Shown here piece after piece: positions 1 through 64,000 of a stretch of 64,000 bases of DNA (positions within the stretch are counted from its first letter, which is position 1; the number at the start of each line of letters is the position of its first letter). Source of the DNA: an uncultured Thermoleophilia bacterium (GTDB lineage Bacteria > Actinomycetota > Thermoleophilia > Miltoncostaeales > Miltoncostaeaceae); the NCBI GenBank assembly GCA_963784365.1, contig CAWAQS010000006.1, forward strand, positions 1,296,930 to 1,360,929, in the 5' to 3' direction. The position numbers and the translations under genes were made by a program. Below the pieces are notes generated by a model, which had not been told where the DNA came from, ran no database searches, and worked only from the letters and a program-made list of their open reading frames with translations.

Positions 1-1563
1 GCGCTCGCCGCCACCGCGTTCCGCGACGAGCCCTTCGACGCCCCCTACGCGGACGTCGCCCGCCCCCTGCCGACGCTGCCGGGTCCCGCCGAGGCCGCCC
101 TCAGCATCCTCGGCCTGGGCTCGCTGCTCGCGGCGGTGGTGCTGGGGGCCGTCGTCGGTGATCGTGCGCTTCCGCCGCTCGAGCGGCGTCGAGCGGATCC
201 AGATCAAGTGGCTCGCCGCCGCGGCGATCCTCCTGCCGGTCGCCCTCGTCGCGGGGATCATCGAGGGGGCGTTCGTCGAGGGGACGGGCCCGGTCACCAC
301 GGTCACGTTCCTCGCCGCGTACCTGGCGTTGGTCGGCGCGGTGGCGCTCGCCATGCTCCGCCACGGGCTCTACGACGTCGACCGGGTCATCAGCCGGACG
401 ATCGCGTGGCTCGCCCTGTCGGTCGCTGCTGGTGGCCGGGGTCGTGGCCGTCGCGCTGGTCGATCGCGGTGCCCCTGGGGGGCGGCTCGATCGCCGGCGC
501 CGCGATCGCCGGGGTCGCCGCGGCGCTCGCCTTCGACCCCCTGCGCCGACGCCTGCAGCGGATCGTCGACCGCCGCTTCGACCGGGACCGCAGCCGGGCC
601 GTGGGCCGGGTGGAGGCGTTCACCGCCCGCCTGCGCGACGGCACCGCGGAGCCGGAGGGCATCGAGCGGGTCCTGCGCGAGGCGCTCGGGGATCCGTACC
701 TGCGGCTGCTCGTCTGGCTCCCGGAGCACGGCGATCCACGCCGACGTGACGGGGACGGTGCGGCCGACGCCCGGCGCCCGCGGGCGACCGCACGGTGACC
801 GCGGTCGGCCGCGGCGCCGCGCCGCTCGGGCTGATCGTCCACGCCGAGCGCCTCCTGGCCCGGCCCGGGCTCCTGGCCGACGTGGTCCGGGCCGCCGCCC
901 TGCCCGTCGAGGTGGTGCGGCTGCGCTGCGAGCTGCGCCGCCGGCTCGACGAGGTGGAGGAGAGCCGCGCGCGCATCGTCCGGGCCGGCTACGAGGAGCG
1001 CCGCCGGCTCGAGCGGGACCTCCACGACGGCGCGCAGCAGCGGCTCGTGGCCCTGGGCATGGCGCTGCGCCGGGTCCAGCGCCGGCCCGGGCGCCGACCC
1101 CGAGGTGGTCCGCGCCCTCGACGGCGCCGTGGACGAGCTGGCGGAGGCCGTCGCCGGGCTGCGCGAGATCGCCCGCGGCCTGCGGCCGAGCGCGCTGGAC
1201 GCCGGGCTGGGGCCCGCGCTGGCCGACCTCGCCCGCCGCAGCCCGCTGCCGGTCGACCTCGACGGGCCCCCCGACGGCCTGCCGCCCGAGATCGAGACCG
1301 CCGCCTACTACGTCGTCTGCGAGGGCGTCGCCAACGCGGTCAAGCACGCGCTCGCCACCCGGGTCGACGTGCGCGCCCGCCGCGGCGAGGGGGGGCTGCT
1401 GCTGACCGTGAGCGACGACGGGCGGGGCGGGGCGGCGGCCGTCACGGGCGGCGGACTGTCCGGCCTCGCCGACCGGGTCGCCGCCCACGGGGGCGACTTC
1501 CGGGTGGACAGCCCGCCCGGCGCCGGCACCCGTCTGGAGGTGGTGCTCCCGTGCGGATCGTGA
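1..1563 (+). CDS. Sensor histidine kinase (N-terminal membrane sensor, HisKA_3 dimerisation domain, HATPase_c); 5' partial and interrupted by several frameshifts
   Basis: Translation pieces in three frames: TM-rich N-terminus (…IQIKWLAAAAILLPVALVAG…), H-box 'ERDLHDGAQQRLVALGMAL' (HisKA_3), and the ATPase part '…YYVVCEGVANAVKHA…LTVSDDGRGG…'. The frame jumps near 440, 795 and 1100. Confidence 0.7.
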
Positions 1564-2221
1564 TCGGCGAGGACTCGGCCCTCTTCCGCGAGGGGCTCGT
1601 CCTCCTGCTGCGCGACGCGGGGCACGAGGTGGTGGCGGCCGTCGGCGACGCGCCCGTCGCTGGTGGAGGCCGTCGCGCGCGAGCGCCCCGACCTCGCCGT
1701 CGTCGACATCCGCATGCCGCCCGGCAACGACGACGACGGGGCGCGGGCCGCCGCGCGAGATCCGCCGCGCGCGGCCCGCGGTCCCGGTGATGCTGCTCTC
1801 CCAGCACGTCGAGACCCGCCACGCGCTCGACCTGGTCGCCGAGGGCGGCTTCGGCTACCTCCTCAAGGACCGCGTGCTCGACGTGGACGACTTCCTCGAC
1901 GCGCTCGTGCGGGTCGCCGGGCGGCGGGTCGGCCCTCGACCCCGAGGTGGTGGCGGCCCTGGTCACGGGCCGCCGCGACGATCCGCTCGCGGCGCTGAGC
2001 CCGCGCGAGCGCGAGGTCCTCGGCGCTGATGGCCGAGGGACGCACCAACGCGGGCATCGCCCGGCGCCTGTGGCTCACCGACCGCACCGTCGAGACCCAC
2101 GTGCGCAGCATCCTGGGCAAGCTCGGGCCTGCCGGCCTCCGACGAGGACCACCGCCGCGTGCTGGCCGTCCTCGCCCATCTGCGCGCCGACGCCGGGCCC
2201 GGACTCCGCGCCACCACGTAG
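1551..2221 (+). CDS. NarL/FixJ-family response regulator (REC + LuxR-type HTH), frameshifted
   Basis: GTG at 1551 overlaps the kinase stop. 'VRIVIGEDSALFREGLVLLLRDAGHEVV…PDLAVVDIRMPP' is a REC domain. The C-terminus 'LSPREREVL…AEGRTNAGIARRLWLTDRTVETHVRSILGKLG' is a LuxR HTH. At least three frame changes are needed. Confidence 0.7.
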
Positions 2222-2310
2222 GCCGGTCCCGCGCCCGCCACGATGGCGCGCGCGGGCCGGGCGCGGGGAGGATCGCTCCGACGGTTGACCACCACCACCT
2301 CGGAGGACCG

Positions 2311-2613
2311 ATGACCACCGGAACGCACCAGATCGACGTCTCCCCGGCGCGCCGCTTCGGCGCACCCCAGCTCGCGCTCGTCCTCGCGATCGTCTCGCTG
2401 CCCGGGAGCCTCCTCCCCTGGGACTGGTTCACCGGCGGGGGCCTCGTGATCGGCGTCCCCCTCGCGCTCGCGGCACTGGTGATCGGGCTCCGCGCGCGGC
2501 GCGACCCCGCCGCCACCGCGGGCGGTCGCGCGATGGGCACGGCCGCCGTCGCGATCGCGGTCGCCGTGCTGCTGATCCCGGTGGTCTGGATCATCGCCTC
2601 CGCTCTGGGGTAG
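2311..2613 (+). CDS. Small two-TM membrane protein (hypothetical)
   Basis: Intact 100-aa ORF with a good SD (GGAGGA) 4 nt upstream of the ATG. It has two hydrophobic helices (LALVLAIVSLPGSLL…, AAVAIAVAVLLIPVVWIIASA). Confidence 0.5.
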   Translation: MTTGTHQIDVSPARRFGAPQLALVLAIVSLPGSLLPWDWFTGGGLVIGVPLALAALVIGLRARRDPAATAGGRAMGTAAVAIAVAVLLIPVVWIIASALG

Positions 2614-2651
2614 GGGCCGGCGGGGACGCCGGGACGGCGATACTGCCGTGC

Positions 2652-3906
2652 GTGATCCCGGTCCCCGAGGTTCTGCGCGTCCGCGAGTTCCGCGACGTCT
2701 GGCTCGCCAGCCTGGCGTCCAACGCCGGCTCGTGGCTGCAGATCGTGGCCAGCGGCTGGCTCATCCTGAAGGCCACCGACAGCCCGGCGGCCGTGGGTGC
2801 GCTGGCCCTGGTCACGCGGGCGCCGGCGATCCTGCTCGCGGCCTACGCCGGCCAGATCGCCGACCGCTTCGACCGCCGCCTGGTCGGCATCTGGACCTTC
2901 CTCCTGCAGGGGGTCGCGGCGGGGCTGCTGGCCGCGATCACGTGGATCGACGGGGTGAACGTCCCGGCGATCTACATCCTCACGTTCGTGGTCGGCGTCG
3001 GCTTCGCCCTCGGCCTGCCGGCCATGCTCGCGCTGATCCCGTCGCTCGTGCCGCGTCCGCGGCTCTCGCAGGCGGTCAGCCTCAACGCCGCCGGCATCAA
3101 CGTCGCCCGCCTGCTGGGGCCGGCGATCGGCGGCGTCACGCTCGCCCTCTTCGGCGCCACGGTCTGCTTCGCGGTCAACGCGGTCTCGTTCCTCGCGCTG
3201 GTCTGGGTGCTGCTGCGCCTGGCGCCGCGCCCGCCGGCGCGGGCGGGCGGCGACCGCCACCGCATGCGCGAGGCCTTCGCGTACGCCCGCCGCGACCCGG
3301 CGATGCGCCGGCTGCTGTTCGGCATGGCCCTCTTCACGGCCCTCGCCTCGCCGATCCAGGAGCTGGCGCCGGTGGTCGCCGACCGCCTCGACGCCGGGGC
3401 CGGCGGCCTCGGGCCTGCTCCTCGGCGCCATGGGCGGCGGCGCGCTGGTCGGCGCCTGGCTGCTGGAGCGGCTCCAGGCCTCCGGCCTGCAGCGCCACCG
3501 GGCCCTGCCGATCGCGACCCTCACCTTCTCGGCGGGGCTGGCCGTGGTGGCCCTGACCCCGTGGTTCGCGATCGGCATGCTCGGGATGGCGTTCAGCGGG
3601 GTGTTCTGGATCTGGATGTTCGCGGCCACCAACACCGCCATCCAGCTCCTGGCCCCCGCCCCGCTCCTCGGGCGGCTGCTCGGCCTCTACCAGCTCTCGG
3701 TGATCGGCCCCATCGCCGCGGGCTCGACCCTGGCCGGGCTCGTCGCCGAGCGCGTCGGCATCGAGGCGACCCTCGCCGGCTGCGCGGTGCTGCTGGCGCT
3801 CTGGGGGGCCTGGAGCCTGCGCAACGACGTGCCCGCGATCGACTCAGTCCGCGAAGCCGGCGACCGCGTCGACAATGCGCGCGGAGAGGCGGCCCTCGAC
3901 CTGTAG
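2652..3906 (+). CDS. MFS transporter (12-TM, MFS_3/enterobactin-exporter-like), one frameshift near 3410
   Basis: Frames 2652.. and 3430.. join to a typical MFS: 'REFRDVWLASLASNAGSWLQIVASGWLIL…AYAGQIADRFDRR…' and C-terminal TM helices. Confidence 0.75.
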
Positions 3907-4657
3907 GGAGTGCCCGACGCCCGGGATTCGGAGCGTGGCGGTGCGTCGCCGGGCGGCGTCGCGGGCCGTCTTCAGGAGGGCCATGTCGGCGATCGGCACG
4001 GTCCGGTCCCTCGCCCCGTGCACGAGCAGCACCGGCTGGCGCGCCGCGGCGGCGTCCGGGCGCGGGTCGCGCTCGAGAGTCGCCGCGGCGACGTCGGGGC
4101 CGATCAGCCGGGAGAGCAGGCGCTCGGGGGTGCCGGCGGCGCGCGGCAGCAGCCCGAGGCGGCGTCCGGGCGCGGCGAGGGTCACCACCCGGGTCGCCGG
4201 CGCCGTGCGCGCGGCCCGGAGGGCCAGGTCGCCCCCCTGGCTGTGGCCGACGAGGGTGACCCGCGCCGTATCGACCCCCGGGAGCGACACCAGCCGCCGG
4301 GTGGCCGCCACCGCGTCGGCCGCGAGCGGGCGGGCGTCGAGCCAGCTGAGGGTCGGGCCCTGGGAGCGGCCGATCCCCCGCTTGTCGTACCGGAGCACCA
4401 CGAGTCCGCGGCGGGCCAGGGACATCGCGAGCTCGCGGTAGGTTCCGACGCCGTCCCCGCCCCCGCCGCCGTCGCGGCCCTGGGGTCCGAAGCCCCCCGA
4501 CGATCACGGCCGCCGGGTGCGGGCCCGGCCCGGGCGGGACGGTCACCGTGCCCGACAGTGTCAGGCCGCCGGTGGTCGGGATCGTCACCGGGCGCTCGAC
4601 CGGCCCGCTGGCGGGGGCGGTCGCCAGGAGGACCGCGCTGAGCAGGGCCGAGAGCAT
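3844..4657 (-). CDS. Secreted alpha/beta hydrolase (dienelactone-hydrolase/S9-like), frameshift near 4450
   Basis: N-terminus with signal peptide 'MLSALLSAVLLATAPASGP…' (frame of 3593..4657). It continues in the frame of 3844..4425: 'VVLRYDKRGIGRSQG…TLVGHSQGG…LLVHGARDRTVP…GVGHSL' (nucleophile elbow GHSQG, catalytic His). Confidence 0.65.
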
Positions 4658-4764
4658 CCGACGAGGCTAGTCGCGCCATGTTCGGATTCGGCAAAGCGCC
4701 GGTTCAGGGCGGGTCCTGACCGCCGCCGCCGCGCCGCCGCCGGGCCAGCGGCTATCCTGCCCGG

Positions 4765-5868
4765 GTGGACGAGGTCCTGCTCGCCGAGCGGCTGATCGCC
4801 TACGACACGTCACGCCGCGCCGGGATCAGCCAGGCCACCGACTTCGTCGCGGGGTGGCTGGAGGCCCGGGGGGCGACGGTGCGCCGCGTGGAGACGGGCG
4901 GTCGCCGCAGCCTCGTGGCGCGTGTCGGATCCGGTCCCGTGCGGCTCATCTATCACGGGCACATCGATGTCGTTCCGGGTCACCCGGAGCAGTTCACCCC
5001 GCGCGTGGACGGGGGGCGGCTCTTCGGGCGCGGCGCCTACGACATGAAGGCCGCGCTGGCCGCGATGATGCTCGCCGTGGCGGATCTCTCGACCGGTCTC
5101 GCCGGCGTGCAGGTCGAGCTGGTCGTCGTCCCGGACGAGGAACGTTCGGAGCCGGGGGAGAACTGTACCCAGATGATGGTCCACGACGGTCTCACCGCCG
5201 ACTTCGTCGTCTGCGGCGAGCCCACCGACATGCAGGTCGGGGTGCAGGCGAAGGGGGTGCTGATGCTGAGGATCGACGTCGCCGGAACCGCCGCGCACGG
5301 CGCCACGCCGTGGTTGGGGGACAATGCGGTCCTGCGTGCCGTCGACCTCTTCCGAAGCATCTCCCGGCTGCCCTTCGCCTCCGAGTCCGCCCCGCTGTTC
5401 GACCGGCCGTCGATCAACCTCGGGCGGATCCAGGGCGGCGACGCGGTCAACAAGGTGCCCGACGCCTGCCGGATGGACGTCGACCTCCGCTACCTGCCGA
5501 CCCAGTCTCCGGACGAGGTCCTGCGCCAGGTGAGCTCGCTCGACTCCCGCGCCACGGTCGAGGTGCTCCTCGAGCTCCGCCCGGCCGACGTCTCGCCGGA
5601 CCACCTCTTCGTCCAGACCCTGCTCGGGGCGGCGGGGCGCTACGAGCCGTCCACCACCTCGGTGGGCCGCGACGGGGCCTCGGACGCCGTGGCCTTCCTG
5701 GACGCGGGCGTCCCCGCGGTCGAGTTCGGCCCCCGCGGCGCCGGACACCACGGTCCCGACGAGCACGTCGAGATCGAGAGCCTGCCCCGCTACCGGCGCG
5801 CGCTGACCGACTTCGCGCGCATGGTGGCCGAGCTCCCCGCCCCCGCCGCCGAGAGCGCGTCCGCGTGA
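4765..5868 (+). CDS. M20 family metallopeptidase (ArgE/DapE/CPG2-type deacylase)
   Basis: Intact ORF with 'LIYHGHIDVVP…', 'GAYDMKAALAAMM' and 'GEPTD' motifs typical of M20 di-zinc hydrolases. Confidence 0.8.
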   Translation: MDEVLLAERLIAYDTSRRAGISQATDFVAGWLEARGATVRRVETGGRRSLVARVGSGPVRLIYHGHIDVVPGHPEQFTPRVDGGRLFGRGAYDMKAALAAMMLAVADLSTGLAGVQVELVVVPDEERSEPGENCTQMMVHDGLTADFVVCGEPTDMQVGVQAKGVLMLRIDVAGTAAHGATPWLGDNAVLRAVDLFRSISRLPFASESAPLFDRPSINLGRIQGGDAVNKVPDACRMDVDLRYLPTQSPDEVLRQVSSLDSRATVEVLLELRPADVSPDHLFVQTLLGAAGRYEPSTTSVGRDGASDAVAFLDAGVPAVEFGPRGAGHHGPDEHVEIESLPRYRRALTDFARMVAELPAPAAESASA

Positions 5869-7709
5869 ACCCGCCGCCGGAACCGCCGCACCGGGGCGCG
5901 CGCTACTGGCGGGTGCCGCGCCGCCGCCACACCTGGGTGTCCGTGCTGGCGTTCTCCCTCTGGATCCTCGTGGGCCTCGTCGTGTCGGTGCTGCTCGGCG
6001 GCTACATCTACCTCGACAACGCACTCGAGGCGTCGGCTCCCGACACCCCCGAGGCCAAGGCGGCCCGCGCCGCAACGCGCCCGGTGCTCCCCGGCCGGCC
6101 GGCGAACATCCTGCTGATCGGGTCCGACACCCGTCCGCAGCTCGGCGATCCGGGCCGCAGCGACTCGCTCATCCTGGTGCGGATGGACCCCAAGCACGAC
6201 TTCATCTCGATGCTCTCCTTCCCCCGCGACCTCTACGTGCCGATCCCGGGGTTGGGGATGGACAAGATCAACGCGGCCTACTCGCAGGGGCCGGCCAAGA
6301 CCATCGAGACGGTCCGGGAGCTGACGGGCGAGGACGTCAACGACTACGTGATCATCGACTTCGCCGGCTTCGCGAAGCTGGTCGACGCGGTGGGCGGCGT
6401 CTACCTCGACATCGATCGCCGCTACTACAACCTGAACGACGGCACGGCGGCGCGGAACTACGCGAACATCGACCTGCAGCCCGGGTACCAGAAGCTCAAC
6501 GGCGCCGACGCGCTCTCCTACGTGCGCTACCGCCACACCGACTCGGACTACGACCGGATCGCGCGCCAGCAGCAGTTCCTGTCGGAGCTCAAGCGCCAGA
6601 CCAAGCAGCTCGGCAACCTCACCAACATCACCAGCTTCCGCAAGATCTACGGCAAGAACATCGAGACCAGCATCACCAACGTGCCGCGCTTCCTGTCGCT
6701 GCTCGAGCTGGCGCTCACCGTGCCGAAGGACCGCATCGCGCGCGTCGCGATCCAGGGCCACTCGGACATGATCAACGGGGCCTCGGTGGAGCTCGCGGCC
6801 GACGGCGAGATCGCCACGAAGGTCGCCGAGTGGAAGGACCCGGAGTTCGAGCAGGGCCAGTCCGCCGCGGCCAAGCCGATCGACCCCTCGGCGGTCGACG
6901 TCACGGTCTACAACGGCAGCGGCCGCGCGCTGGGCGCCGAGGACGTGGCCCAGGCCCTCAGCGAGAAGCGCTACCGCGCCTCGGTGGGCGGCAACGCGCC
7001 CGACTTCGGCTACACCTCGAGCGCGGTCTTCTACGCCCCCGGCTTCCGCGACCCGGCCCGGAGGATCGCCGCGCTGCTCGGGCCGACCACCAGCGTCGCG
7101 GCCCTCGACAAGTCCGACGCGCGCGGCAACGAGGTGGTCGTGATCTCCGGCGCCAACTTCACCGGCACGCTCGCGACCCCGCCCAAGGCCGCCACGCGGC
7201 CGCCGGCGGACACGGTTGACACGGCCGGCGTCGTCCCCGCGATGCGCGAAATTCAGCGGTCCGCCGGATTCCCGATGATGGCTCCGCTCAAGGTTGCCCG
7301 TGGTTCGGCCGTAAAGATCGTACGCGCCGACAAGGTCGTGAAGAACGGCGGCGCGGGCAGCCCCCGAATGGTGAAGGTCGTCTTCAACGTGAATCCGGGG
7401 GGCGTCGCGAGATACTGGGCGATAACCATGACGAACATGAAAAACCCCCCGATCGTGGGGGGGGAGACCGGCTCGTACGAGTCGGGTGGCCGCCGCTACC
7501 TGACGTACTATGACGGTCGCAACCTCCAGCGACTGGCCTTCCAGCGGGACGGGGTCTGGTACTGGGTCTCGAACACGCTGAAGAACGACCTCAGCGCCAA
7601 GACGATCGAGGAGATCGCCAAGTCGATGCGTCCGCTGAACCGCGCCAAGCTGGCCAAGGGAGCGACCAACACGCCGATCTCGGTCGAGACCGCGGGGTCG
7701 ACGCCGTGA
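5865..7709 (+). CDS. LytR-CpsA-Psr (LCP) family cell-envelope phosphotransferase with extended C-terminal domain
   Basis: N-terminal TM, then the LCP core 'ILLIGSDTR…RSDSLILVRMDP…ISMLSFPRDLYVPIPG…DKINAAYS…'. The start GTG overlaps the stop of the upstream gene. Confidence 0.85.
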   Translation: MNPPPEPPHRGARYWRVPRRRHTWVSVLAFSLWILVGLVVSVLLGGYIYLDNALEASAPDTPEAKAARAATRPVLPGRPANILLIGSDTRPQLGDPGRSDSLILVRMDPKHDFISMLSFPRDLYVPIPGLGMDKINAAYSQGPAKTIETVRELTGEDVNDYVIIDFAGFAKLVDAVGGVYLDIDRRYYNLNDGTAARNYANIDLQPGYQKLNGADALSYVRYRHTDSDYDRIARQQQFLSELKRQTKQLGNLTNITSFRKIYGKNIETSITNVPRFLSLLELALTVPKDRIARVAIQGHSDMINGASVELAADGEIATKVAEWKDPEFEQGQSAAAKPIDPSAVDVTVYNGSGRALGAEDVAQALSEKRYRASVGGNAPDFGYTSSAVFYAPGFRDPARRIAALLGPTTSVAALDKSDARGNEVVVISGANFTGTLATPPKAATRPPADTVDTAGVVPAMREIQRSAGFPMMAPLKVARGSAVKIVRADKVVKNGGAGSPRMVKVVFNVNPGGVARYWAITMTNMKNPPIVGGETGSYESGGRRYLTYYDGRNLQRLAFQRDGVWYWVSNTLKNDLSAKTIEEIAKSMRPLNRAKLAKGATNTPISVETAGSTP

Positions 7710-9053
7710 GCGAGGACGCGAGCGCCAACGGCGCGCCGCCCGCGCGGGACCGCATCGGCGTCATCGGGGCCGGCTACGTCGGCCTGGTGACCGGCGTCTG
7801 CCTGGCCTCGCATGGGCTACCAGGTGACCCTCCGCGACATCGACGCCTCGAAGGTGGCCGCGCTCAACGACGGCCAGGTGCCGATCTACGAGCCCGGCCT
7901 CGTCGAGCTGATGGCCGAGCACCGCGACCGCCTGACCTACACGCTCTCGCTCGAGCGCATGCTGGACCTCTCCGACATCATCTTCATCGCGGTCGACACG
8001 CCGCCGACCTACTCGGGCGACGCGGACCTCTCGCGGGTGATGGGCGTGGTGGACGAGCTCGAGCAGGTCGGGACCGACGCCAACCACGTCCTGGTGATGA
8101 AGAGCACGGTGCCCGTCGGCACCGGCGAGCGGGTGCGCGCCGAGCTCGACGCGCGCGGCCTGGCCGGCGTGGGCTACTGCTCCAACCCCGAGTTCCTCAA
8201 GGAGGGCGCCGCGATCGCGGACTTCCTCCAGCCCGACCGCGTCGTGATCGGGTCCTTCGACGAGGAGCACGGCGACCGCGTCGCCGCGCTCTACGCGCCC
8301 CTCGGCGCGCCGATCGTGCGCACCACGGTGCCCTCCGCGGAGATGGTCAAGTACGCGTCCAACGCCTTCCTGGCCACCAAGATCAGCTTCATCAACGAGA
8401 TCGCCAACGTCTGCGAGGAGGTCGGCGCCGACGTCCAGGTGGTCGCGAACGGCATGGGCCTCGACTCGCGCATCGGCAGCTCGTTCCTGCGCGCCGGGAT
8501 CGGCTTCGGCGGCAGCTGCTTCCCCAAGGACGTCTCCGCCCTCAAGCAGCTCGCCGGCAACTCCGGCTACCACTTCCAGCTGCTCACCTCGGTCATCGAG
8601 GTCAACGAGCTCCAGAAGCGGCGCGTCATCGGCAAGCTCAAGAAGCACCTGGGCGCGCTGGAGGGCAAGAGCGTCGCCCTGCTCGGGCTGGCCTTCAAGC
8701 CGGAGACCGACGACATGCGCGAGGCGTCGAGCCTGGTGCTGGCCGCCCGCCTGCTGGCCGAGGGGGCCGAGGTCCGCGCCTACGACCCGATCGTCGACAT
8801 CTCGTCGGACCGGCTCAACGGCGTGACCATGTGCGCGAGCGCCGAGGAGGCGATGGCCGACGCCGACGCGGCCGTGCTCGTGACCGAGTGGAGCGCGATC
8901 GTGGGCATCGACTGGGAGGCCCTCCGGCCGACCATGCGCTCCCCCGTCATCATCGACGGCCGCAACGCGCTCGACCCGCTCGCGATGACCCGCCACGGCT
9001 ACGTCTTCGAGGGGATCGGCCGCATCCCGGCGCACGTGGGAGTGACCCGCTGA
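7706..9053 (+). CDS. ugd: UDP-glucose 6-dehydrogenase, single frameshift near 7805
   Basis: 'IGVIGAGYVGLVTGVCLASHG' Rossmann start, then 'GGSCFPKDVSAL' catalytic Cys motif. Full-length match to the UDP-glucose/GDP-mannose dehydrogenase family. Confidence 0.85.
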
Positions 9054-10110
9054 CCCAGGTCGTGCTGCTCGTCGGGGGGACGGGCACCCGCCTGCGCCCC
9101 CTCACCGACACGCGCCCGAAGCCGATGATGCCGCTCGTCGACCGGCCCTTCGTCGCGCACCAGATCGACCTGCTGCGCCGCCACGGGATCGACGACGTGA
9201 TCTTCTCGTGCGGCTACCGCCCCGACGCCCTCGAGGCCCACTTCGGCGACGGCTCGGCGGTCGGCATGCGGGTCCGCTACGTGGTGGACCCCGAGCCGCT
9301 CGGCACCGCCGGCGCGGTCAAGAACGCCGAGCCGCTCCTCGACGGCGCCCCCTTCCTCGTCCTCAACGGCGACATCCTCACCGACCTCGATCTGGGGGCC
9401 TTCGCGGAGGCGCACCGCCGCAGCGGCGGCGCCGGGATCGTGGCCCTGACGCCGGTGGACGACCCGAGCGCCTTCGGCCTGGTGCGCCTGCACCCCGACG
9501 GGTCCGTCGAGGCCTTCGTCGAGAAGCCGCGCCCCGACGAGCTCCGCCCCGGAGAGCCCTTCCGCATCAACGCCGGCACCTACCTGCTCACGGCGGAGGC
9601 GCTCGGGCGCATCCCGGCCGGCCGCGCCTGCTCGATCGAGCGCGAGATCTTCCCCGAGCTGGCCGCCGAGGGGCTGCTCCACGGCCACCCCAGCGACGCC
9701 TACTGGCGCGACATCGGCACTCCGGCCTCGTACCTCGCGGCCAACCACGACGTGCTCCGCGGGGCCCTCGTCACCGCGACCGCCACGGGCGACGTCGTAC
9801 GCCGGCCCGGGCGCGGTCGTCGATCCCGCCGCGGCCGTGGGGGAGCTCTCCAGCCTCGGCGCGGGCGCGTCGGTGGCGGCGGGGGCGACCGTGCGCGGCA
9901 GCGTCATCGGCGCGCGGACGCAGGGTGGGGGAGGGCGCCGAGGTCGTCGATGCCATCCTCGGCGAGGGCGTCACCGTCGGCGCGCGCGCCCGCGTGCTCG
10001 CGGGCGCCGTCGTGGGCGACGGGGCCGCGATCGCCCCCGACGCGCTCGTCAACGCGTCCGCTCCGGTCCCCACGGGCGCCTCCGTGAGCGCCGATCCGGC
10101 GCTCAGGTAG
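9050..10110 (+). CDS. Sugar-1-phosphate nucleotidyltransferase (mannose-1-phosphate guanylyltransferase-like) with C-terminal left-handed beta-helix; frameshifted
   Basis: 'VLLVGGTGTRLRPLTDTRPKPMMP' NTP_transferase signature. The C-terminal hexapeptide repeats are recovered after a frame change near 9800. Confidence 0.75.
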
Positions 10111-10120
10111 CCTTGGCCCG

Positions 10121-11217
10121 GTGAGCGGACTCGACACAGCCGACGCGCTCGAGCCGGGACAGCCTCGGGCTGATCCGCGGCATCGGCGACTCGCTCGCCG
10201 CCTTCGACGAGGCCCGCGCCGCCGCCGAGGCCGTCGAGCTGATCTACCCGCCGTCGGAGATCTCCGACGTGGCGCTCTGCGGCATGGGCGGCTCGGCGAT
10301 CGCCGCCGACCTCGTGCTGGGCGCCTACCGCGAGCGGATCCGCCGCCCGATCAGCGGTGGTCCGCGACTACTTCCTCCCCGGCTGGATCGGCGAGCGCAC
10401 GCTCGTGGTCCTCAGCTCCTACTCGGGGGGCACCGAGGAGACGCTGACCGCCACCTCCCAGGCGCTCGACCGCAACGCGCTCACGGTCGCCATCACCAGC
10501 GGCGGCAAGCTCGGCGGGCACTACCCCACCGAGGAGGGCGTGCCGGTGGTGCCGGTGGCGCCCGGGTACCAGCCGCGCGCCGCCCTCCTGCGGATGCTCA
10601 TCCCCCTGGTGGTCGTCCTCGGCCGCCTCGAGGTGCTCCCGCCGATCGACGACGACCTCGACGAGGCGCGCGAGATCATCGCCACGGCGATCGCGACCCT
10701 CGGCCCCGACGTCCCGGAGTCCGAGAACCCCGCCAAGCAGCTCGCCCGCACCCTGCAGGACACGGTGCCGCTGATCTGGGGCGCCGAGCTCACCACCCCG
10801 GTGGCCGTGCGCTGGAAGGGCCAGTTCAACGAGAACGCCAAGATCCCGGCCTACGCGTCGGCCCTGCCGGAGCTGGACCACAACGAGATCTGCGGCTTCG
10901 CCGGCATGCCGTCCGAGCTCTCGTCGCGCGCCTCCCTGGTGATGCTGCGCGAGCCGCGCCAGCACCGCCAGGTGCAGCGCCGCTTCGACCTCACCCGCGA
11001 GCTGGTCGAGCCGCACGTCAGCCGGGTCGTGTCGATCGCGGCGGACGGCCGCGGCGCGCTGGCGCGCACCCTCGACCTGGTGCTGCTCGGCGACTACGTC
11101 TCGCTCTACCTCGCCCTCCTGCGGGATGTCGATCCCGGCCCGGTGGAGATGATCGAGCGGCTCAAGGGCCGCCTCGCCGAGACGGGCTACGGGAGGGCTC
11201 CCGCCCCCTCGTCGTGA
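10121..11217 (+). CDS. Bifunctional phosphoglucose/phosphomannose isomerase (SIS domain, archaeal-type PGI/PMI), frameshifted
   Basis: 'VALCGMGGSAIAADL', 'LVVLSSYSGGTEETL' and 'AKIPAYASALPELDHNEICGF' are typical of the PGI/PMI family. It is spread over two or three frames. Confidence 0.75.
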
Positions 11218-12269
11218 GCGGCGCGTCCGAGGGCGGGGGGCTGGCGCCCCTCGAGATCATCCGGCTCACCGACGCGGGCGTCGAGATGCTCGATCAGACG
11301 CTGCTGCCCGGACGCGAGGCGGTGCTCGTCTGCGCGGACTGGCCGCAGGTGGTCAACGCGATCCGCCGCCTCTCGATCCGGGGCGCGCCCGCCCTCGGGA
11401 TCGCCGGGGCCATGGGCGTGGCGCTCGCGGCGGCGTCCGTGCGCGGCGACGACCCGGGCTCGGGGCGCGCGGAGATCGCCCGCGCGGCGGCGGGGCTGCG
11501 CGACGCCCGCCCCACGGCGGTCAACCTGGCCTGGGCGGTCAACGCGCAGATGCGCCGTGCCGACGCGCACCCGGGCCCGCCCGACGCCCTCGCGGAGGCG
11601 CTCGCCGACGCCGCCCGACGCCTCCACGAGGACGAGGTCGAGCGCTGCCGGCTCATCGGCGCCCACGCCCTCGCGCTGCTGGGGCGCGGCGCGCGCATCA
11701 TGACCCACTGCAACGCGGGCGCCCTGGCCACCGGCGGCTACGGCACGGCCCTCGGCGTCGTCCGGGCGGCGTACGCGGCGGACCCCTCGGTGCGCGTCGT
11801 GGTGCCGGAGACCCGCCCGCTGCTCCAGGGCTCGCGGCTGACCGCCTGGGAGCTCGACCGCGACGGCATCCCGCACACGCTGATCACCGACTCGATGGCG
11901 GCCTCGATGATGGCGGGCGGCGCCGTCTCGCACGTCGTCGTGGGGGCCGACCGGATCGCCGCCAACGGAGACGTCGCCAACAAGATCGGCACCTACGGCC
12001 TGGCCGTGCTGGCGCGCGAGCACGGGATCGACGTGATCGTGGCCGCCCCCACGAGCACCATCGACCTCTCGACGCCCACGGGCGCGAGCATCCCCATCGA
12101 GGAGCGCTCCGCCGACGAGGTCCGCGGCCTGTCGCTCTTCGGCGCCGCCGCGTCGGCCGCGACGACATCCGTCGCGAACCCGGCCTTCGACGTGACCCCG
12201 GCCCGCTTCGTCTCGGCCATCGTCACCGAGCGCGGGGTCCATCGCCCGCCGTACGAGCGTGTCCCTTGA
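11214..12269 (+). CDS. mtnA: S-methyl-5-thioribose-1-phosphate isomerase / eIF-2B-like
   Basis: Intact ORF with 'RGAPALGIAGAMGVALAA…ARPTAVNLAWAV…IMTHCNAGALATGGYGTALGV…GADRIAANGDVANKIGTY'. Confidence 0.8.
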   Translation: MSGASEGGGLAPLEIIRLTDAGVEMLDQTLLPGREAVLVCADWPQVVNAIRRLSIRGAPALGIAGAMGVALAAASVRGDDPGSGRAEIARAAAGLRDARPTAVNLAWAVNAQMRRADAHPGPPDALAEALADAARRLHEDEVERCRLIGAHALALLGRGARIMTHCNAGALATGGYGTALGVVRAAYAADPSVRVVVPETRPLLQGSRLTAWELDRDGIPHTLITDSMAASMMAGGAVSHVVVGADRIAANGDVANKIGTYGLAVLAREHGIDVIVAAPTSTIDLSTPTGASIPIEERSADEVRGLSLFGAAASAATTSVANPAFDVTPARFVSAIVTERGVHRPPYERVP

Positions 12270-12276
12270 CGCGTTG

Positions 12277-12401
12277 AGGCCGGCCTCTTGCGGGCCGGCC
12301 TGGACGCGGCAAATGGGCCCTGGCCGGGCCCATTTGCATTCGGTGGCCGCCTTTGGCGGCGACCTTGTACACCACGGGCCGGGTTTCCCCGGCCCGTGGT
12401 G
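12277..12401. repeat. Cluster of four perfect GC-rich hairpins in the mtnA-comF intergenic region
   Basis: 12277-12301 AGGCCGGCC/GGCCGGCCT, 12311-12335 AAATGGGCCC/GGGCCCATTT, 12347-12360 GCCGCC/GGCGGC, 12371-12401 ACCACGGGCCGGG/CCCGGCCCGTGGT (13-bp stem). Confidence 0.6.
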
Positions 12402-12498
12402 TCTCGTCGCCATCGGCGACATCGGGGCCACGACCGGCCTGCGCGCGTCTCGGCACGATGTCGGCGCCGATCCGCCACGACGCGACCGGGAGGCTGGG

Positions 12499-13184
12499 GT
12501 GGTGCCCCTCGGTGTCCTGCTCGACGTCCTGCTGCCGCCGGCGTGCGCGGCCTGCGGGCTGCCCGGCCGGCCGGCGTGCGACGCGTGTCTCGCGGCGCTC
12601 GCGCCTTTGCCTCCGCCGTGGTGCGCGCGGGTGCGGCATCCCGGTCCCGGTCGCCGTCGAGCGGTGCGCCGCGTGCCGGGGCCGAATCGCGGAGGCGCGC
12701 CAGGCCGTGGCCTACTCCGGGCCGGCGCCCGCCATGGTCGCGGCGCTCAAGGACGGGCGCCGGCGGGTGCTCGCCGAGGTGCTGGCGCGGGCGATCGCGG
12801 ACGCCGTGGCGGCCCCGCCGCTCGGGGCGGTGCTGGTGCCGGTGCCGCTGGGCCCGCGCCGCGGACGCTCCCGGGGCTTCAACCAGAGCCGGCTGATCGC
12901 CGTCGCCCTGGGACGCGTCTGGGGCCGTCCGGTCGCCGACGCGCTCGTGCGGTCCCGCGAGGGGCCCGACCAGCGCGGCGCCGGCGCCACCGCGCGCGCC
13001 CGCCAGGTGGCCGGGGCCTTCGCGCCCGTCCGGCCGCGACCCGGTTCCGGCCTGCGCCTGGCTCGTGGACGACGTCCACACGACCGGGGCGACCCTCGCC
13101 GACTGCGCGCGGGCCCTGCGCGCCGGCGGGGCGCGCCGGGTCGGCGCGGTCTGCTTCGCGCGGGTCGTGGAGCCCGCGCGATGA
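12499..13184 (+). CDS. comF: ComF-family protein (double zinc-ribbon + phosphoribosyltransferase domain), frameshifted
   Basis: 'CAACGLPGRPACDACLAAL' zinc ribbon and the C-terminal 'AWLVDDVHTTGATLADCARAL' PRTase motif. Confidence 0.7.
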
Positions 13185-13257
13185 GGCGACGGCCGTGGGT
13201 GATGTCGGGCTCCCGCGATAGCATCCGGGGACAGAGAAGCCACAGAAGGGGGCCACC

Positions 13258-13851
13258 GTGCAGCTCCAGGTCAAGGGCAAGGGAATGTCCGTCACCGACG
13301 CCCTCTTCAACCACGCGGAGCAGAAGTTCGAGAAGCTCACGCGCATCCTGCCGCCCTGGGACGAGGCGACCAGCGTCGAGCTCGAGCTCTCGGTCGAGCG
13401 CAACAAGAAGATCGAGCGCGATCAGATCGCCGAGGTCACCGTCCGCACCAAGGGGCCGGTGCTCCGGGTGCGCGAGAGCGCCGACGACATGTACGTGGCG
13501 ATCGATCAGGCCGCCCGCAAGCTCGAGCGCCAGGCGCGCCGCTACCGCGACCGGCGCAAGGACCACCACGCCCCGCCCATGGACGAGGTGCCCGAGCTGG
13601 TCGGCCAGCCGCCGCTCGAGCCCGTGCCCGCGGCCCTGTCGGCCGAGCCCGTCGCTCCGCCCGAGCCCACCCCGCGACTGGTCAAGAGCAAGAGCTTCGA
13701 GTTGAAGCCGATGTCGGCGGAGGAGGCGGCCCTCTACATGGACCTGGTCCACCACGACTTCTACGTCTTCCTCAACGAGGCCGACGGCCTCGTCAACGTG
13801 GTCTATCGCCGTCGCGACGGCGATTTCGGCCTCATCGCACCCGGGGTGTGA
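13258..13851 (+). CDS. hpf: Ribosome hibernation-promoting factor, long form
   Basis: 'MQLQVKGKGMSVTDALFNHAEQKFEKL…' and the C-terminal dimerisation domain 'EEAALYMDLVHHDFYVFLNEADGLVNVVYRRRDGDFGLI'. Confidence 0.9.
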   Translation: MQLQVKGKGMSVTDALFNHAEQKFEKLTRILPPWDEATSVELELSVERNKKIERDQIAEVTVRTKGPVLRVRESADDMYVAIDQAARKLERQARRYRDRRKDHHAPPMDEVPELVGQPPLEPVPAALSAEPVAPPEPTPRLVKSKSFELKPMSAEEAALYMDLVHHDFYVFLNEADGLVNVVYRRRDGDFGLIAPGV

Positions 13852-13944
13852 CGGGGGCTCATGACCTCGGCCGGCACGCCGATGAGGCCCAGGAGGCCTG
13901 CGCTACGATGAACAGGTTGTGCCCACGATCCCCCCGGTGTCCGC

Positions 13945-16558
<2,614 letters not shown>

Positions 16559-16597
16559 GCGCCGGGGCGCACCGCGCCCGGCCCGCCGCCCGACCCC

Positions 16598-17770
16598 ATG
16601 ACCACCGACTCGACGCGCTCGCTCGACGACCTGATCCCCCGCGCCGCCCGCCTCCAGGAGCGGATCGCGGAGCTCGGTGAGTACCTCGATCCGCCGACCC
16701 TCGGGCGCCGCGTCACGGAGCTCGAGGCGCAGATGGGCGCGCCGGGCTTCTGGGACGACCAGGCCAACGCGGCGAAGGTCTCCTCCGAGCACTCGGCAGC
16801 CTCCGGGCGGCTGACCCAATACCGCGAGCTCTCCGACGAGATCGCGTCGCTGTCCGAGATGGCCGAGCTCCTGCGCGAGGAGGCCCAGGGCGAGCCGGAG
16901 ATGGTCGCCGAGCTGGCCGACGGCCTCGACCGCGCGGACGCCGTCCTCGGCGCCCTGGAGGAGGCGCGCCTCTTCTCGGGCGAGCACGACGCCGGCGATG
17001 CGGTCGTGACGATCAACGCGGGGGAGGGCGGCACCGATGCCCAGGACTGGGCCGAGATGCTGCTGCGCATGTACCTGCGCTGGGCCGAGCAGCGCGGGCT
17101 GCGCACAGACCTCAAGGAGGTCCAGGAGGGCACCGAGGCCGGCATCAAGTCGGTCACCTTCACGGTGCACGGCACCAACGCCTACGGGCTCCTGTCCGCC
17201 GAGCGCGGCGTGCACCGGCTGGTGCGCCTGTCGCCCTTCGACTCGGCCAACCGGCGCCAGACCTCGTTCGCGGCGGTCGACGTCGCCCCGCTGGTGAGCG
17301 ACGCCGTGGAGATCGAGATCCTGGACAAGGACCTCAAGGTGGACACCTACCGGGCGAGCGGGGCGGGCGGGCAGCACGTCAACAAGACCGACTCGGCCGT
17401 CCGCATCACGCATCTGCCCACCAAGATCGTCGTCCAGTGCCAGAACGAGCGCTCGCAGACCCAGAACCGCGCCACCGCGATGGCCCTGCTGCGCGCGCGG
17501 ATGGTCCAGGCCGAGCTCGAGCGCCGCGAGGCCGAGGCGGCCAAGAGCCGGGGCGAGAGCCAGAGCATCGGCTTCGGCAGCCAGATCCGCTCCTACGTGG
17601 TCCACCCGTACACGATGGTCAAGGACCTTCGTACCGGGTACGAGACCGGCAACACGCAGGGCGTGCTCGACGGCGACCTGGACGGCTTCATCCGCGCCGA
17701 GCTCGAGCGCCGGGCGCGCGGCGGATCCGCCCCGTCCGAGCCCGTCTCCGACCCCGCCGAGGAGGACTGA
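16598..17770 (+). CDS. prfB: Peptide chain release factor 2 (single continuous ORF, no programmed +1 frameshift site)
   Basis: 'SPF' tripeptide in context ([12 protein letters not shown]) and '[19 protein letters not shown]' GGQ motif. Confidence 0.9.
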
Positions 17771-18110
17771 CCCCCATTCCGTCGAACGTTGCTGCGCGCG
17801 CCAATGGCCCCTGTTTCCGGCGATTTTCGCGGATTGACTTCCCCGTGCGGGAAGGGCTACCCTCCCCGGGCTCCATGGGACGGTCGCATCCGCCGAAGAA
17901 CGTCATGACGGCGGCTCCCCTTTGCTTGCACCTCCCCTCGACCGCGCGCGGGTCTTCATCATGAGCACCGACGCCCCCCCGACACCCCCCTCCGACTCCG
18001 ACACGCCGCCGCGGCGTGACCGCGAGCGTGCGCGCCGCCGCGACCGCAACGGCAGCGACTCGATCACGCGCGCCGACCGGCGCTCGGTGCTGCGGCCGGG
18101 CGACGGCCCG

Positions 18111-18801
18111 ATGGTCATCTTCGACGGGCGTCACCAAGGCCTACACCACCGACGCGATGGGGCTGGACGACGTCAGCCTCTCCATCGAGAGCGGCGAGTT
18201 CGTCTTCCTCGTGGGCCCCTCGGGCTCCGGCAAGTCGACCTTCATCCGGCTCCTGATCAAGGAGTTCGAGCCCACGAGCGGCTCGATCACGGTGGGCGGA
18301 CGCAACCTCCAGCGGCTGAGGCGCTCCAAGGTGCCCTACCTGCGCCGCTCGATCGGCTGCGTCTTCCAGGACTTCAAGCTCCTGGCGGGGCGGACGGTCT
18401 ACGAGAACGTGGCCTACGCCCTCCAGGTGATCGGCGAGAACCCGCGCAGCACCCGGCGCAAGGTCCCCGAGATCCTGGCCCTGGTGGGCCTGTCCGAGAA
18501 GGGCGACCGCTACCCCAACGAGCTCTCCGGCGGCGAGCAGCAGCGCGTCTCGATCGCGCGCTCGTTCGTCAACCACCCGCGGCTGCTGATCGCGGACGAG
18601 CCGACCGGGAACCTCGACCCCGAGACGTCCATCGGGATCATGCAGCTGCTCTACCGGATCAACCGCACCGGCACGACCGTGATCATGGCCACGCACGACC
18701 GCGAGATGGTCAACAAGATGCAGATGCGCGTCATCGCGCTCGAGGCGGGCAAGGTCGTCCGCGACCAGCGCCAGGCGAGCTACGCCCGGGCCGACTCGTG
18801 A
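18111..18801 (+). CDS. ftsE: Cell-division ABC ATPase FtsE, 1-nt insertion near 18127
   Basis: 'MVIFDG-VTKAY…[11 protein letters not shown]' Walker A, '[14 protein letters not shown]' signature, '[12 protein letters not shown]' Walker B. Confidence 0.85.
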
Positions 18802-19695
18802 GGCCGCGCTTCTTCGTCGCGGAGGCGCTGCGCTCGATCCGGGCCAACGCCGCCGTCTCGGTGGCCGCCACGGTGACCGTGCTGATCGCGGTCTTCATCC
18901 TGGGCGCGTTCATCCCCTCGTTCCTCTACGTGCAGTCGACCGTGGACTCCCAGAAGGCCAAGGTCGACATCGACGTGTTCATCTCGGACTCGGCCTCGGT
19001 GACGCAGGTCAACGGGCTCCAGAACCAGCTGATGGCCCTCAAGGAGTCCGGCCAGATCACGTCCTTCCGCTACGTCTCCAAGGACGACGCGCCTCAAGGA
19101 GCTGCGCGCGCGGCTCAAGGACCCGTCGATCCTCCAGGAGCTGCCGAGCAACCCGCTGCCGGCCAAGTTCAACGTCAAGCCGGCCGACCCGGCCCAGGCC
19201 CAGCAGATCATCGACCAGATCAGCGACAGCCCGGCGATCGACAAGGAGCTCGGCGTCTCCTACGGCAAGGAGACCGCCGACAAGCTGCTGTCGGTGGCCA
19301 AGTTCATCCAGTGGGCCGGGCTGGCGCTGATCTCCATCCTGATGGTCGCCTCGATCCTGCTGATCGGGAACACGATCCGGCTCTCGATCTTCGCCCGCCG
19401 CCGCGAGGTGGAGGTCATGAAGCTGGTGGGGGCCACCAACTGGTTCATCCGCTGGCCCTTCGTGATCGAGGGGATCATCTGCGGCCTGGTCGGCGCCGTC
19501 CTCTCGGTGATCCTGCTGTGGATCGTCAAGGTGGGCGTCGTGGACACCTGGATCCAGGACGCCGACGGCGCGCTGACGCGCGATCAGGCGACGACGATCG
19601 GCTTCCCGATGCTCGGCCTCATCCTGATCGTCTCCGGCGCCCTGGTGGGCGCCCTCGGCAGCGGCATCACGCTGCGCCGCTTCCTCAAGGTCTGA
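18798..19695 (+). CDS. ftsX: Cell-division permease-like protein FtsX, frameshift near 19090
   Basis: The start overlaps the ftsE stop. There is an N-terminal TM, an extracellular domain and the C-terminal 3-TM block '[24 protein letters not shown]'. Confidence 0.8.
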
Positions 19696-19780
19696 GCCTC
19701 CCGCCGCACCGGGATCGCGGGATCCCGGGCCGGGCGGGGCTATCATCGCTCGTCAGACCCGTGCGCCGCCGACCCCGCCC

Positions 19781-20978
19781 ATGAGCCCCCGCCGGGTCCT
19801 GATCGCCGCGCTGGCGGTGGTCGTCGTGTTCGCCGTGTTCGTCGGCGGCGTCGTGGTGGGCGGCCACGCCCAGGCGACCGGCCTCACCCAGCTCAAGGAC
19901 CCCCTGCGCGGGTTCCTCCTCGGCGACAGCGGCCAGGACCTGTCCGGCCAGGTGCTCGACCTGCTCAAGGACCAGTACTACGTCACGGTCGACTCCTCGA
20001 AGCTGGAGTCGACGTCGGTCGATTCCATGGTCGACGCGCTCAAGGACCCCTACACGGACTACCTGACCCCCGACGAGCTCGAGGCGCTGCGCGAGCGCAA
20101 CGACGGGGCCTACTTCGGGGTGGGCCTGCAGGTGGCCGAGCGCGACGGCACGGTGGTCGTGACGCGGGTCTTCGCCGACAGCCCCGCCGAGCGCGCCGGC
20201 GCCCGGGCGGGCGACGTGATCGTCTCGGTGGACGGCACGCCCACCAGGCGGGAAGGACCTGGAGACGGTCGTGGGCGGCATCCGCGGCAAGGAGGGGACG
20301 ACGGTGAACGTCGGCCTGCGCACCGGCGACGCCCCCGCGCGCGTGCTCGAGCTGAAGCGGTCGCGGATCAAGGTCCCGGCGGTCGACTCGCGGATCGTGA
20401 CGGTGGACGGCAAGAAGATCGGCTACGTGCGCCTGGCCGCCTTCACCCGGGGCGCCACGGGCGCCCTGCGCACCGCGATCCAGGACCTGAAGAAGAAGGG
20501 CGCCGAGGCCCTCGTGTTCGACCTGCGGGGCGATCCGGGCGGCCTGGTGACCGAGGCCGTGGGCGTCACCGGCGTCTTCCTGCCCGAGGGCTCCGAGGTG
20601 GTGGTCACCCAGGGGCTGCACTCGCCCCGCAAGGTCTACCGCACCGACACCAGCCCGGTGGCCGGCGACCTGCCGCTGATCGTGCTGGTGGACGAGGGCA
20701 GCGCCAGCGCCAGCGAGATCGTCGCCGGGGCCCTGCGCGACGCCAAGCGGGGCATCCTGGTGGGCCAGCGGACCTTCGGCAAGGCGCTGGTGCAGAGCAC
20801 GATCCCGCTCCGCGACGGCGGGGCGCTCAAGCTCACCACGGCCCGCTACCTCACGCCGTCCGGCTACGACCTGGCCAAGCGCGGCCTGCCGCCGGCGGTG
20901 AAGGTGCTGGACGATCCCCGCACGGCGCCCGACGAGGCCCTGCAGCGCGGCCTCGACATGGCGGCGGCCCGGGCATGA
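19781..20978 (+). CDS. ctpA: Carboxyl-terminal processing protease (S41 family, PDZ-containing), frameshift near 20250
   Basis: N-terminal TM, PDZ 'GVGLQVAERDGTVVVTRVFADSPAERAGARAGDVIVSVDG', then the S41 core 'LVFDLRGDPGG…LVDEGSASASEIVAGAL…GQRTFGK'. Confidence 0.8.
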
Positions 20979-22785
20979 GCCGCGGCGGGCCATCGGCGGT
21001 GCTGGTGGCCGAGCTCGTGTCGTCCGGGCGCAGCGCCGCGGCCCAGCCGGCCTTCGAGCCCGGCCCGCGCATCCCCCTGGCCAAGGGCGCCCGGGGCGGC
21101 GCGGACGTGGGCGACCTCGTCACGGTCACCGTGCGCGGCCGCGCCGGCCGCGTCACCGCCGTCCACGGCCCCTCGAGCTCGCCCCACGCCGCCCTGCGCG
21201 CGCTGCTGGTGTCCGAGGACCTCGCGCGGCCGTTCCCGCGCGCCGCGCTCGACGAGGCGGACGCGCTCGACGAGGGCGACGCGGCGACGGATCGCGGCCG
21301 CCACGACCTGCGCGACCAGCGGGTGATCACCATCGACCCCGACGGCGCCAAGGACCACGACGACGCCATCGCGGTCGCGCCCGGGGAGGGCGGCGCCACG
21401 CGGCTGTGGGTGCACATCGCCGACGTCTCGCGCTTCGTGGCCCCCGGCGGCGCGCTCGACCGCGAGGCCGCCCGGCGCGGCAACTCGGTCTACGTGCCCG
21501 GGACGGTCACCCCGATGCTGCCGCCGCGGCTCTCGTCGGATCTCTGCAGCCTGCGCGCCGGGCGTGGACCGCGCCGTGGTGACGCGTCGAGATGGTGATC
21601 GGCGCCGACGGGCGCGTGGGGGAGACCCGCTTCACGCGCTCGCTGATCCGCTCCGAGCGGGCGCTCACCTACGCCGAGGCCGACCGGGTCATCGGTGGCG
21701 GGTCGATCGGCGACGCCGGGCTGGAGGCCGACATCCGGCGCATCGACGCGGTCGCCGCGCGTCCTGCGCGACCGGCGCATCGCCCGTGGCGCGCTGGAGG
21801 CGGCGTCGGCGGAGCCGGTGGTGACGCTTCGCGGGGGACCGCGTCGCCTCCATCGACCTGGAGGGGCAGACCCCGGCCCACTCCCTGGTGGAGGAGTGCA
21901 TGATCGCGGCCAACGAGGCCGTCGCGCGGTACCTCATCGCCCGCGGGACGCCGACCGTCTTCCGCCACCACGACGACCCGGCCCAGGCGCGCACTCGAGA
22001 TGCTCTACGAGCAGCTGGAGGCCCTCGGGGTGGCCACCCCGCCCCTGCCCGACGGCCCGCTCGGCGGTCCGGAGCGCAGAGCCGCCGCCGCGGCGGCCGC
22101 CTCCGCCGTCGCGCGCCACCTGGAGGCCGGCGGGACCGGCGGCTACGCGCTCTGGTCGCTCGTGCTCCGGACGCTGCGCCAGGCCCACTACTCCGCCGCC
22201 GAGGTCGGCCATTCGGGGCTCGCGAGCGCGGCGTACCTCCACTTCACCTCGCCGATCCGGCGCTACCCGGACCTGCTGGTCCATCGCGGCCTGCTGGACG
22301 CCCTCGGCCTGGGCGATCCGGGTCCCGGACTCACCGAGCTCGCCGCCGAGGCGGACCACAGCTCCGCCACCGAGCGCGAGGCCTCCACCATCGAGCGCCG
22401 CGCCGACGACATCTGCGCGGCGTTCCTGCTGCGCGACCGCCTGACCGCGCGCGGATGGGACACGCCGGTGGAGGGGCGCGTCACCGGCCTCATCGACGCG
22501 GGCCTCTTCGTCACCTTCGAGGAGGCCTTCACCGGCTTCCTGCCCTCCCGCCGCCTGGAGGACGACCACTACCGCGCGGACCCGCTCGGCGTCTTCCTGA
22601 TCGGCGCCTCCACCGGGCGCCGCATCCGGATGGGCGACGATATCCGGGCCCGGGTGGTGCGCATCGAGCCCCTGCGCGGGCGCATCGAGCTGGAGCCCGC
22701 GGGCGCCCGCTCGGCGCTCGGGGCGACCAGCGGCCCGGCGGTCGGGCGGAGCCGCCGCGGCAGGGCGGGCGCCCGGCCGCGCTAA
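20975..22785 (+). CDS. rnr: RNase II/R-family 3'-5' exoribonuclease (RNB + S1 domains), multiple frameshifts
   Basis: 'ITIDPDGAKDHDDAIAV' RNB catalytic motif, 'HSLVEECMIAANEAVARY', and a C-terminal S1-like 'VEGRVTGLIDAGLFVTFEE…'. At least four frame changes. Confidence 0.75.
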
Positions 22786-22797
22786 CATCGCCGACCG

Positions 22798-23286
22798 ATG
22801 GCGGCCAAGAAGAACAACGAGAAGACGGACCGGTTCCGGGACGTCGCGCAGAACCGTCGCGCCCTGCACGAGTACGCGATCACCGACCGCTTCGAGGCGG
22901 GGATCGTGCTGCAGGGCAGCGAGGTGAAGGGCATCCGCGAGAGCGGGGCCACGATCAGCGACGCCTACGTCCAGATCCGCAACGGCGAGGCGTGGCTGGT
23001 GGGCGCCCACTTCTCGGACTACGAGAACGCCGGCTACGCCGGCCACGACCCGCGCCGCACGCGCAAGCTCCTGTTGCACCGCAAGGAGATCGAGCGGATC
23101 GCCCAGGCCCTCGCCGAGAAGGGCCTCGCGCTCGTCCCCCTCAGGCTCTACTTCAAGGAGGGGCGCGCCAAGATCGAGCTGGGGCTCGGGCGGGGGAAGA
23201 CCCTCTACGACAAGCGGCGCTCGATCGCCGAGCGCGACGCCCGCCGCGACGCCGATCGTGCGGTCAAGGCGGTCCGCAGGCGCTAG
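22798..23286 (+). CDS. smpB: SsrA-binding protein
   Basis: Intact ORF: '…NRRALHEYAITDRFEAGIVLQGSEVKGIRES…TRKLLLHRKEIERI…'. Confidence 0.9.
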   Translation: MAAKKNNEKTDRFRDVAQNRRALHEYAITDRFEAGIVLQGSEVKGIRESGATISDAYVQIRNGEAWLVGAHFSDYENAGYAGHDPRRTRKLLLHRKEIERIAQALAEKGLALVPLRLYFKEGRAKIELGLGRGKTLYDKRRSIAERDARRDADRAVKAVRRR

Positions 23287-23300
23287 GGGCCGGGGGCCTC

Positions 23301-24045
23301 TCAGTACTCGTCGCGGGAGATGCGCCACCAGCCCGCGCCCAGGAACAGGGCCAGCCAGGCGACCAGGGCCACGGCGGCGAGCGCCAGCGGCAGGCTCGTG
23401 TCGCTGCCCCCGAGCTCGCCGAGCACCGCCGGCAGCGCCAGGTCGCCGAGCGTCTGGTTCCAGGACGACACCAGCGCGAGGGCGGGCGCCACGCCGATGT
23501 TGATGACGAGCGCGATCGCGATGGCGGCGCCGTTCGAGCGCAGCAGGGATCCGATGCCCATGCTGATCAGGGCGTAGGTGCCGCTCAGCAGGAGCACGTT
23601 CCAGACCGACGATGCGACGTTCGTCGCGCTCATCGCGTCCTGGGACGCGGTGGGGAGGACGGCGCTGGCGATCAGGGCCACGACCAACGCGGGCAGCAGC
23701 ACCAGCCAGCTCGCCAGGAGCACCGCGGCCATCCGGCTGGCGTAGATCGACCAGCGCGAGGGTCCCGCAAGGAGCAGGTAGCGCATCGTGCCCTGCGACA
23801 CGTCGTACGAGCCGGCCAGGGCGCCCAGCACGATCGCGATCACCACGCCCACGAGGACCAGCACGGCGGTGGTCGCGTCGAGCAGGGGCCGCCCGCCGGC
23901 CGAGGCGTACTCCTCGGTGTCGCGCACGTGCACGACGTAGACGATCACGATCGTCAGGATCACCGCCCCGAGGGCGGTGCCCGCCGCGCCGAAGAACGAC
24001 CCGCGCCGCCCGACGATGGTTCGCAGTGTCGCCAGGATCACGGCC
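23301..24045 (-). CDS. ABC-2 type transporter permease
   Basis: Six predicted TM helices in the frame of ORF 23301..25004 (…AVILTIVIVYVV…, …LLASWLVLLPALVVALIASAVL…). It follows the ATPase on the minus strand; the start is uncertain. Confidence 0.6.
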
Positions 24046-25004
24046 CGTCGCCGCCGATCTCGCCCGGGGTGGCGCCGGCCGTGATGTCCAGGAAGCGTTC
24101 CTCGAGCGACTCGCGCTCGTGGACGATCTCTGACACGCCGATGCCCGCCTGGACCAGGGTCCGGGTGACCAGCATCGCCACCTGGTCGTCCATGTGGTCC
24201 AGCGTCAGGTTGAGCCGGCCCTCGCCGCCGCCGTTGCCGCTCCGGGCGATGCTGCCCACGATCCCCGCCGAGGCCAGCGCGCCCTCCACGCGGTCGGGGG
24301 CGTCCACCCGCAGCCGGATCGAGCTGCGACCGCCGGCCACCAGCTCCGCCACGGGCCCGTGCATCACCAGCCGCCCCGCCTGGACGATCGCGATGTCGTC
24401 GGCGAGCTTCTCGACCTCGTCCAGCAGGTGGGAGGAGATGAAGACGGTGCGCCCGTCCTCCTCGACGAAGGAGCGGATCATGTCGCGGAACTCGACGATC
24501 CCGGCCGGATCGAGCCCGTTGCTGGGCTCGTCCAGGATCAGCAGCTCGGGATCGGTGAGGAGGCTGCGCGCGACGCCCAGGCGCTGGCGCATGCCCAGCG
24601 AGTACTGCTTCACCGGCGCTGTCCGCGCGCTCGGTGAGGTTGACCCGCCCCAGGGCCCAGTCGATGCGCTCGTGGGCCGCGCCGCCGGTGAAGCGGGCCC
24701 ACACCTCGAGGTTGCCGCGGCCGGACAGGTACGGGTAGAAGCGCGGCTCCTCCACGATCCCGCCCACGCGCTCCAGCGCGCGCCGCGTCTCCGCCGGGAT
24801 GGGGTGGCCGCGCACCTCGATCGACCCCGAGGAGACGCGCGCGAGGCCGAGGATGCAGCGGATGAGCGTCGTCTTGCCCGATCCGTTGGGCCCCAGCCAG
24901 CCGAGGCAGCGGCCGGGCCGGACCTCGAAGGAGACGTCGTTGACGGCCACGTTCTCGCCGAACCGCTTCGAGACGTGGTCCAGGCGGATGATGGGTTCCG
25001 TCAC
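24038..25004 (-). CDS. ABC transporter ATP-binding protein, frameshift near 24610
   Basis: 'LGPNGSGKTTLIR' Walker A in frame 1, then 'LSGMRQRLGVARSLL…LILDEPSNGLD' signature and Walker B in frame 2. Confidence 0.75.
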
Positions 25005-25023
25005 GGGTACGTACGCTATCGGC

Positions 25024-25650
25024 TCATTCGTCGTCGACCATGACCACGTGCATGGCCAGCGCCCCGTGGGCGCCGAGGGTCGAGATCTTCTCGATGTCGG
25101 AGGTCCGGCTCGGTCCCGAGACGAGCGAGACGGCCGACGGGACCGCGCCCGCGCCGTAGGTCTCGGCGAGCGCCTCGGCCAGCGTCTCGCGCACGCGTGA
25201 GACCGGCAGGATCGCCAGGTGGTGCATGCTCACCACGTCGATCGCGCGCCCGTGGCCCGGTCCCGTGGCCAGCACCAGCGTGCCGCGCTCGGCGACCGCG
25301 AGCGCGGGCACGGTGACCCCGCAGGTGGCCGCCGGGCCGTCGAGCCCGAGCAGGTCGCGCCAGCCGAGGCCGCGCCCCTCCGGCCAGCGCAGCACCTCGC
25401 AGCCGGCGGCGGCGAGCGCCTCGGGGACGCCCAGGCGATCGAGCAGCGGGTCCCCGGCGATCAGCGCCCGCGTGCTCTCCCACGCGCCCACCTGGCGGGC
25501 CGCGGTCGCGGCGACCGCGGCCGCCGCCGTCCGCTCGGCGGTGGCGCGGTGGCGCACCAGCGACGCCGCCAGCGTCTCCGCGAGGTCGGCTATCGGGGCG
25601 GCCAGCGGCTCGGGAGGTCGCGCTGCTCGGTCCAGGCCGCGCCGCGGCCG
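25024..25650 (-). CDS. lutC: Lactate utilisation protein C (LUD domain)
   Basis: The C-terminal part 'GTLVLATGPGHGRAIDVVSMHHLAILPVSRVRETLAEALAE' is typical of LutC/YkgG. The N-terminus is disturbed by an indel. Confidence 0.6.
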   Translation of the reverse strand, partial: RPRRGLDRAARPPEPLAAPIADLAETLAASLVRHRATAERTAAAAVAATAARQVGAWESTRALIAGDPLLDRLGVPEALAAAGCEVLRWPEGRGLGWRDLLGLDGPAATCGVTVPALAVAERGTLVLATGPGHGRAIDVVSMHHLAILPVSRVRETLAEALAETYGAGAVPSAVSLVSGPSRTSDIEKISTLGAHGALAMHVVMVDDE

Positions 25651-26984
25651 GGCAGGCGCCGGATCCACCCCCGCCGGCCGAGCGTCCGCAGCCCGAGCCG
25701 CGCGCCGATGCGGGTCGCCCCGTAGAGCGCCGGGCTGCTCCACGCCCGGCTCCAGAGGGCGAACAGGCGCCGCTCGCGCCGGTGCGCCGCCGTGTCGGTG
25801 CGCCCCCGCACCCGCACCAGCAGGTCGTGGAGGGGGATCCCCACCGGGCACGCGTCGTGGCACGAGCCGCAGAGCGACGACAGGAAGGGCATCTCCGAGG
25901 AGCGCTCCCCGGCCGAGCCCTCGAGCAGCGGGGTGATGACCGCGCCGATCGGGCCCGAGTAGGGCGACCCGTAGGCCTGCCCGCCCACGCTGCGCCACAT
26001 GGGGCACGAGTAGAGGCAGGCGCCGCAGCGGATGCAGTCGAGCGCCTCCTCCAGGTCCGTCCCGCGCAGGGCGGCGCGCCCGCCGTCCAGCAGCACCAGG
26101 TGCAGCTCCTCGGGCCCGTCCGCCTCGTCCGCGGCCCGGGGCCCGGTGATCAGGTTCACGTAGGTCGCGGCGTCGTCGCCGATCGCCGCCATCGGCAGGA
26201 GCTGCAGGAGGTGGGCGGCCTGGTCCCAGTCCTCCACCACGCGCTCCATCCCCATCACCGCCACGTGGATGCGCGGCAGGGCCGTGACGAGGCGCCCGTT
26301 GCCCTCGTTCTCGACGACGCAGAGGGTCCCGGTCTCGGCCACGGCGAGGTTGACCCCCGAGACGCCGATGTCCGCCGCGGCGAAGACCTCGCGCAGGCGG
26401 CGCCGGGCGTGCGCCACCAGCGCCTCGCGCTCCTGCGGCACCGGCTCGCCGCTCTCCGCCTCGAAGAGCTCGCGGATCTGGGCCACGTTGAGGTGCACCG
26501 CCGGCGCGATGATGTGGCTGGGGTGCTGGCCGGCCAGCTGCAGGATCCACTCGCCCAGGTCGGTCTCCACGGCGCGCAGCCCGGCCTCCTCGAGGGCCTC
26601 GTTGAGCTTGATCTCCTCCGTGGCCATCGACTTCGACTTGGCGACGGTGGTGGCGCCCCGCGCGGCCGCCAGGTCGGTGATGTAGCGGCAGGCGGCCTCG
26701 CCGTCGGCGACGCGCGTCACGGTGCCCCCGGCCGCCGTCACCCGCTCCTCCAGCCGCTCCAGCAGCTCGGGCAGCCGGCGGATGTTGGAGCGGCGGATCT
26801 CCCGGCCGCGATCGCGCATCTGCGCGAACGGGTGCTCGCGCCCGATGCGGGCCCGGCCGGCGCTCCAGCTGCCGCCGGCGGTGCGCAGGTTGCCGCGCAG
26901 CTCGGTGTCGGCGAGGGCCTCCCGGGTGCGCTCGCGCAGCGGCTCCGTGATCTCCGGATAGACCACCGGGCGGCGCCCGCTCAC
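25600..26984 (-). CDS. lutB: Lactate utilisation protein B (4Fe-4S ferredoxin-type, LUD + DUF3390)
   Basis: 'CIRCGACLYSCPMWRSVGG…', 'CGSCHDACPVGIPL'. The GTG at 26984 overlaps the lutA stop. Confidence 0.75.
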
Positions 26985-27689
26985 CCCTCCAGGACCTCCG
27001 CCAGGTGGCGCGCCCGCAGGGGGATGCCGGTGCGGCGCGCGCGACCCACGATGTGGAGCAGGCAGGAGAGGTCGCAGGCCACGAGCTCGTCGGCGCCGGT
27101 CGCCGCCGCCGCGCGCGCCTTCTCCTCGCCGAGGTTGCCGGAGACCTCGGGGAAGTTGACGCTGAACGTGCCGCCGAAGCCGCAGCAGACCTCGGTCTGC
27201 TCCATCTCGCGCAGCTCCAGCCCCTCGACGCCCGCCAGCACGGTCCGCGGGCTCTCCTTCTCGCGCAGGATCCGCAGCATGTGGCAGGAGTCGTGGTAGG
27301 TCACCGATCCCGAGCCCGCGGGCCGGGCGCTGAGGCCCTCGCGCGCGAGGAACTGGGACAGCTCGACCGTCCGCTCGGCCATCTCGCGCGCCTGCTGCTC
27401 CTCGGGGCGGCCGGCGAAGAGCTCGGGATAGCCGTGGCGGATCATCGCCGCGCAGGAGCCCGAGGGCACCACCACCGGGTCGTCCCCGGCGAAGGCCGCG
27501 AAGGGCGCGCCGCGCGACCGGCCGCGCCTGGTCCGGGTGGCCCGAGCTCCAGGCCGGCTGCCCGCAGCACGTCTGCCCGCGCGGGACCGTCACCTCGACG
27601 CCCACCCGGCGCAGCACCGCCGCCGCCGCGCGCGGGACGGAGGGGGCGACCATGTCCGCGAGGCAGGTCCGCATGAGCAGCGCGCGCAT
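26981..27689 (-). CDS. lutA: Lactate utilisation protein A (CCG-domain Fe-S oxidoreductase), frameshift near 27500
   Basis: 'MRALLMRTCLADMVAPSVP…VPRGQTCCGQP' and a second CCG motif 'EVCCGFGGTFSVNFPEVS'. Confidence 0.75.
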
Positions 27690-27733
27690 CGGGTGATCGT
27701 AGCCCGCCGCGGTGCTACCCTCACCGGGAACAC

Positions 27734-28101
27734 GGGCCCGATCCAGTTTCGACGGAGCGGTACCGCATCGGTAAGCGAGCCGCGGACCCGGTGGACCGCG
27801 TCAAAAACCGGGAAACAATGGAGCTGCGGAGAACTCTCCCAAGCTCGCTCTCGCTGCCTAAACAGCAGTAAATGAGGGCCATCGGCCTCCCTTCGGATCG
27901 TGAGGGAGATCACCGGTGTCAACTAGCGATCCTGGCTCCGAAGCAACGGCACTCGGCGGAGGAGCGAGATAACAGGAGAGCCTGGCGGGGGAGCGGTTGG
28001 TCGACGATGACGCCCCTCGCGAGACACTCATCGACGACTGCGCTCGGAGAAGCCGGTGGGGGAACGCTTTCGGACGCCGGGGCAGTGCCGGCCGGGTCCA
28101 C
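27734..28101 (+). ncRNA. ssrA: Transfer-messenger RNA (tmRNA, ssrA); tag peptide (A)AENSPKLALAA; CCA not fully encoded
   Basis: The 5' end is GGGCCCGAUCCAGUUUCGACGG (compare E. coli GGGGCUGAUUCUGGAUUCGACGG). The acceptor stem 27734-27740 pairs with 28093-28099 and includes a G3:U70 wobble (alanine identity). There is an internal ORF GCU GCG GAG AAC UCU CCC AAG CUC GCU CUC GCU GCC UAA (27823-27861), a GGACG motif before the T-arm, and a 368-nt length in a local GC-poor island. Confidence 0.75.
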
Positions 28102-28181
28102 TGTGAGTGACGCGGGAGTCGTTTCGGCGGAGGGTCGCCGAACCGGCTCCCGCTCACGTTCCGGGGCCGGGAGGGCCCGGG

Positions 28182-29399
28182 TCAGCCGCCCCGCTCCTGG
28201 TCCGATCCCTTCAGCAGCCGGGCGAGGGGATAGCGGCGGCGCATGAACTCGGCGAAGTGCGGCACGGTGAAGTCGACCGACCCGTACTCGGGGTCGTAGA
28301 TCAGCCCCTTGCGGATGAGGGCCTGGCGCGCCTTCCCCGATGAGGTGCGCCTGCGGTAGCCGGCCCGTTCCGTCACCGCGGCGGTCGCCTGCGGTCCGTC
28401 GCCGAGGTCCGCCATCGCCGCCATGTAGCGCCGCTCCTCGTTGGTGGCCTCCTCCACGCGGTTGTCGAAGAACTCCTCGTCGAGGATCTCCTGCGCCACC
28501 GGCAGGGCCTCGGCGACGGCGGCCGCGGTGATCGGCGAGACGCCGGCCTCCTCCCAGACGACGCGTCCGTACTCCTGGATGAAGTACGGATACCCGTCCG
28601 CGGCGGCGAGGATCGACGCGACCCCCGCGTCCTCGTAGACGGCCCCGGCCCGCGTCGCCGGGGTCACCAGCGCCGAGTGGGCGGCGCCGTCGCTGAGGCG
28701 ACCGAGCGGGAAGTACTCGAAGAGCCGCTCCGCGTAGGGCTTCGCCGAGCGGAGCTGGGCCGGGAGCGCCGGCAGTCCCGCGCCGACGAGGGCGACGGGC
28801 AGCTTCCTCTGGGCGAGCTTGTGGAACGCCATGCACAGGGCCCCCATCGCCACCGGCTCGAGGTTCTGCATCTCGTCGACGAGGTAGACGACGCCCGTGC
28901 CGCCGGCCCGCGCCGCCTCGCCCAGCTGGACGAGCAGCTCGGTCAGGTCCTCCTCGATGTCGCCGCTGTCGGCGCTGCCGGTGACCGCGGAGACGTCGAT
29001 GTTGAGCTGGAAGCCGCCCGGCGTGATCACGTTGAACGCCTTCAGCACCCCCAGCACCCGCGTGACGCGCTCCCTGATCATCTGCCTGCGGCTGAGGCCG
29101 CGCAGCAGCCGGTGGGTCATCCGGGCGATCGACGTGCGGAAGTCGGTCGTGGCGCCGATCTCGACCACGCCGGTGCAGTCCCAGCCGCGCTCCACCGCGA
29201 GCCTCTCGAACTCCAGCAGCAGCACGGTCTTGCCGACGCCGCGCAGCCCCGAGAGGATCAGGCTGCGGCCGGGGCGGCCCTCCTCGAGCCGCGCGAGGAG
29301 GGCGTCGAAGTTCTCGATGTCACGGTCGCGGCCCGCCAGGAAGGGCGGCATCGTCCCCGCCCCGGCGCTGTAGGGGTTCGTGGCGCGGGTCAGCTGCAC
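28182..29399 (-). CDS. AAA+ ATPase (ORC/Cdc6-like 'ATP-binding protein', AAA_16-type with C-terminal winged helix)
   Basis: Intact 405-aa ORF: Walker A 'GLRGVGKTVLL', Walker B 'VVYLVDEMQN'. Confidence 0.7.
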   Translation of the reverse strand: MQLTRATNPYSAGAGTMPPFLAGRDRDIENFDALLARLEEGRPGRSLILSGLRGVGKTVLLLEFERLAVERGWDCTGVVEIGATTDFRTSIARMTHRLLRGLSRRQMIRERVTRVLGVLKAFNVITPGGFQLNIDVSAVTGSADSGDIEEDLTELLVQLGEAARAGGTGVVYLVDEMQNLEPVAMGALCMAFHKLAQRKLPVALVGAGLPALPAQLRSAKPYAERLFEYFPLGRLSDGAAHSALVTPATRAGAVYEDAGVASILAAADGYPYFIQEYGRVVWEEAGVSPITAAAVAEALPVAQEILDEEFFDNRVEEATNEERRYMAAMADLGDGPQATAAVTERAGYRRRTSSGKARQALIRKGLIYDPEYGSVDFTVPHFAEFMRRRYPLARLLKGSDQERGG

Positions 29400-29435
29400 G
29401 GCGTCGAGCGCCGTCGGAGGCGCGGTCTGGGCCTG

Positions 29436-29551
29436 TATGGCGATTTCCCCATAACTTCCCGCATGGCGTGCGGTCCTCGGAGTATGGGGTCGCCATCGGC
29501 CGTGTCACCGGGTGGCGCCCATCGGCGCCGGCGTATGGGGATTTCCCCACA
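29436..29551. promoter_or_regulatory. Three copies of an imperfect palindrome TATGG(G/C)GA-TTTCC-CCA(T/C)A in the divergent promoter region
   Basis: 29436-29453 TATGGCGATTTCCCCATA; 29483-29496 TATGGGGTCGCCAT (short version, opposite polarity); 29534-29551 TATGGGGATTTCCCCACA. They sit between the AAA ATPase (-) and the wHTH-hydrolase gene (+). Confidence 0.4.
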
Positions 29552-29617
29552 CGCCCCCATACCGGGACGGGTGCCGGCGGCGACCCGAATGGCGCGCGCA
29601 TCGTCCGAGCGGTCATG

Positions 29618-30837
29618 ATGGGGCGATGCGCTACGAGTTCGAGGATTTCGCCCTCGACCTCGACCGTTTCGAGCTCCGCCGAGCCGGGCGGGCCTGCCAC
29701 GTCGAGCCGAAGGCGTTCGACGTCCTGGTGCAGCTGGTGCGGTCGCACGGCCGGGTGGTGACGAAGGACGAGCTGCTCGAATCCGTCTGGGGTCACCGGT
29801 TCGTCGACCGAGTCCGCGCTGACCACCCGGATCAAGGCGCTGCGGAGGGTGCTGGCCGACGACGGGCGCTCCCAGCGGGTGATCCGCACCGCGAGGGGGC
29901 GCGGGTACGAGTTCGTCGCGCCGGTGCGGATCGCGGACCCGGAGGTCCCGGACGGGAGACCCGGGCTCCCCCCGCCGGAGCGCCCCCTTCACCAGGAGAT
30001 CCGGTTCTGCGCGACGCCCGACGGGACGCGCCTGGCGTACGCGCTCGTCGGCGAGGGCCCGCCGCTGCTGAAGGCGGCCAACTGGATGACGCACCTCGAC
30101 TACGACTGGGAGAGCCCGGTCTGGGCCCACTGGCTCCGGGGGCTCGCCCGCCACCGGCGCCTGGTCCGCTACGACCAGCGCGGCTGCGGCCTGTCGGACT
30201 GGGACGTCGCGGACTTCTCGCCCGACGCCTGGCTCGCGGACCTCGAGGCGGTCGTCGACGCCGCGGGCCTCGGGCGCGTCGCGCTGCTCGGGCTGTCGCG
30301 GGGCGCGTCGACCGCGATCGCGTACGCGGCGCGGCACCCCGAGCGGGTCTCCCACCTGGTCCTCTTCGGCGCCTCGGCGCGCGGCAGGATGCTCCGCGCC
30401 CGCACCGATGCCGAGCGGCGGTCGGCCGAGGTGATGATCGAGCTGGCCCGGCTGGGCTGGGGCGCCGACGATCCGGCGTTCCGGCAGGTGTTCGCCATGC
30501 AGTTCATCCCCGACGGAAGCGCCGAGGACTGGCGGGCGTTCAACGATCTCCACCGCCGCACCACCTCGCCGGAGAACGCCGCCCGCTTCATGGAGGCCTT
30601 CGGCCGGGTCAACGTCACGGGGCTCTGCGCGCGGGTGCGGGCGCCGACGCTGATCATGCACGCGCGCGGCGACCTCCGGGTGCCGTTCGAGTCCGCCCGC
30701 GAGCTCGCGTCCCTGATCCCCGGGAGCCGCCTCGTCCCGCTCGACAGCCGAAACCACATCCTGCGCGCCGACGAGCCGGCGTGGCCGCGGTTCCTCGAGG
30801 AGCTCGACGCCTTCCTGGGGGACGACCCCGGCTGACC
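29618..30837 (+). CDS. Fusion protein: OmpR/PhoB-type winged-helix DNA-binding domain + alpha/beta-hydrolase fold; frameshift near 29800
   Basis: N-terminus 'MRYEFEDFALDLDRFELRRAGRACHVEPKAFDVLVQLVRSHGRVVTKDELLESVWG…RGRGYEFV' (trans_reg_C). Then 'RFCATPDGTRLAYALVGEGPPLL…GLSRGASTAIAYAARHP…' hydrolase core. Confidence 0.7.
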
Positions 30838-30851
30838 GCCCGCGCGGCGCG

Positions 30852-31163
30852 CTACGCGAGCAGCCCCAGCGCGGCGATGACCACGAGCCCCGCCACGACG
30901 GCCGCCGCCGTCCCACCGGCGCGCGCGGCGAGAGCGGCCACGGCCACGACGGCCACCGCCGCCGGATCCACGAGCCCCCCGGCGCCGGGGTGCTGGGCGA
31001 CCAGGTTGGCGAGCAGCGCGCCCAGGAGGGGCGCGCGGGCGTGGTCGAGCGCCGCCCGGGTCCCCGGGCCGAGGCGGACCCGCCGGCCGGCGACCAGGAA
31101 CGAGGCGCGGAGCGCGTAGATCCCGAGCCCCGTGGCCGCGAGCAGGGCCATCATGCTCACCGG
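30852..31163 (-). CDS. azlD: Branched-chain amino-acid transport protein AzlD
   Basis: About 100 aa and very hydrophobic: 'VSMMALLAATGLGIYALRASFLVAG…'. It overlaps the end of azlC. Confidence 0.55.
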   Translation of the reverse strand, partial: PVSMMALLAATGLGIYALRASFLVAGRRVRLGPGTRAALDHARAPLLGALLANLVAQHPGAGGLVDPAAVAVVAVAALAARAGGTAAAVVAGLVVIAALGLLA

Positions 31164-31860
31164 AATCCCCCCTCGCTCCACCCGGCGGCCAGGAGGCCCC
31201 CGAGCGTGCCGACGACGATCGCCAGCCCGGCCGGCAGCGCCGCGCCCGCGAGGGCGATGCCGGCTCCGGCGCCGGCCGCGGCGACCGTCGCGCGATCGAC
31301 CAGCGCCCCGCGCAGCATCCCCGCCAGCAGGGCCCCGAGCACCAACTCGACCCGCCAGGTGGTCGGGACGACCGGGCCGACCAGCATCCCGCTGGTGATC
31401 GCGACGATCCACGTGAACCAGATGGCGGCCCCGGCGGTCAGGAAGGCGCGCCGCAGCGCGCGGGGTGCGACGCCCCTCCGGCACCACTCGTCGGTGAGCA
31501 CGTACATCTGATCGACGAGGAAGTAGGGCGCCACCGCCCGGAACCAGGCGGGCTGGTCGGCGAGCGGTCCGGCGAGCGCGGCGCTGTAGATCAGCCCCCG
31601 GCTCGAGATCGCGAGCGCGGTCGCCATGGCCGCCAGCATCCCCGCGCCGCCGGCGTACACCGACAGCAGCGCGAAGTGGGCCGCGCCCGAGAGCAGCAGC
31701 GGCCCACCGGCCCACCCGGCGAGGGGCGCGATCGGCGCGGCGGTCGTCGTGACCCCGAGCGCCCAGCCGAGGGGCAGGAGCGCGACGCAGCACGGGCGCC
31801 ACCTCCGCGAGCACCTCGCGCGCCCGGGGCTCCGTCGTCCGCGGGCGGCCTCGCCCTCCT
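31157..31860 (-). CDS. azlC: AzlC-family branched-chain amino-acid permease
   Basis: '…LSGAAHFALLSVYAGGAGMLAAMATALAISSRGLIYSAALAG…YFLVDQMYVL…' is typical of AzlC. The exact start is unclear because the ORF runs on into the upstream gene. Confidence 0.6.
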
Positions 31861-31949
31861 GAGACTCCGATGATCCGCATGAGGCGATGATCCGGCCCGC
31901 CCGCGGCCGGCGCTTGGCGGATGGCGGGGGATCGTGTGGCGATCCGGTG

Positions 31950-32845
31950 ACGGGGGCGAGCGCCCCCGGGCTCAGGCCGGCGTCCGCCCCGGGATCGGCT
32001 GGTCCTGGGCGGGCGGGCTCCGCCACGGCGGGCGAGGGGGGCAGGGCGGCCCCCGAGGCGCGCAGCTCGCGCGCCAGGAGCGAGGTCATCTCCTGGATCG
32101 TGCTCATCAGCGGGGCCGGGAAGATGACCGTGGAGTTCTTGTCCACCGAGATCTCCACCAGCGTCTGCAGGTTGCGCAGCTGGAGCGCGATCGGGTGGCT
32201 CATCATCACGTCCGAGGCCCGGGCGAGCTCGCCGGCGGCCAGCGCCTCGCCCTCGGCCGCGATGATCTTGGCGCGCTTCTCGCGCTCTGCCTCGGCCTGC
32301 TTGGCCATCGCGCGCTTCATCGTCTCCGGCAGCTGGATGTCCTTCACCTCCACCAGCGTCACGAAGACGCCCCACTCCTCGGTCTGGACGTCGAGGATCT
32401 CGCGGATGTTCTTGTTGATCCGCTCGGTCTCCGACAGCGTCTCGTCGAGCGTGTGCTGGCCGACCACCGCGCGCAGGGTCGTCTGGGCGATGTGGGCGAT
32501 CGCGGCGCGGACGTCCTCGATCGCGACCACGGAGCGGATGGGATCGTCCACCCGGTAGTAGGCGACGGCCGAGATGTCGACGCTCACGTTGTCCTTGGTG
32601 ATGATCTCCTGGGACTGGATCGGCATCGTGACGATCCGCAGGGAGACCCGCTTGATGCGGTCGATCACGGGGATGATGAGCACCAGCCCCGGGCCCCGCG
32701 GGCCGTCCGTCAGCTTGCCGAGCCGGAACTGGACGCCGCGCTCGTACTGGCGGAAGACCCGTATCGACAGCGCGGCGATCACCAGCGCGACGATGACGAC
32801 GATCACGAGGGCGATCTCCACCGCCCACACTCCCTCTCGGGGCAT
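31950..32845 (-). CDS. SPFH/Band-7 (stomatin/slipin-like) membrane protein
   Basis: N-terminal TM 'VWAVEIALVIVVIVALVIAAL', then 'VFRQYERGVQFRLGKL…PGLVLIIPVIDRIKRVSLRIVTMPIQSQEIITKDNV…' and coiled-coil 'AEAEREKRAKIIAAEGE'. The C-terminal boundary is approximate. Confidence 0.75.
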
Positions 32846-32936
32846 CACCTCACCCGCGACGGTAGGCGGCCGCCGGGGGGCCGCCATCCGCGCGGGTGCG
32901 GATGGCGGCTGCGGCATCACCGCGCCGGTGGGGCCC

Positions 32937-33878
32937 TCAGGCCGGCCGGCGGGAGCGGCGCAGCAGGGCGCGCAGGGTCGAGCCGTTGGCGAAGCCCACC
33001 CGGGGCGCGATCTGGTCGATGCTCTCGTCGGTGGTGCGCAGCAGGTGCGCCGCCCGCTCCGTGCGCAGCCGCTGCACCAGGGCGAGCGGCGAGAACCCGA
33101 CGGCGCGGGACACCCGCCGCTCGAGGGTGCGCCGGCTGGTGCCGATCGTCCGCGCCGCCACCCCGATGTCCATCGGACGGTCGAGGTTGGCGCGTGCGTA
33201 CTCCTCGAACTCCCGCACGAGCGGATCGTCGTGGGCGAGGTGGTCGACGGCGAGGTAGGCGCTCTGCGACGGCCGCTCGTCCACCAGGAGCAGGCGGCTG
33301 ACCAGATCGGCCAGGGCCGGGCTCTCGCGCCGCAGCAGCGTCAGCGCGAGGTCGACGTGGCCCAGGGCGGCGCCGGCGGTGATCGCGCGCTCGTCGGTGA
33401 CGACCATCGCGTCGAGGTCCAGGCGCACGTCGGGGTAGCGGCTCCGGAAGCCCGGGCCCAGCCACCAGCTCGTGGTGGCGCGCCCACCGTCCAGGATCCC
33501 GGCCTCGGCGAGGGCGAACGAGCCGGTGCACGCGGCGGCGAGACGCGCGCTCCCCCCGGCGGCCGCGGTCGTTGCGCGCATCAGCTCGCGGATGTCCGGC
33601 CGCGCGAGCGCCGCGACGGTCTCCTCGGCCGTGAAGGTCTTGAGGGCGCAGACGACCGCCACGTCGAAGTCCGCCAGCTCGCGCAGCGTCGCCGAGACCG
33701 GCAGGATCGCCCCCGAGCTGGTGGTCACCCGTGAGCGCGTGCCGACGATCTCGACCTCGATCGGCGGGATCGACGGGTCAACCTCCGCGCGCAGCGCCTC
33801 CGCGGTCTGGAGGAGGTCCAGCATCGAGACCACTCCGACGCCGAAGCATCCGTCCATCGCGGCAAGCCCGATGCGCAT
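32937..33878 (-). CDS. GlxA-family transcriptional regulator (DJ-1/PfpI domain + AraC-type HTH)
   Basis: 'MRIGLAAMDGCFGVGVVSMLDLLQ…' and the C-terminal AraC HTH 'DIGVAARTIGTSRRTLERRVSRAVGFSPLALVQRLRTERAAHLL'. Confidence 0.8.
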   Translation of the reverse strand: MRIGLAAMDGCFGVGVVSMLDLLQTAEALRAEVDPSIPPIEVEIVGTRSRVTTSSGAILPVSATLRELADFDVAVVCALKTFTAEETVAALARPDIRELMRATTAAAGGSARLAAACTGSFALAEAGILDGGRATTSWWLGPGFRSRYPDVRLDLDAMVVTDERAITAGAALGHVDLALTLLRRESPALADLVSRLLLVDERPSQSAYLAVDHLAHDDPLVREFEEYARANLDRPMDIGVAARTIGTSRRTLERRVSRAVGFSPLALVQRLRTERAAHLLRTTDESIDQIAPRVGFANGSTLRALLRRSRRPA

Positions 33879-33969
33879 GACGCAAACCGTATCAAGATCG
33901 GCGGATACGCCACTCGATCGCCGCGCGTTCGATGGGCCAGGCTCACGGAAACCCACCGGGAGGCACCCC

Positions 33970-34263
33970 ATGGTCACCGTCGCGCTCGTCGTCAAGCTCA
34001 CCGCCAAGCCCGAGACCGCCGACGAGGTGAAGACGTTCCTCACCGACGCGCTCGCGCTGGCCGACGCCGAGCCGGGTACGCCGGTCTGGATGTCGCTGCG
34101 CACCGACGCGACCACGTTCTGGATCGTCGACGCGTTCCCCGGCGACGCCGAGCGGCAGGCCCACCTCTCGGGGCCGATCGCAGAGGCCCTGCTGGCCAAC
34201 GCCGACCGCCTGCTGGCGGCGCCCCCGGAGATCCAGCCGGCCGACGTGCTCGCCATCAAGTAG
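33970..34263 (+). CDS. Antibiotic-biosynthesis-monooxygenase (ABM) domain protein, YgiN-like
   Basis: 97-aa ORF 'MVTVALVVKLTAKPETADEVKTFLTDALALADAEPGTPVWMSL…', divergent from the GlxA regulator. Confidence 0.75.
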   Translation: MVTVALVVKLTAKPETADEVKTFLTDALALADAEPGTPVWMSLRTDATTFWIVDAFPGDAERQAHLSGPIAEALLANADRLLAAPPEIQPADVLAIK

Positions 34264-34302
34264 GGGTGCGCCGCGCCGAGCGGCTGGGGTACGCTCCGCG
34301 TC

Positions 34303-35928
34303 GTGAGCGACCTCCTCCCTCGGCGTGTCGCGGGGCTCCGGCGCCGCCGCGCCCTCGTGGGCGCCCTGGCGGTCGCCGCCCTGGCCGCGCCGGGCGTCGC
34401 GAGCGCCGCGACGCCGGTGACCGTGACCTTCACGACCCCCGGCGAGAGCCCGTTCGTCATTCCGGGCGGCGTCCGCCATCTCCAGATCGTGGCCGTGGGC
34501 GGCCAGGGCGGGACGGGGCAGAGCGCCCTGGCGCCCGGCGGCTTCGGGGCGCGGGTGACCGGCGAGGTCGCCGTCACGCCGGGGTCGGTCGTCTACGCCG
34601 AGGTGGGCGCCAACGGCGCCGCCGGCACGGCGACCCCGGGATCGGCGATCGGCGGCGGCGGCGCCGGGGGCGCCGGCGGATCCAGCGGGGACACCGGAGG
34701 CGGCGGAGGGGGCGCGTCCGTCTTCCAGACCGCCGCGGCGGCCTCGGCCGGGGCCGCGGCCTCGCGTCTGATCGTGGCGGGCGGCGGCGGCGGATCGGGC
34801 GGGGCGGCGACCTCGGGCAGCGGAGGCGGCGCGGCGGGCGTCGCGGGCGCCGCGGGCAGCACGGCCCTGAGCGGCGGAGGCGGCGGGACCGCGCTCGCCG
34901 GAGGAGCGGCCGGCGCCGGCACCGGAACCGGCGGCACGGCGGCGCTCGCGGGGGTCTCGGCCCTCGGCGGGGCCGGCGCGTCCGGCGGCTCCACCGCCAC
35001 CAGCGTGGGCGGCGGCGGCGGCGGCGGCGGGTACTTCGGCGGCGGCGGTGGCGGCAGCGCGACCAGCGGGTCCGGCGGCGGCGGAGGCGGCGGGGCGAGC
35101 TTCACGGCCCCGAGCGTGACCGGGGTCGTCGCGGTCCCGGACACCAGCGGCACCCCGTCCGTCACGATCACCTACACGCCCGTGGCGATCGCGAGCCTCA
35201 GCCCGGGCGGGCTGATCTTCCCGGCCCGGCTGATCGGCACCACGAGCGACGCGGACGCGGTGACGGTCACGAACACCGGCTCGGAGCCCCTGACCGTCAC
35301 GGGCACCCCGCTGAGCGGGGCCGACCCGGCCGACTTCGCCCTCCAGTCGGAGTGCGCCGCGGCCCTCGCTCCGGGCGCCGCGTGCCGCGTGCTGGTGCGC
35401 TTCACGCCGCACGGGGCGGGCACCAGGGTGGCGACGCTGACCGTGGACTCGAACGCCGTGGACGGGGCCGTCCGGGTGCTGCTCACCGGAGCGGGAACCG
35501 CGCCCCCGCCGCCGCCCCCGCCGACCCCCGCGATCTCGGGCCTCAGCGTCTCGCCGAGCGCCTTCCGCGCGGCCCGCGGCGGCGGCTCGGTGGTGTCCAA
35601 CCCGTCGCTGGGGGCCCGGATCGCCTACCGGGCGAACGTCGGGTTCACCAGCACCTTCACCGTCCAGCGCGCCACGCCCGGCGTCCGCTCGGGCAACCGC
35701 TGCCTCGCCCCGCCGCGCCGGCGCCAACCCGAAGGCGCGCGGCTGCGTTCGCTGGGTCGGGCTCGGGAACTTCAGCACCACCGCGCGCGCCGGTGCCAAC
35801 GCCTGCGCTTCAGCGGCCGCGTCTGGGGCCGCACGCTCGCGCCGGGGACCTACCGCCTGAGTGCGGTGCCGCGCAGCGGATCGCGCATCGGCGCCACCGT
35901 CCGGGTCGGGTTCCGCATCCTCCGCTGA
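34303..35928 (+). CDS. Secreted glycine-rich repeat protein with choice-of-anchor-D/ASH-like beta domain
   Basis: Signal peptide 'RRRRALVGALAVAALAAPGVASA', a roughly 200-aa Gly/Ala/Ser/Thr low-complexity block (34620-35100), then 'LTVTGTPLSGADPADFALQSECAAALAPGAACRVLVRFTPHGAGTRVATLTVDSNA'. Probable frameshift near 35700. Confidence 0.6.
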   Translation: MSDLLPRRVAGLRRRRALVGALAVAALAAPGVASAATPVTVTFTTPGESPFVIPGGVRHLQIVAVGGQGGTGQSALAPGGFGARVTGEVAVTPGSVVYAEVGANGAAGTATPGSAIGGGGAGGAGGSSGDTGGGGGGASVFQTAAAASAGAAASRLIVAGGGGGSGGAATSGSGGGAAGVAGAAGSTALSGGGGGTALAGGAAGAGTGTGGTAALAGVSALGGAGASGGSTATSVGGGGGGGGYFGGGGGGSATSGSGGGGGGGASFTAPSVTGVVAVPDTSGTPSVTITYTPVAIASLSPGGLIFPARLIGTTSDADAVTVTNTGSEPLTVTGTPLSGADPADFALQSECAAALAPGAACRVLVRFTPHGAGTRVATLTVDSNAVDGAVRVLLTGAGTAPPPPPPPTPAISGLSVSPSAFRAARGGGSVVSNPSLGARIAYRANVGFTSTFTVQRATPGVRSGNRCLAPPRRRQPEGARLRSLGRARELQHHRARRCQRLRFSGRVWGRTLAPGTYRLSAVPRSGSRIGATVRVGFRILR

Positions 35929-36083
35929 GGCCGGCGGAAGCGAATCCGACGAGTTCCGCCGGTGGGCGCCGGCCGGTGACGGATTCATCGCCCTGAGGCT
36001 CTGGCGACCCCTCGGGCGGCCGGGTATCGTCGCCGCTCGCCGCACCCGGGCGGTCGAACCACACGGACGAGGGGAGATGCGCC

Positions 36084-37547
36084 ATGGCGAGACGATCGGT
36101 GCTGCGCGCGGGTGTGATCGGGCTGGTGGTCGGGGCGGCGGCGCTGGTGCCGTCGGCGGCCTCGGCGGCGCCCTGGAGGGCGGACGTACGCCATCCGCAC
36201 CACCCCCACGGTCCCCGTGCCCCCTGGCATCCGGGGCCCCCGTCGCCGCAGATCGGCGCGCCGGGCCTCGGGGACCCCTTCTTCCCGCTGGCCGGCAACG
36301 GCGGCTACGACGTCTCCCACTACTCGCTGCGCCTGGCGTACGAGCCCGCCACCCAGCGGCTCGACGGCAACGCGGTCATCACGGCCACCGCCACCCAGGA
36401 CCTCGGCCGCTTCGACCTCGACCTGCGCGGCTTCGCCGTCTCGGACGTGCGGGTGGACGGCAGGCCCGCGCTGTTCACGCGCGACGGGCAGGAGCTGCAG
36501 ATCACGCCGGCCCGGCCCCTGCGCCGGCGCGCCGCGTTCGTCGTGACGCTCGCGTACACGGGCGTGCCCGAGGTGGTCACCGACCCGGACGGCTCGATCG
36601 AGGGCTGGGTCCCGACGACGGACGGCGCGTTCGTGGTGGGGGAGCCCCAGGGCTCGCCGTCGTGGTTCCCCGGCAACGACAACCCGCGCGACAAGGCGAC
36701 CTACGACATCGCGATCACCGTCCCCGACGGCGTCACCGCGATGTCGAACGGGGTGCTGGCGGCCTCCTGGTCGCGCGGCGGGCGCACGACCTGGTCCTGG
36801 CGCGAGTCCTCGCCGATGGCCACCTACCTCGCGACGGCGACGCTCGGGCGCTTCTCGCTCACCCGGTCGCGGGTCGCGGGCGTGCCGAGCTACGTCGCGG
36901 TCGATCCCTCGCAGGCGGCGGACGCCGCGCCGGTCCTGGCGCAGCTGCCCGACATGGTCGCCTACTACTCGTCGGTCTTCGGGCGCTACCCGTTCGACGC
37001 CGTGGGGGCGATCGTGGACGACGCGCCCGAGGTGGGCTACGCGCTCGAGTCGCAGACCAAGCCGAACTTCGACCGCGCCCCGGACGAGTTCACCCTGGCC
37101 CACGAGATCGCCCACCAGTGGTTCGGCGACTCGGTGAGCCTGACCGTCTGGCCCGACATCTGGCTCAACGAGGGCTTCGCGACCTACTCCGAGTGGCTCT
37201 GGGGCGAGCACACCGGCCAGTTCACCCCCCAGGAGGTCTTCGACGACCTCTACGCCGCGCCCGACACGGCGAGCTACTGGAACCCGCCGCCCGCCGGCAT
37301 CACCGACCCGGCCGACCTCTTCGCGGAGAGCACCTACGTGCGCGGCGCGATGACCCTTCAGGCCCTGAGGGTGAAGGTCGGCGACCCCGCCTTCTTCCGG
37401 ATCCTGCGGCGCTGGTACGCGGCCAACCGCGACGGCAACGTCACGACGGCCGACTTCACGGCCCTGGCCGCGCGCGAGTCCCGGATGAACCTGGACGCCT
37501 TCTTCACCGCGTGGCTCACGACGCCGGGCAAGCCCCTGACCTGGTAG
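36084..37547 (+). CDS. Secreted M1-family zinc aminopeptidase
   Basis: Intact. Signal peptide, 'HEIAHQWFGDSVSLTVWPDIWLNEGFATYSE' (HEXXH-X18-E), and 'GAMTLQALR'. Confidence 0.85.
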   Translation: MARRSVLRAGVIGLVVGAAALVPSAASAAPWRADVRHPHHPHGPRAPWHPGPPSPQIGAPGLGDPFFPLAGNGGYDVSHYSLRLAYEPATQRLDGNAVITATATQDLGRFDLDLRGFAVSDVRVDGRPALFTRDGQELQITPARPLRRRAAFVVTLAYTGVPEVVTDPDGSIEGWVPTTDGAFVVGEPQGSPSWFPGNDNPRDKATYDIAITVPDGVTAMSNGVLAASWSRGGRTTWSWRESSPMATYLATATLGRFSLTRSRVAGVPSYVAVDPSQAADAAPVLAQLPDMVAYYSSVFGRYPFDAVGAIVDDAPEVGYALESQTKPNFDRAPDEFTLAHEIAHQWFGDSVSLTVWPDIWLNEGFATYSEWLWGEHTGQFTPQEVFDDLYAAPDTASYWNPPPAGITDPADLFAESTYVRGAMTLQALRVKVGDPAFFRILRRWYAANRDGNVTTADFTALAARESRMNLDAFFTAWLTTPGKPLTW

Positions 37548-37563
37548 GCCGGGGCCTCCGGCC

Positions 37564-37923
37564 TCAGTGCAGCTGCCGCATCCAGTCCGGCGGGACGCGT
37601 CCCGCCGGGCCGGGCGTCGGCTGCCCGGGCGGGTGGGAGGTCGGCGGGGCCAGCTCCGGCCCGCGGAGCATCTCGTCGTCGGGCCAGGACCAGAACCAGT
37701 CCTCGCCGGGCTCGAAGCTCTGGATGACCGCGTGGCCGGTCTGCTCCCAGTGCGCGCGCGAGTGCCGCGAGGGCGACGAGTCGCAGCAGCCCACGTGGCC
37801 GCAGCTCGCGCACCGGCGCAGGTGGAACCACCAGCCCGGGCCCTCGCCGGCGAGGCACTCCTCGCAGCCCTCGCCGCTCGGCGGGACCGTGGGGTCGATG
37901 TGCTCGCTCATCGACGGGACCAT
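37564..37923 (-). CDS. UBP-type zinc-finger domain protein (stand-alone zf-UBP)
   Basis: 119 aa with 'CEECLAGEGPGWWFHLRRCASCGHVGCCDSSPSRHSRAHWEQTGHAV' (Cys/His ladder of zf-UBP). Confidence 0.7.
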   Translation of the reverse strand: MVPSMSEHIDPTVPPSGEGCEECLAGEGPGWWFHLRRCASCGHVGCCDSSPSRHSRAHWEQTGHAVIQSFEPGEDWFWSWPDDEMLRGPELAPPTSHPPGQPTPGPAGRVPPDWMRQLH

Positions 37924-37970
37924 ATCCCGGCGGACTATCCTGCGCCCGTGACGTCATCGGTGGAGCCCGC

Positions 37971-39838
37971 GTGAGCACGGAGCCGCGCCCCGACCGGCTG
38001 ACGGTGCGCGCGGGGTGGCGCCCCGGCAGCGACTTCGGCGCCGACGACGCCCGCGCGCCGGTCACCCACATGACCTACGCCTCGGCCGACGGCCACTCGT
38101 GGGACGCCCTGCTCGCGCACCCCCCGGGGCCCAGCGCGCGGCTCCGAGGTGCTCGTCGTGGCGGTCCACGGGTCCATGGGCAACTACACCTCGGGGGTCG
38201 TGCGGCGCGCGACGCTCGAGATGGCCCGCCAGGGCTATCCCACCCTCTCGGTCAACACCCGGATGGCGAACTTCGGGGTGATCTACGGCGGCGGGCGCCT
38301 CGACCACGCGCCGGACGACCTCGACGGCGCCCTGGCCCTGGCGCGGGAGCTCGGGTACCGCCGGGTGGCGATGCTCGGCTACGGCCTGGGCGCGACGATG
38401 GTCGCGCACCATCAGGCGCTGCGCCGGCCCGCCGAGGTCGAGGCCGTCTGCACCCTCGCCCATCCCGTCTCGCTGCCCGAGGCCCTGCGCGACCGATGGC
38501 GCGCGCACGGCGCCCTCCCCGCGTACGACGAGATGCTCGCCCGCGCCACCCGCCGCGCGGCCACCGACGATCACGGGGACGAGATCGTCGTCGTCGCCCG
38601 GGGCTCGGGCGTGCGGGACGCGCCGTGCGACGCCGAGGTCTGGACCGAGCGCACCTGGTGGGCGTGCCGCTCGCCGCAGGCCTCCCACGCGGTCTCGCGC
38701 GAGCGCGTGCGCCACCTCAGCGTGCCGCTCGCCCTCATCCAGCCCGGCTCGGACGTGGAGACGGGGTACGGCGCCGAGCTCGCCGCCGCGGCGGGCGCCG
38801 CCGGCGGTGCCCGTCCACCTGGAGCGCGTCGCCGGGACGGATCACACGCTCTGGGGCGCCGTTCCGGCGGCCGCCGCGGCCGGCGCCGCCTGGCTCGACC
38901 GGACGCTGGGCACCGGGGGCCGGCCCGCGCGCCCGGGCGCCGCGCCGGAGCACCCGTCCACGGGGGTCGTCCACCGGCTCGTCACCATCGCGTGCGACGA
39001 CGGGACCCACCACGACGCGCTCTTCCACATCGATCCCGCCGCCACCGAGGCCCGCACGGCGGCCCGCGGCCGGGTCGCCGTGCTGCACCTCCACGGCAAC
39101 CAGGGCAACTTCAGCGTCGGCGCCCTGCGCTTCCTGGGCGACCCGCTGGCGCGCGCCGGCATCCCCATGCTCTCCCTCGAGACGCGGCTGTCGAACGTCT
39201 CGCAGATCTTCGGCAGCGCGGTGTTCGAGGAGGCGCTCGCCGATCTCACGGCCGGCGTCGCCTGGCTCGGGAGCCAGGGCTTCGACCGCGTCGTCGTCAG
39301 CGGTTACTCGCTCGGGGCCGTGCTCGCCACGCGCTTCGCCGCGGAGCTCGCGCCGCCCCGGCTCGTGGCGCTGATGACGTTCGGCAACGCGGTCGGCCTC
39401 CCCAACTCGGCCCGCCGCCGGATGGCCCTGAGCGGCGCCCGGCCCAGCTACGACGACCTCGCGGCCGAGTGCCGCGACGCGCTCGAGGCCGGCCGCGACA
39501 GGATCGTGGTGGCGCGGCGGGCCTACGCGCCCAGCGACGCCCCCCGCTCGGCCGGGGTCTACACCGCCGGCACCTGGTGGCACTCCCGCGGGCCGGAGGC
39601 CGTCGACGCGATGACCGACCGCCACATCGGCCGCGTGCGGGCGCCCATCCTGCTGGTGCAGGGCGACGCCGACGAGGTGGTGCTGGCCGAGGAGGCCCCC
39701 GCGCTCGCCGAGGTCGCGCGCGCCGCGGGCAACCACCAGGTCGAGGTCGCGATGGTCCCCGGGGTGGGGCACTCGTTCGCCGGCGGCGAGGCCGAGGCCG
39801 TCGGGGCCGCCCTGGACTGGCTGGCCCGCGTGGCCTGA
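37971..39838 (+). CDS. Protein with two tandem paralogous alpha/beta-hydrolase domains (internal duplication), frameshifted
   Basis: Domain 1 '…VLVVAVHGSMGNYTSGVVRRATLEMARQGYPTLSVNTRMANFGVIYGG…AMLGYGLGATMVAHH…GTDHTLWG' is homologous to domain 2 '…VAVLHLHGNQGNFSVGALRFLGDPLARAGIPMLSLETRLSNVSQIFGS…VVSGYSLGAVLATRF…GVGHSFAG'. Confidence 0.55.
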
Positions 39839-39842
39839 GCGC

Positions 39843-40400
39843 TCAGGTGCGCGCGGTGCGGGGTGGCGCCGCCGCGGTCCGGGCGCCGCCCGCGTCGGTG
39901 CGGCGGGCGACAGCCACCGCGACGATCACGACGCAGGTCACGGCGACCCCGCGCATCCAGATCGTCCCGGTGTCGCTGCCGATCCCCGCGGCGTGCACCA
40001 GCGCCAGCGGCCAGGCGGCATAGGCCGTCCAGTGCACGGCGCGGAAGACCCGTTTGCCGATCCGCCGGCGCAGGAGCCCGGTGACGATCAGGGCGAGCAC
40101 GAGGTCGAGGGCGACGGCGCCCAGCCCCGCCCACAGCGGCTGGGACGCGGCGCCGAAGGGGAGGACCAGGTCGACCAGCGCCACACCCGCGTAGGGGTCC
40201 ACGACGGCCGCGCCGACGTGGATCGCGATGAAGGTCACGGCGAGCAGCGAGACGCTGCGGTGGAGCGCGAGGGTCGCGAATCCCGGCAGGGTGGGGAGAC
40301 GGGCGCCCCGGTGCGTCGCGATCCCGAGGGCGAGGACGGCGGTCAGGAGCAGCAGGGAGACCACCCCGCTGCCGCGCATCAGGTACCAGACGGCGTTCAT
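39843..40400 (-). CDS. Ferric-reductase-like transmembrane domain protein (haem-binding His pairs)
   Basis: Polytopic membrane protein with conserved His in TM helices (HRSVSLLAVTFIAIHV…, VHWTAYAAWPLALVHAAG). It lies immediately downstream of apbE. Confidence 0.5.
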   Translation of the reverse strand: MNAVWYLMRGSGVVSLLLLTAVLALGIATHRGARLPTLPGFATLALHRSVSLLAVTFIAIHVGAAVVDPYAGVALVDLVLPFGAASQPLWAGLGAVALDLVLALIVTGLLRRRIGKRVFRAVHWTAYAAWPLALVHAAGIGSDTGTIWMRGVAVTCVVIVAVAVARRTDAGGARTAAAPPRTART

Positions 40401-41577
40401 CCGTCCGCGGGCCAGTCGCAGACCCGGACCACCTCGCCGTCGCCCCGCACGAGCCGCGCCGGCAGCGCGGTCCGCTCGAGCTGACGGGCCGCGTCACGAC
40501 CGCGGACGATCGCCGCGGTGCTCGCGATGTTGGCCTCCACGCAGGTCGGCGCCGCGACGCTGACGGTGCGCCACACCTCGCTGGCCGACCCGCCGCGGCG
40601 GGGGTCGATGATGTGGTGCCGCTCCGCGTTTCCCGCGGTCCAGCGGCGGACGGTGGTGCTCGAGGTGGCGAGGCCGCCGCCGCGGATCGCCACGGTCTGC
40701 CCCGCGCCCTCGGGGTGGCGGTGGTCCTCGGCGACCCGGACGGGCCAGCCCCCGGCGGGCGCCGTGCCCGCCACGGCCAGGTCGCCGCCGACGCCCACCA
40801 GGGCGCCCGCCCCGGTCGCCGCCGCGATCGCCGCGGCGGCGCGGTCGGCCGCGAGCGCCTTCGCCGTGGCGCCCAGGTCGAGCGACACGCCGCGCGGGAT
40901 CCGGACCCGGCGCGTGCGCGGGTCGAGCAGCACCGAGCGCCACCCGGGCACGGGCTCGACCCGCACCAGCCACGACGGTCCGCGCCGCTCGACCAGCCGG
41001 AAGTCGCGGTCGTAGCCCAGGTCGTCCATCGCCCGCCCCACGGTCGGGTCCACGTCTCCGCCGGTCATCTCGGCCGCCCGCAGGGCCACGGCCAGCGCCC
41101 GCGTCAGGAGGTCTCCGACCTCGACGACCTCGCCGGCCGCGGCGTTGACCCGGCTGAGCTCCGAGTCCTCACGGAAGCGGCTGCACGCCATGTCGATCGT
41201 CCTCGAGCTCCCGCCGCAGGAGCGCCTCCGCCTGGTCGACGACGCCCGGCGCGATCGACGACCACGAGCGCCGTCGTGCCCAGCGCGGGGAAGCTCGCCG
41301 TCGCGAGGTCGGCTCTCACGATCCTCCGGACGGCGCCACCGGGGCCCGGTCGGACGAGGAGGGCGCCTCGGCGTCGTCCTCGCCGAAGACGTCGGCCGAG
41401 CATGGAGTCGATCGCGTCCCGCACCGAGTCGACGCGCGTCTGCTCGTGGGTCGTGGGGGGCGGGTCCTCCGCCGCCGCCTCGCTCTGCGACGCCGCGGCG
41501 GCGAGGCCCGCGAAGGCGGCGGTTCCGAGCACCGCCGCGGCGGCCACCCCGCGGGTGACGCGGCGGATGCGGCGCAC
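40397..41577 (-). CDS. apbE: FAD:protein FMN transferase (ApbE/Ftp) with N-terminal signal peptide, frameshifted
   Basis: 'FPALGTTALVVVD' N-terminal motif, 'IDMACSRFREDSELSRVN', 'DPTVGRAMDDLGYDRDF', 'SLDLGATAKALAADRAA'. Confidence 0.7.
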
Positions 41578-41699
41578 CTGGGCCTCGCGCGGTTCGCGGG
41601 GGACGTCGCGATGTCACCGACCGAACGTAGGCACCCCGTGTTAAGGGCGGGCGCATCGATCGGTTGAGGTTGCGGTGAGATCCGTCGCCGTGCGGGCTC

Positions 41700-41945
41700 T
41701 CAGGAGCCGCCCGACGAGGCGACCGGCGTCTGGCTCGACGCCACGGGCGTCGCGACGGCGCTCCGGGTCGTCGTGGTCGTGGCCTGCGTCCCGGCGGTGG
41801 AGGTCGCGGTGGCGGCCGTGGTCGTGGTGGTGGCGGCGGTGCTCGAGCCGCCGCTCACGCCGGCGGCGGCCAGGCCCCCGAAGATCGCGGTGCCGAGGAC
41901 GGCGGCGGCCGCGATGCCGCGGGTCACGCGGCTCACGGTGCTGAC
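41700..41945 (-). CDS. Small signal-anchored Thr-rich protein, paralog of the apbE 5' end
   Basis: 'VSRVTRGIAAAAVLGTAIFGGLAAAGVSGG' matches the ApbE N-terminus 'IRRVTRGVAAAAVLGTAAFAGLAAAASQS'. A Thr/Ala-rich tail follows. The upstream element is also duplicated. Confidence 0.4.
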   Translation of the reverse strand, partial: VSTVSRVTRGIAAAAVLGTAIFGGLAAAGVSGGSSTAATTTTTAATATSTAGTQATTTTTRSAVATPVASSQTPVASSGGS

Positions 41946-42132
41946 CTGGGCGTCGCGGTTCCGGAGGGCGTCGGGCGGTGGGGGAGTGCGTTCAGGTGTC
42001 ATGCAACGACCGTAGGCCCGTCGCGTTAAGGCCCGCCGAAGGGCGCCGCAGAGCAACCTGTGAATCGCCGCCCGGGGGGTCTGGAATACTCCGCGGGTCA
42101 TGAGCGAGCCCGGCGACCAGTGGCAGGGACAT

Positions 42133-43090
42133 TCGATGGACCCGGAATCGCGCCGCGCCCGCCGCGCCGAGCGCGCCCGCCGCGCCCGTCGCCGGCGCGC
42201 TGATCGGCGTGGCGGTGGCCCTGGTGGTCCTGGTGGCCGCCGGCGGGGCGATCGCGGCCCTCATGACCGGGCGGCGGAGGAGGAGACGGCGGCGGCGACC
42301 ACGCCGTCGCCACGCCCGCCGAGTCGATCCCGGCGCCGGCGTCCGCTCCCGCGCCGACCACGGCGCCGCGAGCCGGCCGAGCCCTCCGGCGACGCGCCGA
42401 GCGCGGAGGAGCAGTCCGCGGCGGTGGCCAAGGTGCGCGAGGTCGGGGTGCCGCTCTACCGGACCCCCGGGAAGGCCGGCAAGGTCGTGGCGCTCACCTT
42501 CGACGACGGCCCCGGGCCCTACAGCGCAGACCACCGTGGAGACCCTGAAGAAGTACGACATGCGCGCCACGTTCTTCCTCTGCGGCAAGAGCGTCGTGCG
42601 CTTCCCGGAGGACCCCGCCATCGAGGCGACGGTCGCCGCGATGGGCGACCACAGCTGGAACCATCCCTACCTGCCGGGCCTCTCGGCCGCGGAGGTGAAG
42701 AGCGAGATCGCCCGCACCCAGGCCATCGTGGAGAAGACCTCCGGGGCCCAGGTCGAGGTCTTCCGGTCGCCCTACGGGGCCCGCACGCCCGCGATCGACG
42801 CCACGGCCAACGGCCTCGGGATGATCCAGGTGCTGTGGAGCCTCGAGAGCGGCGACTCGGCCGGCGCCGGGTGGCAGGAGATGCTCACCAAGATCGAGGG
42901 GACGCTCGCGCCGGGCGACATCGTCCTCTTCCACGAGAACCGCGGGCAGACCCAGAAGGTGATCAACCGGCTGCTCCCGTGGATGAAGAAGCACGGCTGG
43001 CGCTCGGTCAGCGTCCCCGAGATGCTCGCCATGGACCCGCCCTCGGCGGAGTTCCTGCGCAACGAGGCCGGGCGCTATTCCGCGAAGTAG
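42133..43090 (+). CDS. Polysaccharide deacetylase (NodB homology, CE4) with N-terminal TM, frameshifted
   Basis: 'VVALTFDDGP', 'GDHSWNHPYL', 'RSPYGA', 'IVLFHE' motifs. Confidence 0.75.
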
Positions 43091-43093
43091 GGC

Positions 43094-43898
43094 GGTCGTC
43101 CTCCTCCTGCCGCCGTCCGAGGGGAAGGCCGCGGGCGGCGACGGCGCCCCGTTCCCGGGCGCACCGGGGCGCGTTCGCCGAGCTCGACGCGGATCGGGCG
43201 CGGGTCCGCGGCGCGCGTGCGCGCCGCGCTCGCGTCGGGCGGTCCCGCCGCCGCCGAGCGCCTCCTGGGCGTCCGCGGCCGCCACCTGCGAGCGCGCGCT
43301 CGCCGAGTGGGAGGAGCTCGAGCGCGGCGCCCACCCTGCCCGCCGCCGAGCGCTACACCGGCGTGGTGTGGGGCGCCCTCGGCGTCGCCGGTCTCGACCG
43401 GGTCGCCCGCCGCCGCCTGGACCGCGCGCGTCCTGGTGCCCTCGGGCCTCTGGGGCCTCGCTCGCGGCCACCGATCCGATCCCGGCCTACCGGCTGAAGA
43501 TGGGCGCGCGGGTGCCGCCGATCGGCGCCCTCGCCGCCATGTGGCGGCCGCGCATCACGCCGCTCATCGACGCGTGCGGCGCCGGCGGCTGGGTCATCGA
43601 CCTGCTCCCGGCCGAGCACGCCGCCGCCGCTCGACCCCGCCCTGCTCGCGCGCTCGCGCCACCTGCGCGTGGAGCTCGTGGAGCCCGGCCCGGCGGGCGT
43701 CCGCCGCAGCGTCGGCCACGCCGGCAAGAGCCTCAAGGGGCGCCTCGCCCGCGCGATCCTGGAGTCCGGGGCGTCCACGCCGCGCGCCGTCGCGGCCCTC
43801 GAGGTGCACGGGCTGAGCCTCGGCTCGAGGTCGCTCCGGCGTCCCGGCGGCGGCGTCACGGTGACCTTCGTGCGCGACCCGGTCGTGGCGATCGTCAC
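43094..43898 (+). CDS. yaaA: YaaA-family peroxide-stress protein (DUF328), frameshifted; start codon unclear
   Basis: 'VVLLLPPSEGKAAGGDG', 'LPAAERYTGVVWGAL', 'DPIPAYRLKMGARV', 'HAGKSLKGRLARAIL'. Confidence 0.65.
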
Positions 43899-43942
43899 CT
43901 GATCCGGGCCCGCTCCGGGCCCCGTCGAATATGCTCACCGGC

Positions 43943-45972
<2,030 letters not shown>

Positions 45973-46035
45973 CTGGTTCCCTCGGGTCGTGGAGAGGTCT
46001 CCGCCAACGCTAGCGCCGGACGGGCTCGCGCCGCC

Positions 46036-47562
46036 CTATCCCACGAGGCGGTCGGCCCCCAGGCCGAGCCGGGCCGCCGTCCCCTCGCGCCAGCGGATCG
46101 TCCGCGCGCCGCCCGCGCGCTTGGCCGCGTACATCGCGGCGTCGGCGCGCTGGAGCAGCTCGGGCGCGTCGAGCGTGGCGCCCGCCTGGGCCGCGGCGCC
46201 GAAGGAGCCGCCGACCGGGATCCGCGGGCAGACGCCGTCGCGGGCGATCACGACGGCCTCCTCGAGCCGCTCCGTGAGCTGGACGGCGCCCTCCTCGTCC
46301 GTGCCCGGCAGGAGGACCACGAACTCGTCGCCTCCCATGCGGCAGAGGACGTCGCCGCCGCGCAGCCGGGTCCGCATCTCGGACACCAGGCGCCGCAGGT
46401 AGGCGTCGCCCACCCCGTGTCCGAGGGTGTCGTTGACCAGCTTGAAGCCGTCCAGGTCGAGCATCACCACGGCCAGGGAGCTCCCGTCGCGCCGGGCGCG
46501 CGCGGCGAGCCGCACCAGCTCGTCGGCCAGGAAGCGGCGGTTGTTGGCGCCGGTCAGCGGGTCGGTCACCAGCAGGCGCTGGTTCTCGCGACCGACGGTG
46601 TCGAGGCGGATCACCGACCAGGACAGGCGGGCGATCACGATCGCGATCACGATGTCGGCCAGGGTGTCCGCCACCGGCTCGCGGTGGCCGTCGCTCAGCA
46701 TCGCGAGCAGCGGGATCACGAGGACGAACGGGAGCACCTGCATCCACGCGTGGGGGCGCCGGGGGCGGGTGCCCCCCACGTCGACGGGGCCCGCCGCGCG
46801 GCGCAGGACGGCGGCCACCGTGATGCAGCCGGCGGCCGCGATGTAGAGCGCGGCCGAGGCGCCGATCGCACGGGGCTCCTCGAGGAGCGCGCCGCGCAGA
46901 TAGACCGCGTCGGCGACCACCGCGACCAGGAACGAGCCGGCCATCCAGAGCAGCCAGCGCGGGCGGCCGCCGTGGCGCAGCACCAGCCAGGCCATCACCG
47001 AGAGCCCGAAGAGGTCGAGGGTGGGGTAGAGCGTGTTGATCGCGGTCCCCTGGACGCCCCCGGCCCCCGACTGCGCCAGGGGCGTGAGCGCCCACTCCCA
47101 CACGATCAGGGTGAGCGAGCCGGTCAGGATCAGGGCGTCGACCACGCCGATCCAGCCCGGCTCCGGGCGGCGGCGGCGATAGAAGATCGCGACGGCGCCC
47201 AGCGTCGGGACGTAGTACGCGAGCCAGAGGACGTCGAACGCGCTCACCTCGGGGATCGCGACGCCCGCAACCTCCACGGCGGCGAACACCAGGTTGGTGA
47301 GGGCGAAGAGGGCCTGTCCTGCGGCCAGGAGGCCCCACGCCAGGCGCCCGGGGCCCGCGGCGCCCGCGGATGCCCTGAGGCACGCCACCGCGGCGCAGGC
47401 CTGGGCGATCGCCTGGGCGACGTAGCCCAGATCGAGGCCGGACTGGGTGCTCGGAACCGCGATCGCCAGGGCGGCCAGGCCGGCGGCGAGCGCCAGGAGC
47501 ATGGCCGCGGAGACCGTTGCGCCGCGCGCGCGCCGCCGGATCAGGGAGTGTGCGGGATCCAC
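46036..47562 (-). CDS. Diguanylate cyclase (GGDEF) with N-terminal multi-TM sensor domain
   Basis: Intact 508 aa. About 8 TM helices, then 'TDPLTGANNRRFL…LAVVMLDLDGFKLVNDTLGHGVGDAYLRR…RMGGDEFVVLL' (the active-site GGDEF). Confidence 0.85.
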   Translation of the reverse strand: MDPAHSLIRRRARGATVSAAMLLALAAGLAALAIAVPSTQSGLDLGYVAQAIAQACAAVACLRASAGAAGPGRLAWGLLAAGQALFALTNLVFAAVEVAGVAIPEVSAFDVLWLAYYVPTLGAVAIFYRRRRPEPGWIGVVDALILTGSLTLIVWEWALTPLAQSGAGGVQGTAINTLYPTLDLFGLSVMAWLVLRHGGRPRWLLWMAGSFLVAVVADAVYLRGALLEEPRAIGASAALYIAAAGCITVAAVLRRAAGPVDVGGTRPRRPHAWMQVLPFVLVIPLLAMLSDGHREPVADTLADIVIAIVIARLSWSVIRLDTVGRENQRLLVTDPLTGANNRRFLADELVRLAARARRDGSSLAVVMLDLDGFKLVNDTLGHGVGDAYLRRLVSEMRTRLRGGDVLCRMGGDEFVVLLPGTDEEGAVQLTERLEEAVVIARDGVCPRIPVGGSFGAAAQAGATLDAPELLQRADAAMYAAKRAGGARTIRWREGTAARLGLGADRLVG

Positions 47563-47813
47563 CCATCAGGAATCGGCGTCCGGACGCCGAGAACTGAGTG
47601 ATTCGTGCCAGGAGGGGTCACAAATAGAGGTTTTGCCCGTAAATCAGGCGATTTCGGCGACCCAGAGACCGTGGGGGGACCCCCGCCCACCGAACGATTT
47701 TCGTCGCCTCAGCACAGAAAACCGCTCCGGGACGCCTTTCTCGTCCGTCGACGCTGGTAGGTTGCTCGCGCGGGCAAGCCTGCTCCCGCATTCAACGAGC
47801 CAGGGGGTCTGCA

Positions 47814-48107
47814 GTGTCAGTCAACAAGACCGAGTTCGTCAGCCGCGTCGCCACCAAGGCCGAGATCAGTGGTGCCGAGGCCGGTCGGGTTGTCAACGCC
47901 GTGCTCGCGGTCATCGAGGACGCCCTCAAGTCGGGCGAGGATGTCGCATTCGCCGGCTTCGGGAAGTTCTCGATCTCGCACCGCGCCGCCCGCACCGGCG
48001 TCAACCCGCAGGATCCGTCGAAGAAGGTCAACATCCCGGCGCGCACCGTCCCGCGTTTCACGCCGGGTGCGGTCCTCAAGGAGGCCGTCGCCTCGGGGAA
48101 CAAGTAG
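47814..48107 (+). CDS. hup: Nucleoid-associated protein HU
   Basis: 'MSVNKTEFVSRVATKAEISGAEAGRVVNAVLAVIEDALKSGEDVAFAGFGKFSISHRAARTGVNPQ'. Confidence 0.9.
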   Translation: MSVNKTEFVSRVATKAEISGAEAGRVVNAVLAVIEDALKSGEDVAFAGFGKFSISHRAARTGVNPQDPSKKVNIPARTVPRFTPGAVLKEAVASGNK

Positions 48108-48185
48108 CCCTTCCGCTGCAGGCTCTCGGAGCGCGCGGCCCGTCCCTCCCGGGCGGGTCGCGCGCGTCGTGATCCTCTCGCCTCG

Positions 48186-49449
48186 ATGAGCGTGTCGGGG
48201 CACGGGAGGGGCGACGGGGCGGCGCGCGACGTCGTCTCGGCACGCGGGGCGGCCGCCGCCGCGGCCCACCCGAGCATCGCGCGGGCCGGCGCCGACAGGA
48301 TCGCCGCGGCGCTGGGCGCGATGGCCGCGCTCCTCGTCGAGCGGGCCGAGCCCGTCCTCGCGGCGAACGCGGCGGACGTCGCGGCCGCCGAGGGCGTCCT
48401 CGGACCGGCGCTGATCGACCGCCTCCGGCTCGACCGGGCCCGGCTCGAGCGGATGAGCGAGCAGATCCGGGCGCTGGCGGCGCTGCCCGACGTCGAGCCG
48501 CTGGTCGGCTCGCGGGCGCTGCCCGGCGGGCTCGTGATGCAGGAGCGCCGCCGCCCGGTCGGGGTGGTCGGCGCCAACTACGAGGCGCGCCCCAACGTGA
48601 CCATCGACGTGGCGTCCCAGCTGGTCAAGTCGCGCAACGCCGGCGTGCTGCGCACGGGCGCCGCGGCGCTCGGTTCGGCGGGCGCCCTCCACGCGAGGTC
48701 ATCCGTCCGGCGCTGGCCGACGCGGGCATCGACGCCGACGCGATCGCGCTGGTGGCGTCGGCCGACCGCGAGGCGGCGCGCGCGCTCGTCTCCCTGCCCC
48801 GCCTCATCCCGCTGGTGATCCTCCGCGGAAGCGGCGACACGACGCGGAGCCTCGCGCGGCGGGCGGCCGAGCACGGCGTCCGCACCCTCGCCCACGCCGA
48901 CGGGGGCGGAGTGCTCTACATCGACGGCGCCGCCGACCCCGCGCGGGCGCTCGCGCTGGTCGAGAGGGGCCTGGACCGCCTCGGCGTGTGCAACCGGCTC
49001 AACCTGCTGCTGGTCGACGAGCCGCTCTGGGAGGCGACGCTCGCCCGACCTGGTCGGCGCGCTCGAGCGGCTCGGCATCCGGCCCTCCCTGCCGCCCCAT
49101 CCGCACCCCCTCGGTCACGAGTGGGCGCTCGACGACGGCAACGAGGCCACGGTCACGCTGGCGCCGGTCGCGGGCCCGCGGGAGGCCGCCCGCGTCGCCA
49201 ACGCCGAGACCTCGGGGCTGGCGGCCACGGTCGTCACGGAGGATCCCGGCCGCCGCCGAGGCGTTCCTCGCCGACTACGCGGGCACCGGGGCCTTCTGGA
49301 ACGCCACCACGCGGCTGCTGGACGGATTCGAGCTGCTCGGCGCCCCGGAGACGGGGATCAACGTCGACCACGTCCCCGGTCCGCGCGGCCCGGTGACCTT
49401 CCGCGACCTCCACCTGCGCCAGTACGTCGTGGGCCCCGGGGCCATGTGA
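48186..49449 (+). CDS. proA: Glutamate-5-semialdehyde dehydrogenase (gamma-glutamyl phosphate reductase), frameshifted
   Basis: 'GVVGANYEARPNVTIDVASQLVKSRNA', 'LIPLVILRGSGD', 'GVCNRLNLLLVDE', 'TGAFWNATTRLLDGFELLGAPETGI'. Three frames. Confidence 0.75.
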
Positions 49450-49608
49450 GCCGCCCACGGACGCGGGGCGCTGCTATTGTTCCCCGACTCGCCCGGACGG
49501 CGACGACACTCAATGACAGACGCCCACCAGACCACAGAGCCCCGACGCCCCTTGATGGGCGAGCTCCCGCACGGCGGGGGACCCGTCTGAGGCCCGTAAT
49601 GGTGCTGT

Positions 49609-50325
49609 TTGCCTCCTAGGCGCGGACCAGATACCCGTCCGCCGGCCGGCCCCTCGACTCGGATCAACGAGGCGATCCGCGCCGAGTCCGTGCGTCTCAT
49701 CGACGCCGAGGGCGAGAACAGGGGCGTCGTCCCCCTCGCGGAGGCGCAGGAGATCGCCAACAACGCTGCGCTCGACCTCGTCGAGGTGGCCGCCGACGCG
49801 CGCCCGCCCGTCTGCCGGATCATGGATTACGGCAAGTGGCGCTACGAGCAGGAGCAGAAGGCCAAGCAGGCCCGGCGCCACCAGAGCACGATCACCATCA
49901 AGGAGATCAAGTTCCGGCCGAAGATCGACCCGCACGACTACGCGACCAAGAAGGGTCACGTCGAGCGGTTCCTGCGCCACCGGGACAAGGTCAAGATCAC
50001 GATCATGTTCCGCGGCCGCGAGCTGCTGCACCCCGAGCGCGGCGAGCAGATCCTGCTCCGGCTCGCCGACGAGCTGAAGGACCTGGCCATCATCGAGAGC
50101 CGCCCGAACCTGGACGGCCGCAACATGGTGATGATGATCGCGCCGCTCAAGAACCCGGTCGCCGAGGCCTCCGCGAGCCCCGAGGCCGACGCGCCGCAGG
50201 CCCCCGAGGCCACCGCCCCGGCGGCCGAGCCCGAGGCCGCCGCGCCGGCGCCCGCCGAGGCCGCGGCCCCGGAGTCCGCCGAGGCCCCCGCACCCGAACC
50301 CGCCGAGGCCGAGACCGCCTCCTAG
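49609..50325 (+). CDS. infC: Translation initiation factor IF-3 with Ala/Pro/Glu-rich C-terminal tail; probable non-AUG start
   Basis: 'RINEAIRAESVRLIDAEGENRGVVPLAEAQEIANNAALDLVEV…CRIMDYGKWRYEQ…ITIKEIKFRPKIDPHDY'. Only a TTG (49609) and an in-frame ATC precede the conserved start region. Confidence 0.85.
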   Translation: MPPRRGPDTRPPAGPSTRINEAIRAESVRLIDAEGENRGVVPLAEAQEIANNAALDLVEVAADARPPVCRIMDYGKWRYEQEQKAKQARRHQSTITIKEIKFRPKIDPHDYATKKGHVERFLRHRDKVKITIMFRGRELLHPERGEQILLRLADELKDLAIIESRPNLDGRNMVMMIAPLKNPVAEASASPEADAPQAPEATAPAAEPEAAAPAPAEAAAPESAEAPAPEPAEAETAS

Positions 50326-50387
50326 TCGCGCCGCTGGTGCGAGTCGTCTAATGTGTCGGCCGGTCCGCCGCTCCCGAGGAACACGCC

Positions 50388-50587
50388 ATGCCCAAGATGA
50401 AGTCCAGAAGGTCCGCCACGAAGCGCTTCCGGGTCACCGGAACGGGCAAGGTGCTCTTCCAGCGCGCGGGGATGCGACACAACCAGGAGAAGATGACCGG
50501 CAAGGAGCAGAGGCACCTCTCCAAGGAGGTCAGCCCTCGCCCCCGAGATGGTGCCGGGCGTCAAGCGCATGCTGGGGAAGAGGTAGC
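50388..50587 (+). CDS. rpmI: 50S ribosomal protein L35, 1-nt indel near 50540
   Basis: '[35 protein letters not shown]'. The C-terminus '[16 protein letters not shown]' is recovered in the +1 frame. Confidence 0.8.
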
Positions 50588-50589
50588 CG

Positions 50590-50964
50590 ATGGCACGGGT
50601 CAAGCGCTCCGTCGGAGCACGCAAGAAGCGCCGCAAGGTCCTCGGCCAGGCGAGCGGGTACTGGGGGACCAAGCACTCCTCGTACAAGCGCGCGAAGGAG
50701 CAGGTGCAGCGCTCCCTGCGCTACGCCTACCGCGACCGCCGGGTGCGCAAGCGCGACTTCCGCCGCCTCTGGATCGCCCGCATCAACGCCGCCGCGCGCG
50801 AGAACGGCCTCACCTACGGCGAGCTGATCCACGGCCTCAAGCTGGCCGAGGTCGAGCTCGACCGCAAGATCCTGGCCGAGCTCGCCACGCACGAGCCCGC
50901 GGCCTTCTCGGCGCTCTGCGTCCGCGCCCGCGCCGCCAGAGAGAGCGTCCCGGTCGGCTCCTAG
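50590..50964 (+). CDS. rplT: 50S ribosomal protein L20
   Basis: '[51 protein letters not shown]'. Confidence 0.9.
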
Positions 50965-51798
50965 GTCGCTTCGCCTGGCGAGCTCGCCGCGCAATCCCGC
51001 GCTGCAGCTCGCCCGGGCGCTCCAGACGAAGAAGGTCCGGCGGGAGCGGCGGCTGCTGGTCGCCGAGGGCGAGGACCTCGTGGACGGCGCGCTCGCGCGC
51101 GGCATCCGGCCCGTCGCGATGCTGTTCGACGCCGACCAGCTGGCCGACGACGACCCGCGCCTGGCGGCCACCGAGGGCCTGGCCGAGCGCTACCTGGTGC
51201 CGCCCAAGCTGATGGCGCAGGCCAGCGGCCTCGCCGCCGCGCCGCGCGTGATCGCGATCCTGCCCCAGCCGCCCGTGCGCAGCTTCCGCGACGTGCGCTT
51301 CCCGCCCTCGCTCGGCCTCTACCTGGCCGGCGTCGCGGATCCGGGCAACGTCGGCACCCTGCGTGCGGACGGCCGCGGCGCTCGGCGCCGACTGGCTCGC
51401 GCTGGGCCCCGGCTCGGCCGACGCCTTCCACCCGCGGGCCGTGCGCGCCGCGATGGGCTCGACCTTCGCCGTGCCGGTGCTCGAGGGCGTGGCGGCCGCC
51501 GACCTCGCCACGCGTGAGGGCTTCGCCGTCGTGGCGGCCGTGCCCGCGGGGCGGCGTCGCCCCCTGGGACGCCGACCTCACGCGGCCCATCGTCCTCGCC
51601 CTGGGCGCCGAGCGGGCCGGCCTGGCCCCGGCCCTGGAGGGGCTCTCGGACGGCCGCCAGGTGGTGCGCGTGACGATCCCGCAGGCCGAGGGGGCCGAGT
51701 CGCTCAACGTCGCGGCGGCCGGCGCCGCCCTGATGGTCGAGGCGGTGCGCCAGCGCGCGAGCGCTCCGGAGCCCTCGCGGCGTCGGCGTGTCGGGTAG
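50964..51798 (+). CDS. TrmH/SpoU-family RNA 2'-O-methyltransferase, frameshifted
   Basis: 'SPRNPALQLARALQTKKVRRERRLLVAEGEDLV' and 'LGLYLAGVADPGNVGTLRTAAALGADWLALG…IVLALGAERAGL…VRVTIPQAEGAESLNVAAAGAALM'. Confidence 0.7.
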
Positions 51799-51810
51799 CC
51801 TCACGGGTCG

Positions 51811-52822
51811 ATGAGCGACCCGAGCCTCGAACAGATCCAGGAGCAGGCCCTCGCCGCCGCGGCCGCGGCCGGCGACGCTCGCCGAGCTCGAGGCCGCCCG
51901 CGTCGCCCACACCGGCCGCCGGAGCCCGCTCGCCGAGATCCTGGCGGGGATCGGCAGCCTGCCGCCCGAGCGGCGCGGGGAGGTGGGCAAGTCCGCCAAC
52001 CTCGCGCGGCGCGCCGTCGAGGCGGCGCTGGCCGCGCGCACCGCGGAGCTCGAGGCCGAGGAGATGGGCGCGGCCCTCGAGCGGGACACGGCCGACGTCA
52101 CCCTCCCCGGCGATCCGCACCCGCTGGGGGCGCTGCACCCGATCACCCAGATCCGCCGCGAGATGGAGGACATCCTCCTGGGCCTGGGCTACGGCATCGC
52201 CGACGGGCCCGAGGTCGAGACCGAGTGGCACAACTTCACGGCGCTCAACACGCCCCCGGGGCACCCGGCCCGCTCGCCCAGCGACACGTTCTTCGTCGCG
52301 GGCCACCCGGACCGGATGCTGCGCACGCAGACCTCGCCGGTGCAGGTGCGCGCGATGGAGGACGCCCAGCCGCCGATCTACCTGATCGCGCCGGGCGCGG
52401 TCTACCGCCGCGACGACGTCGACGCCACGCACAGCCCGATGTTCCACCAGATGGAGGGCCTCGCGGTGGACGAGGGCCTCACGATGGCCCACCTCAAGGG
52501 CACGATGCTGCACTTCTTCCGCGAGCTGCTGGGCGCCGACCGGGAGATCCTCCTGCAGCCGCACTTCTTCCCGTTCACCGAGCCCTCGGTGGACGTGCAG
52601 GTGTCGTACATCGACAAGGCCGGCCGCTCCAGCTGGCTCGAGCTCGCCGGCGCCGGGATGGTCGACCCGAACGTGCTCGAGTACAGCGGCATCGACTCGG
52701 AGCGCTACACGGGCTTCGCCTTCGGCTGCGGCCTCGACCGGATCGCGATGATCCGCTTCGGCGTGCCCGACCTGCGGCTCTTCTTCGAGGGCGACCTGCG
52801 CTTCCTGGAGCAGTTCGCGTGA
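51811..52822 (+). CDS. pheS: Phenylalanine--tRNA ligase alpha subunit, frameshift near 51880
   Basis: 'HPITQIRREMEDILLGLGY', 'FTALNTPPGHPAR', 'LRTQTSPVQVR', 'GFAFGCGLDRIAMIRFGVPDLRLFFEGDLRFLEQF'. Confidence 0.85.
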
Positions 52823-55250
52823 GGGCGCCCCTGTCGTGGCTCGCCGACCACGTCGACCCCGGGCTGCCGGCCGATGAGCTCGCGCGGCGCGCTGTCGGGC
52901 AGCGGGACGCTGGTCGAGGCCGTCCACCACCTCGGCGTGCCGGACGCCAACGGCAACCTGCGGCACGTTCCGGGTGGGGCGGGTGCTGTCGGCCGAGCAG
53001 CACCCCAACGCCGACCGCCTGCGCGTGTGCGCGGTGGACCTGGGCGAGGCGGAGCCGGCCGGCATCGTCTGCGGGGCGCCGAACGTGGCCGCGGGCCAGA
53101 CCGTGGCGGTCGCGCTGCCGGGCGCCCTGCTTCCGGGCGCCGACCGGCCGCTCGACGGTGGCGAAGCTGCGCGGGGTCGAGAGCCGGGGGATGATCCTGT
53201 CGGCGACCGAGCTGGCCCTGGGCGACGACGCGGCGGGGATCATGGTGCTCCCGGACGGGATCGCCCCCGGGACGCCCCTCGCCGAGGTGCTGCCCCTGAG
53301 CGAGACCGTCCTCGAGCTGGAGATCACCTCCAACCGCCCCGACTGCCTGGCCGTGTGGGGCGTCGCGCGCGAGGTCCACGCCGTCACCGGGGCGCCGCTG
53401 ACGCCGCTCGACGAGTCCGAACCTCCGGTCGAGGGTGAGGGTTCGGTGGAGGACCACGCCTCGCTCGCAGATCGACGCCCCGGACCTCTGCCCGCGCTAC
53501 ATGGCCCGGGTCCTCACCGACGTCACCGTCGGCCCGTCCCCCGCCTGGCTGGCGCACCGCATCGAGGCCGCCGGGATGCGCGCGATCTCCAACGTCGTGG
53601 ACATCACCAACTACGTGATGCTCCTCACCGGGCAGCCGCTCCACGCCTTCGACCTCGACCGGCTCGCCGGCGGGCGGATCGTCGTGCGGCGGGCGGGCGA
53701 CGGCGAGTCGATCACCACGCTCGACGGGCAGGAGCGCACGCTCGACGGCTCGATGCTGGCGATCTGCGACGCGGAGCGCCCCGCGGTCATCGCCGGGATC
53801 TTCGGGGCCGAGTTCGCCGAGGTCTCGGCGGGCACGACCCGGGTCCTGCTCGAGGCGGCCACCTTCGACGGCCCCACCATCCTCAACACCTCCCTCGCCC
53901 TGGGCCTGCGCAGCGAGTCGAGCGGCCGCTTCGAGAAGGGCCTGCCGACCCGCCTGCCGCCCCGGGCCATGGCGATCGCCAGCCGGCTGCTGGTGGAGCT
54001 CTGCGGGGCGCGGCTCGTCCCCGGGACGCTCGACGTCCACGCGCCGCTGCCCGAGCCCGCGACGCTCTCGGTGCGGAGCGAGCGGATCGCCGCGCACGCT
54101 CGGCGTGGAGGTGCCGGCCGAGGAGTCGGCCGCGATCCTCGCCCGCCTGGGCTGCGAGGTGGAGGTGCTCGTGGACGGGGTCACGGCCGTGATCCCCTTC
54201 GAGCGGGCCTCCGACCTCACCCGCGAGATCGACCTCGTCGAGGAGGTCGGTCGGATCCGCGGCCTGAACGACATCCCGGCCGTGCTCCCGCGGATCGCCG
54301 GCAACGGCCGCCTCACGCCCTCGCAGGCGCGCGAGCGCCGCCTCGCGCGGCTCGCGGCCGACCTCGGGCTCTCGGAGGCCATCACCTACCGCCAGGTGCC
54401 CGAGTCGGACCTCGACGCGCTGCGGATCGCCGGCGACGATCCCGCGGCGCGCGCTGGTGCGCATGGCCCACCCGATGAGCGCCGAGATGGCCGTGATGCG
54501 CCGCTCGATGCTGCCGGGCCTGCTGCGGGCCGTCGCCCGCAACCAGCACCACCAGCGCACCGACGGCGGCCTGTTCGAGATCGGGCGCACCTACGCGCCC
54601 CGGCCCGACGGCCAGGCCGACGAGCGCCGCTTCCTGGCGGCGCGTGCGCTTCGGCCGCGACGGCGCCGACGGCGGCTGGCGCGACGCGCCCCGCCCCGTG
54701 GACGTCTACACCGCGACCGGCCTGGCGGCGACCCTGGCGCGCTCGGCGGGCGTGCGGGTGGAGCCGCGGCCCAACGCGGCCCCCTACTTCCACCCGGTCC
54801 GCCAGGCCCGCATGCTCGCCGGCGAGGACGTCATCGGCTGGGCCGCGGAGATGCACCCGCTCGTGCTGCGGAACTTCGAGGTGGCCGGCCCGGTGGCCGC
54901 GGTCGTCCTCGACCTCGACGCCCTCGATCGCGCCGTTCCGCCGCCCCGCGAGTACGAGGACCTCCTCACCGTGCCGGTCTCGCACCGGGACCTCGCGCTG
55001 GTGGTCACCGACGGCGTCGCGGCCGCCGACCTGGTGAGCGCGGCGCGCGCGGCCGGAGGCGCACCTGCTGCGCGAGGTCCACGTCTTCGACCGCTACGCG
55101 GGCGAGCAGGTGGGGGCGGGCCACGTGAGCCTCGCCCTGCGGCTGACGCTGGCCGACCCCGGCCGCACGCTGACCGACGACGAGATCGAGGCCGCGGTCG
55201 CCCGGGTGCGCGAGGCGCTCGCCGAGCGCGGAGCCCACCTGCGGGGATGA
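52819..55250 (+). CDS. pheT: Phenylalanine--tRNA ligase beta subunit, numerous frameshifts
   Basis: '[16 protein letters not shown]', '[23 protein letters not shown]', '[18 protein letters not shown]', B3/4 and FDX-ACB pieces across at least six frame segments. Ends '[14 protein letters not shown]'. Confidence 0.8.
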
Positions 55251-55262
55251 GAGACTGAGGGG

Positions 55263-56246
55263 ATGAGCCAGACCGTCCACGTCTTCGGCGCCGCCGGGTT
55301 CGCCGGCGCGCAGCTCGCCGCCCTGCTCGACCGGCACCCGCGCTTCTCGCTCGGCACCATCACGGCCCGCGGCGACGCGGGCAAGCGGCTGGTGGACGTG
55401 GCGCCCGAGTACCGCGTCGAGCAGCGGCTCGAGGCGCCCGACATCCAGGCCGTCGCCGCGGGCGACCTCGTCGCCGTCTGCTACCCGCACGCCCAGGCGG
55501 CGCTGATCGTGGCCGAGCTGATCGACCGGGGCGCCCGCGTGGTCGACGTGTCGGCGGACCACCGGCTGCACGACGCCGCCCTCTACCCGGCGGTCTACGG
55601 CTACATGCACCCCCGGCCGGACCTGCTGGCCGAGGCGGTCTACGGCCTGCCCGAGAGCCGCCGCGACATGATCCGCACCGCCCGCCTGGTGGCCAACCCC
55701 GGCTGCTTCCCCGAGGCGAGCATCCTCGGCCTGCTGCCCCTGGCCGGGTCGATCGCCGACGTGGTCATCGACGCCAAGAGCGGCGTCAGCGGGGCGGGGC
55801 GGACGCCGACGACGGCGGTGCACTTCTCGACGGTCACCGACAGCGTCAACCCGTACAAGGTGTACACCCACCGCCACTGGCCCGAGATCGAGCAGGAGCT
55901 GGCGGTGGAGGTGACCTTCACGCCGCACCTGGTGCCGGTCGATCGCGGCCTGATGGCCACGTGCTACGCCCGCCTCACGGAGGGCGCGCCGCACGCCGAC
56001 GACCTGCGCGCCACCTACCACGCCTTCTACGCCGACCACCCCTTCGTGGAGGTCGTCGAGAGCCCGCCCGGCATGCGCGCCGTGCAGCGGACCAACTTCG
56101 CCCAGGTCTGCCCGATGGCCGATCCGCGCGGCGGCCGCGTGACGGTGTTCAGCGTGATCGACAACCTGGGCAAGGGGGCGGCGGGCCAGGCCCTCCAGAA
56201 CCTCAACCTGATGGCCGGACTGCCCGAGACCGACGGGCTCCTGTGA
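55263..56246 (+). CDS. argC: N-acetyl-gamma-glutamyl-phosphate reductase
   Basis: Intact 327 aa: 'VHVFGAAGFAGAQLAALL', 'VANPGCFPEASILGLLPL', 'IDAKSGVSGAGR'. Confidence 0.9.
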   Translation: MSQTVHVFGAAGFAGAQLAALLDRHPRFSLGTITARGDAGKRLVDVAPEYRVEQRLEAPDIQAVAAGDLVAVCYPHAQAALIVAELIDRGARVVDVSADHRLHDAALYPAVYGYMHPRPDLLAEAVYGLPESRRDMIRTARLVANPGCFPEASILGLLPLAGSIADVVIDAKSGVSGAGRTPTTAVHFSTVTDSVNPYKVYTHRHWPEIEQELAVEVTFTPHLVPVDRGLMATCYARLTEGAPHADDLRATYHAFYADHPFVEVVESPPGMRAVQRTNFAQVCPMADPRGGRVTVFSVIDNLGKGAAGQALQNLNLMAGLPETDGLL

Positions 56247-57464
56247 GCCTGGCGCCGGTCCTGCGCGGCGACTGGCTGCGGGTGCCGGAGGGGCTCGAGC
56301 CGATCGCGGGGGGCGCCGTCACCTCGCCCCCCGGCTTCCGGGCGGCGGGCGTCTCGTGCGGGCTGAAGGCCTCGGGGGCGCTCGACCTGGGGATCCTCGT
56401 GGCCCCGGGCCCGGTGTCCTCCGCCCTGGTGGACACCGCGAGCGCCCTGCCGTCGGCCCCGGTGATCCGCAACCGCGGGCTGGACCGCTCGGCGCTGCGC
56501 GCGGTGGTGGTCAACGCGGGCGCGGCCAACGCGGCCACCGGCTCGCCGGGGCTCGAGGACGCCCACCAGATGGCCGCGCGCGCCGCGGAGCGCCTGGGGA
56601 TCGACGCGGCCGCCGTCGCGGTGTGCAGCACCGGCACGATCGGCGACCGGATCGACCTCGGCCTCACCGACCGGGGCATCGACGCGGCGGCCGCGGCCCT
56701 CTCGGAGACGGGCGGCGCCGACTTCGGCCGGGCCATCTGCACCACCGGATCGCGCGCCCAAGGGCGGCGCGTTCCGGCTGCGCCTCGGCGCGGGCGAGGT
56801 GACGATCGGCGCGGCGGCCAAGGGCGCGGGGATGATCCGCCCGGACATGGCCACGATGCTCGCCTACGTCACCACCGACGCCGTCGTCGCCCCCGAGGAT
56901 CTGCAGGCCATCACGGCGGCTGCGGCCGCCGACTCGTTCAACCGCATCAGCGTGGACGCCCAGATGAGCCCCTCGGACACGCTCCTGGTGATGGCCGGGG
57001 CGGGCGGGGCGCCGCTCCACGGCGCCGACCGCGACCGCTTCGCCGCGGCGCTCACCGCGGTCTGCCGCTGGCTGGCGATCCAGATGGTCAAGGACGGCGA
57101 GGGGTCCGAGCACGCGGTGCGGGTGGTCGTGAGCGGCGCCCGCGACGACGCCGAGGCCGAGGCGGTGGCGCGGGCGGTGGGCGAGTCGTCGCTCGTGAAG
57201 ACCGCCGTCAACGGACGCGACCCCAACTGGGGGCGCGTCTCCCAGGCGGTCGGCCAGGCCCTGGCCGGCGCGGTCGACCCGGTGATGGAGCCGGTCGTCT
57301 CGGTGGACGGCGTCCCCTACGCGGCGGCCGAGGCGGCCGAGGTGCTGGCGCGCGAGGAGTACGACCTCGAGGTCGCCCTCGGCCGGGGCGACTCCGGCGC
57401 GGAGCTGTGGGTCTCGGACCTCGGCCACGCGTACGTGACCATCAACGCGGAGTACCACACCTAG
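56243..57464 (+). CDS. argJ: Bifunctional glutamate N-acetyltransferase/amino-acid acetyltransferase, frameshift near 56750
   Basis: 'GFRAAGVSCGLKASGALDLGILV', 'GAAAKGAGMIRPDMATMLAYVTTDA' (autoproteolytic ATML site), 'GRDPNWGRV'. Confidence 0.85.
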
Positions 57465-58172
57465 CCCGGCCCGAGGCCCCGGGCCACCGCCGATCCGAGC
57501 GCCAGCGCGGCGGCGGCGCTGGTCGCGATGCCGACCACCGCGCGGCGGGGGCCCGCGTCCACGACCACCAGCTGGTGGCCCGCGCCGGGGTAGACGGCCA
57601 CCGGGTGCCCGGTGACGCGGGTGCGCAGGCGGGCCGGCCGGCCGATGAGGCCGACGATGTCGCGGGGAATGGGGGGCACGGCGACGCCCGGCCGGGCCGC
57701 GATGCCGATCAGGACGCCGATCGTCGTCGCCGCGCGTGGCCTGGGCGATCTCCACGGCGTACCCCGACGCCGGCCCGCTCACGCCGTTCAGCACGGCGTT
57801 GCGCGTGCGGAACACCAGCGACTCGCGGGCCGTCCCGATCGGGACGGGGGCGACGGTGTAGCCCGGGACCCGGGCCGGCAGCGTGGGGACGCCGCTCGCC
57901 GGGGTGGCGGGGGTGGTCGCGCTGGCTCCCGGGCGCGGCGCACCGGCGGTCGGTGCGGGCGTGGTGCCGGCGGCGACGGCGACCGCCAGGACCGCGAGGA
58001 GGACGGCGAGTGCCGCCGACACGACGAGGGGGAACCGGCGGCTGTCCACGTGCGGATGCTGGGGGCCCGGCGGGCGGGCGGCAAGCGGGCGTTGGCGGTC
58101 TCCGCCCGGGATCCCGACGCCCAGCGCGTTCGCGCTCCCGGCGCGCTCGCCCCTTCGGGTGATCCGCCTCAC
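57461..58172 (-). CDS. Hypothetical membrane-anchored protein (TM + Ala/Pro/Thr linker + small C-terminal beta domain), frameshifted
   Basis: 'FPLVVSAALAVLLAVLAVAVAAG' TM, 'TTPAPTAGAPRPGASATTPATPASG' linker, C-terminus '…HPVAVYPGAGHQLVVVDAGPRR'. No confident family assignment. Confidence 0.35.
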
Positions 58173-58185
58173 CCGAACGCGCGAG

Positions 58186-59504
58186 CTACAAGAGCGTCTG
58201 GCTGATCAGGAAGGCGTTGAGCGCGACGATCAGGACCACGACCACCGATGCGATCGCGGTGGTCGCGCGGCGGTTCACCAGCCCGCCCATCAGCTCGCGG
58301 TTGCGGCAGAAGCCGAGCAGCGGGATCAGCGCGAAGGGGATCCCGAACGACAGGACCACCTGGCTGAGGATGAGGGCGTCCGTGGGGTTGACGCCGATCG
58401 CCAGCACGATCAGGGCCGGAGCCATCGTCAGGCCGCGCCGCAGGAAGAGCGGGATGCGGCGGTCGATGAAGCCCTGCATGACCACCTGGCCGGCCAGCGT
58501 CCCCACCGACGACGACGAGAGGCCGGACGCCAGGAGCGCGATGCCGAAGGCGATCTGGGCGTTGGAGCCCACGAGCTCGCCCAGCAGGTCGAAGACCTGG
58601 TCGATGTCGCTCACGCCGGTCAGGCCGCGGCTGTGGAAGACGGCCGCCGCCATGATCAGCATCGACATGTTGATCAGCCCGGCGATGGTCATCGCGATGA
58701 TCACGTCGGTCCGCTCGAAGCGGAAGATCCTGCGCCGCTCCTCCTCCGTGCGCCCCATCACGCGCCGCTGGGTGAGGGCCGAGTGCAGGTAGATGACGTG
58801 CGGCATCACGGTCGCGCCGAGGATGCCGGTGGCCAGCAGGACGCTCTCGGTGCCGTCGAACTGCGGCACCAGGAGGCCGTGGGCGATGCCCGACGGCGCC
58901 GGGTGGGTGAAGAAGAACTGGACCGCGAAGCCCACCAGGATCACGCCCACGAAGGCCGCGATGGCGATCTCGAGCGCCCGCACGCCGCGCGACTGGAGGG
59001 CGAGGATCCCGAACGAGAAGACGCCCGTCAGCACCCCGGCCCAGAAGAGCGGGATGCCGAAGAGCAGGTAGAAGCCGAGCGCCGCGCCGATGAACTCGGC
59101 CAGGTCGGTGGCCATGGCGATCAGCTCGGCCTGGACCCAGAGGGCGCGCGAGACCGGCTTCGGGTAGCGCGCCCGGCAGACCTCCGGGAGGTTCATGCCG
59201 GTGGCGATCCCGAGCTTGGCGGACATCGTCTGGATCAGCATCGCCATGAGGTTCGACGCCAGGATCACCCACAGCAGCATGTAGCCGAACTGGGATCCCG
59301 CGGCCACGTTGGTCGCGAAGTTCCCCGGATCCACGTAGGCGACCGCGGCGATGAACGCCGGGCCGAGGAAGGGCAGCACCGCCCGGAATCCGCGCGCACC
59401 GCCGCCCAGGGAGCGCGCGGCGGCGTCGGCGACGCGGGCCTCGCCGGGGAGGACGCCCTCGAGGAGGTCGTCGGGCGCGGCCGCGGGGGGCGCGGTCGTC
59501 ATCG
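58186..59504 (-). CDS. mntH: Nramp-family divalent metal (Mn2+/Fe2+) transporter
   Basis: Intact from 'MTTAPPAAAPDDLL…'. 'FLGPAFIAAVAYVDPGNFATNVAAGSQFGYMLLWVIL' (Nramp DPGN motif) and 'MPHVIYLHSAL' (conserved TM6 His). Confidence 0.85.
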
Positions 59505-59594
59505 GCGGGTCGTGGGTGCGTGGGGTGGGAGATGGCGGCACCGTGGGGGATACGCGACCGGCCGGCACGTGGATCAGTCGCGTGGTCGAGTTGC

Positions 59595-59612
59595 AGCTAG
59601 TCATGACTAACT
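59595..59612. promoter_or_regulatory. 18-bp near-perfect palindrome AGCTAGTCATGACTAACT (16/18 symmetric) in the mntH / multicopper-oxidase divergent promoter
   Basis: Core TAGTCA|TGACTA is perfectly symmetric. It is 14 bp upstream of the MCO GTG and about 90 bp upstream of the mntH ATG. Candidate metalloregulator operator. Confidence 0.35.
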
Positions 59613-59625
59613 GTAGAAGATAGCC

Positions 59626-60632
59626 GTGGCGAAAAGTGGATTGACCCGGCGGCAGGTCCTGGTCGGCGCGGCCCCCATCGTGGCGGCGCTGCCGATGGCG
59701 GGGCTGGCGACGGTGCCCTCGCTCGGGGGCGCGTCGGCCGCCGCCGCGCCGGAGCCGGCCCACGCCGGCCACGGCCACGCGGCGATGTTCGGCGCCGGAG
59801 GCCCCGGCGCCCGGGCGGCCCGAACGACCTGGACGCCCTGCTGATCCCGCCGCCGGCGCTGCCCCACCAGCCCGGGCGGGTGCGCCGCTACTCCATCGCC
59901 GCGCTGGACCGCGAGGTGGAGGTCGCCCCGGGGGTCTTCTTCCCGGCCTGGACCTACAACGGCACGGTGCCGGGCCCGGTGATCCGGGCCACCCAGGACG
60001 ACATCCTGGAGGTGGAGTTCACCAACGCCGGCTCCCACCCCCACACGATCCACTTCCACGGCATCCACCCGTCCGGGATGGACGGCGTCTTCGAGATCGT
60101 GGAGCCCGGCGGCACCTTCACGTACCGCTTCCCGGCCATGCCGTGGGGCATGCAGCTCTACCACTGCCACGCCACGCCCCTGAAGAAGCACATCCACAAG
60201 GGGCTCTACGGGGCCTTCATCATCGACCCCCCGACGCCGCGGGCCCCGGCCCAGGAGCTGGTGATGGTGATGAACGGCTTCGACACCGACGGCGACGGCG
60301 AGAACAACTTCTACACGGTCAACGGGAAGGCGTTCTACTACGCCAAGTACCCGATCCGCGTGAGGCGCTCGGAGACGGTCCGCATCTACCTGGCGAACCT
60401 CACCGAGTTCGACCTGATCAACTCGTTCCACCTGCACGGCGAGTTCTTCCGCTACTACCGCACCGGCAGCACGGACCACTTCGAGTACACCGACACGGTC
60501 ATGCAGTGCCAGGGCGAGCGCGGGATCGTCGAGATCGACTTCCACCACGCGGGCCGCTTCATGTTCCACGCCCACCAGTCCGAGTTCGCCGACCTGGGGT
60601 GGATGGGCTTCTTCGAGGTCGAGGACGCGTGA
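59626..60632 (+). CDS. Tat-secreted small multicopper oxidase/cupredoxin-domain protein, frameshift near 59830
   Basis: Twin-arginine signal 'LTRRQVLVGAAPIVAALPMAGLA' (frame of 59626..59844). Then copper ligands 'HTIHFHGIH', 'YHCHATP', 'HLHGEF', 'FMFHAHQSEF' in the frame of 59880..60632. Confidence 0.65.
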
Positions 60633-61846
60633 GCACCGAGCCGGTCCGGCGCGTCGCGCGGCGGTCCGTGGGGCGTGAGGGTCCTGGCGCTCGTCCCGAT
60701 CGTCCTGCTCGTGGCGATCGCGGCGGCCTTCGTCGCCTCGGGCAGCTCCATCACGGGTCTGATCGGCGGCAACCCGCCCCCCGCCGACACGCTCGAGATG
60801 CGCCGGGTGGAGTTCCACGACGGCCAGATCCGGCTGCTGGTGCGCAACCCCCAGCCCGAGGACATCACGATCGCCGTGGTCACGGTGGACGACGCGGTCG
60901 TGCCCGTTCACGGTCGACGGGCCCACCACCCTCGGCCGCCTGCGCTCGACCCACATCGACATCCCGTTCACCTGGGTCGCGGGCGACCCCTACCTCCTGG
61001 GCGTGACGAGCTCGACGGGCATCCAGTCGACGATCGCCGTGCCCGCGGCCGTCGAGACGCCGTCGGCGAGCGGCGCGGCGTTCGGGGGGTACGCGCTGAT
61101 CGGCCTCCTGGTGGGCGTGGTCCCGGTCGCGCTGGGGATGCTCTGGCTGCCGTCGCTGCGCCGCGCGGACCCGCGCTGGCTCGCGGCCTTCATGGCCCTC
61201 ACGGGCGGCCTGCTGACCTTCCTGGCCGTGGACGCCCTCGCCGAGGCCCTCGAGCTGCAGGGCGCCCTGCCCGGCGCGCTGGGGGGGCCGGGGCTGGTGC
61301 TGGCCGGGCGTCGCGGCCAGCTACCTCGGCCTGGCCTGGGTCTCCCACCGCCTCTCCCGGCGCGAGCCGGGCGCCGCGGCCGGGGCGCCGCTCGCCGGCC
61401 TCGCCCTCGCGACGATGGTCGCGATCGGCATCGGCATCCACAACCTCAGCGAGGGCCTGGCGATCGGCTCGTCGTTCGCCGTCGGGCAGCTCGCGCTCGG
61501 GACCTTCCTGGTCGTGGGCTTCATGGTCCACAACGTCACCGAGGGGCTCGGCATCGTCGCCCCCGTGGCGGACGGCCGGCGCGTGAGCGCGGTCCGGCTC
61601 GGCGTGCTGGCGCTGGTGGCCGGCGCCCCGACGATCGTCGGGGCCTGGATCGGGGGCTTCCTCACCAACGAGATCCTGGTCGTCCTGTTCTTCTCGCTCG
61701 CGGTCGGCGCGGCGCTGCAGGTGGTCGTCGAGGTCGGCCGCTACATCGCCCGGCGCGCGCCGGGCGGGCTCGGCTCCGGCTGGGTGGTCGGCGGCTTCCT
61801 CGCCGGGATCGCCGTCATGTACCTGACGGGCCTGCTGGCGGGTTAG
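60632..61846 (+). CDS. ZIP-family metal (Zn/Fe) transporter with N-terminal extracytoplasmic domain, frameshifted
   Basis: 'MVAIGIGIHNLSEGLAIGSSFAVGQLALGTFLVVGFMVHNVTEGLGIVAP' (two HNxxEG motifs of ZIP TM4/TM5) and C-terminal TMs. Pieces lie in three frames. Confidence 0.65.
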
Positions 61847-61871
61847 GGCAGCTCACCGCTCCCGAGGGCGC

Positions 61872-62806
61872 TCACGCGTGCTCCTCGCCGCGGCCGGGCT
61901 CGGTGATCGTGTGGAGCCGGCGGTCGCTCTCGTGCTCCACCTGCAGCGTCGTGTGATGGATGTGGAAGTCGTGCTCCAGCATCTCGGCCACCTCGCGGCG
62001 GCGCGCGTGGCAGTCCTCGCCGGGGCCGACCAGGACGTGCGCGGACAGCGCGGGGAAGCCCGAGGTGATGGTCCAGACGTGGAGGTCGTGCACCTCGCGC
62101 ACCCCCGGCACGGCGGCCATGCTGCGCCCGACCTCGTCCGCGTCGATGCCCTCGGGGGAGGCCTCGAGCAGGACCGCGATCGACTCGCGCAGGACCCGCC
62201 AGGCGCCGATCAGCACCAGGACCCCGATCGCCAGCGCGGCGACGGGATCGGCGGCCCACCACCCGAAGGCCATGGCCAGCAGCGCCGCCACCACGACCCC
62301 GGCCGAGCCGAGCAGGTCGGCCAGCACGTGGAAGAGCGCCGCGCGGACGTTGAGGCTCTCGCCTCCGGACCGCCAGAGGATCCCCGCCGCCGACCAGGTT
62401 GACCACCAGCCCGACCAGCCCGATCACCAGGGTGGGCACGGCGTCGAAGTGGGGCGGGTCGGGCAGCCGCTGCAGCGCCTCGATGATGATCCAGATGCCC
62501 ACCGCGACCAGGGCCACGCCGTTCGCCAGCGCGGCGAGGATCTCGGCGCGCCGCCAGCCGAAGCTCATCCGCGCCGTGGGCGGACGGCGCGCGAGCCAGA
62601 CGGCGCCGAGCGCCAGCGCGAGGGACGCGGCATCCGAGAGCATGTGGCCGGCGTCGGCGAGCAGGGCGACGCTCCCGGCGAGGAGGCCGCCCACGACCTC
62701 GAGCACGGCGAAGCCCGGCGGTGATCGCGAGGACGATCCCGAGCGCGCGCGCGTCGGCGGCGCGTCCGCCGGCTCCGTGGTCGTGTGAGTGGCCGATGCC
62801 CGGCAC
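61872..62806 (-). CDS. Cation diffusion facilitator (CzcD-like Co/Zn/Cd efflux), frameshifted
   Basis: His-rich N-terminus 'MPGIGHSHDHGAGG', 'LLADAGHMLSDAASLALAL', 'HVLADLLGSAGVVVAALL', C-terminal domain 'REVHDLHVWTITSGFPALSAHVLV'. Confidence 0.7.
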
Positions 62807-62900
62807 GCTCGCAGGTCGCGGCGGACGCTGTCCGGCAGTTGACGGACTTCGTCAGCCCGATCCCCATCCGCGGCCCGCCGTATGTCAGCATCACCGGCCG

Positions 62901-63798
62901 ATGGCCGACGACACCACCACCCGGCGGGCGCACGCCGACCCGCCGCCCGACCTCGAGCCCCGCGTGGGCGTGCTCCTCGAGGCGCTCCCGTACATCCGGG
63001 AGTTCGCCGGGGAGACGATCGTGATCAAGTACGGCGGCGCGGCGATGACGACGCCCGGAGCTGAAGGCCTCCTTCGCGCGCGACGTGGCGCTGCTGAAGC
63101 TGGTGGGCATGAACCCGGTGGTCGTGCACGGCGGCGGCCCGGACATCTCCCGCTACTCGGACCGCCTCGGCCTCGAGGTGCGCTTCGTCCAGGGGCTGCG
63201 GGTGACCGACGCGCCCACCATGGAGCTCGTGAAGATGGTGCTGGTGGGCAAGATCAACAAGGAGATCGTGGCCCAGCTGCACGTGGCCGGAGCGCCCGCC
63301 GTGGGCCTGGCGGGCGACGACGGCGGGCTGATCGAGGCCGAGAAGGCGCAGAGCCCCGACGCCGACCTCGGCTTCGTGGGCCAGGTGGCCAGCATCGACC
63401 CGTGGGTGCTCGAGAGCCTCGCCGAGTTCGTCCCGGTGGTCGCGTCCGTCGGGGTCGACGCCGACGGCCAGAGCTACAACATCAACGCCGACACGGTGGC
63501 CGGCCGGCTGGCGGCGGCGCTGGGCGCGCGCAAGGTCATCTTCCTCACCGACGTCGACGGCATCCTCCGCGACGTGTCCGACCCGGCCAGCCTGATCAGC
63601 GAGTGCCGGGCGCGCGACGTGCGCGGGCTGATCGAGTCGGGCGCCGTCGGGGCGGGGATGATCCCCAAGCTCGGCGCCGTGGTGGACGCGCTGGAGGGCG
63701 GGGTGGGCGCCGCCCACATCGTCGACGGCCGGGTGCCCCACTCCGTGCTGATCGAGATCTTCACCGAGACCGGCATCGGGACCAAGGTGACGCAGTGA
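62901..63798 (+). CDS. argB: Acetylglutamate kinase, frameshift near 63050
   Basis: 'ETIVIKYGGAAM', 'NPVVVHGGGPDI', 'GFVGQVASIDP', 'NINADTVAGRLAAALGARKVIFLTDVDG'. Confidence 0.8.
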
Positions 63799-64000
63799 TC
63801 GACGAGGTGCTCGTCCAGCGGGAGGCCGCGGCCCTGATGCCGACCTACCGGCGCCAGCCGGTCGCGTTCGTGCGCGGCGAGGGGGCCGCCCTCTTCGACG
63901 CCGAGGACCGCCGCTACGTGGACTGCATGGCGGGCATCTCGATGAACAACGTCGGCCACTGCCACCCGGCGGTCGTGCGGGCGATCACCGAGCAGGCCGC
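63795..64000 (+). CDS. argD: Acetylornithine aminotransferase (5' part, runs off the window)
   Basis: The GTG overlaps the argB stop. 'LMPTYRRQPVAFVRGEGAALFDAEDRRYVDCMAGISMNNVGHCHPAVVRAITEQA'. Confidence 0.8.
   Translation, partial: MIDEVLVQREAAALMPTYRRQPVAFVRGEGAALFDAEDRRYVDCMAGISMNNVGHCHPAVVRAITEQA

What the first reader, a model, noticed from the sequence alone, without database searches (positions are those of the whole stretch)
27734..28101. tmRNA (ssrA) gene with tag AAENSPKLALAA, non-encoded CCA and an apparently non-canonical T-loop
A roughly 370-nt GC-poor island has all the tmRNA hallmarks. The 5' end is GGGCCCGAUCCAGUUUCGACGG. The 7-bp acceptor stem includes a G3:U70 pair. The internal short ORF ends ...CUC GCU CUC GCU GCC UAA (KLALAA*), the classic proteolysis tag. 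A GGACG motif precedes the T-arm. The predicted T-stem (GCCGG/CCGGC) encloses GGCAGUG instead of the near-universal UUCGAAU. The sequence ends ...CCAC-UG, so CCA would be added post-transcriptionally. The gene is not directly downstream of smpB; it lies 4.4 kb away, beyond an opposite-strand ABC/lutABC block. That matters because the stretch immediately downstream is the most accessory-looking part of the window, and tmRNA 3' ends are classic island integration sites.
Basis: partly seen in the sequence, partly recalled or inferred. Interest (0 to 1): 0.6.

Follow-up and report, generated by a model that had tools for sequence, protein, structure and literature searches.

The report
tmRNA gene with alpha-type elbow
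This is a genuine, conserved tmRNA (ribosome-rescue RNA) gene of a Thermoleophilia actinobacterium whose tRNA-like elbow carries the rare GGCAGUG T-loop already known from alphaproteobacterial tmRNAs, so one common gene finder misses it; otherwise it is ordinary.

Summary
Window 27734-28101(+) is a full-length standard (one-piece) tmRNA: Rfam RF00023 scores 94.9 bits, E 1e-35. It has a G3:U70 acceptor stem, an ...KLALAA tag, no encoded CCA, and smpB 4.4 kb upstream. The T-loop GGCAGUG is not an error. It is identical (or GGCAGUA) in 15 other assemblies of the same Thermoleophilia/Miltoncostaeaceae clade, whose tmRNAs show 29 compensatory base-pair changes and synonymous changes in the tag.

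The loop is not new. GGC(A/G)GUA is the consensus T-loop of alphaproteobacterial two-piece tmRNA (RF01849), and the GG replacement was noted in 2005. Three points add to that:
- The loop also occurs in standard-form tmRNAs of this actinobacterial clade and of at least two low-GC lineages.
- In all 120 sampled cases it pairs with a D-loop 'AG' where canonical tmRNAs have 'GG' (30/30). That indicates a coupled change of the elbow contacts.
- ARAGORN finds permuted genes with this loop (78/85) but misses all 25 standard-form ones.

The island idea is only half supported. Synteny with relatives breaks exactly at the ssrA 3' end, but there is no integrase, no att repeat and no compositional shift.

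The parts
27711..27721 (+). Conserved extended -10-like promoter motif GGTGCTACCCT (TGn + TACCCT), ending 12 nt before the mature 5' end.
   Evidence: In alignment A3 of 13 clade members, GGTG.TA...T is invariant while the surrounding sequence diverges. The generic sigma-70 scan found no full consensus promoter. Promoter function is therefore inferred.
27734..28101 (+). Standard-form (one-piece) tmRNA gene, ssrA. The discriminator is A28100 and C28101 could serve as the first C of CCA.
   Evidence: RF00023 scores 94.9 bits, E 1e-35, over the full model. Homologs exist in 15 other assemblies. 29 of 104 predicted pairs carry compensatory changes.
27734..27740 (+). Acceptor stem 5' strand GGGCCCG. 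G27736 is G3 of the G3:U70 alanine identity pair.
   Evidence: Read from the sequence. The pairs are invariant in A2.
27741..27753 (+). D-loop analogue AUCCAGUUUCGAC. It has 'AG' (27745-27746) where canonical tmRNAs have 'GG'.
   Evidence: Compared with the Rfam consensus. ARAGORN detection is restored only when this loop and the T-loop are both repaired. AG co-occurs with the GG-type T-loop in 120/120 cases and GG with the UU-type in 30/30.
27823..27861 (+). Tag reading frame, (A)AENSPKLALAA plus UAA. The probable resume codon is GCG at 27826.
   Evidence: Across the clade there are synonymous changes (CCC/CCU/CCG for Pro; GCU/GCA/GCC for Ala) and an in-frame 3-nt insertion in L009.
28076..28092 (+). 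T-arm: stem GCCGG/CCGGC and 7-nt loop GGCAGUG (28081-28087), the GG-type (alpha-type) T-loop.
   Evidence: It is invariant in 16 clade sequences; the last loop base is A in L009 and L181. The same loop sits on at least 7 different, compensated T-stems in metagenomes. It is the consensus of RF01849.
28093..28100 (+). Acceptor stem 3' strand CGGGUCC (U28097 = U70) plus discriminator A. CCA is not encoded: the following bases are CUG.
   Evidence: The bases after the discriminator in relatives are CUG, CCU, CUU, CUC or UGU.
28107..28157 (+). Strong GC-rich hairpin just past the 3' end. It is probably a U-tract-less terminator or a 3'-processing signal.
   Evidence: Folding 28098-28185 gives MFE -55.7 kcal/mol, z -4.3, with 0 of 200 shuffles as stable. 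Homology with L003 and L004 extends through it, to 28165 and 28170. The terminator scan found no U-tract terminator.
22798..23286 (+). smpB, the protein partner that binds the tmRNA elbow.
   Evidence: Pfam SmpB E 2e-56. The closest solved structures are 5ZEY and 1P6V. Clade-specific substitutions are S45G, N82G and K135T.
28104..37493 (.). Variable region that begins at the ssrA 3' end. Relative L001 rejoins at 37494, L002 at 43091 and L007 at 44999. It holds ordinary accessory genes, no integrase and no att repeat.
   Evidence: Synteny, Pfam, repeat searches and GC profile.

Best explanation
This is the functional ssrA gene of a Thermoleophilia (Miltoncostaeaceae-like) actinobacterium. It encodes a standard one-piece tmRNA.

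Likely life cycle:
1. Transcription starts from a conserved extended -10-type promoter.
2. RNase P cuts the short 5' leader at G27734.
3. The 3' trailer, which holds a strong hairpin, is trimmed back to A28100 or C28101, and the CCA-adding enzyme completes CCA.
4. AlaRS charges the RNA through G3:U70 and A73.
5. SmpB binds the elbow and EF-Tu delivers the complex to stalled ribosomes.
6. Translation resumes, probably at GCG 27826, and appends (A)AENSPKLALAA as a degradation tag.

Its one peculiarity is the elbow. The T-loop is GGCAGUG instead of UUCRANY, and the D-loop analogue has AG instead of GG. By analogy with tRNA, I infer three things:
- The reverse-Hoogsteen U54-A58 pair is replaced by a purine-purine G54-G58 pair.
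- The G18-Psi55 contact is replaced by A18-G55.
- G19-C56 and the intercalating purine 57 are kept.

This would be an alternative, co-adapted way to build the same L-shaped corner, and it could not carry the usual m5U54 and Psi55 modifications. Alphaproteobacterial and mitochondrial two-piece tmRNAs use the same solution. It appears to have arisen independently here.

Shown: gene identity, conservation, covariation, the D/T-loop correlation and the taxonomic spread. Inferred: the specific tertiary pairs, the processing steps and the resume codon.
For: Gene identity:
- RF00023 full-length hit at 94.9 bits.
- SmpB is encoded nearby.

Not an error or a pseudogene:
- The same TLD occurs in 16 independent assemblies spanning 63-96% SmpB identity.
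- 29 of 104 predicted pairs keep pairing through double changes.
- The tag evolves by synonymous and in-frame changes.
- There is a conserved promoter-like motif upstream and a hairpin downstream.

The elbow change is coupled:
- ARAGORN detects the gene only when the T-loop and D-loop are both repaired in silico. Repairing either alone fails.
- Across 150 tmRNAs, the GG-type T-loop always goes with D-loop AG (120/120; 24+3 distinct TLD haplotypes). The UU-type always goes with GG (30/30; 19 haplotypes).

The loop is a known functional alternative:
- It is the consensus of RF01849.
- It sits on at least 7 compensated T-stems.
- Burks 2005 noted the GG replacement in the Reclinomonas mitochondrial tmRNA, and a G at the U342 position in Caulobacter.

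The change is specific to tmRNA: tRNAs on GG-type contigs keep UUCGA loops.

The origin is independent: with the TLD removed, the nearest non-clade relatives are all canonical-loop Actinomycetota, and no other GG-type tmRNA is hit.

Supporting literature:
- D/T-loop contacts are functionally required in E. coli tmRNA, and the T-loop carries m5U and Psi (PMC3968760).
- Purine-purine 54/58 pairs with a purine at position 60 have precedent in eukaryotic tRNAi and tRNAAla (PMC7566577).
Against: - There is no expression, aminoacylation or tagging data.
- The proposed tertiary pairs (G54-G58, A18-G55) rest on analogy with tRNA and on covariation, not on a structure.
- The number of truly independent origins behind the 120/30 table is small, perhaps 4-6 lineages. 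The GG-type set was also selected by its T-loop sequence.
- I could not scan the rest of any clade genome for a second, canonical ssrA.
- The window comes from an error-prone assembly with many frameshifts, so single-base details seen only in the window are less certain.
- No ordinary tRNA from this clade was available as a within-clade control.
Confidence: 0.88

Rival explanations
1. The odd T-loop is an assembly or sequencing artefact, or this ssrA copy is a decaying pseudogene.
For: The window has many frameshifts in neighbouring genes relative to its relatives. ARAGORN does not call the gene.
Against: - Six of the seven loop bases differ from the canonical loop, which indel-type errors cannot produce.
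- The identical T-arm occurs in 15 other assemblies from different projects.
- The rest of the RNA shows 29 compensated pairs and coding-type constraint on the tag.
- The same loop is the norm in RF01849.
Confidence: 0.02
2. The tRNA-like domain was acquired from an alphaproteobacterial (or other GG-type) tmRNA by transfer or recombination, giving a chimeric gene rather than an independent origin.
For: The 7-nt loop and the D-loop AG are the same as in alpha and other lineages. Several coordinated substitutions are needed to get there, which makes repeated origin seem hard.
Against: - The acceptor stem (GGGCCCG/CGGGUCC) and T-stem (GCCGG/CCGGC) are unique to the clade among 120 GG-type sequences.
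- The gene is in standard order, not permuted.
- The body of the RNA is related only to canonical-loop actinobacterial tmRNAs.
- Recombining both the 5' and 3' ends of a 370-nt gene would require two separate exchanges.
Confidence: 0.07
3. The stretch immediately downstream (28104 to roughly 37-45 kb) is a genomic island that integrated into the 3' end of ssrA.
For: - Homology with 7 of 9 relatives ends exactly at 28101-28108 and resumes 9-17 kb later.
- Each relative has a different first downstream gene, including a HipA toxin in L004.
- tmRNA genes are well-known integration sites (PMC11915505 abstract).
Against: - There is no integrase or other mobility gene among the ORFs scanned at 28-47.5 kb, or next to ssrA in any relative.
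- No duplicate of the ssrA 3' end of 13 nt or more exists in the window or in 9 relatives. Looser matches are at chance level: 4 observed against 1.9 expected.
- GC is 0.71-0.80, like the rest of the window.
- The gene content is ordinary metabolic and regulatory.
- Part of the region (29610-32475) is syntenic in L003.
Confidence: 0.2

Closest known systems
Standard (one-piece) bacterial tmRNA, Rfam RF00023
   Same: Gene order, length (about 367 nt), 7-bp acceptor stem with G3:U70 and A73, helix 2, pseudoknot-rich body, a tag ORF ending ALAA with its stop codon in a hairpin loop, and the SmpB partner. It is a full-length model hit.
   Different: The T-loop is GGCAGUG instead of UUCRANY, and the D-loop has AG instead of GG. 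The Rfam score is modest, 95 bits, where the tmRNA-database authors call anything above 140 bits 'strong'.
Alphaproteobacterial two-piece (permuted) tmRNA, Rfam RF01849, and the jakobid mitochondrial tmRNA
   Same: The same T-loop: the consensus is GGCgGUA, and GGCAGUA is common. The D-loop has the same A-G at the position of the canonical G-G. The literature noted that GG replaces U341/U342 in R. americana mt-tmRNA, and that the U342 equivalent is G in Caulobacter (PMC1168896).
   Different: Those genes are circularly permuted and give two RNA chains; this one is a single chain in standard order. The acceptor and T-stems differ. The body is actinobacterial and shows no detectable similarity to alpha tmRNAs.
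Other standard-form tmRNAs with the GG-type T-loop found here in metagenomes (two low-GC classes; L124)
   Same: One-piece RF00023 hits of 74-145 bits with T-loop GGCAGU(A/G/U) and D-loop AG. All are missed by ARAGORN.
   Different: They have different acceptor and T-stems, tags, lengths (348-412 nt) and GC content (36-58%). Most encode CCA. Their taxonomy is unknown.
Eukaryotic initiator tRNA and AGC-tRNAAla with an A54/A58 purine-purine T-loop pair
   Same: They are a precedent for replacing the U54-A58 reverse-Hoogsteen pair with a purine-purine pair, accompanied by a purine at position 60 and a D-loop change (PMC7566577). They too are alanine- or initiator-specific adaptors.
   Different: The pair is A/A there, not G/G. 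U55 and G18 are retained. These are tRNAs, not tmRNA. The comparison is structural analogy only.

Membership tests
tmRNA, standard form (RF00023) | Covariance-model score above the curated gathering threshold over the full model | tested here: met
   94.9 bits against 47, model positions 1-374 of 374, E 1e-35.
tmRNA, standard form (RF00023) | 7-bp acceptor stem formed by the 5' and 3' ends, with G3:U70 and discriminator A (alanine identity) | tested here: met
   GGGCCCG/CGGGUCC plus A28100. Invariant in 16 sequences.
tmRNA, standard form (RF00023) | T-arm with a 5-bp stem and a 7-nt loop | tested here: met
   GCCGG-N7-CCGGC.
tmRNA, standard form (RF00023) | Canonical T-loop sequence UUCRANY (substrate for m5U54 and Psi55) and D-loop GG | tested here: not met
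   The loop is GGCAGUG and the D-loop has AG. This is a typical feature rather than an obligatory one, since the accepted alpha family lacks it too.
tmRNA, standard form (RF00023) | Internal tag ORF starting at an Ala codon without a start codon, ending in a hydrophobic ...ALAA, and under coding constraint | tested here: met
   (A)AENSPKLALAA followed by a stop codon. Variation in the clade is synonymous or in-frame.
tmRNA, standard form (RF00023) | Helix 2 and pseudoknot helices supported by covariation | tested here: met
   29 of 104 RNAalifold pairs show double compensatory changes, concentrated in helix 2 and the pseudoknot-domain helices. The pseudoknots themselves were not modelled.
tmRNA, standard form (RF00023) | Cognate SmpB encoded in the genome | tested here: met
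   Pfam SmpB E 2e-56 at 22798-23286. In L155 and L166 it sits directly next to ssrA.
tmRNA, standard form (RF00023) | Alanylation, SmpB/EF-Tu binding and trans-translation activity | not testable with these tools
   This needs biochemistry or tag proteomics.
Alphaproteobacterial tmRNA (RF01849) | Circularly permuted gene (acceptor piece before coding piece) | tested here: not met
   The 5' acceptor strand lies upstream of the T-arm, and the match to the standard model is full length. It is not a member; it shares only the elbow.
Alphaproteobacterial tmRNA (RF01849) | T-loop GGC(A/G)GUA with D-loop A-G | tested here: met
   GGCAGUG with AG.
ssrA-integrated genomic island | Tyrosine or serine integrase gene adjacent to the ssrA 3' end | tested here: not met
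   The first downstream gene is an AAA_16 ATPase. No integrase was found in the ORFs scanned at 28-47.5 kb or next to ssrA in 7 relatives. The stretch 43.1-46.0 kb was not Pfam-scanned.
ssrA-integrated genomic island | Direct repeat (attR) duplicating the 3' end of ssrA at the far boundary | tested here: not met
   No match of 13 nt or more in the window or in 9 relatives. Matches allowing up to 3 mismatches are at chance level.
ssrA-integrated genomic island | Presence/absence polymorphism bounded by the ssrA 3' end | tested here: met
   Homology ends at 28101-28108 in 7 of 9 relatives and resumes at 37494, 43091 or 44999.
ssrA-integrated genomic island | Atypical base composition | tested here: not met
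   GC is 0.71-0.80 across 28-45 kb, within the window's range.

The most novel reading that the evidence does not exclude
The GG-type elbow (T-loop GGCAGUR plus D-loop AG) may be a discrete second architecture for the tmRNA corner. On this reading it has arisen independently several times: in alphaproteobacteria and mitochondria, in this Thermoleophilia clade, and in at least two low-GC lineages. It would require about four coordinated substitutions with no intermediates seen. It would dispense with the m5U54 and Psi55 modifications. It would co-evolve with SmpB, as suggested by S45G and N82G at otherwise 74-94% conserved positions. That would make it a natural experiment in how a universally conserved RNA tertiary motif can be rebuilt.
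Probability: 0.35. Interest if true: 0.5.

Novelty: new member of a known kind. Interest (0 to 1): 0.3.

Why it matters
For the window itself, this settles that the locus is an ordinary, functional ribosome-rescue RNA gene.

There are two modest points beyond that.

1. Practical. Standard-form tmRNAs with this elbow are invisible to ARAGORN: 25 of 25 were missed, while permuted genes with the same loop are found. Annotation pipelines that rely on ARAGORN for tmRNA will therefore report these genomes as lacking ssrA. Covariance models do find them, but at modest scores of 74-99 bits.

2. Structural and evolutionary. The strict pairing of T-loop GGCAGUR with D-loop AG, in lineages whose tmRNA bodies are unrelated, is clean comparative evidence for the D-loop/T-loop contacts in tmRNA. 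It also shows that a second sequence solution exists for the tRNA elbow, one that cannot carry the conserved T54 and Psi55 modifications.

Tried and rejected
- ARAGORN on the window and on all relatives found no tmRNA. I first blamed the T-loop alone, but in-silico repair of the T-loop alone did not rescue detection. Partial repairs and adding CCA did not either. Only T-loop plus D-loop repair did. Even then ARAGORN mis-called the tag.
- Exact look-up of the window's SmpB in the assembly index found no record.
- The att-site search found nothing: a 17-nt 3' end with up to 3 mismatches, a 13-mer search in the window and 9 relatives, and a general direct-repeat search of 27.6-48 kb.
- The integrase search by Pfam, on window ORFs and on the first genes downstream of ssrA in relatives, found none.
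- Consensus sigma-70 promoter and U-tract terminator scans found none. A clade-conserved -10-like motif and a hairpin were found by alignment and folding instead.
- A control with ordinary tRNAs of the same clade was not possible. No tRNA gene lies in the window or the clade loci, apart from one dubious SeC call in L007. tRNAs from other GG-type contigs were used instead.
- Testing the SmpB substitutions S45G and N82G in other GG-type lineages failed, because only clade members carry smpB on the fetched contigs.
- Keiler 2000 and Bessho 2007 are not in the library. The supplements of the 2025 tmRNA database paper give no class-level information on Thermoleophilia.
- An alternative T-arm fold with an IRE-like C-G pair inside the loop was considered and rejected. 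The G at loop position 7 is A in L009, L181 and most other lineages.

Full report
**1. Observation**

- A 5' GGGCCCGAUCCAGUUUCGACGG.
- A 7-bp acceptor stem, GGGCCCG/CGGGUCC, with G3:U70 and discriminator A28100.
- UUUCGGAC followed by a 5-bp T-stem, GCCGG/CCGGC, around the loop GGCAGUG (28081-28087).
- An internal frame ending ...AAG CUC GCU CUC GCU GCC UAA.
- The bases C-U-G after the discriminator, so CCA is not encoded.

Rfam's standard tmRNA model RF00023 matches end to end at 94.9 bits (gathering score 47, E 1e-35). The hit is 65% GC, in a window that averages about 75% GC. It is the only Rfam hit in the 64 kb. ARAGORN reports no gene.

**2. Context and source**

Third-position GC gene calling and Pfam give this order:
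- S41 peptidase, RNase R and smpB (22798-23286) on the plus strand;
- an ABC transporter and lutCBA on the minus strand;
- ssrA;
- an AAA_16 ATPase on the minus strand, followed by assorted hydrolases, regulators and transporters.

SmpB relatives in species-representative genomes place the window in Thermoleophilia/Miltoncostaeaceae (Actinomycetota). SmpB identity is 79-96% to eight MAGs of that group and 63-67% to two deeper ones. The window carries many frameshifts relative to these relatives, in lutA, the S41 peptidase, RNase R and others. It is therefore probably an error-prone long-read assembly, and single-base details need corroboration.

**3. The gene is real, conserved and under selection**

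nhmmer finds a homolog 3-6 kb downstream of smpB in nine of ten close relatives. In the tenth the locus ends just short of the expected site. Six further members turned up in metagenomes. The 16-sequence alignment shows the following.
- The whole tRNA-like domain is invariant.
- 29 of 104 predicted pairs keep pairing through changes on both sides, mainly in helix 2 and the pseudoknot-domain helices.
- The tag varies only by conservative, synonymous or in-frame changes: AAENSPK, AAESSPK, AAETSPK and AAKTSSSK before LALAA, with CCC/CCU/CCG and GCU/GCA/GCC synonyms.
- Upstream, GGTGCTACCCT (27711-27721) is conserved in otherwise diverged sequence. It is a plausible extended -10 element.
- Downstream there is a very stable hairpin at 28107-28157, z -4.3.

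The bases after the discriminator are CUG, CCU, CUU, CUC or UGU across the clade. CCA must therefore be added after transcription.

The Rfam alignment places GCG, not the preceding GCU, at the resume-codon position. The deeper clade members have GUAGCU|GCG, which resembles E. coli AUAGUC|GCA; the E. coli sequence is from my own knowledge. So the encoded tag is probably AENSPKLALAA.

**4. The T-loop**

It is not an error, because all 16 assemblies have GGCAGU(G/A). It is also not unique. Of these, 118 have a properly paired T-stem. There are at least seven different T-stems related by compensatory changes, and several different acceptor stems.

Rfam classifies most of them as alphaproteobacterial two-piece tmRNA, RF01849, at 100-314 bits. 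That family's consensus T-arm is CCGGG-GGCgGUA-CCCGG. Burks et al. 2005 had already recorded that U341/U342 are replaced by GG in the Reclinomonas mitochondrial tmRNA, and that the U342 equivalent is G in Caulobacter (PMC1168896). The loop is therefore a known, functional alternative.

Less expected is that 25 of the contigs carry standard-form tmRNAs (RF00023, 74-145 bits). They comprise:
- six members of this clade;
- two low-GC classes of unknown taxonomy;
- a single sequence, L124, whose TLD is identical to the commonest alpha class.

**5. Coupled D-loop change**

ARAGORN still failed after I replaced the T-loop with UUCGAAU, after partial repairs, and after adding CCA. It succeeded only when the D-loop analogue was also changed from GAUCCAGUUUCGAC to GAUCUGGAUUCGAC.

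I then tabulated all tmRNAs in hand, anchoring the D-loop on the conserved (C/A)GAC.
- Every GG-type T-loop goes with A-G at the two positions where canonical tmRNAs have G-G. That is 117 of 120 directly; the other 3 have a one-base insertion but still read AG. They make up 27 distinct TLD haplotypes.
- All 30 UU-type tmRNAs have G-G (19 haplotypes).

In tRNA, G18 contacts Psi55, G19 pairs with C56, U54 pairs with A58 and purine 57 intercalates; this is established tRNA knowledge. D/T-loop contacts are functionally required in E. coli tmRNA (Barends 2002, cited in PMC3968760).

The simplest reading is that G18-Psi55 has become A18-G55 and U54-A58 has become G54-G58, while G19-C56 and R57 are kept. 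A purine-purine 54/58 pair accompanied by a purine at position 60 has precedent in eukaryotic tRNAi and tRNAAla (PMC7566577). Here position 60 is G or A in 118 of 120 sequences. These pair assignments are inference. Such a loop cannot carry the m5U and Psi found in the E. coli tmRNA T-loop.

Ordinary tRNAs on GG-type contigs keep UUCGA loops, so the change is specific to tmRNA. No tRNA from this particular clade was available for the same check.

**6. Origin**

With the first 22 and last 50 nt removed, the window's tmRNA finds only canonical-loop Actinomycetota outside its clade: Streptomyces, other Actinomycetes, Solirubrobacterales and Acidimicrobiales. It finds none of the roughly 105 other GG-type tmRNAs at E up to 1. 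Its acceptor and T-stems are also unique among GG-type sequences. Independent origin within an actinobacterial lineage is therefore more likely than transfer from alphaproteobacteria.

SmpB of the clade has Gly at two otherwise strongly conserved positions: S45G (Ser in 66 of 70 canonical-lineage proteins) and N82G (Asn in 52 of 70). Whether these relate to the elbow could not be tested, because no smpB lies on the alpha or low-GC contigs. The closest solved SmpB structures are 5ZEY and 1P6V.

**7. Tool blind spot**

ARAGORN found 78 of 85 permuted genes with the GG-type loop but none of the 25 true standard-form ones. It evidently accepts this loop only in its permuted search. The 2025 tmRNA database paper used ARAGORN and BLASTN as its main route. 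It used Rfam-only candidates only for taxa with at least 20 genomes and more than 50% failures (PMC11915505). It does not mention this variant.

**8. Island hypothesis**

The synteny break is real. Homology with L001, L002, L006, L007, L008, L009 and L012 stops at 28101-28108. It resumes at 37494 in L001, 43091 in L002 and 44999 in L007. L003 and L004 continue through the hairpin, and L003 shares 29610-32475.

The first gene after ssrA differs in every genome: AAA_16 ATPase, Na/H exchanger, HipA, EamA transporter, methyltransferases, a MalT/LuxR regulator and OmdA.

The defining marks of an ssrA island are absent.
- No integrase.
- No duplicate of the ssrA 3' end.
- No compositional shift.

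I regard this as a recombination-prone or flexible region bounded by a conserved gene. A much-decayed island is the minority alternative.

In two deeper clade members (L155, L166) they are directly adjacent. In L001 the ABC block is missing. The intervening genes are therefore lineage-specific insertions.

**9. Verdict**

Its non-canonical T-loop is real and conserved across the clade, but it belongs to an already known alternative, the alpha-type. The additions are its presence in standard-form actinobacterial tmRNAs, its strict coupling to a D-loop G-to-A change, and the resulting ARAGORN blind spot. These are of modest specialist interest.

Noticed in passing
L124:1795-2152 (-) (metagenome contig Ga0302321_100047874): A standard-form tmRNA (RF00023, 144.7 bits; tag ANDNSFALAA; 3' end ACAC). 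Its acceptor stem GGGGGCG/CGCCUCC and T-arm CCGGG-GGCAGUA-CCCGG are identical to the commonest alphaproteobacterial permuted class. It may be an un-permuted relative of the alpha form.
   Followed up: partly
L082, L153, L160, L183 and others (class A); L085, L097, L134, L148 and others (class B): Two low-GC (36-49% GC) lineages of unknown taxonomy carry one-piece tmRNAs with the GG-type T-loop and D-loop AG. Class A is about 350 nt with D-loop ACAAAGCUUAGAC. Class B is about 400 nt with long tags. All are missed by ARAGORN. L183 also carries a full 16S rRNA gene (11289-12879) that could place class A.
   Followed up: partly
window 19092, 20243, 21000-22400, ~24615, ~27500: Neighbouring genes are split across frames relative to intact homologs in L002 and L003: a 302-aa protein, the S41 peptidase, RNase R (several shifts), the ABC ATPase and lutA. 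The pattern looks like indel errors of a long-read assembly rather than biology.
   Followed up: partly
window 22798-23286 (SmpB residues 45, 82, 135): SmpB of this clade has Gly45, Gly82 and Thr135. In 70 SmpBs from canonical-loop lineages the same positions are Ser (66/70), Asn (52/70) and Lys (45/70). This may be co-adaptation to the variant elbow; it was not tested structurally.
   Followed up: partly
window 23301-27689 versus L001, L155 and L166: The genes between smpB and ssrA are lineage-specific. L001 lacks the ABC transporter block. In L155 and L166, smpB sits about 60 nt from ssrA.
   Followed up: partly
window 34303-35928 (+): A glycine-rich secreted-looking protein with weak Pfam hits (ALK_LTK_GRD and Ig-like domains). 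It is encoded by GGC-rich imperfect direct repeats at 34654-35107.
   Followed up: no
L004:16327-17649 (-): A HipA-family toxin kinase (HipA_C plus Couple_hipA) is the first gene downstream of ssrA in this relative. It is the only mobile-element-like gene seen next to ssrA in the clade.
   Followed up: no
L007:15859-15945 (-): ARAGORN calls a tRNA-SeC(tca) about 900 nt downstream of ssrA. It lies within high-GC, probably coding, sequence and is likely a false positive.
   Followed up: no

Follow-up and report, generated by a model that had tools for sequence, protein, structure and literature searches.

Some of the closest described counterparts of the locus reported here link an oxidase gene to a permease gene. 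In Nitrososphaera viennensis the multicopper oxidase MCO1 is paired with a ZIP permease (NVIE_000600/000590; Reyes et al. 2020, PMC7785015, citing Kerou et al. 2016), and for this pair in ammonia-oxidising archaea a Fet3p-like oxidase-permease arrangement has been proposed and discussed for copper uptake, an idea as yet unvalidated (PMC7785015). The iron-uptake systems Fet3p-Ftr1p of yeast and the bacterial EfeUOB type likewise have an extracytoplasmic multicopper oxidase genetically coupled to a membrane permease. On the regulatory side, the DR2539 operator ATTTTAGTCGCGCCTAAAAT in the Deinococcus radiodurans mntH promoter is established by crystal structure and EMSA (10.1101/2024.02.12.579695), and DR2539 responds to both Mn(II) and Fe(II) (PMC3327659). 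Here we describe an oxidase-permease pair lying, with mntH and an exporter gene, between argJ and argB in a 64 kb window, i.e. the whole stretch of DNA analysed (64,000 nucleotides). The host is an uncultured soil actinobacterium.

Results

Pfam searches after frame repair bore out the gene content and coordinates originally predicted for the block: argC-argJ is followed by mntH (minus strand), a multicopper oxidase (MCO) and ZIP gene (plus strand), a CDF gene (minus strand) and then argB-argD, with a gap of 5.4 kb between argJ and argB.

55263-56246, plus strand: argC (N-acetyl-gamma-glutamyl-phosphate reductase), intact ORF directly 3' of pheT, GC3 0.99
56243-57464, plus strand: argJ, Pfam ArgJ 3.5e-108 (repaired), GTGA start/stop overlap with argC
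57461-58172, minus strand: doubtful ORF or variable spacer (predicted as a membrane-anchored hypothetical protein), GC3 of 0.92-0.97 its sole coding signal
58186-59502, minus strand: mntH, Nramp-family Mn2+/Fe2+ importer, intact, 438 aa, Pfam Nramp 1.3e-124
59626-60632, plus strand: Tat-signal two-domain MCO, Pfam Cu-oxidase_3 and Cu-oxidase_2
60629-61846, plus strand: ZIP-like transporter, start in GTGA overlap with the MCO stop
61872-62806, minus strand: CDF exporter, ZitB/CzcD-like, His-rich N-terminus, Pfam Cation_efflux and ZT_dimer
62901-63798, plus strand: argB (acetylglutamate kinase), Pfam AA_kinase 2.2e-45 (repaired)
63795-64000, plus strand: 5' end of argD, which leaves the window, 88% identical to the ArgD of the related species L081 (Pfam Aminotran_3)

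Five genes had been called in the block. Four of these (mntH, MCO, ZIP and CDF) are solid, but the fifth ORF, at 57461-58172, is not conserved: it has no family match in Pfam or NCBIfam, has no counterpart in L167, the closest relative, whose argJ-mntH gap is 20 bp, and survives in L081 as a mere partial remnant (54% over 97 aa). The mntH product, in whose translation DPGN and MPH motifs are seen, scores 567 bits against the NCBIfam MntH subfamily (cut-off 430). The MCO has a Tat signal (TRRQVL) and HxH/HCH copper motifs, its nearest solved structures are 3GDC and 7RAB (E ~2e-96), and it shares 92% identity with its L081 ortholog, which is intact. The ZIP protein, in which a TM helix and an extracytoplasmic domain of ~110 aa form the N-terminus, is sub-threshold for Pfam Zip (27.8 bits, cut-off 35.1) and aligns with BbZIP (5TSA/7Z6M) at E ~5e-6 across 275 aa; across 51 homologs the HNxxEG motifs of TM4 and TM5 hardly vary. 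The L081 CDF ortholog matches TIGR01297 with 270 bits (cut-off 82), its best equivalog being ZitB at 229 bits, under the cut-off of 408. ArgC is 87% identical to its L081 counterpart, which has Pfam Semialdhyde_dh.

As written, argC and mntH alone are intact; argJ, MCO, ZIP (three times), CDF (twice) and argB are frame-broken, as is the 57461-58172 ORF. Frameshift sites lie at:

argJ, ~56746-56748
MCO, ~59790-59825
ZIP, ~60650, 60885 and 61270
argB, ~63050

The breaks in MCO, ZIP and CDF, and in the hypothetical ORF as well, could be read as real decay, the block being a non-functional set of pseudogenes, but we regard this as exceedingly improbable. The arginine genes argJ and argB are broken too, the essential pheT, upstream of argC, carries five frame changes in 2.4 kb, and by our own tally frame changes occur at ~1.2-1.3 per kb both in the block and outside it; this equal rate, pheT included, points to indel errors of the assembly. 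Every fragment keeps a GC3 near 0.98, which argues against relaxed drift, and the L081 orthologs of the block genes are all intact. In several related assemblies with contig_-style names (MFD/ERZ labels), HSPs are split between frames or gene calls are cut short, at positions different from those here; this is not seen in assemblies named NODE_ or k141_. The frameshifts are assembly indel errors, not pseudogenes.

Synteny comparison finds argJ and argB contiguous in most relatives, and contiguity in ~20 outgroup genomes and in L032 supports an insertion of the block between genes that were contiguous in the ancestor. It occurs only within one clade (100% bootstrap) of nine species, in eight of which metal genes occupy the argJ|argB slot. 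The mntH-MCO-ZIP core lies there in four other Miltoncostaeaceae-like species, with the full gene order including CDF in L167, L081 and L001, and in identical order but without CDF in L006. A TroABCD-like Mn/Zn ABC importer operon fills the slot, beside the same CDF, in L021, L003 and L002. Other Thermoleophilia carry unrelated inserts at this junction.

The original prediction had suggested that the block could be a horizontally acquired metal-stress or Mn-oxidation module; on this reading it would be a recently acquired genomic island. MCO-ZIP does have neighbourhoods unrelated to one another, conjugative plasmids of many phyla carry it, some homologs are labelled 'manganese oxidase' in IMG, and the sister species L006 and L002 differ in cassette content. 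Against recency, the core stands at the same junction in four other species, three with the full order, and is as diverged as its surroundings: nucleotide identity to L167 is 87.4% for the block stretch with argB-argD and 86.5% for the upstream flank, and to L081 83.8% and 84.4%, respectively. The GC3 of the block (0.94-0.99) matches the flanks, its RSCU distance is within the background range and indistinguishable from theirs, no flanking repeats were found around it, no tRNA genes flank it, and no integrase or transposase was noticed among the ORFs read. A gene order shared by relatives and a codon usage like that of the flanks had been named beforehand as observations that would speak against the prediction, and these are largely what we find. 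We consider a recent island improbable, and its recency largely refuted; the block is an old insertion, specific to a subclade of uncultured Miltoncostaeaceae-like Thermoleophilia and passed on vertically, at an operon boundary (argJ|argB) that is permissive. Over long timescales, even so, MCO-ZIP is a mobile cassette: its surroundings are unrelated among 80 metagenome loci and the plasmids of several phyla.

MCO-ZIP is a widespread, uncharacterised gene pair, usually found beside a DtxR/MntR-type regulator, on plasmids across phyla too. ZIP lies directly 3' of the MCO in 70 of 70 loci, plasmid matches of the two genes have near-identical organism breakdowns, and records found in both plasmid searches carry them adjacent; linkage to mntH is seen in the window and ~10 other loci. 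A DtxR-family gene adjoins the pair in 45 of the 80 metagenome loci. The nearest solved homolog of this adjacent regulator is DR2539 (3e-46), followed by a metal-dependent regulator (PDB 5ZR4, probably M. tuberculosis MntR) and by ScaR, with IdeR/DtxR ranking behind these three, and its best NCBIfam match is an MntR model. In alignment it has Asp at the positions of IdeR Met10 and Cys102, the two positions to which the differing metal selectivity of DtxR and MntR is tied. On Sulfitobacter and Sinorhizobium plasmids a gene named mntR by PGAP is divergent from MCO-ZIP, and genes for a 'metal-dependent transcriptional regulator' stand beside it in Arthrobacter FB24, Rhodococcus, Deinococcus and Rubrobacter, the last with TTTTAGCCAAAACTAAAA in the intergenic region between regulator and MCO. 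In cyanobacteria the pair adjoins a two-component system, not MntR.

As had been noted for the block, tblastn of the window with IdeR, MntR and Zur queries and with DtxR-type regulators from metagenome loci gave no match, and related arg-locus loci have no regulator gene either, so that regulation in the host organism is putative. The window does, however, contain candidate regulatory elements:

59596-59611: predicted MntR/DR2539-type operator, palindrome CTAGTCATGACTAA, in the mntH/MCO divergent region
59598-59609: operator core TAGTCATGACTA, centred ~22 nt upstream of the MCO start
59614-59619, plus strand: -10-like hexamer TAGAAG, 6 nt before the MCO GTG, from a profile of 68 aligned sites
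62840-62854: inverted repeat TGACGGACTTCGTCA in the CDF/argB divergent region, possible operator
62881-62891, plus strand: element T(A/G)TGTCAGCAT, ~10 nt before the argB start, candidate argB promoter/-10 region

The core is the sole TAG-N6-CTA in the 64 kb window, and the box has the TTAG-N6-CTAA architecture of the DR2539 operator. Its consensus, TTTAGnC(A/G)TGnCTAAA, is often centred on the start codon; in 61 of 78 loci the box falls between ~-90 and +20 relative to the MCO start, mostly between -45 and +20, against a chance expectation of ~0.02 per 240-bp zone; the remaining loci shown carry near-variants. The same palindrome is found upstream of the first ABC-importer gene in L021, L003 and L002 (~40 bp in L021). 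The window box has C for T at the first arm position and lies ~95 bp from the mntH start, which makes control of mntH less certain than that of the MCO; L006 has a second box, closer to mntH. Hexamers equivalent to TAGAAG occur at the same spacing to the start codon (TATAAC in L001 and L084, TAGAAC in L167), and a leaderless MCO-ZIP transcript is suggested. A generic sigma-70 scan found no promoter, and promoter assignments at the locus are pattern-based candidates. L081 shares the conserved TGACGGACTTCGTCA repeat with the window, and L001 has it in part. The argB element of the window recurs in L081, L001 and L021 and takes variant forms in L003 and L032, and genomes of the contiguous type have TANNNT-like hexamers at a similar position before argB.

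An operator across the predicted promoter, with the same box before a Mn/Zn importer, argues for repression by manganese and expression under manganese limitation, i.e. for uptake, and disfavours a metal-stress or Mn-oxidation module. The position of the operator, across the -10/TSS or spacer, likewise indicates repression by metal, which suits an uptake rather than a stress-induced system and so weighs further against the island.

The reading we favour, with moderate confidence, is that of an inherited insertion whose core is a manganese-limitation uptake unit with its regulator encoded elsewhere. It is underlain by the frequent MntR-type neighbours, the fixed pairing and the operator match, and the core is probably an importer set repressed by manganese. 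A single DR2539/MntR-type operator lies in the divergent region between mntH and MCO-ZIP, a pair that would be co-transcribed. With ample Mn(II), possibly also Fe(II), a DtxR-family repressor whose gene lies elsewhere in the genome would occupy this box and silence the MCO-ZIP operon and, probably, mntH as well; under metal limitation MCO-ZIP and mntH would be switched on to import divalent metal. The adjacent ZitB-like CDF would export surplus cation, and argB-argD would be read from their own promoter. We infer the repression, its metal specificity and the ZIP substrate; the oxidase could be coupled to the permease as in Fet3p/Ftr1p, or could remove competing Fe2+/Cu+ at the cell surface. 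Several points count against the manganese uptake unit: an oxidase has no evident benefit for divalent-cation uptake, the CDF is ZitB-like (Zn) rather than MntE-like, activation of efflux genes is a further role of MntR proteins (PMC11882963), and the pair's neighbour in cyanobacteria and its copper response in ammonia-oxidising archaea do not point to MntR or manganese.

As DR2539 also senses Fe(II), the predicted box may not be specific for manganese, and MCO-ZIP might instead be a Fet3p/Ftr1p-type copper (or iron) acquisition system whose box belongs to an iron- or other-metal-responsive DtxR-family member. The linked two-domain MCO and ZIP permease of N. viennensis are modestly up under copper limitation (PMC7785015), the T1 axial position of our MCO is read as Leu in the 3GDC alignment, as is also reported for archaeal MCO1, and CopC and a second MCO lie nearby on Rhodococcus and Arthrobacter plasmids. 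We nevertheless think this unlikely, as the adjacent regulator groups with manganese sensors and has Asp at both selectivity positions, E. coli-type mntR neighbours the pair in alphaproteobacteria, the same box precedes, and is predicted to control, the TroABCD-like importer, and mntH accompanies the pair in this window as in ~10 other loci. A zinc locus under Zur, with a ZupT-like ZIP, a Zn-exporting CDF and a ZnuABC-like ABC importer, appears very unlikely. The best equivalogs of ZIP and CDF are indeed ZupT and ZitB, both under cut-off, and AztB and ZnuB are among the matches of the ABC permease, but tblastn with a Zur query found no homolog in the window, the adjacent regulators are of DtxR/MntR and not Fur/Zur type, and MntH, above its subfamily cut-off, is a Mn/Fe transporter. 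Zur boxes are AT-rich Fur-type palindromes, which the conserved motif, with its DR2539 operator architecture, does not resemble.

Discussion

Like the archaeal MCO1-ZIP, the window has a two-domain MCO directly linked to a zinc/iron (ZIP) permease gene. However, no MntR link is reported for the archaeal pair, whereas this pair and many bacterial ones come with a box of the DR2539/MntR type or with an MntR-type regulator next door, and the window pair is linked to mntH; its likeness to MCO1 consists of linkage, the two-domain build and the axial Leu. With the DR2539 system the locus shares the TTAG-N6-CTAA operator architecture and mntH, the target of DR2539 (the dr1709 promoter) and a probable one here, but the window has no regulator gene, and its predicted box would serve the MCO-ZIP operon as well.

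Plasmid 1 of Arthrobacter sp. FB24 (ARTH_RS21360-21370) encodes a DtxR/MntR regulator, an MCO and, directly downstream, a ZIP-like 'metal transporter', and equivalent trios occur in Rubrobacter marinus, Rhodococcus opacus B4, Deinococcus sp. QL22 and on Sulfitobacter and Sinorhizobium plasmids. The MCOs of the plasmid trios are ~56-63% identical to ours, and the FB24 enzyme matches PDB 3GDC at a comparable level, so FB24 is probably the 3GDC source. Unlike the window pair, these trios are plasmid-borne, encode their regulator in cis, lie outside an arg operon and lack an adjacent mntH, save for Nramp fragments ~4 kb away in Rubrobacter. The searchable literature holds no studies on their function. 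Fet3p-Ftr1p may serve as a working analogy for why MCO and ZIP never separate, but its permease is of the Ftr1/OFeT family and that of the window ZIP-like; as ZIPs carry divalent cations, the oxidised product is not the obvious substrate.

The TroABCD/MntABC-type (cluster A-I) Mn/Zn ABC importer that takes the slot in L021, L003 and L002, one permease of which has a C-terminal winged-helix-like extension (weak HTH_IclR match only), is absent from the window. Measured against the argCJBD(F)R cluster of Actinomycetota, the window keeps the order, orientation and start/stop overlaps of argC-argJ and argB-argD, but sets argJ and argB 5.4 kb apart, with argB apparently under its own -10-like element.

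Gene content and sequence quality

At about 75% G+C the window renders raw ORF lists useless, so genes were called from third-position GC and three-frame translations, with frames joined before the Pfam search. Together with Pfam and NCBIfam matches, these calls agree with the genes and coordinates of the original prediction:

argC, 55263-56246, plus strand, called from third-position GC and translation
argJ, 56243-57464, plus strand, Pfam ArgJ after frame joining
doubtful ORF in the 0.7 kb stretch between argJ and mntH, minus strand
mntH, 58186-59502, minus strand, Pfam Nramp
MCO (multicopper oxidase), 59626-60632, plus strand, Pfam Cu-oxidase_3 and Cu-oxidase_2, Tat signal
ZIP (ZIP-like transporter), 60629-61846, plus strand, GTG start overlapping the MCO stop, Pfam Zip sub-threshold
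CDF (cation diffusion facilitator), 61872-62806, minus strand, Pfam Cation_efflux and ZT_dimer
argB, 62901-63798, plus strand, Pfam AA_kinase
argD, 5' start after argB, plus strand

Four of the five genes predicted between argJ and argB stand. The fifth, described as a membrane-anchored hypothetical protein, has no family match in Pfam or NCBIfam and is not conserved, being absent from the closest relative L167, where only 20 bp separate argJ and mntH, and reduced in the other close relative, L081, to a remnant 54% identical; its stretch is treated here as a variable spacer.

The mntH product is by sequence an Nramp-family MntH, with proton-coupled Mn2+/Fe2+ transport predicted. Pfam PF01566 matches at 1.3e-124 over profile positions 1-356 of 357, the MntH subfamily model NF001923 of NCBIfam is passed (567.5 bits vs a cut-off of 430), and the translation carries both motifs that define the Nramp metal site, DPGN in TM1 (AYVDPGNFATN) and MPH in TM6 (ATVMPHVIYLHS). 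The CDF protein has the transmembrane domain (PF01545, 6.6e-47) and C-terminal dimerisation domain (PF16916, 1.4e-13) of its family, and its L081 ortholog scores 270.5 bits against TIGR01297 (cut-off 82). None of the substrate-specific equivalogs ZitB, MntE, DmeF and FieF was passed in the NCBIfam search, the best being ZitB at 229 bits vs a cut-off of 408, with MntE at 82 bits vs 500.

As written, frameshifts interrupt argJ, MCO and argB, and also ZIP (at three points) and CDF (at two). Decay of the block into pseudogenes was considered and rejected, as pheT, argJ and argB are equally broken: the essential pheT (52819-55244) shows five frame changes in 2.4 kb against an intact ortholog, and the tallied frameshift density, about 1.2-1.3 per kb, is equal inside and outside the block. 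Every gene fragment keeps a GC3 near 0.98, and the L081 orthologs of the broken genes are all intact. Several related assemblies with contig_-style names and MFD/ERZ labels have split HSPs or truncated calls, at other positions, and those with NODE_- or k141_-type names have none. From this density, GC3, the intact orthologs and the assembly-type pattern we concluded that the frameshifts are assembly indel errors and not pseudogenes; they probably stem from long reads. Seven of 11 frameshift junctions have a GATC no more than about 20 nt away, where about 2.5-3.3 would be expected, an enrichment too weak to claim methylation-linked basecalling errors given how frequent GATC is here (9.4 per kb). 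Single-base indels occur throughout 52800-64000, and ORF-based annotation of the contig would fragment most genes.

An old insertion between argJ and argB

In the known argCJBD operon argJ is followed immediately by argB, whereas in the window the two are 5.4 kb apart. Relatives were gathered by an ArgJ scan, one genome per species, to which L081 and L167 were added through protein look-ups; the nearest in the scan are uncultured Miltoncostaeaceae/Thermoleophilia MAGs at 59-78% identity, and nucleotide identity to the window is about 84% for L081 and about 87% for L167. By tblastn mapping L167, L081 and the relative L001 have the order argCJ, mntH (reverse), MCO and ZIP (forward), CDF (reverse), argBD, with the same 5.4 kb gap, and L006 has this order without the CDF gene. 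In L021, L003 and the partly seen L002 the same slot holds a CDF gene with a TroABCD-like Mn/Zn ABC importer comprising an SBP, two permeases and an ATPase (L021 11400-15344, L003 9200-12830, L002 4405-4623). Just 0.4 kb lies between argJ and argB in L032, and argJ runs directly into argB in about 20 more distant genomes (L004, L005, L007, L014, L016-L019, L023, L025, L026 and others). The original prediction of an insertion is borne out by these contiguous outgroup genomes and by the 5.4 kb separation within the clade.

A neighbour-joining tree on ArgC, ArgJ and ArgB unites all carriers of the metal genes, with L032, in a nine-species clade at 100% bootstrap. The grouping of the window with L167 and L081 likewise receives 100%, as does that of L006 with L002, which are sisters carrying different cassettes; the relative position of L032 and L003 is not fixed in this tree.

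Recent horizontal acquisition is not supported, given the shared order in L167, L081 and L001 and the divergence of the block, which is like that of its flanks: before the block the window is 86.5% identical to L167, compared with 87.4% over the block and downstream, and the values for L081 are 84.4% and 83.8%, respectively. Codon usage does not deviate from the flanks either. GC3 of mntH, MCO, ZIP and CDF is 0.98-0.99, like that of the arg genes, the RSCU distances of mntH, MCO and ZIP to the window background (0.39-0.80) are within those of background ORFs of comparable length, and the lower overall GC of mntH and MCO is due to first and second codon positions. A search for direct or inverted repeats flanking the block gave only GC-rich chance matches, ARAGORN detected no tRNA gene anywhere in the window, and no integrase or transposase was noticed among the ORFs read there. 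A recent genomic island was rejected on the repeats, the tRNA result and the flank-like composition. From equal block and flank identity, like composition, the lack of repeats and tRNA genes in these searches and the ORFs read having shown no recombinase, we conclude that the block has descended vertically since an ancestor of this subclade; cassettes were exchanged at least once afterwards, and CDF was lost once.

The argJ-argB junction is a general insertion hot spot, a tolerated point at which metal-uptake cassettes were exchanged. Unrelated inserts occupy it in other Thermoleophilia (L008 11203-12367, L009 7001-9956, L011 9129-10150, L015 11206-14438), encoding, by eye, truncated-haemoglobin-like, small membrane, PIN-like, PstS-like and periplasmic-binding-like proteins. 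Between argJ and mntH L001 has a cupin gene (163 aa), a MarR-family regulator gene (166 aa) and a low-complexity ORF (11227-13293), and short ORFs in L032 (11339-11551) and L001 (13127-13342) encode a similar peptide, (V/I)(D/T)LVL(T/S)GALR, perhaps a remnant, perhaps a small element conserved near the junction. Downstream of argD, L081 (15412-21008) and L167 (15353-21011) carry ABC/MacB-FtsX-type genes and a HATPase_c_2 (anti-sigma-like) gene before argG, with no argF or argR in this stretch; the arg cluster is thus interrupted a second time, beyond the end of the window. One of the two permeases in the TroABCD-like operon of the sister species is extended at its C-terminus by about 130 aa of winged-helix-like sequence, with only a weak HTH_IclR match.

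About 10 nt ahead of the argB start the clade keeps an element, T(A/G)TGTCAGCAT; the insert-free L032 has a variant of it, and contiguous genomes further away have TANNNT-like hexamers at a comparable place. These elements suggest a candidate promoter for argB that predates the insertion, from which the tolerance of the junction would follow. A generic sigma-70 promoter and terminator scan returned no promoters and one chance-level terminator, and an Rfam scan of 54000-64000 at E<=1 gave only a sub-threshold snoRNA chance match and no Mn riboswitch. In L006 (14911-14938), which has no CDF gene, argB starts 27 bp past the ZIP stop on the same strand, and argB-argD could there be read through from a metal-regulated MCO-ZIP operon. 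The divergent region between CDF and argB contains an inverted repeat, TGACGGACTTCGTCA (62840-62854), kept in L081 and partly in L001, which may be the operator of whatever controls CDF.

The oxidase and its permease

The MCO is, to judge from its residues, a two-domain multicopper oxidase with the T1 site in domain 1 and a full set of ligand motifs. Its two cupredoxin domains match Pfam Cu-oxidase_3 (3.4e-25) and Cu-oxidase_2 (1.5e-23), the two-domain structures 3GDC and 7RAB can be aligned with it over 248 residues, and the copper motifs HPHTIHFHG, HCH...KHI, HLHG and FHAH are present in register with 3GDC; by motif we assign the four HxH (one within HCH) to the trinuclear cluster, and a His together with the Cys of HCH to T1. 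The N-terminus, VAKSGLTRRQVLVGAAP, is by motif a twin-arginine export signal, whose TRRQ(V/M)L is kept in L001, L006 and L081. The nitrite reductase NirK was rejected as an identity, TIGR02376 giving 99.8 bits vs a cut-off of 296 and domain 2 having HxH pairs, which NirK is not known to have. An exact look-up of the 250-aa MCO fragment of the window returned no contig on record, and the searchable literature yielded no biochemical data for this MCO subfamily.

The ZIP protein appears to be ZIP-like, in a divergent subfamily set apart by an additional N-terminal domain. It scores 27.8-28.6 bits against Pfam Zip, below the gathering score of 35.1 and aligned only in the TM4-TM5 region, where the binuclear-site motifs IHNLSEGLAIG and VHNVTEGLG (HNxxEG) are near-invariant in 51 homologs. 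Residues 108-382 match BbZIP (7Z6M/5TSA) at E of about 5e-6, and RefSeq names the orthologs 'ZIP family metal transporter'. N-terminal to this the protein has one more helix and, outside the cytoplasm, a domain of about 110 aa in which His, Cys and Met form no conserved clusters; in the window a frameshift falls within this domain.

The two genes travel together. Among 80 metagenome loci collected for the MCO, in addition to the relatives, a ZIP-like gene lies directly 3' of MCO in all 70 with at least 400 bp downstream, and the MCO stop and ZIP start codons overlap in the window and L081. Arg genes adjoin the pair in none of the 80 and mntH is nearby in about ten; in Gaiellaceae the pair stands in an unrelated context. 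Plasmid tblastn searches with MCO and ZIP gave nearly equal organism breakdowns, the genes being adjacent in records common to both. A DtxR/MntR-type regulator adjoins the pair in Arthrobacter sp. FB24 plasmid 1 (PDB 3GDC probably derives from this MCO), Rubrobacter marinus, Rhodococcus opacus B4 and Deinococcus sp. QL22, and a gene named mntR by PGAP is divergent from it on Sulfitobacter and Sinorhizobium plasmids. In Peribacillus the pair is followed by tatA, and upstream of this operon on the Peribacillus plasmid (L166 5680-5715) is AGTTTACTTAAGGAAACTT, which appears to resemble the B. subtilis MntR box. On a cyanobacterial plasmid the pair adjoins a two-component system in place of such a regulator.

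A predicted manganese operator and its candidate regulator

The mntH-MCO intergenic region contains the palindrome TAGTCATGACTA (59598-59609), and no other TAG-N6-CTA occurs in the 64 kb; extended to TTAG-N6-CTAA it reads CTAGTCATGACTAA (59596-59609), with one arm mismatch. An exact TAG-N6-CTA lies near the MCO start in 61 of 78 loci with enough upstream sequence, against about 0.02 expected per zone, and all but a handful of its 74 occurrences in 773 kb fall in the MCO-start zone. Those loci without an exact box whose sequences were read have near-variants. The box has the consensus TTTAGnC(A/G)TGnCTAAA, whose central ATG/GTG doubles in many loci as the MCO start codon and is preceded by a TAnnnT-like hexamer at -12 to -7; this suggests that the MCO transcript is leaderless with its operator on the promoter. 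In the window-type box the centre lies about 22 nt before the MCO start. The box also precedes the ABC importer operon in L021 (15384, about 40 bp from the first gene) and L003 (12856). The operator of the Deinococcus radiodurans Mn sensor DR2539 in the mntH promoter is ATTTTAGTCGCGCCTAAAAT (10.1101/2024.02.12.579695), which has the TTAG-N6-CTAA architecture of the box. Some loci have almost that very operator, such as L119 with TTTAGTCGCGTCTAAA. From this architecture and conservation the box is predicted to be a DtxR/MntR operator of the DR2539 type.

Upstream sequences of loci without an exact box were read, and a divergent gene was found there that begins MQDYVKEIYKL and encodes a DtxR-family protein of 219 aa, made up of the domains Fe_dep_repress, Fe_dep_repr_C and FeoA. 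Such a regulator adjoins MCO-ZIP in 45 of the 80 metagenome loci. Its closest solved homologs are, in order, DR2539 (E 3e-46), the metal-dependent regulator 5ZR4 (presumably M. tuberculosis MntR), ScaR and then IdeR/DtxR; the MntR equivalog is its best NCBIfam model, below cut-off. It has Asp at the positions of IdeR Met10 and Cys102, the Mn-selective pattern in the DtxR family. No DtxR-type regulator is present in the window or in the arg-locus relatives, so that here it would have to act in trans. Likewise tblastn of the window with sequences of IdeR, B. subtilis MntR and Zur found nothing, in keeping with the original prediction that the block encodes no metalloregulator, and a Zur regulon was rejected.

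Function and comparison with known systems

A single high-quality palindrome on the -10/start region or in the spacer has the geometry of repression. Because of this geometry, the box before a classical importer and the tie of the pair to mntH, the core of the block is read as a manganese-limitation uptake unit, possibly responsive to Fe(II) too. A DR2539-type regulator encoded elsewhere is predicted to repress the MCO-ZIP core, and the ZitB-like CDF, controlled separately, would export in opposition to it. The oxidase might be coupled to the ZIP permease, or might remove competing Fe2+/Cu+ at the cell surface; its role is the weak point of the uptake model. A stress or Mn-oxidation island of recent acquisition is not supported, given vertical inheritance and a box geometry and importer link that point to uptake.

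Taken as synteny alone, the split arg operon of an uncultured lineage is of limited importance, a modest variant assembled out of known families. What it adds is to expose a conserved, probably Mn-repressed MCO-ZIP cassette, in which MCO is always followed by a divergent ZIP-like permease and mostly tied to an MntR-type regulator or operator. We tentatively propose, as an idea somewhat likelier to fail than to hold, that box-MCO-ZIP is an uncharacterised Mn-repressed, oxidase-coupled uptake system, often with a DtxR/MntR-type regulator adjoining, in which an exported MCO is obligatorily paired with an N-extended ZIP; that it has spread horizontally over Actinomycetota, Bacillota, Deinococcota, Pseudomonadota, Cyanobacteriota and haloarchaea; and that it became fixed in the Miltoncostaeaceae arginine cluster with mntH, interchangeable with a TroABCD-like importer. 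The manganese link provides a concrete, testable hypothesis for oxidase-permease pairs, with candidate organisms: plasmids of culturable, tractable Arthrobacter, Rhodococcus, Sinorhizobium, Deinococcus and Peribacillus carry MCO-ZIP, and structures of close MCO homologs are solved (3GDC, 7RAB).

No description of an MntR-linked MCO-ZIP operon in bacteria was found in the searchable literature, where the sole MCO-ZIP linkage described is that of ammonia-oxidising archaea, a similar pair whose role is speculative. In those archaea MCO1 and the zinc/iron permease next to it show modest induction when Cu is limiting, and a Fet3p-like role in Cu uptake has been proposed but not validated (PMC7785015). 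The bacterial pair may be related to it; if it is, and if the manganese proposal is true, the archaeal 'copper uptake' hypothesis may need revisiting. At efflux genes MntR can activate from multiple upstream sites (PMC11882963), in contrast to the single palindrome at the MCO promoter. The pair resembles Fet3p/Ftr1p in that an MCO is genetically coupled to a permease, as in all 70 loci; the permease here is ZIP-like and not of the Ftr1/OFeT family, and the analogy is functional only.
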